Shown here: positions 1-33,333 of the stretch, in pieces
Layout of the letters: each line of letters starts with the position of its first letter
Numbering within the stretch: the stretch's first letter is position 1
Assembly (NCBI GenBank): GCA_023396535.1
Contig: JAEWWD010000080.1
Coordinates: forward strand, 1 to 33,333
Origin: Bacillota bacterium
Lineage (GTDB): Bacteria; Bacillota; Clostridia; Christensenellales; CAG-138
Length of the DNA: 33,333 nt
Direction: 5' to 3'
The notes under the pieces: generated by a model
Seen by the model: only the letters and a program-made list of their open reading frames with translations
Databases searched by the model: none
Told to the model about the DNA's origin: nothing
Made by a program: the position numbers and the translations under genes

Positions 1-713
1 GGATCGATATTGACGGACAGCCGCTTGTATACGATGAGCAGGCCAAATTTTTTCACGCATTCGCGCACGACGGCCCCGATATCGCAGCGTTCTATGACGA
101 GATCCGACGCGATATCCTCCAGCTTGATGTAGCGCAGGGCAAGATCAGCATACTGCTCGATCTTGAACAGCTCCTGCTTCATAACGCCCGCCTGCCCGCT
201 TTCCATATCGGCGAGCAGCAGCGTAAGCGCCGCTATGGGCGTTTTGATCTGATGTACCCAAAGGGTATAATATTCGAGCGTCTCCCCATGCGCGGCGTTC
301 AGGCGCGCTTTGAGCCCATCGTATGCGGCGGCCAGCTCGCTCAGAGCGCGGATATAGTCCGCCTGCAGGGCGTCAGTAGGGGACGGCAACTCGCGCGGGG
401 GCGCGTACAGCGACAGCTCTCGCAACGCGCGCCGCCTGCGCGCGAAGCGTACGCCGTCAAAAAGAAGTATGACGGCAAGGAAAAAACTCATGAGCAGTAC
501 GGTATAGCGCGCGTAGAGCAAGTTTTGCCCCGCAAGAAACTGCACAACAAACGTCAGCCCGATCGCTATGCCGTAAAACAGCAGCAGCGAAAGCCGATAC
601 CGCAAAAACGCCGGCAGTCCGCGCAGCTTGCTTTCATCGCCCTGCCTATCCCCCGATCTATTCCCGGATCTATTCCCCGATCTATTCCCCGATCTATTCC
701 CGGATTCATTCAT
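1..713 (-). CDS. Sensor histidine kinase, N-terminal ~237 codons (runs off window start); BceS-like intramembrane-sensing type
   Basis: My reverse translation from ATG 713-711 gives MNE(SGNR)x4..., then two hydrophobic segments (LSLLLFYGIAIGLTFVVQFL and YTVLLMSFFLAVILLF) separated by ~8 aa, then the H-box WVHQIKTPIAAL. The ATG overlaps the stop of the upstream response regulator (ATGAATGA). It is absent from the ORF track because it has no stop inside the window. Confidence 0.8.
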   Translation of the reverse strand, partial: MNESGNRSGNRSGNRSGNRSGDRQGDESKLRGLPAFLRYRLSLLLFYGIAIGLTFVVQFLAGQNLLYARYTVLLMSFFLAVILLFDGVRFARRRRALRELSLYAPPRELPSPTDALQADYIRALSELAAAYDGLKARLNAAHGETLEYYTLWVHQIKTPIAALTLLLADMESGQAGVMKQELFKIEQYADLALRYIKLEDIASDLVIERCDIGAVVRECVKKFGLLIVYKRLSVNID

Positions 714-714
714 G
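655..714. repeat. In-frame 12-nt tandem repeat, 4 near-perfect units (gatctattccc[g/c]) plus a degenerate fifth unit
   Basis: Units at 655-666, 667-678, 679-690 and 691-702, plus gattcattcatg at 703-714. On the minus strand they encode (SGNR)x4 at the kinase N-terminus. Confidence 0.9.
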
Positions 715-1377
715 AATGGCGTACCCCTTGCCCTTGTGGGTCACGATGCAGTCGGGAAGTCCAAAGTCGGCCAACGTTTTCCGTAAACGGTTGACGTTGA
801 CGGTGAGGGTATTGTCGTCCACAAACTCGTCGCTGTCCCACAGGGCCAGCATCAGCTGTTCACGGCTGACGACGTCGCCCCTGCCGGAAAGCAACACCTG
901 CAATATGCGCGCCTCGTTGCGCGTAAGGGAAGCGCGTTCCCCGCCGCGCACCAGACAGAGCCCCGCCGCGTCCAGCGCCACACCGCCGATCATAAGCCTG
1001 TTCGGCGTTTCATAATCATAGGTGCGGCGCAGCATGGCCTGTATTTTGGCGGTCAGCACCTCCATGGAGACGGGCTTCGCGATATAATCGTCCCCGCCCA
1101 TGTTGACGGCCATTACGATATCCATATTGTCCGACCGGGAGGACAGGAATATGACGGGCACGCGGGAGTTTTCGCGTATCTTGGCGCACCAGTAATACCC
1201 GTTGTACAACGGCAGGGAGATATCCATCAGTACGAGATGGGGCAACGTTTGTTCGACAGTACCGAGGATATTTGAAAAATCCTCCGCGACATACGCTGCA
1301 AGCCCCCAGCGCAAAAGCGCCTGGCGTATGGCGTCCGCTATGACCGTGTCGTCCTCCACAATCAGCACCCTGTACAT
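706..1377 (-). CDS. OmpR-family response regulator (BceR/GraR-like)
   Basis: Starts MYRVLIVEDD at internal ATG 1377-1375, preceded by AGGAGG. It has a receiver domain (LVLMDISLP), NGYYWCAKIR typical of BceR-like regulators, and a winged-helix C-terminus (LTRNEARILQVL...THKGKGY). The longer ORF-track start at 1551 has no SD. Confidence 0.9.
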   Translation of the reverse strand: MYRVLIVEDDTVIADAIRQALLRWGLAAYVAEDFSNILGTVEQTLPHLVLMDISLPLYNGYYWCAKIRENSRVPVIFLSSRSDNMDIVMAVNMGGDDYIAKPVSMEVLTAKIQAMLRRTYDYETPNRLMIGGVALDAAGLCLVRGGERASLTRNEARILQVLLSGRGDVVSREQLMLALWDSDEFVDDNTLTVNVNRLRKTLADFGLPDCIVTHKGKGYAIHE

Positions 1378-1535
1378 GGCTCGCCTCCTGTAAAAGCAGG
1401 TTTCGTGCGGGAAGGGAATATTCTTCCATTTTAGTGTATCCACTGTGAGTATACCACAGCCACGCCGCAGGCGCGCGGGCGCAGACGCATATTCATGAAC
1501 AGTTAAAAAATAATCCGTCGTGCTGCGCAACTCTA

Positions 1536-1564
1536 TTGACACCCCGTCCAATCCATAGTAATAT
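1536..1564 (+). promoter_or_regulatory. Candidate sigma-A promoter, TTGACA-N17-TAATAT
   Basis: TTGACA at 1536-1541 and TAATAT at 1559-1564, about 65 nt upstream of the DUF2325 ATG. It overlaps the left arm of a 9-bp inverted repeat (ccatagtaa ... ttactatgg). Confidence 0.4.
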
Positions 1565-1631
1565 ACTCATAGTTAGATATTACTAACCATAAGCAACTTA
1601 CTATGGATTAAGCCGCAAGGAGGGGGCGAAC

Positions 1632-1928
1632 ATGAGCATCGTGTTGGTAGGCGGTCACGACCGCATGCACCGGGAATACAAGGAGATAGGTAAGGCATGC
1701 GGGCACAGGGTGAAGGTATTCACGCAGTTGACGGCGCAGTTCGCGAAGAGCATCGGCACGCCGGACGCCATACTGATTTTCACCAGCACGCTCTCGCATA
1801 AAATGCTGCTCATTGCCGAGCGGGAAGCGCAGCGTAAGAACATTCCCGTCGTGAAATGCCATACCAGCAGCGGCATGGCGCTCAAACGTTCCCTGCAGGA
1901 AGCGGAGCAGCTCGCGGGCACGATGTAA
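1632..1928 (+). CDS. DUF2325-like small protein
   Basis: 98 aa with SD AAGGAGGGGG upstream. The sequence pattern (VLVGGHDRM...YKEI...LIFT...SHKM...KC) is remembered as DUF2325. No HMM was run. Confidence 0.55.
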   Translation: MSIVLVGGHDRMHREYKEIGKACGHRVKVFTQLTAQFAKSIGTPDAILIFTSTLSHKMLLIAEREAQRKNIPVVKCHTSSGMALKRSLQEAEQLAGTM

Positions 1929-2037
1929 TGTCTGGCGTTAAACGAACCTGGGCAGAGGGGTTACTATAACCGTATTTTCGGCGCTGCCGGAGGGGCGATA
2001 TGACGCCTGCCGTTAACGCCGGCGTTATATGAAAGAA

Positions 2038-2070
2038 AGCTCCGGAGGCATACTCCGGAAGCTCTTTTTA
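2038..2070 (+). terminator. Rho-independent terminator after the DUF2325 gene
   Basis: Hairpin agcTCCGGA-ggcatac-TCCGGAagct followed by CTTTTTA. Confidence 0.55.
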
Positions 2071-2205
2071 AGGTTTTTAATGTTTAGCTGATAAATGGGG
2101 GAATCAGAATATGCATTCCATCAATTCATCCAGCCTAATCTGAAAAAAACGGCTTGTTCTCCATGACCGATCCGGAAAAATCCAGGCCGTCCTGTTCTAT
2201 ATAGA

Positions 2206-3093
2206 TTATACCTGCGCCTCCCGAATATGGCGGAACGCTTCTTCCGCCATATAGGAGCTTCTGACCAACGGCGCGCTTGCGACGAACAGAAAGCCCATAT
2301 CTTCCGCTTCCTTCTTATATTGCAAAAACTCCTCCGGCGTCACGTATGCCATCACAGGATGGTGCATTTTGCTGGGAGCCAGATATTGGCCTATCGTTAG
2401 AATATCGCAGCCGGCCTTACGCAAATCGAGCAGTGTTTCGAGCACCTGCGCATGCGTTTCCCCCAGGCCCACCATTATACCCGACTTTGTATAGATATGA
2501 GGCGCGGCCTGTTTCACGTTTGCCAGCAATTCAAGAGAACGCGCATAAACGGCCATAGGACGCACTTCTGCATACAGGCTGGGGATCGTTTCGATATTAT
2601 GATTGATAATATTCGGTTCGGCTTCTATGACGGTGGACAGAGCGTCCGCATTGCCCTGGAAATCGGGAATGAGCACTTCAATGATGGGTGCGGCATCCCG
2701 GAGCTCGTTTTTTATGGCCTGAATCACATCCGCAAAATGACGCGCTCCTCCATCGGGCAGGTCGTCGCGCGTTACAGAGGTGATGACGACATGCCTGAGG
2801 TTCAGCTCTTTGACCGCCGCAGCCACATGACGGGGTTCATCGGGGTCAACGGCGTGCGGCGGCTGCTTTGTTACGGTGCAGAATGTGCAATTGCGCGTAC
2901 AATGGTTGCCCAATATCATAAATGTCGCCGTCTGTCTGCGGAAACATTCCCCACGGTTGGGGCAATTGGCCTCCTCGCAGACCGTATGCAGGGAAAGCGA
3001 ACGCAGCAGCCTGATGACCTGCGCGCTCTGTGCGCTTGCATTGATACTTGCGCGCAGCCACTCGGGCTTACGCGGACTCACTTTCTGATTCAT
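2206..3093 (-). CDS. lipA: Lipoyl synthase
   Basis: 295 aa with [19 protein letters not shown] (CX4CX5C) and the radical-SAM motif CTRNCTFC. Confidence 0.95.
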
Positions 3094-3121
3094 TCCCGTT
3101 TCCTTTCTTTTGCATAGGCTG

Positions 3122-3151
3122 ATTATATAGACGACAGCTCACCTGTGTCAA
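3122..3151 (-). promoter_or_regulatory. Candidate lipA promoter, TTGACA-N18-TATAAT (minus strand)
   Basis: The minus strand reads ttgacacaggtgagctgtcgtctatataat about 30 nt upstream of the lipA ATG. Confidence 0.45.
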
Positions 3152-3502
3152 CATCATAAATACAGGCATTTGCAAGCGCCTCCGACGTGCCGCGCTCCTT
3201 GTCCTGTTAAACAAACCTTTGTTAGGAGAAATGAGATCAAAATTCATGCAATTGAGGCTTTCAATCCGTCATTTTGCGGGCGATTGGTTGTGCGGCTTGC
3301 CGCACATCATTCCTTATGAAATACCCAAATATACCATTCGGGTGCATGGCGTCGCAAAATGACACCTTCCCCGGAAATGCTTACATTTCCGGGATTTCAT
3401 CAAGGAATTATGCGTTTGGCACCGCGGGCGCAAACGCGACCTTGCGCGCTTTTTCTGTGACAGTCTCTTTCAGAATGAAAGAGCCGAACAGCAAAAATGC
3501 GC

Positions 3503-3567
3503 GAAAAAACCCATCGGCAAAGTCCGCAGGACTTTGCCGATGGCCTGGCGCCCCCTTTGGGGGCGCC
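3503..3567 (-). terminator. Terminator region after the esterase/opu operon (two adjacent hairpins)
   Basis: A perfect 15-bp stem ccatcggcaaagtcc/ggactttgccgatgg (3511-3544) is followed on the minus strand by a U-run (plus-strand gaaaaaac). A second hairpin ggcgccccc-ttt-gggggcgcc lies at 3547-3567. Confidence 0.75.
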
Positions 3568-3594
3568 TTCATGCAGTATTTCGTTTCGTCCTGT

Positions 3595-4593
3595 TCAGGC
3601 GCCGGCCTTCCCGATACGGCGCTTGAAGAACTCCGCCGATTCTTTGATGGCTTCCTCCGCGCCCGGAAGCATACCGCTATAGTGCAGAAACCCGTGGACG
3701 TACCCCTCCTTTACGGAGAGTTCCGCCGTATGCCCCTTCGCACAGAGTATTTCATACAGCACCCGGCTGTCGTCGAGAAGCGGGTCCAGCCCGCAAGCCA
3801 GAATATAAGTTGCCGGCATGGGCTCTGTAAAATCCCGGTCGATGAGCGCGCCGACGCTCTTATCCCCGCCGAAAAACACATCCTCGTACCTGTCCAGGTC
3901 GTAAAACGTCATGCCGTCCCAGTCGCCGCCGTACAGCCGTCTGGAGGCGGAATCGGCAAGGCCGACCGTACCGTAATACAGCAACAGAGTTTTTACAAAT
4001 GATACGTCCCTGCCCATATCGCGCAGGTGCAGATAAGTGCAAAGGCTCAAAAACGCGCCCGCGGAATCGCCCGCGTACGCAAGCCGCTGCGGGTCGATAT
4101 GGAACAATCCGGCGTTCTCCCGCACATAGTCCGTCACGAACACGCTCTCTTCCAACTGTACGGGGTGCGTATATTCTGGCGCGAGTTGATACTCCACCGA
4201 CACGACGTTCGCGCCGCTGTACGCGCAGAGCCGGGAGGCGATGCCGTCGTGCGTGTCGACATCACCCACCATGAATCCCCCGCCGTGAAAGAAGAGGATA
4301 CACGGGTTGTTCTCTATGCCGTCTGCGCGGTACAGGCGTACGCGCAGCCTGCCGTGCGGCCCTTCGAGCACGAAATCCTGCTTCCCAAATACAGGCGGCG
4401 GGTTTTCATTCCACTGCCTGCGCGCAAGTCGGTAGAGCAGCCGTTCGTTTGCCGCGGCTTCCGGGACGCGATCCCTGATCGCCCGGGTCCCGGCAATATC
4501 GTGCTCGAGCGCGCGCTTCATAGCCGGGTCCATCCGCGCGAAGTTATCCGGCTTATTCCGCTCGATGATGCGATACGTTTCAGGCGTTTTCAT
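3595..4593 (-). CDS. Alpha/beta hydrolase, hormone-sensitive-lipase (Aes-like) family esterase
   Basis: 332 aa with the HGGG oxyanion motif (FFHGGGFMVGD), the GDSAG nucleophile elbow, and late Asp (GLDPLLDD) and His (GYVHGF). It begins 13 nt after the upstream binding-protein gene. Confidence 0.85.
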   Translation of the reverse strand: MKTPETYRIIERNKPDNFARMDPAMKRALEHDIAGTRAIRDRVPEAAANERLLYRLARRQWNENPPPVFGKQDFVLEGPHGRLRVRLYRADGIENNPCILFFHGGGFMVGDVDTHDGIASRLCAYSGANVVSVEYQLAPEYTHPVQLEESVFVTDYVRENAGLFHIDPQRLAYAGDSAGAFLSLCTYLHLRDMGRDVSFVKTLLLYYGTVGLADSASRRLYGGDWDGMTFYDLDRYEDVFFGGDKSVGALIDRDFTEPMPATYILACGLDPLLDDSRVLYEILCAKGHTAELSVKEGYVHGFLHYSGMLPGAEEAIKESAEFFKRRIGKAGA

Positions 4594-4606
4594 GCGTCGC
4601 CCCGGG

Positions 4607-5536
4607 CTATATTAGGCCCTTACCGGTCAGGAATTCCTTGGCGACTTCCTCGGGCGAGCGTTTGTTGACGTCCACCTCGTAGCCCATAGTGACCATGTCG
4701 TCGGAGGAAATCTGGCCTTCCAGCATGTTGAACACTTCTTCGAGGTTGGGAGCGGTATCCTTATATTCATCGAACAGCGTGGTCTTCATCAGATACGCTT
4801 CGTTGTATTCCGGGAAGAATTTTTTATCATCCTCCAGAATAAACAGGTTATACTTCTTATTCATGCCGTCGGTGGAGTACACCATGGTGACGTCGATATT
4901 GCCGCTGTCCATGGCCGCGTATTTGAGAGAAATATCAATGGACTTGCCGTCCTTGAAGTCAAAGCCGTAATACTCGCAGAACGGGATATAACGCATGGTG
5001 CCTTCCACATCGAAGAATTCATGCTCCGCGCCGAATACCAGTTCGGGCGCGTAGGGCACCAAGTCGGAAATGGTCTTGAGGTTGTGTTCCTTCGCGAAAT
5101 CCTGCTGGACAGCCAGCGCATAGGTGTTTTCCGCGCCTATTTTTTTGGTGAGCATAACGCCCTGCTCTTCCTTGGCCATTTGATTGACCCAGGTGTAGAG
5201 ATCCTCGCCTTCGGGCACGTCGGAAGGATCGTAGCCCATCAGCGTGGTTAAGAGCGTGCCGTCGTAGCTGAGGTTAAAGTCGATTTCATCGTTCTTGAGC
5301 GCTGTGAACGCGGGCACTGTGGCCATGGCATCGTGAATTTCCACCGTAAGGTCCGTATGCTTTTCGATGAGCTGCTTGGCGATTTGCGCGCCGATGCGCG
5401 TTTCCGCAAATGTTCCGTCCATAGTGGTGATTGTCGTGTTCTTTTTCGCGCCGCAGCCCGAAAGGGCGGCGATCGCCATCACCAGCGCCAGTACGCACAC
5501 TACGATTTTTACTGTTCTGTTTCTTCTCATTCTCAT
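4607..5536 (-). CDS. Glycine betaine/choline/carnitine-type ABC substrate-binding lipoprotein
   Basis: 309 aa with a signal peptide and lipobox (AALSGC). The fold looks OpuAC/OpuCC-like, and the gene sits in an operon with two OpuC-type permeases and a CBS-domain ATPase. Confidence 0.8.
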   Translation of the reverse strand: MRMRRNRTVKIVVCVLALVMAIAALSGCGAKKNTTITTMDGTFAETRIGAQIAKQLIEKHTDLTVEIHDAMATVPAFTALKNDEIDFNLSYDGTLLTTLMGYDPSDVPEGEDLYTWVNQMAKEEQGVMLTKKIGAENTYALAVQQDFAKEHNLKTISDLVPYAPELVFGAEHEFFDVEGTMRYIPFCEYYGFDFKDGKSIDISLKYAAMDSGNIDVTMVYSTDGMNKKYNLFILEDDKKFFPEYNEAYLMKTTLFDEYKDTAPNLEEVFNMLEGQISSDDMVTMGYEVDVNKRSPEEVAKEFLTGKGLI

Positions 5537-5551
5537 TCTCCTTCTATTTTT

Positions 5552-6139
5552 TTATTTTGCATTCAGCCTCTTTTCTATAAGCCCCATGCCGTAATCGAAA
5601 AATACCGCCATGCCCATCAGAATGGCCGTGGCGGCCAATATGGTACCCATATCCTGGGTATAGATGGATCGTTGTAACACTGTGCCCAGCCCGCCGCCGC
5701 CTACTACGAAGCCGAATACGGCCACGCCGATGGAATTGACCACGGCGATGCGCACGCCCGTGAACACCATGGGGAACGCAAGCGGCATCTCCACCATGTA
5801 CAACCGCTGCCAGCGCGTCATGCCCATGCCCCGCGCCGCGTCCTTTATGGCGGGATCAATGCTGTTGAGCCCCACGTACGTGTTGCGCACCACCGGCAGC
5901 AGGGAATAGAGCACGATGCCGACGATGACGGTGGTGCTGGTGCCGCCGAAGAGCAGCATGATAAAGCCGAGCAGTGCGAGCACCGGCACCGTCTGCAGCA
6001 CGTCCACCACAAACAATATGACGGACCGCACCGGCCGCGACAGGTAGGAAACTACCCCGAACACCAGCCCGAACAGCGTGGTGAACAGGCTGGACATCAG
6101 CACCAGATACAGATGCTCCGTAACAAAATGCAGTTCCAT
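5552..6139 (-). CDS. ABC transporter permease (OpuCD/OpuBD-like)
   Basis: 195 aa polytopic protein with the BPD-transporter signature region (DPAIKDAARGMGMTRWQRL). Confidence 0.85.
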   Translation of the reverse strand: MELHFVTEHLYLVLMSSLFTTLFGLVFGVVSYLSRPVRSVILFVVDVLQTVPVLALLGFIMLLFGGTSTTVIVGIVLYSLLPVVRNTYVGLNSIDPAIKDAARGMGMTRWQRLYMVEMPLAFPMVFTGVRIAVVNSIGVAVFGFVVGGGGLGTVLQRSIYTQDMGTILAATAILMGMAVFFDYGMGLIEKRLNAK

Positions 6140-6780
6140 TACCGTTCACCCCCCAGCCCGCGCGGCGTGAACTTCTTCTGGAGGTAGTCGATCAGCCAGC
6201 CGAGCAATATGGCCATAATGGCCGATGGAACCGCGCCGCCGAGTATGAGCACCCTGTTGTTGGCGTCGATGCCCCGGTATACGAACTCGCCGAAGCCGCC
6301 CAGGCCGATCATGGCGGCAAGCACAGCCCAGCTCACCGTATACACGGTGCTCATGCGCAAGCCCGCGATAATGGCGTGCATGGCGAGCGGTAGCTCGACT
6401 TTGAAGAGTATCTGCGTGTCGGTCATGCCGCAGCCTCGCGCCGCGTCCTTGATATCCGGATTTACGCCGATCAGCCCGCTGTACGTGTTCTTGAGCATGG
6501 GGAACATGGCGTATATGGTCAGCGCAATGTAGATGGTCAGCGGCACCATGCCGAGGTATATGAACAGCACGCCGATAAACACCATGCCCGGTATGGTCTG
6601 GAATACGCCTATGACGGGCAGTATGTATCTGGAACTGCCGGGGAAGCGCGAAAGCAGTATGCCCAGCGCGAGGGCAATCACGAAGCCCGCCGCCACGGAT
6701 ACCGCGACATACTGGAAATGCACCAGCATCGCGACAAACAGCTTTTCCCCGTAGCGCTCCAAAAAGCCGCCGATACTCAT
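6139..6780 (-). CDS. ABC transporter permease (OpuCB/OpuBB-like)
   Basis: 213 aa polytopic protein with NPDIKDAARGCGMTDTQIL. Its start overlaps the ATPase stop (ATGA). Confidence 0.85.
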   Translation of the reverse strand: MSIGGFLERYGEKLFVAMLVHFQYVAVSVAAGFVIALALGILLSRFPGSSRYILPVIGVFQTIPGMVFIGVLFIYLGMVPLTIYIALTIYAMFPMLKNTYSGLIGVNPDIKDAARGCGMTDTQILFKVELPLAMHAIIAGLRMSTVYTVSWAVLAAMIGLGGFGEFVYRGIDANNRVLILGGAVPSAIMAILLGWLIDYLQKKFTPRGLGGER

Positions 6781-7901
6781 GAGGCCTCGCCTCCCCAGAC
6801 CACGCTCGCCAGCGCCTTTGTCATGCTGGTTTTGGTGATGATGCCCGCCACCGTCCCGTTTCGGTTGAGCACGACGACGTATTCCATCTTGCTCTCAATC
6901 AGAATATCGAAGGAGTCCTTGGCGTTGGTATTGATAAGCACCGTGGGGACGTTGCTTTTGGCGAGGTGTATGATCTCCTCCCCCGCTTTGCCGCGCTCGC
7001 GGATGCTTTCAATGGTGACAACGCCCTTGAACTTGTCGTTTTCGTCCACCACAATGGCGGTATCCAGCTCCCTGTTTTTCATGAGCTCCAATGATTCGAG
7101 CATCTTCTTGTTGCCCCGCAGCTTGAACACGTTTTTTCGCATGACGTCGGCGCAGGTGAGATCGCTGCCGCTTATGGAATAGGACAGCTTGCCCATGAAT
7201 TCCGATATCATGGGATGCGCGGGGCTTTTGAGCATTTCTTCGGGCGTGGCGCACTGCAGCACCCGGCCCTTGTTCATAAAACAGATTCTGTCGGCCAGCT
7301 TGACAGCCTCGCCCATGTCGTGCGTAACGAATACCACGGTGATATGCAGCCTCTGCTGCAGCGCCTTGATTTCGTCCTGCAGAATATCGCGGGTGATAGG
7401 GTCCAGCGCGCCAAACGGCTCGTCCATCAGCACGATGGGCGGCTCTGCGGCGAGCGCGCGAAGCACGCCTACGCGCTGCTGCTGTCCGCCCGAGAGTTCG
7501 TTGGGATATTTCCCGGCGTACTCCGCATAGGGCATGCCGACCAGCTCCAGCAGCTCCTTGGCCCTGCTGTGGCACCTTTCCTTGCTCCATTTGAGAAGCC
7601 TGGGTACCACGCTGATATTCTCTTCCACCGTCATATTGGGAAACAGGCCGATTTGCTGAATAACATAGCCGATGTTCCGGCGCAGTTCGACGACGTTGAG
7701 TTCTTTGGTGTTCCTGCCATTAACGAATATGTCGCCCTGATTCATTTCGATGAGGCGATTGGTCATTCTCAAAGATGTGGTTTTCCCGCAGCCCGACGGG
7801 CCTATAAATACCAGAAATTCGCCATCCTGTATCGTGAGGTTCAATCGATCGACCACTGTGATATCGTTGTAGGTTTTGGTTACATTTTCATAGACAATCA
7901 T
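6777..7901 (-). CDS. Osmoprotectant ABC transporter ATP-binding protein with C-terminal tandem CBS domains (OpuCA/ProV-like)
   Basis: 374 aa with Walker A (GPSGCGKTT), LSGGQQQR and Walker B (IVLMDEPFGALD), followed by a CBS-like tail. SD is AAAGGAG. Confidence 0.9.
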   Translation of the reverse strand: MIVYENVTKTYNDITVVDRLNLTIQDGEFLVFIGPSGCGKTTSLRMTNRLIEMNQGDIFVNGRNTKELNVVELRRNIGYVIQQIGLFPNMTVEENISVVPRLLKWSKERCHSRAKELLELVGMPYAEYAGKYPNELSGGQQQRVGVLRALAAEPPIVLMDEPFGALDPITRDILQDEIKALQQRLHITVVFVTHDMGEAVKLADRICFMNKGRVLQCATPEEMLKSPAHPMISEFMGKLSYSISGSDLTCADVMRKNVFKLRGNKKMLESLELMKNRELDTAIVVDENDKFKGVVTIESIRERGKAGEEIIHLAKSNVPTVLINTNAKDSFDILIESKMEYVVVLNRNGTVAGIITKTSMTKALASVVWGGEAS

Positions 7902-7999
7902 TCATACTCCTTTCTTCAGCATTTCCTTTTCAATTCCGGTTTCCCAATATATACTTGAGTGGTTGAGCGCAATATAGTATTGATTATAACAGAAAGATA

Positions 8000-8029
8000 T
8001 TGATTTGTACACCGTCCGGATGGTATAGT
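8000..8029 (+). promoter_or_regulatory. Candidate TetR-gene promoter, TTGATT-N18-TATAGT
   Basis: TTGATT at 8000-8005 and TATAGT at 8024-8029. The inverted 6-mers ccgtcc / ggacgg flank the -10 element and may be an operator. Confidence 0.4.
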
Positions 8030-8059
8030 TTGTGTCGATGGACGGAATGAGGTGTTATT

Positions 8060-8596
8060 TTGAGTCGAAATTCCAAGAAAGCGCTTGTGCTTACGGCGGC
8101 CGCGAAGGTGGTTTCCGAGCGTGGCGTATTTAACCTGACGCTGGACGCCGTGGCAAAAGAAGCGGGCATCAGCAAGGGCGGGCTTTTGTATCACTATGCC
8201 TCCAAGGAAAAGCTGGTGGAGGACATGGTGGAGTTTCTCGCTGAAAACTATGTGGAGAAGATAGACCGCCGGGCGGAGGAATATACCGACGAGACGGGCC
8301 GGTGGACGCGCGCCTTTTGGGATGTCACCGCGCACAACAGCAACCGGGAAATGAACGCGGGGCTTCTGGCCGCAAAGGCCGTCAATCCCGCACTGATGCA
8401 GCCCATCCGCGACGCATACCAGTATTGGCAGGGGCGGCTTATGAACGACGGCATTGACCCTGTCGACGCGACAATCGTACGGTTGGCGGCGGACGGCATA
8501 TGGCTTTCGCAGCTTCTGGATCTGGAACAACTGGATGAAGATACGCTTCTGAAGGTACAGGAGAGGCTGAACGAGCTGATTAACCGCAAGCGCTGA
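8060..8596 (+). CDS. TetR/AcrR-family transcriptional regulator (TTG start), divergent from the opu operon
   Basis: 178 aa. The N-terminal HTH region (FNLTLDAVAKEAGISKGGLLYHY) is typical of TetR_N. Confidence 0.85.
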   Translation: MSRNSKKALVLTAAAKVVSERGVFNLTLDAVAKEAGISKGGLLYHYASKEKLVEDMVEFLAENYVEKIDRRAEEYTDETGRWTRAFWDVTAHNSNREMNAGLLAAKAVNPALMQPIRDAYQYWQGRLMNDGIDPVDATIVRLAADGIWLSQLLDLEQLDEDTLLKVQERLNELINRKR

Positions 8597-8632
8597 GTTC
8601 AGCGGCGGTAAGGAAACAGACGCCGGATACCA

Positions 8633-8671
8633 AGAAGGCGGTTTCAGACACATTGTCTGAAACCGCCTTCT
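8633..8671 (+). terminator. Rho-independent terminator (possibly bidirectional)
   Basis: Near-perfect palindrome agaaggcggtttcagaca-cat-tgtctgaaaccgccttct followed by TATTT. Confidence 0.7.
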
Positions 8672-8734
8672 TATTTGAGCGCCTTAGCAAACGCAAGGAT
8701 TTTTGTTCGATGGATTTGATCACGGAAAGAAAAA

Positions 8735-9244
8735 TTAGCCCTCAAAGTCGTCCCGCAGGCTTCGCCTTTCCATCAAAACGGTGTTCCTCCACTTTCCAAA
8801 CCGATCGCGGCCAATTCTTTCCCGATACCCCACTATGCGGAACCCGCAGCTTTTATGCAGGAGTATGCTCGCGGCATTCTCCTGCAGAATGCCGGACTGC
8901 AGCGTCCAGAAGCCGCTGCGTTCAGAGCGGAGAATGAGCTCTTGCAGCAAGATGCCGCCGGCCCCCCGGCCCCTGTGTTCCGGCGCGACGTATATGCTGA
9001 CCTCCGCCACGCCGGCGTACACGCAGCGCCCCGATACAGCCGTGAGCGCGGCAAAGCCCGCAACGGCGTTTTTCTCCGTCACCACCAGCCGGCAGGCCTT
9101 CAAATGCGAGGCGTCCCACTCCGCTAAGGTTGGGCACTCCGCCTGCAGGGTCGCGAGATTGGTATCGATGCCCGCCTGGTATATCCGGCTTACCTCGGGC
9201 CAATCCGCGTCGTTGAGTTCCCTGACTTGATATGCCATCGCCAT
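8735..9244 (-). CDS. GNAT N-acetyltransferase, phosphinothricin/methionine-sulfoximine acetyltransferase-like
   Basis: 169 aa. The pattern matches the PAT family by recall: IY..GI....AT.....P....W, then VAE.SIYV....RG.G.G..LL..L, then GF.......I...N..S..LH...GF..VG. Confidence 0.75.
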   Translation of the reverse strand: MAMAYQVRELNDADWPEVSRIYQAGIDTNLATLQAECPTLAEWDASHLKACRLVVTEKNAVAGFAALTAVSGRCVYAGVAEVSIYVAPEHRGRGAGGILLQELILRSERSGFWTLQSGILQENAASILLHKSCGFRIVGYRERIGRDRFGKWRNTVLMERRSLRDDFEG

Positions 9245-9285
9245 ACCATCCTTCCGCGGCAGTCAACCATACTGCGGCTGACTGC

Positions 9286-9846
9286 TTACTCCTGATTTAA
9301 TTCGTATATCTGCTTCTGCTGCTCCTGACTGAGCGCTTTCTCCGTAACGGCGGCTATCAGGAGTATGCCGACAACGCTCAAACAAAGCCGCGTCAGCATG
9401 AACGCAAGGCCCAGGTTTGCCGCCTCAAACGTCAGCAGGGGTATTTTTGTCGTGGAGAAAGCGCCTATGAATATGAATACGTTGAACAGGCTGCTTCCCT
9501 TTTTCAGCATGACGCCTGCAACCGGAAACGCCACATACAGAGGGCCGGCTGCCGCGGAACCGAGAAGGAACGCGATCAGAACGCCTTTGAGCCCCGAGCC
9601 CTTGCCGGTATATTTTATCATGGTGGCCCGATCCACCCAAACATCCAGCAGCCCGAGCATTACGAATATCGGGGGAACCACGGTCAGCATCTCCACAAAA
9701 TTCTGAAACGTCAGTTTGACGGAATGTATGCCGATATCCGGCAACGCCAGTCCCACCGCTACATTGATAACGAGCAGCGCGATAAACAGCCTGTATCTTT
9801 TCAACAACGTTTTCAAATCCATGGAACTTTTTTTCTTCTCGTTCAT
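9286..9846 (-). CDS. Permease subunit (second half of a split two-gene permease)
   Basis: Starts MNEKKKS at ATG 9846-9844 in an ATGA overlap with the upstream gene. It is hydrophobic. The 313-aa ORF-track version adds an Arg/Gly-rich N-terminus that overlaps the upstream gene. Confidence 0.7.
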   Translation of the reverse strand: MNEKKKSSMDLKTLLKRYRLFIALLVINVAVGLALPDIGIHSVKLTFQNFVEMLTVVPPIFVMLGLLDVWVDRATMIKYTGKGSGLKGVLIAFLLGSAAAGPLYVAFPVAGVMLKKGSSLFNVFIFIGAFSTTKIPLLTFEAANLGLAFMLTRLCLSVVGILLIAAVTEKALSQEQQKQIYELNQE

Positions 9847-10322
9847 CTGAACACCGCCCCCATTACAAACGCCACCGCGAAAGAAAACACAAACGCCGCT
9901 ATATTCCGGGCGATGGGCGCGCGCTTGCCGAACGTCTTCATCTCCAGCGGCAGGGTAACGACCCCCACCATCATCAGCGTGGAAACGAACGCCGCGATCT
10001 GCATATACCCCGCGCCGTTCTTTAGCAGCGCCGCTGCCAGAGGAAACGCCACGAATCCGGGTATCAGCGTGATGGAGCCGATCACGGCGGTCGCCAATAT
10101 CCCCCATAGACCCGAACGCGAGCCGATCAGGCTCGAAATAACCTCCGGACTCAAAACGGACAACGCAAGGCCTATGATGATCAATATAGCTAAAAATTGC
10201 GGCAGCATATTCTCGAAGGATTTCCACGCTTTCTTCAATGCCGCCTTTGTCTTGCCCCGGTCTTTAAAAAACGACACCGCCAGGCCGACGCCCGCGAGCG
10301 CGTACAGGATATAGGTGAACAT
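9843..10322 (-). CDS. Permease subunit (first half of a split two-gene permease)
   Basis: ~159 aa hydrophobic protein starting at ATG 10322 with SD AAGAGG. By recall it resembles the two-component membrane permease pairs of Firmicutes. Confidence 0.7.
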   Translation of the reverse strand: MFTYILYALAGVGLAVSFFKDRGKTKAALKKAWKSFENMLPQFLAILIIIGLALSVLSPEVISSLIGSRSGLWGILATAVIGSITLIPGFVAFPLAAALLKNGAGYMQIAAFVSTLMMVGVVTLPLEMKTFGKRAPIARNIAAFVFSFAVAFVMGAVFR

Positions 10323-10570
10323 CAATACCTCTTTCAGCCCGGCAGGCCGGGCGAAATTTGTCTTTGGCGGTTGCCTGAAGGCGTGCGTTTTACACCGTTA
10401 CTGACGCGAGGCCGAGCGCTGTATCGCTTTTCCTTCATAACAATTACTCCGCTTATACCAGTATAAACTGCAGCATGATAAACGCATAGCCTAAACAGCG
10501 GAAAATGACGGAACGAACCCCCCCGCGGTTTACAAGGCGCTGCGGCTTGAGCTCAGCATATTTCATGAAT

Positions 10571-10616
10571 ATAAATAAACGTCCGCCGGTATAGTCTATA
10601 GACTTCACCAACGGAC
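10571..10616 (-). terminator. Terminator after the glycerol operon
   Basis: The minus strand forms a long hairpin gtccgttggtgaagtctatagactataccggcggac (with G-U pairs) followed by GTTTATTTAT. Confidence 0.55.
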
Positions 10617-10634
10617 TCGGCCTATAACACGCGC

Positions 10635-11003
10635 CTAAACGATCTCTTTGGTCGCGACCATATCCACGCCCGTACCGGCGACATCTGCTTTGAGGACGTC
10701 CCCGATATGTACAGGCGCGGTCAGCGTAATATCCTTAATGTCCTGTATGACGTCGAATATCCTGCTTTTCGGCACGTCCGTCCTCGTTTTGCAGGAGGCC
10801 ATTACTGCGCCCGTCTTTGACCCGTGCACGCGCACGGTGCTTGTCACCATGCGCATGGGATTGGCGACTTCCTTGCGGGCATAGTCCTCGCCTTTTTTGC
10901 AGGTATTCCCCTCTATCCGTACGATTTCGCCTGCGTCGTCCAGCGTGACGCTGACTTGACAGCCGAGCGGGCAGCCTATGCAGGTAAGAGTCCGTACCTC
11001 CAT
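10635..11003 (-). CDS. DUF1667 domain protein (third subunit of the Clostridial G3P-dehydrogenase-like complex)
   Basis: 122 aa starting MEVRTLTCIGCPLGC...GNTCKKG, in conserved context after two FAD oxidoreductases. Confidence 0.8.
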   Translation of the reverse strand: MEVRTLTCIGCPLGCQVSVTLDDAGEIVRIEGNTCKKGEDYARKEVANPMRMVTSTVRVHGSKTGAVMASCKTRTDVPKSRIFDVIQDIKDITLTAPVHIGDVLKADVAGTGVDMVATKEIV

Positions 11004-11007
11004 GGCT

Positions 11008-12273
11008 TTACGCCTCCTCTATCTTGATGGTAATCGTCTTCAGGCCGGGGCGTTCATCAAAGAATTGCTTCCGCAACTGTATTTCTTCCATTTCGCCGGG
11101 CGCCATGATTTTGCGTTTGCGGCGCAGTATCCGTTCGTCATCAAAGTACACGCAAACGCAATGATCCCGTATCACGCAGGCCACGCGAAACCGGACCGTC
11201 AGCATATCCGGCATGCGGGACGGGTCGATGGCGGACGGGACGGTATAGCGCGGGCCGCCCTCTACAATAAGCGGGATATCGTGCCTTTCCGCTTCGGGGT
11301 CGCGGCCGGCCACGTACGCCGCGGCGTTTTTCCCTGCCGCGGCGGCTTCTTCGGATACATAATCCACCAGATCGTGCACATGCAATACGTTGCCCGCCGC
11401 AAATACGCCGGGAATACTGGTTTCAAGGCTCTCGTTCACCATGGGCCCGCTGGTGGCGGGGCTGATCGCCACGTCCATGCCCCGGCTCAGTTCGTTTTCG
11501 GGAATGAGGCCGACAGAAAGCAGCAGCGTGTCGCAGGAGTAGCGCTCCTGTGTGCCTGGAATGGGCTTGAGATTCCCGTCCACGCGCGCGATGGTCACGC
11601 CTTCTACGCGCTCTTTGCCCTGTATCTCCACCACAGTATGGCTCAGCCGCAGCGGAATGCCGTAATCGTCCAGGCATTGCACGATATTGCGTTTGAGGCC
11701 GCCGGAGAACGGCATCAGCTCCGCGACCAGCTTCACCCTCGCGCCCTCCAGCGTCATGCGGCGCGCCATGATGAGGCCTATATCGCCCGAGCCCAATATG
11801 ACGACCTCGCGCCCGGGCATAAGGCCTTCCATATTGACGAGGCGCTGCGCCGTGCCGGCGGTAAAAATACCGGCGGGCCGGTAGCCGGGAATATTCAGCG
11901 AACCCCGGCTGCGCTCGCGGCAGCCCATTGCGAGTATGATGGATTGTGCCTTGAGCTCAAACAACCCGTCCTCCCGGTTCATGGCCGTTACGATCTTTTC
12001 CGCGCTGATATCCAGTACCATGGTGGACAGCCTGTATTCCATATTGCGTTCGCGCACCTTGTCGATATACCGCTGCGCATATTCGGGGCCGGTCAGCTCT
12101 TCCTTGAACGTATGCAGCCCGAACCCGTTGTGGATGCATTGCCCGAGTATGCCGCCCAGTTCCTTATCCCGCTCCAGTATCAGTATGCTGCGCACCCCTG
12201 CGTCGTAAGCCGCGACAGCCGCTGCAAGCCCTGCGGGGCCGCCGCCGATGATCACGATATCGTAGTGTTTCAT
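11008..12273 (-). CDS. NAD(P)/FAD-dependent oxidoreductase (pyridine nucleotide-disulfide family)
   Basis: Starts MKHYDIVIIGGGPAGLAAA at internal ATG 12273 with SD GAGGAGG. A second dinucleotide fold is present (VVILGSGDIGL). Confidence 0.85.
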   Translation of the reverse strand: MKHYDIVIIGGGPAGLAAAVAAYDAGVRSILILERDKELGGILGQCIHNGFGLHTFKEELTGPEYAQRYIDKVRERNMEYRLSTMVLDISAEKIVTAMNREDGLFELKAQSIILAMGCRERSRGSLNIPGYRPAGIFTAGTAQRLVNMEGLMPGREVVILGSGDIGLIMARRMTLEGARVKLVAELMPFSGGLKRNIVQCLDDYGIPLRLSHTVVEIQGKERVEGVTIARVDGNLKPIPGTQERYSCDTLLLSVGLIPENELSRGMDVAISPATSGPMVNESLETSIPGVFAAGNVLHVHDLVDYVSEEAAAAGKNAAAYVAGRDPEAERHDIPLIVEGGPRYTVPSAIDPSRMPDMLTVRFRVACVIRDHCVCVYFDDERILRRKRKIMAPGEMEEIQLRKQFFDERPGLKTITIKIEEA

Positions 12274-12284
12274 GCAGGTCCTCC

Positions 12285-13721
12285 TCAAATGCGGTCCTTG
12301 ACCGTACCGACGATGAGTCGGGACGAGCCGCCGCACTTGGTAATCTCGCTCTGGTCTACGCCAAGCTCCCGCGCGAGGATTTCCATCGTACGCGGTGTGC
12401 AGAACCCCGCCTGACAACGCCCGGACCCGGCCCGCGTGCGGCGCTTGACGCCGTCCAGGTTTTTCGCCCCCAGCGGGCGGTGGATGGCGTCGAGCAGTTC
12501 GCCTTCGGATACGCCTTCGCAGCGGCAGACGATGTTGCCGTACGCGGGCTTTTCGCGTATCAGTTTTGCCCGTTCTTCCTTGCTGAGCGTTTTGGGATCC
12601 AGCACGCCCCTGCGTTTGCCGTTGAAGCGGGGGTTGGGCGTAAGATTCAGCTTATCCCTGAGAATATCGCCCACCAGTTTTCCTATGGCGGGGGAAGAGG
12701 TAAGCCCCGGGGATTCTATGCCGGCGCAATCGATGAAGCCGGGAACGCCTTCCGCTTCGCCTATGATGAATTCGTGCCCGTCCTCATGCGCGCGCAGCCC
12801 CGCAAAGCTGGTGATCACCTGCCGGATGGGGAGTTTCCTCACCGTAGAGCCCGCTTTTGCGATAAGCTCGTAAAGCCCCTCCGCCGTGGTGTTGGTTCCG
12901 CCCCTGTCCTCAATATCAATCGCGGTGGGGCCCACGATGGTATTGCCGTGGATGGTGGGGGCGACGAGCACGCCTTTTCCGAGTTTGCCGGGCAGAGGGA
13001 ATATGACATGCTTGACAAAATCGACGGTGTTCTTATCCAGCAGGAAGTAATCCCCCCTGCGCGGCGCGATGTGCAGCTTTTGCGGGCAGACCATATTGTG
13101 GATGATATCGGCATAGACGCCCGCCGCATTGACGACGGCTTTCGTATCGACAGGTCCATCCGGCGTTTCCAGCCGGAATCCGCCTTCCGTAACGGAAAGC
13201 CCCATCACCTCGGTATGAAACCGGAATTCGACGCCGTTTGTGAAGGCGTTTTCCGCAAGCGCGATGGTCAGGCCAAAGGGGCAGATGACGCCGGCTGTCG
13301 GCGCATACAGAGCCGCCACGGCGTTGGAGCTGACGTTGGGCTCCATGGCCCACAGCTCTTCTTTTTCAATCATACGCAGTTGCTCTACGCCGTTTTTGAG
13401 ACCGTTTTGGTACAGCCTCTCCAAAGCGGGGCGATCTTCCTCGTTCAGGCAGACCACAAGGCTACCCACACGCCTGAAGGCGACGTCCAGTTCCCCGGTC
13501 AGTTCATCCATCATCCGGTTGCCCAGCACGTTCAGCTTCGCCTTCAGGCTGCCCGCGGCCGCGTCGTATCCGGCATGGACGATTCCGCTGTTCGCCTTGG
13601 ACGCACCGCAGCAAACGTCCTCCTCCTTCTCCACAACCAGTATGCTTGCGCTATAGCGGGAAAGCTCGCGCGCCACGGCGCAGCCTGTCACGCCCGCGCC
13701 TATGATCACGATATCAAACAT
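12285..13721 (-). CDS. FAD-dependent glycerol-3-phosphate dehydrogenase/oxidase-like protein with a BFD-like [2Fe-2S] domain
   Basis: 478 aa starting MFDIVIIGAGVTGCAVAREL, with a C-terminal Cys motif (CRCEGVSEGE...CQAGFC). It lies directly downstream of glpK. Confidence 0.85.
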   Translation of the reverse strand: MFDIVIIGAGVTGCAVARELSRYSASILVVEKEEDVCCGASKANSGIVHAGYDAAAGSLKAKLNVLGNRMMDELTGELDVAFRRVGSLVVCLNEEDRPALERLYQNGLKNGVEQLRMIEKEELWAMEPNVSSNAVAALYAPTAGVICPFGLTIALAENAFTNGVEFRFHTEVMGLSVTEGGFRLETPDGPVDTKAVVNAAGVYADIIHNMVCPQKLHIAPRRGDYFLLDKNTVDFVKHVIFPLPGKLGKGVLVAPTIHGNTIVGPTAIDIEDRGGTNTTAEGLYELIAKAGSTVRKLPIRQVITSFAGLRAHEDGHEFIIGEAEGVPGFIDCAGIESPGLTSSPAIGKLVGDILRDKLNLTPNPRFNGKRRGVLDPKTLSKEERAKLIREKPAYGNIVCRCEGVSEGELLDAIHRPLGAKNLDGVKRRTRAGSGRCQAGFCTPRTMEILARELGVDQSEITKCGGSSRLIVGTVKDRI

Positions 13722-13762
13722 GGATATCTCTCCTTTTGATCTATCTTGCCCTTCTGATACTT

Positions 13763-13821
13763 ACAAAAAATACGGGCATATCCGCATTGTCCTTCGGTAA
13801 AAGGACCGGATCGCCCGTATT
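13763..13821 (-). terminator. Intra-operon intrinsic terminator/attenuator between glpK and the dehydrogenase genes
   Basis: Minus strand: AAUACGGGC...(inner hairpin GUCCUU/AAGGAC)...GCCCGUAUU followed by UUUUG. Confidence 0.55.
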
Positions 13822-13864
13822 CTCACGCTCAATGGGCCAACTATTTTATTATGCGGGCTGGGCG

Positions 13865-15385
<1,521 letters not shown>

Positions 15386-15421
15386 TTAACGAGCGGGAGG
15401 GAAGAGGCCCTCCAGCCCGCG

Positions 15422-15988
15422 TTACATCAGCCAGACGTCCTGGTTTGTTGTGGATATGGCCATAGCGCCGGCCTCCAGCGCGCCGATGACGTCTTCCTTA
15501 TCCGTAATCAGTCCGCCCGCCAGTATGGGAACGGATGTGACGGCGCATACCTTCCGTATGATTTTGGGCATGACCCCCGGCAGTATCTCTATGAAATCCG
15601 GGCGAACGGATTCGAGACACCCGAGGCCGGAAAGGGACATGGAATCGATCACAAACACGCGCAGTATGCTGCACAGATGCAGCTCGCGCGCCCTGCGGAT
15701 AAAGCCCTGGCGCGTTGAAATAATGCCGTCTGCTTCCGTATTCCGGTGAATGTAATCCACCGCGATTTCCTTGGAGGAGAGGCCTTCGATGAGATCCGCG
15801 TGCACCAGCGCAAACTTCCCGGCGGATTTGACGCGCTTTACGATATCGCCGATGTCGCACACGTTCCCAAACAGTATAAATACGATCTGGATTTCACCGG
15901 TCTCAAGGCAGCGCGACAGCCCTTCAAAATCCTTCACGGCGGCGATCACCGGGCTCCCTGATACCGCGTTGTAAAATTCCTGTTTCAA
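15422..15988 (-). CDS. glpP: Glycerol-3-phosphate-responsive antiterminator
   Basis: PF04309-like pattern: PVIAAVKD...VFILFG...HADLIEGL...DGIISTR...VIDSMSL...PDFIEILPGVMPKI...PILAGGLI...GAMAISTT. The probable start is TTG at 15988 with SD AGGGGG; the ORF-track start at 16066 adds an atypical extension. Confidence 0.8.
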   Translation of the reverse strand: MKQEFYNAVSGSPVIAAVKDFEGLSRCLETGEIQIVFILFGNVCDIGDIVKRVKSAGKFALVHADLIEGLSSKEIAVDYIHRNTEADGIISTRQGFIRRARELHLCSILRVFVIDSMSLSGLGCLESVRPDFIEILPGVMPKIIRKVCAVTSVPILAGGLITDKEDVIGALEAGAMAISTTNQDVWLM

Positions 15989-16406
15989 GAATTCACCCCC
16001 TGTGGTTGCGTGCGCCGGCCGGCGTTCGAAAAAAAAAGCAAGGCCAAAAGACAGTTCGTCTGTCATTTATCCCTCACTCCATGTCTCAGGGCGATCGATA
16101 TGCGGCTGTCAGTTCTTACATTTTTATAGTATCATGGAATCCTCGCAAGTCAATGAAAAAACGAACAAATTGTTTCCGGAAATACGGATTGCTTTATCAT
16201 TCCTTGCTGCAGCTTCCTCCATTACGCAAGGCGCGGTGATGATGCATACGGACAAACTATTTAGTCCGGAACGAGGGGGAGTCGAAACGGAAAAACCGTG
16301 GCTTGCGTTGCACCGCGCCTTGTAAACCTCTTCCATTTCCTCTACAATAAAGGCAGCAGCGTCTCATGGCCCCGCCGACGCCAGTTAATCACCTCAGGAG
16401 GCTGGT

Positions 16407-16991
16407 ATGACACAAAAAGAATGGGAAGCCATACTCTTTCAAAGAGGAATATCCAACTGGTGGTTAAAGCGATATTTCTACGTCAAATATCCTCATATGT
16501 ATTTGGCTGGAGCGCTGCTGATAGCGCTGATTCTTTTATCGCGTATCACATCCATCTCAAACGACAATTATTGGGTTGTTTTTCGCTTCTTGGGCATACT
16601 GGCAATAGGTATTTCAGAGAGTTTCATGAGCCGCCGTTTTTCACACGGAATGCTGGAGCAGGCTTATATCTGGAGCCTTGTACTGTATTTTTCATTTCCG
16701 GTAGCAACTGCATTCTATTTCTCGTTTTATCACTGGCTTATCGTTCTCGGAACCATTATTCTCTTCCTTGGCGCTGTTTTCAACGTGGTCTATCTGCACA
16801 AATACAAGTACCTGTTCCGTACATATTCCAAAGAAGAAATCGCGCTGGCGGTGGAAAGCTATCAGGCCCGTCTGTATACGGAGCTGGACGAAACCGCCGT
16901 ATACTGGAAGGCGAAGCAGGATGCGGCGGAGCAAAAGAAACAGGAACGGCAGGAAAAGCGGGAGCAGCGGCAGAGATTGGGCGACGAATAA
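16407..16991 (+). CDS. Hypothetical membrane protein, paralogue A (4 predicted TM segments plus a charged C-terminal tail)
   Basis: 194 aa with SD AGGAGG. The C-terminal segment LFRTYSKEEIALAVESYQARLYTELDETAVYWKAKQDA is shared with the ORF at 17867-18445. Confidence 0.6.
   Translation: MTQKEWEAILFQRGISNWWLKRYFYVKYPHMYLAGALLIALILLSRITSISNDNYWVVFRFLGILAIGISESFMSRRFSHGMLEQAYIWSLVLYFSFPVATAFYFSFYHWLIVLGTIILFLGAVFNVVYLHKYKYLFRTYSKEEIALAVESYQARLYTELDETAVYWKAKQDAAEQKKQERQEKREQRQRLGDE
16812..16926. repeat. Direct repeat copy 1 (~115 bp, about 92% identical to 18308-18422)
   Basis: Codon-by-codon comparison gives 9 mismatches in 114 nt. Weaker homology with indels continues to about 16975 and 18470. 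Confidence 0.85.
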
Positions 16992-17084
16992 AAAGTACCG
17001 TTTACTTTATTTTTTACATGTTACAATCCTTTTCTGCTATAATAAATCCAATTCACTTTGTACTACTTTATCAGGAGATTGCCG

Positions 17085-17759
17085 ATGAAACTAAACGTTG
17101 TTAATTTAGGCCGCATTGAATATGACAAAGCGTTGGATATACAGGAAAAGCTATTGGCAAAATGCCAAAACCAAGGCCTGGACGATACCCTTTTATTATT
17201 GGAACATCCAGCCGTATTAACCATGGGCATCCGGGCGGAAAAGTCGAATATCTTTCTATCGCAAGAACATCTGCAAGCATACGGCGTGCGTATCTACGAA
17301 GTTAACCGCGGCGGGGATGTTACATACCACGGCCCCGGCCAGATCGTCGGCTATCCGATATTTCATTTATCGCGGCATGGAAAAAGCATAAAAGACTTTG
17401 TGCTGAAGATACAGGAAGTATTCATACGCTTATTGACAAATGAGTACGGAATTAGCCCCCACAGGGAAGATAAAAAGTATATGGGCGTATGGGTCGGCAA
17501 TGATAAGATTACGGCGATCGGTATTGCCGTACAGCATTGGGTTACGATGCATGGTTTCGCTTTTAACGTCAATACCGACTTATCTCATTTCAATTGGATC
17601 AATCCCTGCGGCTTAACCGGAAGAGGGGTTACCTCCCTGCAAAAGCTGACGGGGACGACGCAGGATATGGATCATCTGTATCAATTGACCGCTCAATATT
17701 TTTGTGAGGTTTTTCATATGGAGGAAAACATATGCACAATAGAAAGCCTGATTGGCTGA
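17085..17759 (+). CDS. lipB: Octanoyltransferase (lipoyl(octanoyl) transferase)
   Basis: Starts MKLNVVNLGRIEY at ATG 17085 with SD AGGAG. It has RGGDVTYHGPGQIVGYPI and KITAIGI (catalytic Lys region). Confidence 0.9.
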   Translation: MKLNVVNLGRIEYDKALDIQEKLLAKCQNQGLDDTLLLLEHPAVLTMGIRAEKSNIFLSQEHLQAYGVRIYEVNRGGDVTYHGPGQIVGYPIFHLSRHGKSIKDFVLKIQEVFIRLLTNEYGISPHREDKKYMGVWVGNDKITAIGIAVQHWVTMHGFAFNVNTDLSHFNWINPCGLTGRGVTSLQKLTGTTQDMDHLYQLTAQYFCEVFHMEENICTIESLIG

Positions 17760-17840
17760 AAATCAAAGCATGAGGCAACCCTGTAACCCTTAAAAGAGCT
17801 ATTTTTGAATACCGTTACAAGCACTGCAGCCTGCTCATGC
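17732..17840 (+). pseudogene. Decayed 5' remnant of a second lipA
   Basis: ATG CAC AAT AGA AAG CCT GAT TGG CTG AAA ATC AAA GCA TGA reads MHNRKPDWLKIKA*, matching the LipA N-terminus (intact copy: RKPEWLR). In a shifted frame, LNTV at ~17805 resembles the LHTVCEEA motif. It overlaps the lipB 3' end as in lipB-lipA operons. Confidence 0.45.
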
Positions 17841-17866
17841 GGTTAAGCAATCAATGGAGGCCAGCT

Positions 17867-18445
17867 ATGACTCGAAAAGAACAGGACGCCCTGCTCGCCC
17901 AAAGCGGAATGCCCAATAAGTGGCTGCGATTTTACATGCGCTACCTGCTGCTTTTTCAGATAATATTCGCATTTGTACCCATGGTACTGTTCATCCCACT
18001 TCTATTGCCATTGATATCGGATAACCCATTGCTTCTTTTGCAGTTTACTGTAATATTGACCATGGCCGTGCTGGCAATTTTGTCATACTACTATTCTCTT
18101 CGGGGACTGTCGTTCAAGGCCTATTGTTGGAATCTCGCATATCTTTGCTATATCCCGGCAGCCTACACAGAGTATTTGATAGCTATTGCTTCAAGCCGAT
18201 ATGCACTGAACAGTGTCATATCCATAGGCCTGTTTATCGCCCCCCGGTTGCTTTTGTGTATTCTTTGGATTGTACCCAACATCATATATCTCCGCAAACG
18301 AAGGCAACTGTTCCGTACATATTCCAAAGAGGAAATCGCAGCGGCGGTTGAAAGCTATCAGGCCCGACTGTATATGGAACTGGACGAAACCGCCGCATAC
18401 TGGAAGGCGAAGCAGGATGCGGGAGCAAAGAAACGGGATAAGTAG
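17867..18445 (+). CDS. Hypothetical membrane protein, paralogue B
   Basis: Starts MTRKEQDALLAQSGMPNKWL at ATG 17867 with SD GGAGG. Its N-terminal motif is similar to paralogue A (MTQKEWEAILFQRGISNWWL) and its C-terminal module is nearly identical. Confidence 0.6.
   Translation: MTRKEQDALLAQSGMPNKWLRFYMRYLLLFQIIFAFVPMVLFIPLLLPLISDNPLLLLQFTVILTMAVLAILSYYYSLRGLSFKAYCWNLAYLCYIPAAYTEYLIAIASSRYALNSVISIGLFIAPRLLLCILWIVPNIIYLRKRRQLFRTYSKEEIAAAVESYQARLYMELDETAAYWKAKQDAGAKKRDK
18308..18422. repeat. Direct repeat copy 2 (pairs with 16812-16926)
   Basis: See copy 1. Confidence 0.85.
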
Positions 18446-18518
18446 GAAAAGCTGAAGCAGCGGCGGTAAGGATGAACGTGCCTCCGGCGCATTCGCCGAA
18501 GACACGAATTTTTCGTAA

Positions 18519-18800
18519 TCATCCAAGTTCATTGCCAATCGCATACTCCAATAAAATCTTTGGAATATCCGATGGACTTGACCATCGGGGAAGTGCACCG
18601 GCATATTCCTCAAAGTTTGCCCCATATTTATCAATATGCGAATTTGGTAAATCTATTTTCCTGGAAAACAGAAACTCTCCACCCCGGAAATAGTATATTT
18701 CAAAGTATTCCGCCGTATCAGGCTGAAAGGTGATCCGGACATCTCCATTCTTAAGTATCATCTCCGGGTTGCTTTTGTAAAATTTCATAGGATCATCCAA
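18519..18800 (-). CDS. Hypothetical protein (93 aa)
   Basis: The only open frame in a lower-GC segment. It overlaps the upstream small ORF by 16 nt. No motif was recognised. Confidence 0.3.
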   Translation of the reverse strand: MDDPMKFYKSNPEMILKNGDVRITFQPDTAEYFEIYYFRGGEFLFSRKIDLPNSHIDKYGANFEEYAGALPRWSSPSDIPKILLEYAIGNELG

Positions 18801-19012
18801 CGCCCATCCAATGCCAATGGCCGCTTGTATATATACGCCTGACCTGCGCTGTAGCGGGTGCCCGCAGCAGCGCCGCCTGCCTTTGCCGTGGGTATCTGAA
18901 GAGTGGAATCAGTGACTGAATTTCTTTCACGATACGCGGCTTCCGTCTTAGGTCCCCATATCCCATCTACTGCAACCCCAAGCTCTCGCTGCAACGCCCT
19001 CACTCCCAACAT
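18785..19012 (-). CDS. Small protein with a peptidoglycan-binding-like motif
   Basis: 75 aa. LQRELGVAVDGIWGPKTEAA resembles the PG_binding_1 core (LQ..L....DG.FG..T..A). It may be a fragment. Confidence 0.35.
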   Translation of the reverse strand: MLGVRALQRELGVAVDGIWGPKTEAAYRERNSVTDSTLQIPTAKAGGAAAGTRYSAGQAYIYKRPLALDGRWMIL

Positions 19013-19293
19013 CCTGAATACCGTCAGGGGGCCGAAACCCTTCCAAGTAATAACGCTGTGACATGAATCTTGCCTCCATCCTAAGATTTTTGGAAGTACT
19101 GCCTGTATTCAGCATACATCCTTGTGATGGGGGTTTTCACGCTCAGAAAAATTCTGATTGCTCATAATGTACAAAGAAAGGCGATGAAAATTGCCTGCCG
19201 GAATGGTACAGCCCTGCTACTCGGGGTATGATTGATTTACTGGACAGGGATACTATATACGTATGAAAATGATTTCAACGGGAGGGAACGCCC

Positions 19294-19482
19294 ATGTCAT
19301 CGGAGAAAACGCCGAACAAGCTGATCAACGAAAAATCCCCCTACCTTCTCCAGCACGCCCATAACCCCGTGGACTGGTACCCGTGGGGCGCGGAGGCGTT
19401 TGAGAAAGCGACGACCGAGGACAAGCCCATATTCCTTTCCATAGGATATTCCACCTGCCATTGGTGCCATGTATCTAAATAG
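19294..19482 (+). pseudogene. Truncated 5' fragment (62 codons) of a yyaL-like thioredoxin-domain gene
   Basis: [62 protein letters not shown]. It duplicates residues ~11-60 of the full-length gene at 21936 and terminates 3 codons after the homology ends. Confidence 0.8.
19330..19472. repeat. Left direct repeat bracketing the AT-rich cassette
   Basis: 19330-19445 is identical to 21969-22084 (116 bp). A 7-nt divergent patch follows (atattcc vs ctacgcg), then 20 more identical nt (19453-19472 = 22092-22111). Confidence 0.9.
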
Positions 19483-19819
19483 AACCAAGGAGATGATATG
19501 TAATTAGTAAACCCACCTCTACAAAATATGAATGCACTAAGTGTGAAGCTAATCTCATATAATATTGACCGACGATGGATTATTTGGCGAGCTTAGCTTA
19601 TAATAAGATTGCTAAAAACATACTCATGCTTGTAATGATCAAAATTAAAGAAATCCCGAAAGAAGAAAAAGAATACAGCAGAAACTGGGTAATTGTTGCG
19701 GTTAACAGATTTTAACTATTAGCTGTAGGAACCGAGCGTAAAGAATTTTTCGAGATGTTTGGCCTATTACTTCTAAATATATGGTAACTATTATTATCGC
19801 TTGATACCTAAAAAAAGAC

Positions 19820-20395
19820 ATGAAACGGGGGATAGAAGTGCCTATTTGTCTGGTTGACTTTTTGGAAGAAGCGAAGACACCATTAAAGAACTTCATTAGA
19901 GATCGCGTGTCTAATGAGGAAGACAGTCAAGATATTCTTCAAGATGTTTTTTTGAAACTAATAAGCAACGTGGATAAATTGATCGACACGCAGAAGGTTC
20001 ATGCTTGGATATATAAGACCGCCAGAAATGCAATCATTGACTACTATCGTAAGAATAATAAGAATTTAGACTATAAGAGCCTACCAGAAGAGCTACCGCT
20101 TATTCTGGATGAAGATTTGACGTCAAATAAAGAAATTGCTTCTTGCCTAAAAAATATGACAGAAAAACTTCCGGAAAAATATAAACAGGCCATTAAAATT
20201 ACAGTTTTTGAGAACCATACCCAAAAGGAATATAGTGAGATGGCTGGAATTTCTCTTTCTGGAGCAAAGTCGCGGGTGCAACGCGCAAGGAATATTCTTA
20301 AGGAAATGGTACTAGGGTGCTGCAGCTTAGAGTTTGACGGTCTGGGCAATATAATTAATTACAAAACAAGAAGCCCAAACTGCAAATACTGTTGA
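19820..20395 (+). CDS. ECF-type RNA polymerase sigma factor, SigZ-like, with a Cys-rich C-terminal extension
   Basis: It has region 2 (DILQDVFLKL...WIYKTARNAIIDYYRK) and region 4 (GISLSGAKSRVQRARNILKE), then CCSLEFDGLGNIINYKTRSPNCKYC, as recalled for the SigZ family (TIGR02959). The true start may be GTG 19838, which has GGGGGA upstream. Confidence 0.8.
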   Translation: MKRGIEVPICLVDFLEEAKTPLKNFIRDRVSNEEDSQDILQDVFLKLISNVDKLIDTQKVHAWIYKTARNAIIDYYRKNNKNLDYKSLPEELPLILDEDLTSNKEIASCLKNMTEKLPEKYKQAIKITVFENHTQKEYSEMAGISLSGAKSRVQRARNILKEMVLGCCSLEFDGLGNIINYKTRSPNCKYC

Positions 20396-20430
20396 TAATT
20401 TTGGTTAAAGATGCGTCCTATTTCGCCTAA

Positions 20431-20467
20431 GTACGTCTTTATAGATAGACGTACTTTTTTTGAGAGG
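20431..20467 (+). terminator. Rho-independent terminator between the sigma gene and arsM
   Basis: aagtacgtc-tttatagata-gacgtactt followed by TTTTTT, ending about 10 nt before the arsM SD. Confidence 0.6.
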
Positions 20468-20478
20468 AGGTGTATCTT

Positions 20479-21294
20479 ATGAAAAACAACAAAGAAAATG
20501 TTCGCAACGCGATTCGTAAAAACTATTCAGAAGTTGCCTTAAATAGCTCTGGAGGGCAACGTTGCAGCTGTGGATGTAGTTGTGAAGGAGCACTGATCGA
20601 TAAGCAAGAAGCGTGTGCGAAATTAGGATATTCTGAAGATGATCTATTAAATGCACCGTCAGAAGCCAATATGGGGTTAGGATGCGGTAATCCTATTGCG
20701 ATCGCAGCACTTAAAGAAGGTGAGACTGTCCTTGACCTTGGGTGCGGCGGAGGTCTTGACTGCTTTCTTGCCAGTCGCCGGGTTGGAGAATCGGGTTATG
20801 TAATTGGTGTTGATATGACACCGGATATGATTGCACTTGCAAGAAGCAATGCTGTAAAGAGCGGATATACGAAAGTTGATTTCAGATTAGGTGAAATTGA
20901 GCATTTGCCTGTTGCGGACGAATCAGTGGATGTTATTATTTCTAACTGTGTGATTAACTTATCTTTAGACAAGGAGCAGGTATTTAAAGAGACATATAGG
21001 GCTTTAAAACCTGGTGGGAGACTATCGATATCGGATGTTGTAGCCACATCAATTATTCCCGAAACAATGAGACGAGATCTGCAGCTCGTTGCATGTTGTA
21101 TTGCCGGTGCTGAGCATGTTGATGTCGTAAGAACGATGCTAAAGAATATGGGGTTCAGTGATATTCGCTTGACACCAAAAGAAAACAGCAGGGAGATTAT
21201 AAAGTCATGGGGGTTCGGTAAAAACATTGAAGACTATGTCGCATCGTTTATTATCGAAGCAAAAAAACCGGGAATCAAGGAAGAAAAAGGATAG
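20479..21294 (+). CDS. arsM: Arsenite S-adenosylmethionine methyltransferase
   Basis: ATG 20479 with SD GAGAGGAGG. It has the SAM motif VLDLGCGGG and the three ArsM catalytic-Cys contexts GLGCGNP, SNCVINL and ACCIAGA, plus an N-terminal CSCGCSC cluster. Confidence 0.85.
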   Translation: MKNNKENVRNAIRKNYSEVALNSSGGQRCSCGCSCEGALIDKQEACAKLGYSEDDLLNAPSEANMGLGCGNPIAIAALKEGETVLDLGCGGGLDCFLASRRVGESGYVIGVDMTPDMIALARSNAVKSGYTKVDFRLGEIEHLPVADESVDVIISNCVINLSLDKEQVFKETYRALKPGGRLSISDVVATSIIPETMRRDLQLVACCIAGAEHVDVVRTMLKNMGFSDIRLTPKENSREIIKSWGFGKNIEDYVASFIIEAKKPGIKEEKG

Positions 21295-21744
21295 ATGATT
21301 ATGACAACGCTTAAAATTGAATGGAGGCACCTTGACGTAGAAGGTGATACTTGTGACCGCTGCTATGATACGGGTGAAAATCTTGCAAATGAAGTAAAAA
21401 GATTAAAAAGGGCTCTTGAGCCTCAGGGTATTGTTATAGAGCTTACCGAGACCAAACTTGATGATAATCAAATCCCGCAATCGAATACCGTACTTTTTAA
21501 CGGAGTTCCCATTGAAGACATACTCGATATAGAAGTTTATGAAAACTATTGCGAATCCTGTACTGCTTTACTGGGAAAAGCAACGCATTGCCGGGCGGTT
21601 AAATTTGAAGGTAACGATTACGATGATATCCCCGCTAAAGCAATCCGCCAGGCGACGTATAAAGCTTTAGGAATAGAAGAAAAAAAGGAAGTATCAAAGA
21701 ATTCCGGTTGTTGCTGTAACGCCGATAGCGGCTGTTGTTGCTAA
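21295..21744 (+). CDS. Small Cys-rich protein, DUF2703-like
   Basis: 149 aa that abuts the arsM stop (TAGATG). It has CDRC and CESC pairs and a C-terminal GCCCNADSGCCC tail. The family assignment is from memory only. Confidence 0.55.
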   Translation: MIMTTLKIEWRHLDVEGDTCDRCYDTGENLANEVKRLKRALEPQGIVIELTETKLDDNQIPQSNTVLFNGVPIEDILDIEVYENYCESCTALLGKATHCRAVKFEGNDYDDIPAKAIRQATYKALGIEEKKEVSKNSGCCCNADSGCCC

Positions 21745-21755
21745 CAAATTACAGA

Positions 21756-21846
21756 ATAACAGTAGGCAGCTGGATGCTGCCTACTGTTATTAATAGGCGA
21801 TCAATCTATAAGTGACGAGCGGGGAATCCCGCTCTTTATTTATTCG
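21756..21846 (+). terminator. Two consecutive terminator hairpins at the end of the cassette genes
   Basis: Hairpin 1: ataacagtaggcagc-tggat-gctgcctactgttat (21756-21790). Hairpin 2: gagcggg-gaat-cccgctc followed by TTTATTTATT (21817-21846). Confidence 0.65.
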
Positions 21847-21935
21847 ATTCTGTAATCATTGCAAACAGCCGTTTGATTCCTGCTTCTCAGGGGGAATATA
21901 ACGCTATACGACCCAACAATCAGAAAGGTAAGCCT

Positions 21936-23966
21936 ATGGAAACTAAGCACGAGAACCGTCTTATTCATGAAAAATCCCCCTACCTTCTCCAGCACGCCCA
22001 TAACCCCGTGGACTGGTACCCGTGGGGCGCGGAGGCGTTTGAGAAAGCGACGACCGAGGACAAGCCCATATTCCTTTCCATAGGCTACGCGACCTGCCAT
22101 TGGTGCCATGTCATGGAACGGGAGTCCTTCGAGGATGAAGAGGTTGCCGCGCTGCTCAACGAAGGCTTTGTCTGCATCAAGGTGGACCGCGAGGAGCGGC
22201 CGGACATCGATTCGGTATATATGGACGTCTGTCAGGCGTTCACCGGGCAGGGCGGATGGCCGCTGACCATCGTGATGACGCCCTCGCAAAAGCCGTTTTT
22301 CGCCGCCACGTATATCCCCAAAGAACAAAGGGGGTCTTACCCCGGCATGCTTAGTCTTCTGCCGGCCTTGCTGGAGCTGTGGCGCACGGACAGATCACGC
22401 GCAGAAAAACAGGGCGAGGCGGCGGCAGACTTCTTGCTGGAGCAGGCGCAAAGCAAGCCGCGCGCGCACGCGCCGGACGAAGGGTTGATCCGCGGCGCGG
22501 CACTGCAGCTTGGCCGCTCCTTCGATGCGCAGTACGGCGGGTTTTCAAATGCGCCTAAATTCCCCATGGCGCACATGCTGCTGCTGTTGCTGCGCTACGC
22601 GCGGCGGACGGGCGAACAATCCGCGCTGAAAATGACGGAGGAGACCCTCGTCCACATGTACCGCGGCGGCATGTTCGACCATATCGGCGGCGGGTTTTCC
22701 CGGTATTCCACCGACAGGCGCTGGCTGGTGCCGCATTTTGAAAAAATGCTCTACGACAACGCGCTGCTGCTGTGGGCGTATACCGAGGCGTACGCAGACA
22801 CGGGTAAGGAGCTGTACGGGTTCATCGCAAAACGCGTCATTTCCTACGTACTGCGCGAGCTGCGCGGCGATACGGGCGGCTTTTTCTGCGGGCAGGACGC
22901 GGACAGCGAAGGAGTGGAGGGCAAATACTACCTCTTTACGCCGCAGGATGTCGATACCGTACTGCCAGGATACGGCGGGCATATCTGCGATTGGTTCGGC
23001 ATCACGCAAGCGGGCAATTTTGAGGGCGGCAGCATCCCCAACCTGCTGCACCATAAACAAACGGATGTGCCGGACGCAGAAACGCAGGCGCAGACCGAGC
23101 GGCTGCTCGCGTACAGGGATACGCGCGTAAAGCCCGCCACCGACGACAAGATATTGACGGCATGGAACGCCCTCATGATAGCAGCGCTGTGCAAGGCTTA
23201 TCGCGCGTTCGGCGATGAAACGTATCTTGATGCCGCGCAAAAGGCGCAGGCCTGCATAGAAAAATACCTCGCCAAGCCAAACGGCGACCTGTTTGTCCGC
23301 TACCGGGACGGCCGCGCCGATCACGACGGGCAGCTTGCGGACTACGCGTTTTACGGCGTCGCGTTGCTGGAGCTGTACGCCGCCACGGCAGACATATCCT
23401 TCCTTACGCGCGCGGCCTATATCGCGCGGCGCATGCTCGCGTTGTTCGGCGACGAGGAGGACGGCGGGCTGTTTGCATATTCCGCGGAAGGGGAACAGCT
23501 CATCTCCCGCCCCAAGGAGACCTACGACGGCGCAATGCCCTCCGGCAATTCCGCCGCGGCAATGCTGCTTGTGCGCCTTTCCCGCCTGACGGCCGACCCG
23601 TATTTTATGGAACAGGCGCGGCAACAGCTCGATTTCGTAGCTTCGCACGCGGCGCAAGCGCCCACGGGGCATTGCTTTGCCCTGCTGGCCGTGGCCGAGT
23701 ATGTATCGCCGGGCGCGGAGCTCGTCGTGGTCGGCCGGGACGAGCACGCCTGGAACAATGAACTCCGCTCCATAGTCCCCGTCAACGCGGATACCGCCGT
23801 GCTGGTCAAAACGCCCTCAACAGCCGAAGCGCTGGACTCTCTCGCGCCCTTTACGTCGTCCTATCCCTTCCCCGATCGGGGCACGGCGTATTACGTCTGC
23901 AAAAACGGCGCCTGCCAGGCGCCGGTATTCGACATCAACGCGTGCAAGACGCTGCTTGCACAGTAA
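21936..23966 (+). CDS. Thioredoxin-domain protein of the YyaL/DUF255 family (N-terminal Trx-like domain plus C-terminal alpha/alpha-toroid)
   Basis: 676 aa from ATG 21936 (SD AAAGG). [25 protein letters not shown]...[24 protein letters not shown]...[11 protein letters not shown] is a hallmark of YyaL-like proteins. The first ~11 codons are AT-rich, like the cassette. Confidence 0.9.
21969..22111. repeat. Right direct repeat bracketing the AT-rich cassette
   Basis: See the left repeat (19330-19472). Confidence 0.9.
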
Positions 23967-24005
23967 GATTTTTTGCAATGCTAAGACGGCGGTTAACTCG
24001 TTTAA

Positions 24006-24035
24006 AGAAATTCCCTTGGGGAATTTCTTCCTCCA
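24006..24035 (+). terminator. Terminator after the yyaL-like gene
   Basis: agaaattccc-ttg-gggaatttct followed by TCCTCCATTGTT (a moderately T-rich tail). Confidence 0.5.
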
Positions 24036-24091
24036 TTGTTCATTTTACATTTTTCATTGTTCATTGCGCTGCGCGCAAAGCGCGCAGCGCC

Positions 24092-25048
24092 CTACTCCCC
24101 GCGCAGCAGCGTATGCAGCACGCCGTCCATCACCCGACCGTTTTTATACACGCCGCGCCTTTTTACGCCCTCGCGCGTGAAGCCCGCTTTTTCCAGCACA
24201 CGGCAGGAAGCGGAGTTTCCGCTGAACACCTCGGCGTAGATACATTCAATATCAAATGTCGCGAACGCCAGATCGCAAATCTCCCTCACGGCGCGCGGCA
24301 TGATGCCGCGCCCCCAGTACGGCTCGGCCAGCCAGTAGCCGATCTCCGCCGTTTTTTCGTAAACATCGGAGCCCAAAAATACGCCGATGCTGCCTGCCGG
24401 CGCGCCGCCGATTTCTATTGTCCGAATGATGCAGCGGTCGCCGTCCCGGCCCATGCTTCTCTCAATATACTGCTGCGCGTCCGCAAGCGAATATGGGTGG
24501 GGAAACGCATTGCGCAGGTTTTGTGCAATCTTGGGATTGTCCGCAAGCAGCCATATGCGCTCCGCATCCTCCATATGCCAGGGCCGCAGGGTAATCTCAG
24601 GATGCATGTCGTAGCGCATGGGCGTATACAGAATGCCGTTCTGCATCCGTTCCCCGCCCTCCGCGATAAACCCCAGTTTTTCATAAGCGGGCAGGCCGTA
24701 GCGCGAGGCGTTGACGGTGATTGCCGCCGCGCCCGCCGCATCGGCCTTTTTCTTCAGCTCGCTGAACAGCGCGCGCGCAACGCCGGTACGGTGGTGCTCC
24801 GGCGCGACAAACAGCAGGCTGATATGGTCCGCGCCGCGCACCGCCAGGACGCCAACCAGCACCCCCTCCCGCACATAGCCGAATACAGAGCTCATTCCTT
24901 CCACATCCGTGCCGACGAACTGATCTAGAAACTCGTAAAACGTCCGCACTCCTTCCGGCGGGTACTCCGGCGCAACATACGCGTCAAACACGCGCCGAAC
25001 CAGCGACGCGGCCTCGGGCAAATCCGTACGTTCCAGCCTGTGCACCAT
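24092..25048 (-). CDS. Tandem-GNAT N-acetyltransferase (second domain RimJ/RimL-like)
   Basis: Starts MVHRLERTDL at ATG 25048 with SD AGGAGG. There are two acetyl-CoA-binding-like cores (VAPEHHRTGVARALF and LAEPYWGRGIMPRAV). Confidence 0.75.
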   Translation of the reverse strand: MVHRLERTDLPEAASLVRRVFDAYVAPEYPPEGVRTFYEFLDQFVGTDVEGMSSVFGYVREGVLVGVLAVRGADHISLLFVAPEHHRTGVARALFSELKKKADAAGAAAITVNASRYGLPAYEKLGFIAEGGERMQNGILYTPMRYDMHPEITLRPWHMEDAERIWLLADNPKIAQNLRNAFPHPYSLADAQQYIERSMGRDGDRCIIRTIEIGGAPAGSIGVFLGSDVYEKTAEIGYWLAEPYWGRGIMPRAVREICDLAFATFDIECIYAEVFSGNSASCRVLEKAGFTREGVKRRGVYKNGRVMDGVLHTLLRGE

Positions 25049-25130
25049 ACTGCTCGCCTCCTGTTTCTTATCAACATATCTCACAAACAGCCTGTCCGCT
25101 CCGGCGGGGAATCATGGACAGTACCCGCGC

Positions 25131-25412
25131 TCATTGCGCCAGCAGGTAAATGGCTATACCTGCCTGCAGCAGGCAGAAAAGAGGTACCAATATCCGAAAA
25201 AGCGTATGTCTGGTTTTATGCCGGAACAGCAGCATGCCCAACAGCGCGCCCAAAGCGCCGAACAGCGCCGCCGCAAGCAGCAGCGTGCGCTCCTTTATTC
25301 TCCACTCCCCGCGCTGCGCGCGCCGCTTATCCGCACCGTAGAGAGCGAACGTACCTATATTATAAAGTATGAAAGCCGCAAATAAAAACAGGGCAAACCC
25401 GCTCAGCCGCAT
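25131..25412 (-). CDS. DUF1294 membrane protein
   Basis: 93 aa. The pattern YGADKRRAQRGEWRIKERTL...GALGALLGMLLFRHKTRH is typical of DUF1294. Confidence 0.75.
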   Translation of the reverse strand: MRLSGFALFLFAAFILYNIGTFALYGADKRRAQRGEWRIKERTLLLAAALFGALGALLGMLLFRHKTRHTLFRILVPLFCLLQAGIAIYLLAQ

Positions 25413-25588
25413 ATATTCCCTCCCGCATGGCGACGCTTTTTTGTATCATATCATGAACGCCGTTTATGAAAAAGCGCACATCGTTTCTTTGTCAAACATC
25501 CCGCCTGTTGCGCGGCATGTTTTGGGCCGGACGGAACGGGGTATAGTAAGCCTGAGCAATATCCCTAACGGGCTAAGGAGGGCGCTTT

Positions 25589-26542
25589 ATGGCTGTTATC
25601 TATTTGGCTGGCGGCTGCTTCTGGGGGCTGCAAAAATATATCGGCGAAATTCCCGGCGTGCTGAATACCATGGTTGGCTACGCGAACGGCGGTACGCAGA
25701 ATCCCAGTTATGAGGAGGTCTGCACAGGCTCCGGCCATACGGAAACCGTACGCGTGGAATACGACGCCGAAAAGCTGCCCCTCGCCTTTTTGCTGGAGCT
25801 CTTTTTCGAGGTCATAGACCCGCTTTCCGTCAACAAACAGGGGCACGACGTCGGCGTGCAGTACCGCACGGGCATTTATTATGAAAACGAAGCCGACCGG
25901 CCTGTCATTGAACAGGCGCTTGCCGGTTTGTCCCATCGTCTGGGCCGGCCCGTCGCCGTCGAATGTGCGCCGCTTCTTCAGTTCTTCCCGGCGGAAAACT
26001 ATCATCAGGATTATCTGGACAAACATCCCACGGGATACTGCCACATCAGCCGCGACAAAATCAAACAGGCGAAGTACGCGCGCGTGGACCCTGCGCGCTA
26101 CGCGGCGCAGGAAGAATCGGCGCTCAAACAAACGCTCTCCCCTTTGCAGTACGAGGTTACGCAGCACGCCGCCACGGAACCGCCCTTTCAGAACGAATTT
26201 CACGACGATTTCCGCGAGGGCATTTACGTGGACGTCACGACGGGCGAGCCGTTGTTCTCCTCTACAGATAAATTTCAATCCGGCTGCGGCTGGCCCAGTT
26301 TCAGCAAGCCCATCGATCCCTTCACGGTGCGCGAACGCCGGGATAATTCCTTCGGTATGCGGCGCACGGAAGTAAGAAGCCGCGTCGGGGATGCGCATCT
26401 GGGACATGTATTTCCGGACGGACCGCGCCAGGCGGGAGGGCTCCGGTACTGTATCAACAGCGCCGCACTGCGCTTTATTCCAAAAGACGACATGGAGCGC
26501 GAGGGGTACGGCGAATATCGTTCGTTTTTTACAAAAGCATAA
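25589..26542 (+). CDS. msrAB: Bifunctional peptide-methionine sulfoxide reductase MsrA/MsrB
   Basis: 317 aa with the MsrA motif GGCFWG, MsrB CGWPSF and RYCINS, and SD AAGGAGGG. Confidence 0.95.
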
Positions 26543-26574
26543 CCCGAAATTTGCAGAAATTTGAAAAAAATTGA

Positions 26575-26603
26575 TTGACAAGCTTGTCCACACAGTATAT
26601 ATT
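26575..26603 (+). promoter_or_regulatory. Strong candidate sigma-A promoter, TTGACA-N17-TATATT
   Basis: TTGACA at 26575-26580 and TATATT at 26598-26603, about 20 nt upstream of riboswitch aptamer 1. Confidence 0.55.
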
Positions 26604-26621
26604 AATTTGTACCAGATAGGG

Positions 26622-26703
26622 TGAAAAAGGCAAAGTCGGTGAAAGCCGGCGGCGCAAAGCTACAGGGCCTACCGGTCAATGCGACCCAGGGCAGCCAGTT
26701 GCC
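26622..26703 (+). promoter_or_regulatory. c-di-GMP-I (GEMM-I) riboswitch aptamer 1
   Basis: aaGGCAAAgucgg-UGAAAG-ccggcgGCGCAAAGCuaCAGGGCCuaccggucaaugcgacccaGGGCAGCCAGUUGCC. It matches the remembered GEMM-I blocks: GGCAAA, a GNRA-type capped hairpin, RCGCAAAGC, and CAGCCRGYUGCC. Confidence 0.8.
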
Positions 26704-26747
26704 AAACCGCTTGGTGCAGGATAATTTGCCTGTGCTGTATTAAGCGT

Positions 26748-26789
26748 AACCGCAACTGACCAAGGGTCGGCTGCGGTTTATTTATTTCT
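26748..26789 (+). terminator. Intrinsic terminator (expression platform of aptamer 1)
   Basis: aaccgcaactgacc-aagg-ggtcggctgcggtt followed by TATTTATTTCT. The 5' arm gcaactg is complementary to the aptamer 3' strand cagttgc (26696-26702). Confidence 0.7.
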
Positions 26790-26830
26790 ATTCGGAAACA
26801 CGCGTTAAGTTGTGCGGAAGGAGGGGCGGT

Positions 26831-27985
26831 ATGGTCATCGTAGCGGCTGGGCTCTGCGTGTTGCTCATGTTCGGCGCCTTCGCGGTGGATATGAGTACGC
26901 TGTATGTAGAAAACACGCGGCTGCAGACGGCGCTGGACGCCGGTGTGCTGGCCGGCGCATCCATGCTGCCCGATACGGACGCCGCTATTTCAGAAGCGAG
27001 GTCCTACATACGCGCCAACGGCTTTTCTACGGATAACATTACATTCTCTTTTAAAAACGACGACATGATCATCACAGCGGAAGGAAAGGAAACCGTGGAC
27101 GCGGGCTTCTCCCGCGTGATGGGATATGCGAAACACGACGTGGCTGCCACAGCCAGCGCGGAAAAATACATAACCTCCGCCACGGGCCCCTTTGCGTATT
27201 TGCTGTTCAGCGGCGATCCCAATCATACGCTCAACCTGGGCGGCCGCTTTGATATTGCCGGCAGCGTGCACGCCAACGGTTCCCTGTATGCATCGCCGTC
27301 ATATGGGGTTATACAGGGCGCGGCAGAAGCGTGCAAAACAGTATATTGCAATGAATCGACCATGACAGTGGGTACCGAAGCGCCCGAGGCAGACTTTATA
27401 GATATGCCCGATTTCACATCCGTGGTAGCGGGGGTGCTTCCCTCAAGTTATGATACTGTTCTGACTCCCGCCCAAGTCGCAGATCCCTGGTGGAAGCAGA
27501 CTTTTACCGGCAATACGTATGTGTCGGGAAATTGCAGGATATCCAACCAGTGTATCGTGAACGGCGTGTTGTATGTGAACGGCGACCTTACCATCGACGG
27601 CGGATCCCCCGTATGCGAACTCAACGGCACCATATTTGCCACAGGCAAAATCACTTTTAACAACACGTTTGTGGGTACAGGCAACGTGTTCGCCAACGGA
27701 AATATAACATTCCAGGGCGGCGGCATGCAATTGCGCGCAACCGATTCAGTCTGCGCCTACTCCGCGAACGGAAATATTTATATGGTCACCAACAGCACGA
27801 CGGTGACTGGCATTATTTATGCGCCCAAAGGCAGTATTACTGTCCAAGGAAATAACACAACGTATATCGGAAGTATTATAGGCAATCGTATCGTCGGCGT
27901 GCCGGCCAACCTGACCATGCGGGCGCCGGACGAACCCTTCCCGTTTGCTGGCGGCGGTGAGGAAGCCATACGGCTTGTCAGATAA
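26831..27985 (+). CDS. TadG-like pilus-associated protein (Tad_N/TadE-G-like N-terminus plus repeat-rich C-terminal region)
   Basis: ATG 26831 with SD GGAAGGAGGGG. The N-terminus VIVAAGLCVLLMFGAFAVDMSTLYVENTRLQTALDAGVLAGA matches the TadG N-terminal pattern. The C-terminus has iterated G/N-rich strands (NGDLTIDGG, ATGKITFNN, ANGNITFQGG, PKGSITVQGNN). Confidence 0.75.
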   Translation: MVIVAAGLCVLLMFGAFAVDMSTLYVENTRLQTALDAGVLAGASMLPDTDAAISEARSYIRANGFSTDNITFSFKNDDMIITAEGKETVDAGFSRVMGYAKHDVAATASAEKYITSATGPFAYLLFSGDPNHTLNLGGRFDIAGSVHANGSLYASPSYGVIQGAAEACKTVYCNESTMTVGTEAPEADFIDMPDFTSVVAGVLPSSYDTVLTPAQVADPWWKQTFTGNTYVSGNCRISNQCIVNGVLYVNGDLTIDGGSPVCELNGTIFATGKITFNNTFVGTGNVFANGNITFQGGGMQLRATDSVCAYSANGNIYMVTNSTTVTGIIYAPKGSITVQGNNTTYIGSIIGNRIVGVPANLTMRAPDEPFPFAGGGEEAIRLVR

Positions 27986-28057
27986 TGACGAAAATTTTTA
28001 TATATTGGCGTTTGAAAGCGTTTTGTTCGGTTTAAGTATAAATACCAAAGCGATATT

Positions 28058-28136
28058 TATAATGGCAAAGCTGCCGAAAGGCAGTGACGCAAAGCTACAG
28101 GGCCTAAAGGCGCAAGCCTATGGCAGCCAGTTGCCG
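28058..28136 (+). promoter_or_regulatory. c-di-GMP-I (GEMM-I) riboswitch aptamer 2
   Basis: auGGCAAAgcugcc-GAAA-ggcagUGACGCAAAGCuaCAGGGCCuaaaggcgcaagccuauGGCAGCCAGUUGCCg. Confidence 0.85.
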
Positions 28137-28167
28137 CTTGATTGATCACAGCCGCCTGTGATATTGT

Positions 28168-28202
28168 GGCAACTGCGCAAAGCGGTTGCCTTTCGTGTTT
28201 TT
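28168..28202 (+). terminator. Intrinsic terminator (expression platform of aptamer 2)
   Basis: ggcaactgcgc-aaa-gcggttgcc followed by TTTCGTGTTTTT. The 5' arm ggcaactg is an exact complement of the aptamer 3' strand cagttgcc (28128-28135). Confidence 0.75.
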
Positions 28203-28271
28203 GCAGCCGCGGAAATAGTACGAACACGAATTTGCCGCCTCTTACAGGCGGCGGGACCAAGGGGAAAGGGG

Positions 28272-28487
28272 ATGATAGCGTATAACGGGCGGTCAAACGC
28301 CAATGGCTTCGCCAACTCCGGAGCGTTTGCCGCGATATTTCCCGGAAGGATGCTGCAAGGCTGTTTGGGCGGCGCGCTCATCGGCCGGGTATCTCAACGA
28401 CGATCAGAGCCTGCACGGCAGGCGCAAGCTGCGGTCCGCGCTAGGCGGACAGTTTGGACCAGACCGACGGCCCCTATGGGGCAATGA
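28272..28487 (+). CDS. Candidate small ORF (71 aa) between riboswitch 2 and riboswitch 3; speculative
   Basis: The ATG is preceded by AAGGGGAAAGGGG. The product is MIAYNGRSNANGFANSGAFAAIFPGRMLQGCLGGALIG... followed by an Arg-rich tail. No homology was recognised, and codon bias is weak in the second half. Confidence 0.15.
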   Translation: MIAYNGRSNANGFANSGAFAAIFPGRMLQGCLGGALIGRVSQRRSEPARQAQAAVRARRTVWTRPTAPMGQ

Positions 28488-28517
28488 AACTGCTAGTTGC
28501 AAAAGTACTCTTCAACG

Positions 28518-28598
28518 ATAATGGCAATGCAGCCGAAAGGCTGTCTGCGCAAAGCTACAGGGTCTAAAGGCCTCACGGCCCATGACAGCCAGCTGCCG
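28518..28598 (+). promoter_or_regulatory. c-di-GMP-I (GEMM-I) riboswitch aptamer 3
   Basis: auGGCAAUgcagcc-GAAA-ggcugucUGCGCAAAGCuaCAGGGUCuaaaggccucacggcccaugaCAGCCAGCUGCCg. Confidence 0.8.
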
Positions 28599-28810
28599 AA
28601 TGAAGCAACGCTTTTGTTTACGGATACGTCCCCCGTACTCCCACACGGGCGGACAGCGTCCAATCCCTGATAAGGAGCGGCGCACATCGTAGACTTTAAG
28701 CCGGCATTCGGTAAACGAGTGGTGGCTTTTCCTTTTCCGGCCCCCGCATGGGCGGGAAAGGGAAGCTTCAGGAAGGCAATCTCTCTTTTACATCCAAAGG
28801 AGGCCCAGCG

Positions 28811-29458
28811 ATGCTCATACTCCTGTTCGCCCTTGCGGGTGCTATCTGCTCCGTCCCCATCCGGCTGCTGACACGGCAGCTGGTGGCGGCGCGCGGCGGA
28901 CGCCCCGACGAAAGCCGCCTGTTGAGCGGCGTGCTTTCGGCGGCCTTGTTTACGGCATTGGGCGCGCTGGGCTTCGCTCTCTTATCCGCCGTAATCCCCA
29001 TGACGGATATTGTCCGGCTCATACAGTTCCTGCTGGTATTCCTGATACTCTTGAGCCTGAGCGCGGTGGATATCGTCGTCCGGCGCATCCCCAACGAGCT
29101 GCTGCTGGCGCTGATACTCGTATATGCGCTTGGGCATACGCTCAATGTGGGCTGGTCCGGAATAACCACAAATCTCTTGGGGGCGGCCATCGCAGCCATA
29201 TTGTTCACGCTTCCAGCCCGTCTGGGTCTTCAGATCGGTTGGGGCGATATCAAGTACGCGGTCGTGATAGGCTTCTGCTTTGGTCTCGCGGGGCTTTTAC
29301 AGGTAACGCTGGTGATGGGCCTGGGGTTAGGCCTGTACGCCGCTTACCTCTACATCAGCCGCCGGGGGGGGCTCTTTACCTCCGCCGCGATCGGCCCGTA
29401 CCTGTCCTTAGGCGCGGTGGCCACAATGGTGTTTCCAGTGTTCACTACTATTTTTTAA
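28811..29458 (+). CDS. tadV: Prepilin peptidase, A24 family (TadV/CpaA-like)
   Basis: ATG 28811 with SD AAAGGAGG. It is polytopic with two catalytic-Asp contexts (SAVDIVVRRIPN and GWGDIKYAVV). Confidence 0.85.
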   Translation: MLILLFALAGAICSVPIRLLTRQLVAARGGRPDESRLLSGVLSAALFTALGALGFALLSAVIPMTDIVRLIQFLLVFLILLSLSAVDIVVRRIPNELLLALILVYALGHTLNVGWSGITTNLLGAAIAAILFTLPARLGLQIGWGDIKYAVVIGFCFGLAGLLQVTLVMGLGLGLYAAYLYISRRGGLFTSAAIGPYLSLGAVATMVFPVFTTIF

Positions 29459-29505
29459 CGCAACCACAACTATATAATCAACAGAATTTGAGAGGAGATA
29501 CAGGA

Positions 29506-29697
29506 ATGAAGAAGTTCATGGATATACTTCGCGATGAAAACGGCCAGGGCATGGTGGAGTACGGCCTCATCCTGGGCCTGATCGCACTCGTGGCCATTGC
29601 TGCGGTTGTATTGCTCGGCGATGGCGTAACTGACATCTTCACTGGTGCAAAAGACAAACTGGATACGGTTCCCGGCGTAGAACTTCCTGCTTCCTGA
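29506..29697 (+). CDS. flp: Flp/Fap-family type IVc pilin
   Basis: 63 aa with SD GAGAGGAG. The product MKKFMDILRDENGQGMVEYGLILGLIALVAIAAVVLLG carries the Flp motif (G/XXXXEY followed by a hydrophobic stretch). Confidence 0.85.
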   Translation: MKKFMDILRDENGQGMVEYGLILGLIALVAIAAVVLLGDGVTDIFTGAKDKLDTVPGVELPAS

Positions 29698-29716
29698 TCA
29701 TAGCAATGGTGACTTT

Positions 29717-29752
29717 GAATGTCCGCCCGTGCACAGGCGCGGGCGGACATTC
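29717..29752 (+). promoter_or_regulatory. Perfect 13-bp stem-loop just after flp (possible attenuator or mRNA-stability element)
   Basis: gaatgtccgcccg-tgcacaggcg-cgggcggacattc. There is no U-tract after it. Confidence 0.4.
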
Positions 29753-29781
29753 TACCCCTTAGGAGAAAGGAGGGCCGCGAT

Positions 29782-30177
29782 ATGAGAACTATGCAGGGAC
29801 TGCGCGCAAACAGTGAACGGGGACAGGCTCTGGTAGAGACTGCAATTACGCTGCCTTTGCTACTGCTCCTCCTGATGGGCATCATGGAGTTCGGCTGGTA
29901 TTTCTATAACCAGATGAGCGTGGAAAACGGCAGCCGAGAAGGCGTCCGCTACGCCATTGTCAACGCGGACTCTTCAACGCTTACGGCGGACGTCACCGAC
30001 CTGGTGGAAAGCGTCGTGGTGGGTCCCGGTGAAATGACCGTATCGGTCACAAAGGGCACGGATAAAATCACGGTGACCGTAACGAAGGACGTCGCCACGC
30101 TGACGCCAATCGCCGCCATATTCACAACGGGGAATACGTTTGAGCTTACCTCTTCCACCCAAATGAAGATAAGATGA
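29782..30177 (+). CDS. tadE: TadE-like pseudopilin/minor pilin
   Basis: ATG 29782 with SD AAGGAGGG. ERGQALVETAITLPLLLLLLMGIMEFGWYFYN is the TadE N-terminal signature. Confidence 0.8.
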   Translation: MRTMQGLRANSERGQALVETAITLPLLLLLLMGIMEFGWYFYNQMSVENGSREGVRYAIVNADSSTLTADVTDLVESVVVGPGEMTVSVTKGTDKITVTVTKDVATLTPIAAIFTTGNTFELTSSTQMKIR

Positions 30178-30295
30178 CGCTATGGGGCCTGCAACCTGCC
30201 CCAACGGTCCATCCTCATACAGTATAGCAGGAAGCATCCGCCACTACGGGCGGTATTGATAAATACGGGACGCGTGTGTTGGCGCGGGAGGGCTC

Positions 30296-31030
30296 ATGAA
30301 AAAGATCTATATCATAGCGGTATTCGTGGCGATACTGACGGGGGCGGCCGTCTATCTGTATGCCCAGAAGCTGGACAGGCAGGCGACCGTCGTCATCCCC
30401 ACGGGCACCGTCGTGATAGCGGTCACCTCCATACCCGAGAACACGAAAATCACCTCCGAAATGGTAACCCTGCAGAAAACCGCCCTCGAATGGATCAATG
30501 CGGACGCCGTCGTCTCCCTATCCGACGTGGTGGGAAAGATCAATAAGTACTGGGTTCCCGCCGGGCAGCAAATCGTACGCGCGCAGCTCAGCGAAGTAAA
30601 AAGCGGCACGGAGGGCGGACAGCTCTCCTATGTAGTGGAGCAGGGCAAGCGCGCCATCACGCTTTCCACCGATGAAATCGCGGGCGTTGGCGGGTATTTG
30701 AGCAAGGGCGATTACGTAGATATCCTGTCCACCATTACGCTTAAAGAAAAAGATGAGGAAGGGAACGACATCGATATCCCCGCGACCGAGGTCGTGCTGG
30801 AAAATATCCGCGTGCTGGAGGTGGGCTCCCACGCGCAAAACGAAAGCTCGAAAGCGGAGGATGGGGAAAAGAGCTTCTCCTACGGCTCCGTGACGCTAAG
30901 TATATCCCCCGAGGACGCGACAAAGCTTTATTACGCCATCAGCTACGGCCGTGTATATCTGACGCTGCGCGCGCCGCAGGACGATAAGCTCGTATCGCCG
31001 CCCTTATACGTCTGGGACGGCAACAACTAG
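30296..31030 (+). CDS. cpaB: Flp pilus assembly protein CpaB/RcpC (SAF domain)
   Basis: 244 aa with an N-terminal TM segment (IYIIAVFVAILTGAAVYLY), a SAF-like region (VVIAVTSIPENTKITSEMV) and an RcpC-like C-terminus. Confidence 0.85.
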   Translation: MKKIYIIAVFVAILTGAAVYLYAQKLDRQATVVIPTGTVVIAVTSIPENTKITSEMVTLQKTALEWINADAVVSLSDVVGKINKYWVPAGQQIVRAQLSEVKSGTEGGQLSYVVEQGKRAITLSTDEIAGVGGYLSKGDYVDILSTITLKEKDEEGNDIDIPATEVVLENIRVLEVGSHAQNESSKAEDGEKSFSYGSVTLSISPEDATKLYYAISYGRVYLTLRAPQDDKLVSPPLYVWDGNN

Positions 31031-31039
31031 GGGGCGCAT

Positions 31040-32161
31040 ATGGAACAGCTCAAGGTATTCGTCATCAGCACCGATAAGGAAGTCCGCTATCGCCTCAAGG
31101 GCATATTGGACGCGGACGACATCGCCATCGTCGGCTACGGCGAAGGCACGGCGTCCTCCGTGCAAAAGGCGCAGGGGTTACAGCCCGACGTCGCGGTACT
31201 CTATTATGAGAATGCGGCAGTGCTGGATGTGGCGCAGCGCATTTACCAGAACGTGCCCGGCTGCGCGCTGGTACTGCTGTGCGACAGCCTCACCATACAG
31301 CTTACCAAAGAGGCGCTCGCCGCAGGCATACGCCTGCTCGTTTCATCGGATGATGAGCCCGCCGCCATACTCGACGCCGTACGCCGCGCAGGCACGCTGG
31401 AGCATACGCGCGCGGGCGCCACGCAGGGGCCGTCGGCGCTGAAATCCCGCGTCATCAGCGTATATTCGGGCAAGGGCGGTACGGGAAAAACCACAATCGC
31501 GGTCAATATCGCGACAGCTTTAGCCAAGCAGGGGCGCAAGACGGCCATATTGGATCTCAACCTCGAATTCGCCTGCGCGGCGCTCTACCTCGACATACAG
31601 GCCAAGGATACCATTGCCGAGCTTGCGCAGGAGCGCGGCAACCTGACGATGGACGTACTGCGCGGCTTCACCGTGCAGCATTACAGCGGACTTACGGTGC
31701 TGAGCGGCCCCAATTCGCCCGAAAGCGGCGAGTTCGTGGAAGCGCGGCATGTGGAAAGCGCGCTGTCTGTGATGCGGCCCTTCTTTGACTGCATCGTGCT
31801 GGATCTTCCCAGCAATTTCTCGGATACCACCATCGCCGCCATGGAGAACAGCAACCGCGTGCTCGTCGTGATGCAGCCGGATCTTGGAAGCATAAAAGCC
31901 GCCTATCTGACGACGACGGTGCTAACCTCCCTGCAGATGCAGGAAAAAATCAGCTACGTATACAACAAGGACTGCAAAGGCTTCCTCTCCATAAAGGACG
32001 CACAGCGCGTGCTGAACGTTCTGCCCGAATATGTACTGCCGCGCGACGACAAAACGGCTGACCGCTGCCAGTGCATAGGCCGTCCCGTAGTGCTCGAAGA
32101 ACCGCGCACGGCCCTGGGCAAACAGCTCAAACAAATGGCGCTGGGGGTATACGCGCGATGA
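31040..32161 (+). CDS. tadZ: TadZ/CpaE: atypical receiver domain fused to a MinD/ParA-type ATPase
   Basis: 373 aa with a deviant Walker A (YSGKGGTGKTTIAVNIA). The N-terminal ~120 aa have a receiver-like topology. Confidence 0.85.
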   Translation: MEQLKVFVISTDKEVRYRLKGILDADDIAIVGYGEGTASSVQKAQGLQPDVAVLYYENAAVLDVAQRIYQNVPGCALVLLCDSLTIQLTKEALAAGIRLLVSSDDEPAAILDAVRRAGTLEHTRAGATQGPSALKSRVISVYSGKGGTGKTTIAVNIATALAKQGRKTAILDLNLEFACAALYLDIQAKDTIAELAQERGNLTMDVLRGFTVQHYSGLTVLSGPNSPESGEFVEARHVESALSVMRPFFDCIVLDLPSNFSDTTIAAMENSNRVLVVMQPDLGSIKAAYLTTTVLTSLQMQEKISYVYNKDCKGFLSIKDAQRVLNVLPEYVLPRDDKTADRCQCIGRPVVLEEPRTALGKQLKQMALGVYAR

Positions 32162-33333
32162 GCCTGATGGCACGCATGAACAAAAACGCCGCCGAGACGG
32201 CGGCGCCGGAAGAGCGCGCCTCCGCACAGGGCACGGCCGTCGCCGCGCCCGCCAATGAGACGCGGCAGGAGCAATACCAGATCATCATAGACCTGGTTCG
32301 CAGCGCCGTGATCGATAAGCTGCGGGGGCAGGCAAGCGAACCGGACGCCGCGCAGGTACAGGCCGTCATCAACGATGTGCTGCTCGATCATGCCGATACC
32401 ATTACGCGAGTGGAGCGCACCCGGCTATCCGGCGTGCTGTTCAACGAGGTCATGGGCCTCGGGCCGCTGGAGGAGCTGTTAAGCGATACCAACATTACGG
32501 AAATCATGGTCAACGGCCCTCGGCACGTATTTGTGGAAGAGCGCGGCAAGCTCCGTTTATCCGACGTGCGGCTGCGGGACGACGAAGCCGTCATGCAGAT
32601 CATTGAAAAAATCGTGGCCGCCATAGGCCGCCATGTGGACGAAGCCAGCCCCATGGTGGACGCGCGTTTGAAAGACGGCTCCCGCGTGAATATCATCATA
32701 CCGCCGCTGTCGCTGACGGGGCCGGTCATCACCATACGAAAATTCTCCAAAACGCCGTTCACCGTGCACGACCTTATCGACTTCGGCTCGCTTACCCCGC
32801 GCATGGCGGGCTTCCTGGAATCGTGCGTCAAAGGCAACCTGAACATCATGGTGGCGGGCGGCACGGGCAGCGGCAAAACGACGCTTCTCAATGTGCTCTC
32901 CGCCTACATTCCACAGGACCAGCGCATCGTCACCATCGAGGACGCGGCGGAGCTGCAACTGAACCAGCAGCATGTCATCACGCTGGAAAGCCGCCCGGCC
33001 AATCTGGAAGGCAAGGGCGAAATCACAATCCGCGACCTCGTGCGAAACGCCTTGCGCATGCGCCCCGACCGTATCATTGTGGGCGAGGTGCGTTCGGGCG
33101 AAGCGCTGGACATGCTGCAGGCCATGAACACCGGCCATGACGGTTCCTTAACCACCGGCCACGCAAACTCCCCGCGCGACATGATCGCGCGTATCGAGAC
33201 AATGGTCATGATGGCGGGCGTGGAGATGCCGCTGTTCGCCATCCGCAGCCAGATCGCCTCCGCGCTGGACTTAATCGTGCAGCAAAGCCGCCTGCGCGAC
33301 GGCACGCGTCGCGTGACCAGCATTACGGAGATC
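32158..33333 (+). CDS. tadA: CpaF/TadA secretion ATPase (partial, runs off window end)
   Basis: My translation from ATG 32158 (ATGA overlap with tadZ) gives ...ITEIMVNGP...[18 protein letters not shown]...Walker [13 protein letters not shown]...Walker B RIIVGEVR...His box [13 protein letters not shown]. It is absent from the ORF track because it has no stop in the window. Confidence 0.9.

Follow-up and report, generated by a model that had tools for sequence, protein, structure and literature searches.

How can an AT-rich cassette enter a protein-coding gene, duplicate its 5' end and leave it in frame, when no recombinase gene lies between the two copies? The question is raised by a yyaL gene in the window, by which we mean the whole 33,333-nt stretch of DNA from a Bacillota bacterium (contig JAEWWD010000080.1) analyzed here. 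An earlier note on this DNA had proposed that a circular molecule carrying the 5' portion of a yyaL homologue entered by one crossover. We find that the insertion with its duplication was indeed made by one homologous crossover. New relative to that note are the end of homology in the left copy, which has the form of an attL-type joint, the recurrence of the layout in other genomes and a wider low-GC zone.

Results

Reciprocal chimeras at the interrupted yyaL gene

The repeat finder returned a direct repeat of 159 nt at 93% identity (19314-19472 and 21953-22111). Within it, re-reading position by position reproduced the exact 116-nt identity described before (19330-19445 equals 21969-22084), the 7-nt patch behind it with four mismatched positions, and the 20 identical nucleotides that follow (19446-19472 versus 22085-22111). 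Flanking bases included, the patch reads GGATATTCC at 19446-19452 and GGCTACGCG at 22085-22091. The homology of the two copies ends at 19473 and 22112, respectively.

The ORF of the left copy matches Pfam Thioredox_DsbH (2.6e-29), and its residues 1-52 are identical to the full-length protein P0245. It is chimeric, being native to about position 19445 and consisting of incoming DNA from the patch on, and the native upstream region is now joined solely to this fragment. The right copy continues into the full-length YyaL, which shows 91% identity to P0001 and 86% to P0002; its 11 foreign codons have AT-rich third positions. All features are listed in Table 1.

Table 1 Features of the interrupted yyaL locus, in window coordinates.
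Feature	Position	Strand	Details
Native yyaL upstream region and RBS	19162-19293	+	Within the block 95.8% identical to L242 6146-6456
Left copy, displaced native yyaL 5' end	19294-19482	+	ORF list; 62 aa, ends CHWCHVSK*
Left 116-nt identity block, crossover interval	19330-19445	+	4 differences to L242 (96.5%)
Left patch, GG-ATATTC-C, non-native	19446-19452	+	L242 and right copy both GGCTACGCG; 4 positions differ
Core (O) of the putative attL-type joint	19453-19472	+	ACCTGCCATTGGTGCCATGT; encodes T-C-H-W-C-H-V
Putative P' arm, element-side half-site	19473-19492	+	ATCTAAATAGAACCAAGGAG; inverted-repeat partner of the L082 P arm
Insert left flank, AT-rich, non-coding	19473-19826	+	
Cargo gene 1, ECF-type sigma-70 factor	19838-20395	+	GTG start, 185 aa; Pfam Sigma70_r2, Sigma70_r4_2
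Cargo gene 2, ArsM-like arsenite S-adenosylmethionine methyltransferase	20479-21294	+	271 aa; Pfam Methyltransf_31 1.7e-36
Cargo gene 3, DUF2703 protein	21301-21744	+	Pfam DUF2703 1.1e-37
Two terminator-like hairpins closing the cargo operon	21755-21834	+	16-nt perfect inverted repeat; GAGCGGGGAATCCCGCTC and T-run
Foreign upstream region, RBS and first 11 codons of full-length yyaL	21835-21968	+	Unrelated to the L242 counterpart
Full-length YyaL/DUF255 thioredoxin-domain protein	21936-23966	+	676 aa, in frame; Pfam Thioredox_DsbH 2.9e-76
Right 116-nt identity block	21969-22084	+	Sequence, repeat finder, three-way alignment
Native patch (GGCTACGCG context) and native 20-nt core	22085-22111	+	Patch identical to L242

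An empty-site relative locates the crossover

The comparison with a related genome that lacks the insertion, which the earlier note had called for, was possible with L242 (ENA ERZ27275380, k141_25322). This contig is 93-96% identical to the window and carries an uninterrupted yyaL, giving the predicted result. Window positions 19162-19472 align to L242 6146-6456 (95.8%) and positions 21969-31352 to L242 6314-15696 (93.0%), the two flanks sharing 143 nt on L242 (6314-6456). The window equals the empty site of L242 plus a 2,496-nt insert (19473-21968) and a 143-nt duplication.

In a three-way alignment, the left copy reads as native upstream DNA and 12 native codons, then the non-native GGATATTCC, then foreign DNA. 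The right copy reads as foreign upstream DNA and 11 foreign codons, then the native GGCTACGCG, then the native gene. At the protein level, P0245 and P0247 pair the native N-terminal sequence with GYA. The markers on either side of the 116-nt block are swapped relative to L242, and the crossover therefore lies between 19330 and 19445. Both the reciprocal chimerism attributed to a single crossover and its placement inside the 116-nt identity are thereby borne out, and the alignment likewise upholds the statement that the full gene now stands behind a foreign upstream region and foreign N-terminal codons, both unrelated to those of L242. Two marks of a Campbell-type event, a flanking direct duplication and reciprocal chimeras, are present. 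In the core of the right copy, a single synonymous difference separates the window from L242 (position 22106, T in both window copies and C in L242). The 96.5% identity between the left block and L242 fits strain-level divergence.

The left copy ends at an attachment core of an LSR family

In viral contigs of IMG/VR, the 20-mer ACNTGYCAYTGGTGYCAYGT likewise forms the shared core of sites of the attP, attL and attR types. Among the 28 IMG/VR loci that hold it, 12 are attP-like (arm-core-arm, with yyaL on neither side), three are attL, five are attR and two are intact yyaL genes. The arms of the attP-like sites are inverted repeats with 11-14 matches out of 18 (four of seven loci tested gave p ≤ 0.0065), and the attL arm of L107, read by eye from the loci, is complementary to the attR arm of L109. 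Homologues of one large serine recombinase (LSR), with Resolvase, Recombinase and Zn_ribbon_recom domains and 34-46% identity, occur in 20 of the 28 loci, most of them about 50-300 nt from the core. The attP of this family measures about 50-56 bp, has imperfect inverted arms around the core and usually lies near the LSR gene; in many members, attP is directly preceded by a copy of the target 5' end, 53-60 codons long and closed by a stop codon. The nearest LSRs of cultured phages, from Staphylococcus SPbeta-like phages, are 33% identical, and a literature search returned no paper tying yyaL to attB or a serine recombinase. At the level of sequence, these loci show the 20-mer to be the attachment core of an LSR phage or element family.

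The left junction of the window has the order expected of an attL, i.e., host arm, core and P' arm. Its P' arm was compared with the P arm in the syntenic relative L082, which has remnants of LSR pseudogenes immediately upstream of the junction. The two match at 12 of 18 positions at zero shift (shuffle p = 0.005; local-alignment p = 0.0008), and when both strands of the window are scanned with the L082 arm, the P' arm is the top match. An arm-core-arm arrangement of this kind is also present in the attP sites of the viral loci. Since tblastn detected no LSR remnant in the window, the link of the joint to an LSR rests on the core and one arm match (p about 0.001-0.005). We infer that the left junction is an attL-type joint made by this LSR family. 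Given its attL form, the incoming DNA would have brought an integrase-made joint from an earlier host, and the recombinase absent from the window would have acted earlier and elsewhere. The breakpoint would then be an LSR docking site, which accounts for the source of the yyaL piece in the cassette. Searches turned up neither a donor nor a parent phage that has this P' arm.

Right junction, recombinase search and competing explanations

The domain search and the repeat finder agree with the earlier note that no integrase, transposase or terminal inverted repeat lies between the repeats, and no recombinase domain was found in the cassette or anywhere in the window. Near the end of the cassette, where an integron gene cassette would carry attC, the one strong inverted repeat forms a terminator hairpin. 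No integrase that would mark an integron gene cassette (IntI/attI/attC), and no tRNA or tmRNA gene that could have been the target of a tRNA-directed island, is present in the window. A cis-mobilisable (CIME-like) element was considered and rejected, as the only att site is of attL type and the right end is attB-like. Classification as an LSR-type integrative element was also rejected: there is no LSR gene and no attR, and the patch left of the core is non-native.

In relatives, yyaL is often split and accompanied by an element-borne 5' fragment, a stop codon and a P arm; selection would favour repair of such a gene, and the 116-nt identity resembles a conversion tract. The locus might have arisen by integration of a complete LSR element that split yyaL, followed by gene conversion from the left copy, which took away the P arm and brought back the frame, and by deletions of the rest of the element. 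This course of events is unlikely in view of the patch, which differs at four of its seven positions and whose two versions have changed places with respect to the empty site, as conversion cannot swap reciprocally. Moreover, to remove the P arm, a tract would have to extend over the patch, situated between the 116-nt block and the core, so the two patches would be identical.

We give even less credence to direct site-specific integration of an integrase-less element by an LSR acting in trans, with attL and attR still present, although LSRs do target this core and the left junction takes the attL form. An LSR crossover would fall inside the 20-mer, so the left copy should be native up to the core; instead, its patch is non-native and that of the right copy is native. 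The right junction is no attR because it lacks a P arm. It consists of yyaL codons, core and yyaL codons in frame, and 22085-22111 with the downstream codons forms an intact attB-like site, in contrast to the true attR junctions with a P arm in L082, L084, L085, L087 and L097. A reverse-complement copy of the P' arm was not found in the window.

An assembly artefact, in which an empty chromosome and a separate molecule sharing the 116 nt were threaded together, deserves equally little credence. The window comes from metagenome assemblies, and some assemblers use k-mers shorter than the exact 116-nt repeat. However, a second assembly, also metagenomic (L001; ENA ERZ28601602, scaffold_258), has the same structure with different contig ends; it is 99.985% identical to the window over 20,268 nt, and its three mismatches all lie outside the feature. 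The artefact would further need a 2.6-kb circle without a replication gene at chromosome-like coverage, and 150-nt reads span the repeat. Two sister genomes, L088 (91% YyaL identity) and L089 (86%), share the layout with different small AT-rich cassettes: an old 5' fragment is broken at the same core and followed by the cassette and by the in-frame gene with new first codons. Their repeat copies are about 74% alike and cannot confuse an assembler.

Although empty site, insert and 143-nt duplication formally add up to an illegitimate or transposition-like insertion, we regard such an event, or a pair of old paralogues, as highly improbable: transposase and terminal inverted repeats are lacking, an IS or transposon is expected to leave a short target-site duplication rather than 143 nt with foreign markers, the 11 foreign codons at the start share homology with yyaL N-termini (NRLIH), the foreign markers in the last 27 nt of the left copy mean that the incoming DNA itself held yyaL sequence, and the uninterrupted yyaL of L242 refutes the ancient paralogy that the earlier note had itself raised.

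Composition, cargo and signals of the cassette

GC content is 0.34-0.44 across 19400-21999, compared with 0.59-0.66 in yyaL. The low GC reported for the cassette therefore stands, but the extent given for it was too narrow; the AT-rich zone covers about 16000-21950 and reaches some 3 kb further left. The left flank of the insert gave no match in the nearest relatives of the cargo and no Rfam family, and neither blastn nor tblastx matched it to any of the retrieved loci. It is probably a remnant of the left end of the element.

Over 19827-21744, the cargo shares 88.7% nucleotide identity with chromosomal sigma and ArsM-DUF2703 genes (L091-L093) of an organism of about 42% GC. The sigma factor has a Cys-rich C-terminus, and L001 also has a 185-aa gene call. 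Homologues of the ArsM-like protein are annotated as arsenite methyltransferase in their source records, the nearest non-self one being P0122 (88% identical). The DUF2703 protein corresponds to the C-terminal half of an ArsM-DUF2703 fusion in P0122 and P0124 (421-422 aa). A TAG at 21292-21294 splits the two parts in the window; in P0122, the peptide EKRGEMIM runs across the joint.

Terminators of the cassette had been noted before, and two terminator-like hairpins were found. One, at 21755-21791, is a perfect inverted repeat of 16 nt; the other, at 21817-21834, is GAGCGGGGAATCCCGCTC with a T-run behind it. The candidate promoter TTGATT/ATATAA proposed in front of the right copy was not detected by our consensus scan. 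A promoter derived from the cassette probably serves the full-length yyaL.

Discussion

The account that we favor, and consider fairly likely as a whole, is an insertion-duplication by homologous recombination of an attL-ended yyaL segment from an LSR element. The incoming DNA would have been a circle of about 2.64 kb, comprising AT-rich upstream DNA with 11 initial yyaL codons, a stretch identical or nearly so to codons 12-50 of the host gene, GGA TAT TCC, the 20-nt CXXC core, a P' arm of phage type, 354 nt of AT-rich sequence and the ECF-sigma/ArsM/DUF2703 operon with its terminators. As the reciprocal markers against the empty site show, one RecA-type crossover in the 116-nt stretch carried the incoming DNA into the yyaL of the chromosome. 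Only the 62-codon stump 19294-19482 would now be driven from the native promoter and first codons, and the full gene 21936-23966 is rebuilt in frame after foreign signals and 11 foreign codons.

For the origin of the circle, an LSR element would have integrated earlier into the yyaL of a related host; the incoming yyaL segment would stop right after the CXXC codons because it ended as an attL joint. In such a lysogen, the element-borne yyaL 5' fragment and the 5' end of the host gene would form direct repeats, and recombination between them may release a circle with 5' fragment, core and P'. A circle of this kind would have no proper attP and would thus re-enter by homology only. The LSR gene and the remainder of the element would have been lost through deletion at a later stage. 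The present cassette could be lost only by recombination of the 116/143-nt repeats, restoring a functional gene. No hybrid circle from recombination of host and element 5' fragments was observed, and no plasmid, phage or contig matching the circular form was found.

Two further observations count against this account. The perfect identity over 116 nt needs either a very close earlier host or a crossover-associated conversion tract, and all sister alleles seen have foreign sequence in no more than the first 6-12 codons of the right copy, a bias not outright predicted. Separately, the structure may have formed in another strain and then arrived by ordinary recombination in the flanks.

Campbell-type insertion-duplication is known from suicide-plasmid mutagenesis, and defective specialised-transducing phages, e.g., lambda dgal, integrate via the host DNA they carry. 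As in these cases, a duplication flanks the insert, the copies are reciprocal chimeras, no site-specific recombinase is needed and the event is reversible. Unlike them, the event in the window is natural, in an uncultured Clostridia-like genome; its homology is about 143 nt and seems to end in an attL joint, the target appears, from its sequence, to be rebuilt as a functional gene with foreign signals, and the layout recurs in sister genomes with other cargo.

LSR prophages inside protein-coding genes include SPbeta (SprA/spsM), the skin element (SpoIVCA/sigK) and Listeria A118 (comK). The yyaL-core family resembles them in its Resolvase, Recombinase and Zn-ribbon domains, in an attP with inverted arms near the LSR gene and in an attB within an ORF. 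It differs in its target, the CXXC-coding 20-mer of yyaL/DUF255, and in that many members bear a copy of the target 5' end; the window holds only the putative attL-type joint and neither LSR nor attR. Elements of the SXT/R391 group integrate in the 5' end of prfC and supply a new promoter and N-terminal coding sequence. Here, too, the promoter and first codons of the target were replaced and the old 5' end was left behind, and by this kind of replacement the target gene would stay functional. SXT uses its own tyrosine integrase, whereas the gene in the window was rebuilt by a homologous crossover with no recombinase in the cassette.

At rhs/CDI loci, gene tips are reported to be displaced, with orphan fragments left and termini that are hypervariable within species (PMC2935791). 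In both cases new variable ends join a conserved part and the old ends become orphans. The rhs/CDI change concerns a C-terminal toxin tip with its immunity gene (PMC2935791); here it concerns the 5' end, with unrelated cargo and a boundary that a phage att site would fix.

A broader reading, which we offer tentatively and hold to be rather unlikely, is that genes move recurrently without a recombinase of their own, as homology-borne circles from LSR elements that displace yyaL 5' ends. The target 5' end carried by an element would create flanking homology upon integration, and host recombination would free circles with a 5' fragment, the core, P' and cargo, which would enter related genomes again by homology alone. 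Each entry would yield a working yyaL whose promoter and N-terminus are new, and would shunt the old 5' end aside. If true, such 5'-end displacement would explain the hypervariable starts of yyaL and the differing small cargo found at one site in the window, L088 and L089.

Layout of the yyaL insertion

The earlier note had described two copies of the yyaL 5' end that share 116 nt, a 7-nt patch and 20 further nucleotides, and both the sequence and a repeat finder returned exactly this geometry (19330-19445 identical to 21969-22084). Four of the seven patch positions differ between the left copy (GGATATTCC, flanking bases included) and the right copy (GGCTACGCG, likewise), the 20-nt core that follows is identical, and likeness between the copies stops at 19473 / 22112. 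Three genes lie between them, encoding an ECF sigma factor, an ArsM-type methyltransferase and a DUF2703 protein, at a GC content of 0.34-0.44 in the cassette versus ~0.6 in yyaL. The terminators claimed for the cassette end were found as two hairpins 3' of the DUF2703 gene. Domain searches bore out that no recombinase lies between the repeats, and detected none elsewhere across the 33-kb window, whose remaining genes are housekeeping (glycerol operon, betaine ABC transporter, lipoyl synthase, MsrAB, Tad pilus genes). Rfam and tRNA scans gave no match above threshold.

Coordinates of the yyaL copies, junctions and element-borne 5' modules
Feature	Locus	Position	Strand	Remark
Left copy, 62-codon ORF	window	19294-19482	+	DUF255/Thioredox_DsbH match; stop three codons past homology
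Right copy, complete YyaL, 676 aa	window	21936-23966	+	ORF list and domain search
Core, left / right copy	window	19453-19472 / 22092-22111		20 nt, identical
Left junction	window	core 19453-19472, P' arm 19473-19492	+	native-like yyaL codons, core, then P' arm ATCTAAATAGAACCAAGGAG; putative attL-type form; core plus P' arm = TGGTGCCATGTATCTAAATAGAACC
yyaL 5' module	viral contig L098	4487-4735
yyaL 5' module	viral contig L114	~5730-5935
yyaL 5' module	viral contig L099
yyaL 5' module	viral contig L097	~7520-7710
yyaL 5' module	viral contig L109	~13180-13470
yyaL 5' module	relative L082	9801-10000
yyaL 5' module	relative L084	9801-10000
yyaL 5' module	relative L085	8543-8748
yyaL 5' module	relative L087	1076-1274
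LSR pseudogene pieces	relative L082	9065-9773		rearranged
5' ORF	relative L083	9895-10095		extra 1-nt frameshift
Junctions	relatives L084, L087			attR-product class like L082, L083

Two other structures were seen upstream. Short ORFs with peptidoglycan-binding-domain fragments (PG_binding_3/1; 18519-19012, minus strand), between orf202 and the native yyaL promoter, resemble a gene remnant and have a weak match (68%) in L242, a relative with an empty site. A second insertion-duplication-like structure (16197-18464) lies 2.5 kb upstream, where two paralogous, uncharacterised ORFs, orf194 (16407-16991) and orf202 (17837-18445), flank LipB (17085-17759) and have 146 nt in common at their 3' ends at 86% (16781-16926 / 18277-18422). 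L242 has LipB and an orf202-like gene without orf194, and the sister genome L088 has an orf194-like gene alone; from these gene orders, the window arrangement looks like the sum of the two.

An empty site reveals reciprocal markers

P0245, a 677-aa protein in the same 90% cluster as the window YyaL, has the start of the window's left stump and reads uninterrupted through the CXXC region. It is encoded on contig L242, which shares the window's synteny (glpK, glpP, LipB, a small ORF, yyaL, GNAT, DUF1294, MsrAB, Tad) and lacks the cassette. Window 19162-19472 aligns to L242 6146-6456 at 95.8%, and 21969-31352 to L242 6314-15696 at 93.0%; relative to the empty site, the window thus has 2,496 nt inserted (19473-21968) and 143 nt duplicated.

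In a three-way alignment, the sequence 5' of the 116-nt block is native in the left copy (2 differences in 74 nt) and unrelated in the right copy. Within the patch the right copy equals L242 and the left copy is non-native, and 3' of the core the right copy continues native while the left copy enters foreign DNA. This alignment is decisive: such reciprocal markers around a common block are the expected product of one reciprocal crossover inside it. The single-crossover reading put forward in the earlier note agrees with both the empty site and the swapped markers, and comparison with a relative lacking the insertion turned out as predicted. The same two lines of evidence rule out that the left fragment and the full gene are old paralogues.

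The CXXC codons of yyaL form the attachment core of a serine recombinase family

Among more distant YyaL relatives, several have MERESFED as their very first residues or a foreign N-terminus joined at TCHWCH. Their DNA contains a 53-codon yyaL 5' ORF, a stop, a 16-21-nt spacer, and ACNTGYCAYTGGTGYCAYGT with the remainder of the gene, and in every lineage GC falls sharply just upstream of the ACNTGYCAYTGGTGYCAYGT 20-mer. The MERESFED-start relatives are not selenoproteins with TGA in CXXC, as both Cys codons are intact and the 16-21-nt insert lies upstream. Programmed bypassing or frameshifting is ruled out by the spacer lengths (16, 19, 20, 20 and 21 nt) and the stop codons.

Scanning IMG/VR for the core 20-mer gave 28 loci in which all attachment-site states are represented. 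Twelve, from at least five families, are attP-like (arm-core-arm, no yyaL on either side); the other states are attL (yyaL 5' part-core-arm), attR (arm-core-MERESFED) and intact genes. The arms of attP-like sites are inverted repeats with 11-14 of 18 matches (p<=0.0065 in four of seven tested). Homologues of one large serine recombinase (LSR; Resolvase, Recombinase and Zn-ribbon domains; 34-46% identity) were present in 20 of the 28 loci, mostly within ~50-300 nt of the core, and L082, which is syntenic with the window, retains fragments of an LSR pseudogene immediately 5' of its junction. Taken together, the attachment-site states, inverted arms, adjoining LSR and L082 remnants indicate that the CXXC-coding 20-mer is the common core of the family's attB and attP. 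A candidate yyaL attB is thereby identified around ACCTGCCATTGGTGCCATGT, in the active-site codons. A literature search found no paper tying yyaL to attB or serine recombinases, and the closest cultured-phage LSRs share 33% identity.

Database YyaL proteins of 613-646 aa (P0003, P0004, P0008, P0013, P0033) are attR products left behind by LSR elements that have decayed, and YyaL fragments of 53-65 aa are explained as attL products. No second yyaL 5' fragment was detected within 10 kb upstream of the split genes.

Eight large viral contigs (96-157 kb) from one sample carry the same LSR and an attP with the yyaL core (L096, L100, L101, L105, L106, L115, L118, L120; IMGVR_UViG_3300045988_*), an indication that large temperate phages targeting yyaL form an abundant family. 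In L085 (1-8748) and L086, a low-GC island whose left end lies past the contig precedes a split yyaL. It contains genes for an LSR, a small resolvase, type IIG restriction-modification (N6_Mtase/Eco57I; one gene) and an HTH protein: an element bearing defence cargo occupies the yyaL site here.

Many LSR elements of this family also have a conserved module just before attP, in which an RBS (often AAGGAGGTGATGCCC) precedes a 53-60-codon duplicate of the start of yyaL that terminates in ...IGYS and is closed by a stop; in many elements it is placed between the LSR gene and attP. Since the module is out of frame with the target, yyaL is split in lysogens into a 53-aa ORF and a 613-620-aa ORF with the MERESFED start, and the CXXC codons are untranslated. 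The module could serve as a homology arm or in translational coupling.

The left junction of the window resembles an attL joint

The element-side half-site to the right of the window's left core, the P' arm, forms an inverted repeat with the arm that lies left of the L082 core (12 of 18 positions match without a shift, p=0.005). Local alignment gave p=0.0008 against an AT-rich background, and no better match to the L082 arm exists in the whole window on either strand. Family-level evidence and this single arm match mark the left junction as a putative attL-type joint. The right junction lacks a P arm, the partner expected left of the core, and is in-frame and attB-like.

In the sister genomes L088 and L089, the left fragments break at the same point, after ...ACCTGCCACTGGTGCCA (then GTTTCG) and ...TGCCACTGGTG (then TAGGAG), respectively; downstream of the former lies an arm like that of L084 (p=0.0035). 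A 15-mer of the P' arm had 120 chance matches in IMG/VR, none adjoining a core. The core plus P' arm joint gave no match as a query, nor did blastn and tblastx of the insert flanks against all retrieved loci, and LSR remnants were found in none of the window, L088 and L089.

Cargo and recurrence

Window 19827-21744 is 88.7% identical in nucleotides to a chromosomal sigma and ArsM-DUF2703 pair of a ~42% GC organism (L091-L093), with the likeness ending at gene boundaries; sigma-ArsM pairs are common in low-GC Firmicutes. Neither yyaL nor the core occurs near ArsM in any of 80 ArsM loci, which leaves unsupported the idea that the cargo is the donor's native yyaL-upstream DNA; among GTDB species representatives, sigma, ArsM and DUF2703 were linked to yyaL in 0 of 80 loci. 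The nearest YyaL among these representatives is that of Faecalispora jeddahensis (54% identity). The cassette had no megablast match among PLSDB plasmids or INPHARED phages, and a degenerate pattern of the donor N-terminus had none in JGI metagenomes. Exact-protein look-ups returned no record for ArsM or for the sigma factor, the latter queried from the wrong start codon. In relatives, ArsM and DUF2703 form one fusion of 421-422 aa (P0122, 88%; P0124, 77%). In the window (21286-21303) a TAG at 21292-21294, immediately followed by an ATG, parts the two; the TAG may be a nonsense mutation, or the two genes may be naturally separate.

Arsenic genes are present nearby in the host, namely an ArsP_1 permease (window 9286-10227) and, in L088, ArsR-ArsP-DUF2703-thioredoxin (78-2474). 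The imported ArsM/DUF2703 module thus adds to an existing arsenic toolkit.

L088 and L089 have the same layout with other cargo, a rubrerythrin/EncFtn-like gene and a 127-aa ORF, respectively. Their left fragments are older: that of L088 is ~74% identical to the right copy and that of L089 is 5'-truncated. Within a single 90% protein cluster, at least six versions of the first 6-13 YyaL residues occur. Hypervariable starts were seen in P0001, P0002, P0242 and P0245-P0249, otherwise at least 86-90% identical, and P0242 has an additional, AT-rich-coded upstream extension. The multiple start forms and the layout of L088 and L089 make the yyaL start a recurrent site of landing and displacement in the window's lineage.

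A model for the insertion and its rivals

We propose that the incoming DNA was a circle with an attL-type joint already aboard, carrying foreign first codons followed by a host-like stretch, by GGATATTCC and by the core with P', and that it would have recombined with resident yyaL through homology. The circle may itself stem from a lysogen in which the element's yyaL 5' copy and the host 5' end flank the prophage as direct repeats; recombination between these would release a circle of the required structure without a proper attP. The LSR and most of the element are assumed to have been lost by deletion thereafter. As the patch GGATATTCC resembles GGGTATTCC of L088 and L089, the previous host of the joint was probably a close relative. 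This would account for the 116-nt identity, which would otherwise reflect a crossover-associated conversion tract.

The event may have occurred in another strain and then been inherited or imported. It is unlikely that an empty chromosome and a free circle were mis-threaded in assembly; the identical structure is present in a second metagenome assembly (L001, ENA ERZ28601602) at 99.985% identity, with three mismatches, all far from the feature. Integration directly by an LSR, whether helped or not, is rejected: the crossover would fall inside the core and the left copy would keep the native patch, but the opposite is observed. Gene conversion repairing an attR is rejected because it would equalise the patches, which are instead swapped. 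Overall, the feature is real and the homologous crossover model is supported, as a variant of known processes; new here are an LSR attachment site within yyaL, a homology arm of putative attL origin and the repeated displacement of the 5' end.

Consequences

yyaL remains intact, the change being limited to the poorly conserved first 11 residues. The rebuilt gene now lies behind cargo terminators and foreign upstream DNA, whose proposed promoter a consensus scan did not pick up, and the native promoter would drive the 62-codon stump including the CXXC motif. With neither attR nor LSR, the cassette is fixed unless the repeats recombine, an event that would restore a working yyaL.

The CXXC codons of the widespread yyaL/DUF255 gene represent a new target, serving a diverse LSR family as attachment core; the attP, attL and attR of this family are legible in public contigs, with possible use in the recombinase toolbox and in prophage boundary calling. 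Annotations of 'truncated' YyaL (613-620 aa) and of short fragments can be corrected to attR and attL products, and the yyaL 5' copy borne by the elements is a conserved feature. The window itself is a clean natural case, with both parental marker sets legible against an empty site: an arsenic-methylation module from a ~42% GC source entered a ~60% GC genome without its own recombinase via ~143 nt of homology. As this homology probably derives from a phage integration scar, integrase joints could later act as portable homology arms.

Follow-up and report, generated by a model that had tools for sequence, protein, structure and literature searches.

The SigZ family of ECF sigma factors is linked here to arsenic-handling genes. 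A small mobile cassette of three genes pairs an orphan SigZ-type sigma factor, which has a conserved cysteine tail, with a predicted arsenic-methylating enzyme (ArsM) and a cysteine-rich DUF2703 protein. Comparison with about 200 other loci suggests that this sigma family is an undescribed switch for arsenic-handling genes, with its own conserved predicted promoter. The wiring of sigma factor, promoter and arsM-DUF2703 is well supported by the comparison, while direct sensing of an arsenical by the cysteine tail is inferred.

Structure of the cassette

The window analyzed here is a stretch of 33,333 nucleotides from a Bacillota bacterium (GenBank assembly GCA_023396535.1, contig JAEWWD010000080.1). 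The cassette occupies positions 19838–21744 on the + strand. An earlier note, made from the sequence alone, described here a SigZ-type ECF sigma factor with a Cys-rich tail, an ArsM and a CCC-tailed DUF2703-like protein. This observation is confirmed, as all three ORFs are present and their identities are as the note described.

The ORF of the sigma factor runs 19820–20395. The likely start is GTG at 19838, which follows GGGGGA and gives 185 aa, matching the gene called on public contigs (P0001). An exact-sequence search with the 191-aa ORF found nothing. The protein contains the Pfam domains Sigma70_r2 and r4_2. It scores 183.1 bits against TIGR02959 SigZ (cut-off 168.65) and 206.6 bits against NF007215 SigZ, just below the cut-off of 212. 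The top structural matches by Foldseek are the ECF sigma factors SigL, SigW, SigH and AlgU, with E-values from 4e-07 (best) to about 1e-05. The C-terminal tail GCCSLEFDGLGNIINYKTRSPNCKYC reads as described in the note. It contains CC161/162 and C182xxC185, and a single Cys (Cys103) is present in the linker (EIASCLKNM). In the AF2 model, which is only moderate (pLDDT 76), the tail forms a beta-hairpin at residues 162–177.

The likely start of arsM is ATG at 20479, with the ribosome-binding site GGAGG at 20466–20470, and the gene ends at 21294 (+). This corresponds to 271 aa, the same length as the gene called on L081 (loci compared here are numbered with L), a second, independently assembled contig from another sample that encodes the identical sigma sequence. 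ArsM scores 343.8 bits against NF008823 arsenite methyltransferase (cut-off 263) and contains a SAM-methyltransferase domain (Methyltransf_31, E = 1.7e-36). When aligned to the CmArsM structures 4FR0 and 4KW7, LGCGNP, SNCVINLS and VACCIAGA match Cys72, Cys174 and Cys224. An N-terminal cluster, CSCGCSC, is also present outside this alignment.

The DUF2703 gene runs 21301–21744 (+), encoding 147 aa, or 149 aa if it starts at 21295. It is read as translationally coupled to arsM. It scores 129.2 bits against PF10865 (cut-off 23.6), covering profile positions 1–119 of 120. It contains CDRC, CESC, a fifth conserved Cys and the tail GCCCNADSGCCC. The AF2 model has a pLDDT of 85, with a confident core (about 90) and a disordered tail (residues 133–149 below 50). 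Assignment of DUF2703 to the thioredoxin-like clan CL0172 has been proposed (PMC3091736). The best PDB matches of the model are weak: Ost6L at E = 0.015, and thioredoxins at E of about 0.3. A profile search found no PDB relative, and an ArsD-like fold was therefore not confirmed.

The region 19764–19837 (+), upstream of sigZ, is conserved. Nucleotide homology (80%) with the same cassette in an unrelated context (L082–L085) begins at 19764. This region presumably holds a housekeeping-type sigZ promoter, although a sigma-70 consensus scan gave no more promoter-like sites than shuffled sequence and did not identify it. No GCGTCC-N15-CGTCT motif is present here. The absence of an autoregulatory motif at sigZ fits post-translational control.

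Between sigZ and arsM, a terminator-like hairpin is located at 20429–20461 (+), with a 10-bp stem (AAGTACGTCT/AGACGTACTT) and a T-run. It was found by a terminator scan, and its RNA fold is –20 kcal/mol (z = –2.6). The stem is kept while the loop changes in L082–L085 and in L001–L003. This hairpin (20429–20456) was first interpreted as a plain terminator that would leave arsM without a promoter. The comparative motif described below rejects this interpretation, because the predicted promoter overlaps the hairpin. Two further terminator hairpins (21755–21791 and 21817–21834) close the cassette at 21755–21834 (+), with an RNA fold of –49 kcal/mol (z = –8.5). A search of 18800–22100 against Rfam found nothing credible. 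The PrrB/RsmZ hit (22 bits against 44) lies over the terminators.

Origin of the cassette

The cassette is foreign to its host. Its GC content is 40%, in a host of 57%. It is flanked by duplicated fragments of a DUF255/YyaL thioredoxin-domain gene (Pfam Thioredox_DsbH). The left copy, at 19294–19482 (+), is a truncated 5' copy of 62 codons. The right copy is the first ~175 nt of the full-length gene at 21936–23966 (+), inside which the host-like GC (about 61%) resumes. The direct repeat is 159 nt long and 93% identical. In it, 118 nt are identical, and the N-terminal leaders differ. The same unit sits next to serine recombinases in other contigs. No near match of the cassette DNA was found in PLSDB plasmids.

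It could be considered that the cassette is an inert passenger in this host, a recently acquired low-GC insertion whose sigma factor does not work productively with the host RNA polymerase. The GC content, the duplicated fragments and the recombinases next to the unit in other contigs would be consistent with this. However, all three ORFs are intact, and the promoter, ribosome-binding site, hairpin and terminators are preserved at about 80% nucleotide identity to the L082 copy with the stem maintained. The identical sigma sequence also occurs on L081. This possibility is very unlikely.

A conserved predicted promoter

An ECF-type promoter motif, T-GCGTCC-TTTT-N10-(C)CGTCT, lies at 20412–20438 (+), between sigZ and arsM. 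In the window, the –35-like element is T-GCGTCC-TATT (20412–20422) and the –10-like element is CGTCT (20434–20438), followed by TTA (to 20441). The –10-like element overlaps the hairpin. This is the only match in the window. A motif-like site at 9687–9713 has 27-nt spacing, lacks the T-tract and lies inside an ORF on the opposite strand, and it was rejected as chance. The predicted promoter is conserved in L082–L085.

Eighty sigZ loci were compared, from Bacillota, Chloroflexota, Nitrospirota, Acidobacteriota, Planctomycetota, Proteobacteria and other phyla. Among them, 40 contain ArsM and 24 contain DUF2703, mostly directly downstream of sigZ. Cultured carriers are Acetobacterium malicum DSM 4132 (arsD-sigZ-arsM, L019), Anaerotalea alkaliphila (L012), Desulfosporosinus meridiei, Heliomicrobium modesticaldum and Anaerobacterium chartisolvens (sigZ then DUF2703, L021). 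Lack of co-occurrence elsewhere had been set beforehand as grounds for rejecting the reading, and the opposite is clearly seen. Under a relaxed pattern, the 26-nt motif occurs 102 times in 856 kb, and 92 of these lie within 1.5 kb of sigZ. About 10 hits by chance overall are estimated by calculation. The same 26-nt geometry occurs at 88 sites in the 80 loci, and positions that were not anchored in the search are also conserved: the first T in 82 of 88 and TTTT in 74–84 of 88. In 62 of the 80 loci, the motif is directly upstream of arsM (34), DUF2703 (20), a cysteine-tailed flavoprotein (6) or an ArsP_1 permease (3). In 20 loci, it is upstream of sigZ itself. The Metabacillus loci (L057 and L060), which are expected to be the closest to Bacillus subtilis SigZ in this set, showed no motif with the pattern used.

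A metagenome scan for the motif that was blind to sigZ returned 120 loci, and 80 of them contain sigZ. Of 113 sites with enough downstream sequence, 94 precede ArsM (38), ArsI/CadI (30; NF041414, 145 bits against a cut-off of 116), DUF2703 (8), ArsP_1 (7), the flavoprotein (2) or sigZ (9). The motif was thus recovered independently, and the proposal in the note that the sigma factor drives methylation is well supported, although it is inferred that SigZ itself reads this promoter.

ArsM-DUF2703 fusion proteins are present in L002 and L029. DUF2703 is also fused to Thioredoxin_3 and to Rdx. DUF2703 genes lie in arsenate-induced ars clusters of Rhodococcus (PMC6514093).

Neighboring genes and the question of the sensor

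The note claimed that no ArsR, anti-sigma factor or arsenite efflux pump is nearby. Across the whole window, no ArsR (HTH_5) protein, anti-sigma factor or ArsB/Acr3/ArsA was found. The one qualification is an ORF at 9286–10227 (–) with a partial match to the ArsP_1 permease (E = 1.2e-10), about 10 kb away and without the promoter motif. Among the 139 nearest other neighbors of the compared loci, the only enriched families are ArsR (9), LMWPc ArsC (7) and ArsD (2), and no anti-sigma family appears. Genes for arsR, arsC or arsD are the nearest neighbors in about 17 of 80 loci. The module is therefore less self-contained in many genomes than the note proposed.

The cysteine features are conserved across the families and are not chance. 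In the sigma factor, CC is present in 80–81 of 81 sequences, the distal Cys in 76 of 81 and the linker Cys in 59 of 81. In a set of 149 sigma factors, CC is present in 147 and distal cysteines were scored as always present. Four tail cysteines could equally form a structural Zn(Cys)4 knuckle, for which the pattern CC...CxxC is typical, and the sigma factor lacks the CxC linker motif that is essential in CorE and CorE2. It is thus possible that SigZ drives arsM-DUF2703 from the conserved promoter but the sensor lies elsewhere. Activity might then be set by the amount of sigma factor, through transcription of sigZ by ArsR or another regulator or through proteolysis, or by an unlinked anti-sigma factor. 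In the nine loci with an ArsR-family gene as the nearest neighbor, ArsR could be the true sensor. The motif upstream of sigZ in 20 of 80 loci would give positive feedback that could amplify a transcriptional input. On the other hand, ArsR is absent from the window and from most loci, and its position and orientation vary. No anti-sigma family is enriched next to sigZ. In the clade of the window, sigZ has no SigZ-type motif and is separated from arsM by the terminator-like hairpin. If the sigma factor were not gated after translation, arsM would be constitutively on. This alternative is considered unlikely.

Another alternative is that the family senses a different or broader thiophilic signal, such as Sb(III), Cd, Hg, Cu/Zn, reactive sulfur or thiol-redox stress. 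The ArsM enzymes here would then methylate other metalloids or thiols, and arsenic would be only one of several inducers. CorE2 responds to Cd/Zn and CorE to Cu, and one residue change switches specificity (PMC4937300). Some members of the predicted regulon belong to families with non-arsenic members. ArsI/CadI includes a cadmium-induced protein, and the nearest NCBIfam models of the ArsP_1 permeases are Cu/Zn or SaoE efflux. The flavoprotein is only distantly ArsO-like (51 bits against a cut-off of 425). The fusions of DUF2703 to redox domains could also be consistent with this. ArsI-linked sigma factors, expected to see MAs(III) through two thiols, might have fewer cysteines than ArsM-linked ones, but no clear difference was found, and ligand specificity cannot be read from the sequence. 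Against this alternative, the most frequent target is a bona fide member of the ArsM subfamily with all As-binding cysteines, and the only enriched neighbors are arsR, arsC and arsD. From established knowledge of these families, ArsM, ArsI and ArsP together form the known set for methylarsenite production, breakdown and efflux. This alternative also appears unlikely.

Relation to known systems

SigZ is classified in ECF238 together with CorE2 of Myxococcus xanthus, whose Cys-rich domain senses Cd/Zn (PMC7826278, PMC4937300). The placement of the window protein in ECF238 (former ECF24 branch) is inferred from its SigZ hit and the statement that B. subtilis SigZ is ECF238 subgroup 9 (PMC7826278). 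The comparison with CorE made in the note is thus stronger than an analogy. As in ECF238, which has a short (~20 aa) C-terminal extension with conserved cysteines and no conserved anti-sigma factor, the window protein has a 25-aa tail with CC...CxxC and no anti-sigma partner.

CorE and CorE2 (former group ECF44) share with this SigZ the lack of an anti-sigma factor, a short cysteine-rich C-terminal extension, cysteine in the linker between sigma2 and sigma4, and neighboring and target genes dealing with toxic soft metals. A one-component, metal-gated mechanism has been shown for CorE2. CorE-like factors are defined by a CxC motif between sigma2 and sigma4.2, essential for activity, and about 6 Cys in 28–38 residues (PMC4937300, PMC8999054). 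The sigma factor here has a single linker Cys, never a CxC in the alignment of 81 sequences, and 4 Cys in 25 residues (CC-N19-CxxC). In this respect, it is not CorE-like in the strict sense. Its predicted regulon is arsenical (ArsM, ArsI/CadI, DUF2703, ArsP_1) rather than Cu or Cd/Zn efflux, and its promoter motif is defined here.

B. subtilis SigZ shares the tail signature CC-x-(L/I)-E-x-D-x-x-G-N-(I/V) and has no anti-sigma factor. It has no known regulon, inducer or phenotype (PMC7826278), while the window protein and most relatives are wired to arsM or DUF2703. OrbS of Burkholderia cenocepacia, an iron-starvation ECF sigma factor, is a precedent for a C-terminal cysteine-rich extension that senses a metal directly (PMC9023288). 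OrbS belongs to a different ECF group with a different ligand and regulon. Metal binding to OrbS reportedly lowers its activity.

In ArsR/SmtB-controlled ars operons, such as arsM-acr3-MPPE-arsR1 of Paraclostridium bifermentans EML (PMC11653729), the output would be the same, arsenical-dependent expression of ArsM and other ars genes. The proposed ligand chemistry is also the same, trivalent As bound by vicinal or neighboring cysteine thiolates. The proposed regulator here is an activating sigma factor that redirects RNA polymerase to a dedicated promoter, not a derepressed HTH repressor. The arsenic metallochaperone ArsD (PF06953) belongs to the thioredoxin-like clan proposed for DUF2703, and has vicinal Cys pairs and Cys-rich C-terminal segments. 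DUF2703-ArsD fusions are reported (PMC3091736), and ArsD sits directly upstream of sigZ in L019 and L022. DUF2703 is a separate Pfam family with two CxxC pairs and no solved structure, and its partner would be ArsM, not the ArsA ATPase.

Literature searches found no paper linking SigZ, or another sigma factor, to arsM, arsenite, DUF2703, arsI or arsP, and no experimental datum connects any SigZ-family member with arsenic. Neither the journal version nor the preprint of the ECF reclassification mentions arsenic or methyltransferases for this group, although its supplementary text may list conserved neighborhoods for ECF238. The main text of Rhodius 2013 does not mention ECF24, ECF44 or SigZ. 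Neither of two large surveys of arsenic genes mentions a sigma factor.

A model for the cassette

The favored explanation, held with moderate confidence, is that the cassette is a horizontally acquired, sigma-factor-based arsenical response unit. In this view, sigZ is transcribed from its own promoter, which is not of the SigZ type, and its transcript ends at the hairpin. The sigma factor would carry an on-board cysteine site made of the linker Cys103, CC161/162 and C182xxC185 on a C-terminal beta-hairpin. Binding of a trivalent arsenical, As(III) or possibly methylarsenite, to these thiolates is proposed to switch the protein into its active form, as metals do for CorE2. RNA polymerase carrying SigZ would then start at the dedicated promoter. 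The start would lie inside the hairpin, expected about 6–10 nt downstream of CGTCT, near 20445–20450, so the terminator could not form in this transcript. arsM and DUF2703 would be expressed as one translationally coupled message. ArsM would methylate As(III). DUF2703, with its weakly thioredoxin-like predicted core, two CxxC pairs and cysteine-rich tail, would work physically with ArsM. It may hand over As(III), as ArsD does, or re-reduce the catalytic disulfide of ArsM.

Sequence and comparison establish the gene identities, the conserved synteny, the conserved promoter motif with its set of downstream genes, the absence of an anti-sigma factor, the conserved cysteines, the gene fusions and the foreign origin. 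It remains inference that SigZ itself reads the promoter, that an arsenical is the signal, that the cysteine tail binds it, that binding activates rather than inhibits, that ArsM methylates As(III), and what DUF2703 does biochemically. The interpretation in the note, a one-component sensor of arsenite or another thiophilic metalloid that drives methylation with DUF2703 as a chaperone or thiol buffer, is therefore partly supported. Every part that could be examined in silico came out in its favor, but not shown are that the sigma factor is itself the sensor, that the ligand is As(III) rather than methylarsenite or another thiophilic species, and the role of DUF2703.

Implications for the SigZ family

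As far as is known, bacterial arsenic detoxification genes are described as controlled by ArsR-family repressors, and arsenite oxidation genes by AioXSR. A sigma factor with an on-board thiol sensor would be a different regulatory logic for arsenic methylation and demethylation, two processes that set arsenic speciation and toxicity in paddy soils, sediments, digesters and the gut. The sigma-promoter pair is compact and probably orthogonal, and is a candidate part for arsenic biosensors. DUF2703 is assigned a concrete partner, ArsM, supported by natural fusions.

The orphan SigZ/ECF24 family is given a testable function, a predicted promoter and a predicted regulon. It can be speculated, tentatively, that the SigZ branch of ECF238, an orphan since the B. 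subtilis genome was sequenced, is a phylum-spanning class of one-component, cysteine-gated sigma factors that sense trivalent arsenicals. They would read a dedicated promoter to switch on arsenic methylation (ArsM), demethylation (ArsI), methylarsenite export (ArsP-type) and a new ArsM partner protein (DUF2703). If so, this would be the first sigma-factor-based arsenic sensor and a second, ArsR-independent, logic for the control of ars genes.

Coding Capacity of the Cassette

Three co-directional ORFs lie where the earlier note placed them, and its observation is real. The first ORF encodes an ECF sigma factor. Its probable start is GTG 19838, preceded by GGGGGA, and this 185-aa form is the one called on public contigs. 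It contains Sigma70_r2 and r4_2 domains, and passes the SigZ equivalog TIGR02959 at 183.1 bits against a cut-off of 168.65. The second ORF (ATG 20479 to 21294) encodes an ArsM, which scores 343.8 bits against NF008823 (cut-off 263). Alignment with the CmArsM structures shows the equivalents of Cys72, Cys174 and Cys224, and an N-terminal CSCGCSC cluster is also present. The third ORF (21301 to 21744) encodes a DUF2703 protein (PF10865, 129 bits) with two CxxC pairs, a fifth conserved Cys and a GCCCNADSGCCC tail.

No ArsR, anti-sigma factor, ArsB, Acr3 or ArsA gene is present anywhere in the window. The only qualification concerns an ORF at 9286-10227 (-), about 10 kb away, whose C-terminal half matches the first half of the ArsP_1 permease profile (PF03773, E = 1.2e-10). 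This ORF has host-like GC and no SigZ-type motif upstream. It could be a half-size or split permease, and it slightly qualifies the claim of the earlier note that no pump is nearby.

Conservation of Cysteines

The cysteines are features of the families. In 28 close and distant homologues, the sigma factor shows invariant C103 in the linker, invariant C161-C162, and nearly invariant C182 and C185. Across 81 sequences, CC is present in 80-81, the first distal Cys in 76, the second distal Cys in 59 (the remainder have CCC or CxC variants), and the linker Cys in 59. Across 149 sequences, CC is present in 147. The AF2 model (pLDDT 76) places the tail as a beta-hairpin directly after the last sigma4 helix. 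A structural zinc site remains possible for these cysteines. In DUF2703, the five core cysteines are invariant, and the tail always holds several cysteines.

Conserved Synteny

A scan of one genome per species returned at least 587 confirmed relatives, counted among the first 600 candidate stretches. The best 80 loci were examined. They originate from Bacillota, Chloroflexota, Nitrospirota, Acidobacteriota, Planctomycetota, Proteobacteria, Calditrichota, Leptospira and others. ArsM is present in 40 and DUF2703 in 24 of them, nearly always immediately next to sigZ. The family is moderately large, with 103 clusters at 50% identity with E <= 1e-30 to the window protein.

The exact arrangement of three genes seen in the window recurs at about 80% nucleotide identity in four contigs (L082-L085), in a completely different context. 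The homology is confined to window 19764-21746. There, the cassette lies within a stretch of genes encoding ArsP_1, ferredoxin, hemerythrin and hybrid-cluster proteins, directly beside large serine recombinases (L082:10249-12807 and L085:7718-9376; Resolvase + Recombinase + Zn_ribbon_recom). This is consistent with carriage on an integrative element.

A Conserved Putative Promoter

Comparison of the intergenic regions downstream of sigZ revealed a shared element, T-GCGTCC-TTTT-N10-(C)CGTCT-nTA, with a fixed 26-nt span. This corresponds to the geometry of an ECF -35/-10 pair. Under a relaxed pattern, it occurs 102 times in the 856 kb of the 80 loci, and 92 of these occurrences lie within 1.5 kb of sigZ. 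Roughly 10 hits in all are estimated by calculation to occur by chance, and the 10 distant hits fit that estimate. Positions that were not anchored in the search are also conserved: the preceding T in 82 of 88 sites, the T-tract in 74-84 of 88, and T28 and A29 in 67 and 57 of 88, respectively.

The genes directly downstream of the motif are arsM (34 loci), DUF2703 (20), sigZ itself (20, mainly in Chloroflexota and Bacilli), a Pyr_redox_3 flavoprotein with a Cys-rich tail (6) and an ArsP_1 permease (3). Sixty-two of the 80 loci have at least one effector target. In the window, the single site is at 20412-20438, 41 nt before the arsM start, and it is conserved in L082-L085.

In 12 loci (L004, L010, L013, L017, L021, L028, L033, L035, L042, L052, L074 and L076), the gene directly after sigZ encodes a second DUF2703 subfamily, 25-30% identical to that of the window. 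It carries its cysteine-rich segment at the N-terminus (for example CCSDCGD...CSCGPGCCD) instead of the C-terminus. In these loci it is often the only target of the SigZ-type promoter, so DUF2703 is an effector in its own right and not only an ArsM accessory. The flavoprotein, 420-477 aa in length and often with CC-rich C-terminal tails, sits behind the motif in loci L027, L065, L066, L077 and L080, divergent from or downstream of sigZ. Its best NCBIfam match is ArsO, but far below the cut-off (51 bits against 425), so it is an uncharacterised relative. Some motif sites (L027:6618-6824, and loci L185 and L154) precede very small, extremely cysteine-rich ORFs. One is 68 aa with CC, CC, CGC and CC motifs, and another is a Cys-rich protein with a 2Fe-2S-like domain. 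These may be metallothionein-like targets.

Search for the Motif Independent of sigZ

As the first survey was anchored on sigZ, the metagenome collection was scanned for the motif alone, with 19 specified bases. At least 120 loci carry the motif. Eighty of these 120 contain a SigZ homologue, even though many contigs are only 1-3 kb long. Of 123 sites, 10 lack room for a downstream gene. Of the other 113, 94 precede ArsM (38), an ArsI/CadI-family VOC metalloenzyme (30), DUF2703 (8), an ArsP_1 permease (7), the flavoprotein (2) or sigZ (9).

The ArsI/CadI class was not in the reference set, and emerged by clustering the remaining genes. It passes NF041414 at 145-147 bits against a cut-off of 116. 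It typically forms a motif-arsI-sigZ operon, as in the metagenome loci L095:4763-5913, L096, L097, L099, L100, L131 and L136, where the enzyme is 139-158 aa with a CC pair and a CC..CC tail. This operon occurs in 30 of the 120 motif-anchored loci and in none of the best 80 genome loci. It is a separate branch of the family tied to demethylation rather than methylation. ArsM makes methylarsenite, ArsI cleaves it and ArsP exports it. The predicted regulon is therefore coherent and centred on trivalent, including methylated, arsenicals, although a broader thiophilic signal remains possible.

Links to Arsenic and between ArsM and DUF2703

Among the 139 nearest other neighbours of the 80 loci, the only recurrent families are ArsR (9), LMWPc-type ArsC (7) and ArsD (2). 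Their positions and orientations vary, and no anti-sigma family appears among them. Control by ArsR in some genomes remains possible.

ArsM and DUF2703 are fused into one polypeptide in two loci, L002:6642-7907 and L029:6595-7833, with both domains well above the Pfam thresholds and with the same promoter motif predicted to drive the fused gene. DUF2703 is also fused to Thioredoxin_3 and to Rdx domains. In the literature, DUF2703 is placed in the thioredoxin-like clan and DUF2703-ArsD fusions are reported (PMC3091736), and a DUF2703 gene is found in the arsenate-induced ars cluster of Rhodococcus (PMC6514093). The DUF2703 model has a confident core and a disordered Cys tail. Neither the fold search nor the profile search found a significant PDB relative.

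Origin of the Cassette

The cassette is foreign to its host. Its GC content is about 40%, against 56-61% in the flanks. It is bracketed by a truncated (62-codon) copy (19294-19482) and a full copy (21936-22111) of the 5' end of a DUF255/YyaL thioredoxin-domain gene. The copies are 100% identical over 118 nt (19330-19447 = 21969-22086), but have different N-terminal leaders and RBS. This looks like insertion or replacement by homologous recombination with DNA from a related donor, not a tandem duplication. An assembly from a second sample contains the same arrangement.

The cassette is part of a larger low-GC stretch (at 16-22 kb of the window, ~16000-21950, 40-47% GC) in a 56-62% GC host. Besides the cassette, this stretch holds lipB (17058-17759), which sits between two paralogous unannotated membrane-protein genes (16407-16991 and 17837-18445). 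These are 38% identical overall, with near-identical C-termini and a 146-nt repeat at 86% identity. This is a second case of an insert between duplicated gene ends. The stretch also holds small reverse ORFs with peptidoglycan-binding motifs (18519-19012).

Local Anatomy and Proposed Mechanism

In the window and in its nearest relatives, sigZ has no SigZ-type motif upstream. A 10-bp hairpin with a T-run at 20429-20461 follows sigZ and overlaps the -10 element. The stem is kept while the loop varies in related cassettes. A transcript starting just downstream of CGTCT would begin inside the hairpin and could not form it. In this view, the hairpin would insulate arsM from sigZ read-through without blocking SigZ-dependent transcription. 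arsM and DUF2703 abut (TAG ATG ATT ATG), and two strong terminators follow them. A weak Rfam PrrB/RsmZ match at 21712-21844 (+), with 22 bits against a gathering score of 44, lies over these two terminator hairpins and is almost certainly a chance match to stacked hairpins.

The most economical reading is that the sigma factor is made constitutively at a low level, is gated after translation through its cysteine site, and then activates arsM-DUF2703. This is the mechanism shown for CorE2, which Casas-Pastor et al. place in the same group, ECF238, as Bacillus subtilis SigZ, and they suggest that the SigZ cysteines may be functional (PMC7826278; PMC4937300). Vicinal CC plus a third thiol is the classical As(III) site of some ArsR proteins and of ArsD. 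In contrast to the gene identities and their arrangement, several parts of this reading are inferred. That SigZ reads the motif rests on position, ECF-like geometry and co-occurrence. That the signal is an arsenical, that the tail binds it, and the role of DUF2703 are likewise inferences. So is the sign of the response; OrbS, another sigma factor with an on-board cysteine sensor, is reportedly inhibited by its metal (PMC9023288).

Relationship to Known Sigma Factors

The protein is a SigZ-family member and, through SigZ, a member of ECF238. It is not a CorE-like factor in the strict (ECF44) sense, as it lacks the essential CxC linker motif and has 4 rather than 6 tail cysteines. A review notes that about 85% of ECF238, the former ECF24 part, lacks the CorE signatures and is uncharacterised (PMC8999054). 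No paper linking SigZ, ECF24 or ECF238 to arsM, arsI or DUF2703 was found, although a bare listing of a methyltransferase or DUF2703 neighbour in the supplementary neighbourhood tables of the ECF classification cannot be excluded. Two large surveys of arsenic genes do not mention sigma factors.

The earlier note had proposed that the sigma factor could be a one-component sensor of arsenite (or another thiophilic metalloid) driving methylation, and this interpretation is supported in part. The sensing mechanism is plausible by homology but remains an inference, while the regulatory wiring is strongly supported by two independent comparative tests. The window protein can be considered as a CorE-type sigma factor with a putative on-board sensor, here with a predicted arsenical regulon and a defined promoter.

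Follow-up and report, generated by a model that had tools for sequence, protein, structure and literature searches.

We analyzed a window of 33,333 nucleotides, which is the whole stretch of DNA considered here, from an uncultured gut-type Clostridia bacterium, where the leader of a Tad/Flp pilus operon contains in series two apparently complete c-di-GMP-I riboswitches, named RS2 and RS3, each with its own terminator. As listed in Table 1, a further riboswitch of this class (RS1) precedes the adjacent TadG-like gene; the preliminary description named only two aptamers in its title, but numbered them 2 and 3 and so must have recognized this one as well. The gene order tadV-flp-tadE-cpaB-tadZ-tadA that had been proposed for the operon is confirmed by Pfam for tadV to tadZ and, for tadA, which extends past the window end, by a T2SSE assignment in the precomputed annotation of identical contigs. 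The layout msrAB-RS1-tadG-RS2-RS3-tadV is also present in the orthologous loci L001, L003, L004/L010/L012, L007, L011 and L013, and L006 has part of it. Aptamer 1 is kept in all orthologous loci, and the L002, L008, L014 and L015 lineage has the aptamer-3 ortholog alone with no aptamer-2 ortholog.

Table 1. Coordinates of the pilus locus features within the window, with the evidence for each.
Feature	Position	Strand	Evidence
Sigma-70-type promoter 5' of aptamer 1, TTGACA-17-TATATT, 11/12	26575..26603	+	Promoter scan
c-di-GMP-I aptamer 1, before tadG-like gene	26619..26706	+	RF01051, 72.1 bits
Terminator T1: hairpin 26748-26778 and UUUAUUUAUUU	26748..26788	+	Fold, sequence
TadG-like pilus protein gene	26822..27985	+	Pfam Tad and DUF7305
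Putative promoter of tandem leader: TTGAAA, 19-nt spacer (non-optimal), TATAAA	28012..28042	+	Sequence
c-di-GMP-I aptamer 2, G at G20 position	28054..28138	+	RF01051, 80.6 bits, E 1.5e-14
Aptamer-2 3' strand CAGUUGCC, forms antiterminator 2 (as its 5' half) with 28168-28175	28128..28135	+	MFE
Terminator T2: 9-bp hairpin GGCAACUGCGCAAAGCGGUUGCC 28168-28190 and UUUCGUGUUUUU	28168..28202	+	Terminator scan, fold
Spacer, non-conserved	28203..28496	+	No conserved ORF, Rfam family or convincing promoter
Closing-helix (P1-like) 5' strand of aptamer 3: GCAAAAGU 28499-28506; CUUCA 28510-28514	28499..28514	+	Invariant CAAAAG, 11/11 sequences
c-di-GMP-I aptamer 3, G at G20 position	28513..28600	+	RF01051, 70.2 bits, E 5.3e-12
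Aptamer-3 tail: CCGAAUG 28596-28602 (includes C92), then closing-helix 3' strand	28596..28617	+	
RS3 central domain: GUUUACGGAU 28616-28625 pairs with AUCGUAGAC 28686-28694	28616..28694	+	Folds
Terminator T3: 12-bp hairpin 28698-28728, then U-tract UUUUCCUUUUCC 28727-28738	28698..28738	+	Terminator scan, folds
Hairpin of T3 U-tract and downstream purine tract (read-through RNA only)	28727..28765	+	Folds
SD AAAGGAGG 28796-28803 and tadV ATG	28796..28813	+	Sequence, Pfam
tadV (prepilin peptidase)	28811-29458	+	Pfam
tadV-flp-tadE-cpaB-tadZ-tadA operon	28811..33333	+	Pfam; T2SSE on identical contigs; open frame

Aptamers were called by cmscan against Rfam RF01051 (c-di-GMP-I/GEMM-I), and all three are full-length matches covering positions 1-87 of the 87 in the model. 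For aptamers 2 and 3, which the preliminary description had correctly placed at ~28058-28136 and ~28518-28598, the scores lie far over the gathering score of 35 bits (Table 1), and the signature blocks named for them (GGCAA, GAAA tetraloop, CGCAAAGC, CAGGG and CAGCCAG(U/C)UGCC) are all visible in the cmscan alignment. A permissive cmscan of 27950-28850 returned just these two aptamers and a chance match to mir-204 (E 0.96), with no other Rfam family. In each of the three window aptamers, model position 11 is the G that opens GGCAA, and CGCAAAGC, the GAAA loop and GCC 3' of the second hairpin are present as well. From the Vc2 sequence we take model position 11 to be G20. The ligand contacts of this riboswitch class are G20, A47 and C92 (Vc2 numbering, PMC6140456), and all three window aptamers have these as well as the GNRA tetraloop expected on the first hairpin. 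These results support the assignment of aptamers 2 and 3 as bona fide GEMM-I aptamers that would be expected to bind c-di-GMP. The A at position 20 that characterizes GEMM-Ib, the 3',3'-cGAMP riboswitch, is found instead of G in aptamer 2 of L001 (3842-3926) and L003 (3729-3813) and in aptamer 3 of L013; all three window aptamers have G.

Each of the terminators T1, T2 and T3 is a GC-rich hairpin followed by a U-rich tract, as is typical of intrinsic terminators. The 5' arm of T1 (GCAACUG, 26752-26758) complements the 3' strand of aptamer 1 (CAGUUGC, 26696-26702). The same design is seen in RS2, where a terminator scan independently recovered the hairpin and U-tract already noted behind aptamer 2, and where the T2 5' arm GGCAACUG (28168-28175) exactly complements the 3' strand CAGUUGCC of the aptamer. 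The resulting antiterminator 2 is the unconstrained MFE structure of 28054-28215. This mutually exclusive layout is conserved with compensatory changes in seven orthologous loci: the 7-bp core of antiterminator 2 is paired in all of them (7/7), one compensatory change having replaced A-U by G-C, and 95% of T2 cells are paired as compared with 24-57% when the arms are slid. The covariation seen in the tandem comes from few independent lineages, roughly two subclades. The earlier proposal of an OFF switch at aptamer 2 is thus upheld as a prediction. Without ligand, CAGUUGCC would pair with GGCAACUG and block T2, and with c-di-GMP bound the 3' strand would be kept in the aptamer, allowing T2 to fold and terminate transcription near 28200.

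The preliminary description had held that aptamer 3 lacks a canonical terminator and left the sign of its output undecided. Neither statement survives the discovery of T3, which lies ~100 nt 3' of aptamer 3 and has a hairpin of -17.8 kcal/mol in the window. In 8/8 tandem orthologs this hairpin (-17.8 to -20.8 kcal/mol) is directly followed by a U-tract, which in the window is broken by CC, and across these eight 90.4% of positions are paired, as compared with 21-58% when slid, with three compensatory pairs. The T3 5' arm contains CAUUCGG (28705-28711), and this motif and the aptamer-3 tail CCGAAUG are both invariant and exact complements. Since the arm is complementary to the tail and does not overlap it, RS3 has an OFF geometry. 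Note that within T3 itself the A of CAUUCGG is mismatched in 5/8 orthologs and the U in 3/8, indicating that a constraint besides the terminator must preserve them. RS3 has two further helical elements. One is the closing helix, whose 3' strand (UGAAG 28601-28605 and GCUUUUGU 28610-28617) pairs at -9 to -13 kcal/mol in 11/11 sequences, the L002 clade having A-U in place of a C-G pair, and the other is the central domain, which has conserved blocks GUUUAC and GUA(G/A)AC and sets the tail beside T3. A hairpin just after aptamer 3 (AAGC-AAC-GCUU with UUUUGUUU) was considered as a terminator and rejected, as its stem is only 3-5 bp and could not form in the L002 clade. Pairing of CAAAAG with CUUUUG and of GUUUAC with GUAGAC accounts better for this block.

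In the ligand-free state, the tail CCGAAUG, which includes the ligand-pairing C92, would pair with CAUUCGG and block T3, with the central helix juxtaposing both partners. When c-di-GMP is bound, the tail would be locked in the aptamer and the P1-like closing helix, such that T3 folds and transcription stops near 28735. The RS3 antiterminator has only 7 bp and spans ~100 nt, and because it is invariant it is without covariation support. Folds with antiterminator or terminator enforced are only 0-7 kcal/mol apart. The MFE structure of L007 and of L011 is the antiterminator; that of the window is the terminator state, by a margin of 4.6 kcal/mol even when ligand-free.

We conclude, with a probability of roughly 0.6, that RS2 and RS3 are two complete and independently acting transcriptional OFF c-di-GMP-I riboswitches in series before the Tad operon. 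The aptamers, hairpins, U-tracts and complementarities, with their conservation and covariation, are observed; that the aptamers bind the ligand, the regulatory sign, the location of the promoter and a shared transcript are predicted. Each aptamer has its own expression platform, T2 or T3, and the same sign (OFF/OFF) is predicted for both, so that the pair would constitute a ‘pseudo-cooperative’ tandem and not a band-pass. Of the two behaviors that had been envisaged for the pair, the sharper response of same-sign switches thus remains, and the band-pass of opposite-sign switches falls as T3 gives aptamer 3 an OFF geometry. Transcripts starting 5' of aptamer 2 would have to escape both T2 and T3, which should make expression drop more steeply with rising c-di-GMP than with a single switch. 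In addition, RS1 would gate the adjacent tadG-like gene, and given that it is of the same OFF design, expression of the entire pilus locus is predicted at low c-di-GMP only.

Whether the two riboswitches share a transcript depends on promoter positions. The TTGAAA element (28012-28017) and the SD near 28796 of the preliminary description are both present, and the site upstream of aptamer 2, the only promoter-like site it recognized, is also the sole one corroborated by orthologs. This promoter is weak in the window genome and was missed by the standard promoter scan. The homologous position is occupied by a perfect TTGACA-17-TATAAT (12/12) in L004, L006 and L007, by TTGACA in L003 and by TTGACG in L013. 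For an internal sigma-70 promoter in the spacer, a relaxed-threshold scan of 11 leaders, a search of low power, revealed nothing conserved and no site above 8/12 between T2 and aptamer 3 in any ortholog. Discarded as promoters were TATAAT 28058-28063 and GATAAT 28517-22, which are within the conserved 5' flanks of the aptamers and would truncate them, and a SigD-like -10 (CGATAA) before aptamer 3, which has no matching -35 and would likewise truncate the aptamer. As promoter scans have little power, we go only so far as to infer that aptamer 3 is probably reached by read-through alone.

A minority possibility of real weight is that RS2 and RS3 are separate units, with aptamer 3 served by its own spacer promoter (possibly non-sigma-70 or with a weak -10), such that RS3 alone would gate most tadV mRNA and RS2 only the minority arriving from upstream. 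The spacer is long and variable (310 nt in the window, about 125 to 850 nt across orthologs, L013 having repeats over ~850 nt), so that an internal promoter could fit there, and the window promoter 5' of aptamer 2 is weak. In the L002/L008/L014/L015 lineage, where aptamer 3 occurs by itself, something 5' of aptamer 3 must drive the operon. Furthermore, reading by eye reveals TTGACA-16-AAAAGT immediately 5' of aptamer 3 in L004, L007 and L011. However, this element is missing from the window, L001, L003 and L013, and its candidate -10 overlaps the invariant CAAAAG that pairs with an invariant CUUUUG in 11/11 sequences, so a start 3' of it would remove that helix strand. Spacer sites also reach at most 8/12 in all orthologs, as compared with 12/12 before aptamer 2. 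Finally, since T2 alone separates RS2 and RS3 and there is no conserved ORF between the aptamers, transcripts from the upstream promoter must pass both switches even if a spacer promoter exists.

The strong hairpin noted previously at ~28727-28757 does exist, but its true span is ~28727-28765 and its 5' arm is the T3 U-tract. Its great stability in the window, and a local CUCUUUU/AAAGGAG pairing there that could mask the SD, would fit an aptamer 3 that is of opposite sign (ON) or acts translationally through this hairpin and the SD, creating a band-pass or bi-mechanism. Relatives in the L002 clade keep aptamer 3 and CAUUCGG without the U-tract, indicating that a non-termination mechanism exists among them, and there is a precedent in Bc1, a c-di-GMP-I riboswitch that has a long platform and regulates both transcription and translation (PMC11218506). 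We consider this improbable for the window, as the covarying T3 with its U-tract is found in 8/8 tandem orthologs and its 5' arm complements the aptamer tail with no overlap, whereas only the window and L001 have a strong 28727-28765 hairpin, which is weaker in L003 and L013 and absent from L004, L006 and L007.

It is very unlikely that the region makes a stand-alone product, be it a ~150-nt T2-terminated RNA acting in trans or a small protein from the spacer. A 71-aa ORF (28272-28487) follows an SD-like AAGGGGAAAGGGG in the window, and an SD-like GGAGGUG(A/G) occurs ~60-90 nt past T2 in L001, L003 and L013; in L002, L008 and L015 it follows the stop codon of tadG. However, the start codons 3' of this motif vary, a frameshift separates L002 and L008, and L001 has no equivalent ORF. 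The 71-, 72- and 109-aa spacer ORFs were rejected as coding sequences, as their peptides have no Pfam match and no tblastn match in the orthologous leaders (E > 0.6), and no nucleotide conservation of the spacer is detectable among these leaders. With its ORFs non-conserved and family-less, the spacer counts as having no intervening ORF in the sense applied to published tandems (PMC9481103).

An invertible, phase-variable cassette (‘inverton’) made up of the promoter, aptamer 2 and T2 is scarcely credible. A perfect 12-nt inverted repeat (28004-28015/28293-28304; extended arm 18 nt at 78%) does bracket exactly this module, its length is reached in 0/200 shuffles, and there is a precedent in the invertible switch beside the c-di-GMP riboswitch at C. 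difficile flgB (PMC5386303). However, the repeat is absent in L001, L003, L004, L006 and L007, no recombinase is seen among the annotated genes of the window, and contigs continue unbroken across the right arm. An inverton would have flanking repeats and both orientations in the population, but 5/5 same-species assemblies are 100% identical and in one orientation.

We now return to the reading of two serial OFF switches and compare it with known systems. Tandem c-di-GMP-I riboswitches, of which Sherlock et al. 2022 (PMC9481103) count 347 doublets and 12 triplets, are more common than any other recorded class of tandem riboswitch and behave as sharper switches; the pseudo-cooperative principle comes from tandem TPP riboswitches (Welz & Breaker 2007), and the B. 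thuringiensis Bc3-5 triplet is cited as a case (PMC9481103). The locus resembles these tandems in having at least two complete same-class riboswitches per 5' UTR with their own intrinsic terminators and no ORF between, and in the steeper, more digital response predicted. It differs in that the units are unusually distant (310 nt after T2; ~850 nt in L013), the second has a long-range platform, a third switch lies one gene upstream, and the target, predicted from sequence, is a Tad/Flp operon in Oscillospiraceae-like MAGs. GEMM motifs before pilus genes including cpaA, also in tandem, were described by Weinberg et al. 2007 (PMC1950547), and as there, GEMM-I is found here 5' of a Tad prepilin peptidase gene (cpaA/tadV) with tandem copies sharing a UTR. 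In the common design of that study, however, the terminator's 5' side overlaps the aptamer 3' stem, which predicts ON, whereas here the terminator 5' arm complements the aptamer 3' strand, which predicts OFF. C. difficile Cd1 (flgB; PMC9262584, PMC5386303, PMC11477304) is likewise a class I riboswitch of Clostridia with ligand-induced termination before a surface appendage operon, but it is a single switch for flagella, whereas here a pilus operon is predicted to be OFF. Bc1 shares a class I aptamer, a long structured platform and the presence of more than one terminator-like element 5' of the ORF. Its single aptamer, however, comes with two terminators spaced by 28 bp, in contrast to one aptamer per terminator here, and Bc1 showed no response to c-di-GMP in vitro (PMC11218506). 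Our literature search found no specific report of a c-di-GMP-I riboswitch on tad/flp in Clostridia. The tandem architecture, ligand class and gene association are nonetheless all published, so that the locus is a clear further example and leaves the understanding of riboswitches unchanged. Three features are modestly interesting: that a pilus is predicted to be under OFF control, that the platform acts at long range, and that sister species have G20A variants.

In general c-di-GMP promotes adhesion, and an OFF response for an adhesive pilus runs counter to this paradigm, which counts against the OFF model. The class II riboswitch of the C. difficile type IV pilus operon is an ON switch. The sign predicted here would be opposite both to the adhesion rule and to this c-di-GMP-controlled operon, which lies behind a class II riboswitch (PMC11477304). 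If the prediction holds, the Tad/Flp pili of this bacterium and its relatives would be made at low c-di-GMP only, with a sharp shut-off by two to three serial RNA checkpoints. The locus would then offer a small natural system in which to measure how far a dose-response is sharpened by identical switches in series, and the aptamer-3 platform would be one in which a 7-nt junction sequence controls a terminator 100 nt away.

More doubtful is an evolving multi-stage RNA logic for the Tad locus in this Oscillospiraceae-like clade, with RS1, RS2 and RS3 read serially as OFF switches and a two-input NOR gate in sister species. Serial reading of the three on read-through transcripts would confine pilus expression to very low c-di-GMP. 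A NOR combination of c-di-GMP and 3',3'-cGAMP is absent from the published table of tandem logic gates (PMC9481103), and the tandems of L001, L003 and L013, each with a G20A aptamer, may be a natural gate of this type.

The whole window was scanned with Rfam 15, which returned three full-length matches to RF01051 (c-di-GMP-I/GEMM-I; gathering score 35 bits). Measured against that threshold, the scores of aptamers 2 and 3 establish that the pair proposed in a preliminary description ahead of the tad operon is genuine, at the coordinates proposed. All three aptamers carry the CGCAAAGC block, the GCC 3' of the second hairpin and the GAAA tetraloop, and all have a G at position G20 (Vc2 numbering), which contacts the G-alpha of the ligand (PMC6140456). 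The other window ORFs scanned against Pfam include no c-di-GMP turnover genes. Orthologous loci, found through TadZ in species-representative genomes and through a DNA pattern in metagenomes, all derive from uncultured Oscillospiraceae/Clostridia MAGs. The order msrAB-RS1-tadG-RS2-RS3-tadV, where RS1 to RS3 are the riboswitches containing aptamers 1 to 3, recurs in L001, L003, L004, L007, L011 and L013 and partially in L006, while L010 and L012 are identical to L004 over the aptamer-2 segment compared.

Riboswitch elements and genes of the pilus locus in the window
Feature	Position	Strand	Basis or description
msrAB	25589-26542		Pfam
RS1 promoter	upstream of aptamer 1		strong, TTGACA-17-TATATT
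Aptamer 1	26619-26706	+	RF01051, 72.1 bits
RS1 terminator	26748-26788		5' arm GCAACUG complementary to aptamer-1 CAGUUGC
TadG-like protein (Tad + DUF7305)	26822-27985		Pfam
Aptamer 2	28054-28138	+	RF01051, 80.6 bits
T2 (RS2 terminator)	28168-28202
Aptamer 3	28513-28600	+	RF01051, 70.2 bits
T3 (RS3 terminator)	28698-28738
tadV/Peptidase_A24	28811-29458		Pfam
flp	29506-29697		Pfam
tadE	29719-30177		Pfam
cpaB/RcpC	30296-31030		Pfam
tadZ	31040-32161		Pfam
tadA	3' of tadZ, open frame to window end		T2SSE annotation on identical contigs

An independent terminator scan recovered T2 as the hairpin GGCAACTGCGCAAAGCGGTTGCC (28168-28190) followed by TTTCGTGTTT. The 5' arm of this hairpin perfectly complements CAGUUGCC (28128-28135), made up of the 3' strand of aptamer 2's second hairpin plus C92/C93, and the resulting antiterminator is the unconstrained minimum free energy (MFE) fold of 28054-28215. 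Both structures are conserved in seven orthologous leaders, with T2 95% paired relative to 24-57% when the partners are slid, and with the 7-bp antiterminator core pairing in all seven. The L004, L011 and L007 subclade has G-C in place of A-U at one core position, and the aptamer's own 5' strand changes there as well (GCUAC to GCCAG), indicating that one substitution has been tracked in three places. Since the T2 5' arm complements the aptamer strand and does not overlap with it, ligand binding should liberate this arm and permit T2 formation. RS2 is accordingly predicted to be an OFF switch, the sign originally proposed for it.

Aptamer 3 had been thought to lack a canonical terminator, which is incorrect. 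A 12-bp hairpin with one G-G mismatch (28698-28728, -17.8 kcal/mol) is directly followed by UUUUCCUUUUCC, and every tandem-bearing ortholog has an equivalent of -18 to -21 kcal/mol followed by UUUUUAUUU, UUUUUAAUU, UUUUCAAUU or similar tracts. In a dedicated T3 alignment 90.4% of cells are paired, as compared to 21-58% when slid, and three pairs have changed on both sides (e.g. GCCAUC/GGUGGC, GCCGUC/GACGGC, CCGCC/GGCGG). Within the T3 5' arm lies CAUUCGG (28705-28711), invariant in 11/11 sequences and perfectly complementary to CCGAAUG (28596-28602), the likewise invariant aptamer-3 tail that starts at C92. Inside T3 the A and U of this block lack a partner in 5/8 and 3/8 orthologs, respectively, so a constraint other than the terminator must maintain them, with tail pairing as the obvious candidate. 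Tail and terminator are juxtaposed by a conserved helix, GUUUAC(GGAU) (28616-28625) with (AUC)GUAGAC (28686-28694), that closes a variable intervening domain. Aptamer 3 is itself clamped by a two-part P1-like helix, (G/A)CAAAAG(U)/(G)CUUUUGU plus CUUC(A)/(U)GAAG, found in all 11 sequences with energies of -9 to -13 kcal/mol (z -1.3 to -3.1 versus shuffled flanks) and with a C-G to A-U swap in the L002 clade. Folds enforcing the RS3 antiterminator or terminator differ by 0-7 kcal/mol, with the antiterminator being the MFE in L007 and L011. With c-di-GMP bound, the tail would be retained in the aptamer, leaving CAUUCGG free and T3 able to form, so that RS3, having the same geometry as RS2, is also predicted to be an OFF switch. 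The 100-nt gap between its switching sequence and terminator is somewhat unusual; Bc1 (PMC11218506) has a comparable long platform.

The strong hairpin lacking a U-tract that had been noted downstream is present at ~28727-28765. Its 5' arm is itself the T3 U-tract, which would limit its formation to read-through RNA. Only the window and L001 have it in strong form; in L003 and L013 it is weaker, and L004, L006 and L007 lack it. We do not regard it as the RS3 expression platform. Window positions 28727-28810 also place pyrimidine tracts (CUUUUCCUUUUCC, the T3 U-tract, and CUCUCUUUU, 28781-28789) opposite purine tracts (GGGCGGGAAAGGGAAG and the SD AAAGGAGG); in the predicted fold, CUCUUUU/AAAGGAG pairing masks the SD in the window and L001 only.

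Just upstream of aptamer 2 there is a perfect TTGACA-17-TATAAT in L004, L006 and L007, TTGACA in L003 and TTGACG in L013; the window has a weaker TTGAAA, 19 nt from TATAAA, that a standard promoter scan missed. The spacer between T2 and aptamer 3 (28203-28496) has no similarity to any ortholog by blastn, no Rfam family match, and ORFs with neither a tblastn match (E > 0.6) nor a Pfam hit. Its length varies as well, between about 125 nt in L004 and about 850 nt, as tandem repeats, in L013, and judged by these comparisons it is fast evolving. Transcripts starting upstream of aptamer 2 should therefore encounter only T2 and then T3, in keeping with the series arrangement first suggested. An additional internal promoter may operate between T2 and aptamer 3, although we consider this the less likely case: TTGACA-16-AAAAGT does lie directly upstream of aptamer 3 in L004, L007 and L011, and the operon must be driven otherwise in the L002/L008/L014/L015 lineage that has only the aptamer-3 ortholog, but no spacer in any ortholog has a site above 8/12 in the promoter scan, which has low power, as against the perfect sites ahead of aptamer 2. 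We favor, with a probability of roughly 0.6, a serial OFF/OFF model in which RS2 and then RS3 would act on one transcript. Of the two outcomes initially envisaged, a band-pass response is unsupported, given that RS2 and RS3 are predicted to act with the same sign, and an ultrasensitive response matches the known behavior of tandem c-di-GMP-I switches.

The gene families already listed as associated with GEMM include cpaA, and tandem copies were noted to share a UTR frequently (Weinberg et al., 2007, PMC1950547), and c-di-GMP-I occurs as doublets in 347 cases and as triplets in 12, the most of any riboswitch class (Sherlock et al., 2022, PMC9481103). That study, which cites a validated B. thuringiensis triplet, counts riboswitches as a tandem when no ORF lies between them and classes such tandems as 'pseudo-cooperative', with a sharpened response. 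In the window leader each aptamer has its own platform and no ORF separates the two; on both counts it belongs to this class, as a well-formed example that holds no surprise. The predicted OFF sign for a pilus is somewhat unusual: in C. difficile flagella come under a class I switch and a class II switch precedes the type IV pilus operon (PMC11477304), with Cd1 being an OFF-switch (PMC9262584), whereas here predicted OFF class I switches precede a pilus operon.

Also somewhat unusual is a third switch one gene upstream of the tandem. RS1 (26575-26789) is a complete c-di-GMP-I riboswitch ahead of the tadG-like gene, and its design is the same as that of RS2, which suggests that the pilus locus as a whole would be gated at three points. 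From the tadG stop codon to aptamer 2 the terminator scan found no terminator-like site, so RS2 may also be fed by RS1 read-through transcripts.

Several minor features of the leader were also observed. An orphan SD-like purine motif, AAGGGGAAAGGGG (28262-28274; GGAGGUG(A/G) in relatives), occurs 60-90 nt after T2 (L001 ~4051, L003 ~3975, L013rc ~6483) or after the tadG stop (L002 ~4001). No conserved start codon or ORF accompanies it in these loci or the window, and it may serve to bind ribosomes or to stabilise the mRNA. The expanded L013 spacer (7270-8190, minus strand) is built from tandem repeats of 84-224 nt that abound in GC palindromes (CGCGCGC-nnnn-GCGCGCG then AAGGA(A/G)AAC) and resemble REP elements. 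A perfect 12-nt inverted repeat (28004-28015/28293-28304), a length reached in 0/200 shuffles, encloses aptamer 2 and T2 together with the -35 box. It is extended by an imperfect 18-nt arm (78%; 27952-27969/28303-28320), contiguous on the right and split on the left by 34 nt containing the tadG stop codon. An invertible element is unsupported, with the repeat absent from the close relatives examined and five same-species assemblies identical in a single orientation. Short-read Logan assemblies of the same species (L018, L019, L020) are interrupted at 27960, 28026 and 28117 of the window, points that fall within or shortly before aptamer 2. These breaks are likely caused by blocks of 81-96% identity shared by aptamers 2 and 3, and for that reason tandem riboswitches could be collapsed or split by assemblers.

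In the L002/L008/L014/L015 lineage aptamer 2 was either lost or never present. The leader there (L002, 4121-4340; L008, 4600-4830) has a single aptamer-3 ortholog that retains CAAAAG, GCUUUUGUUU and GCCGGCAUUCGG without a U-tract; a GC hairpin lies just 5' of the SD, whose surroundings overlap with CAAUCGG/CAACCGG, a different and possibly translational platform. Finally, G20 is replaced by A in aptamer 2 of L001 (~3852, AGCAUAG) and L003 (~3739, AGCAAAG) and in aptamer 3 of L013 (7185-7270, minus strand, AGCAACG). Such a substitution has been linked to the binding of 3',3'-cGAMP or to bispecificity (PMC6140456, PMC9481103), and one tandem member in sister species may sense another dinucleotide.
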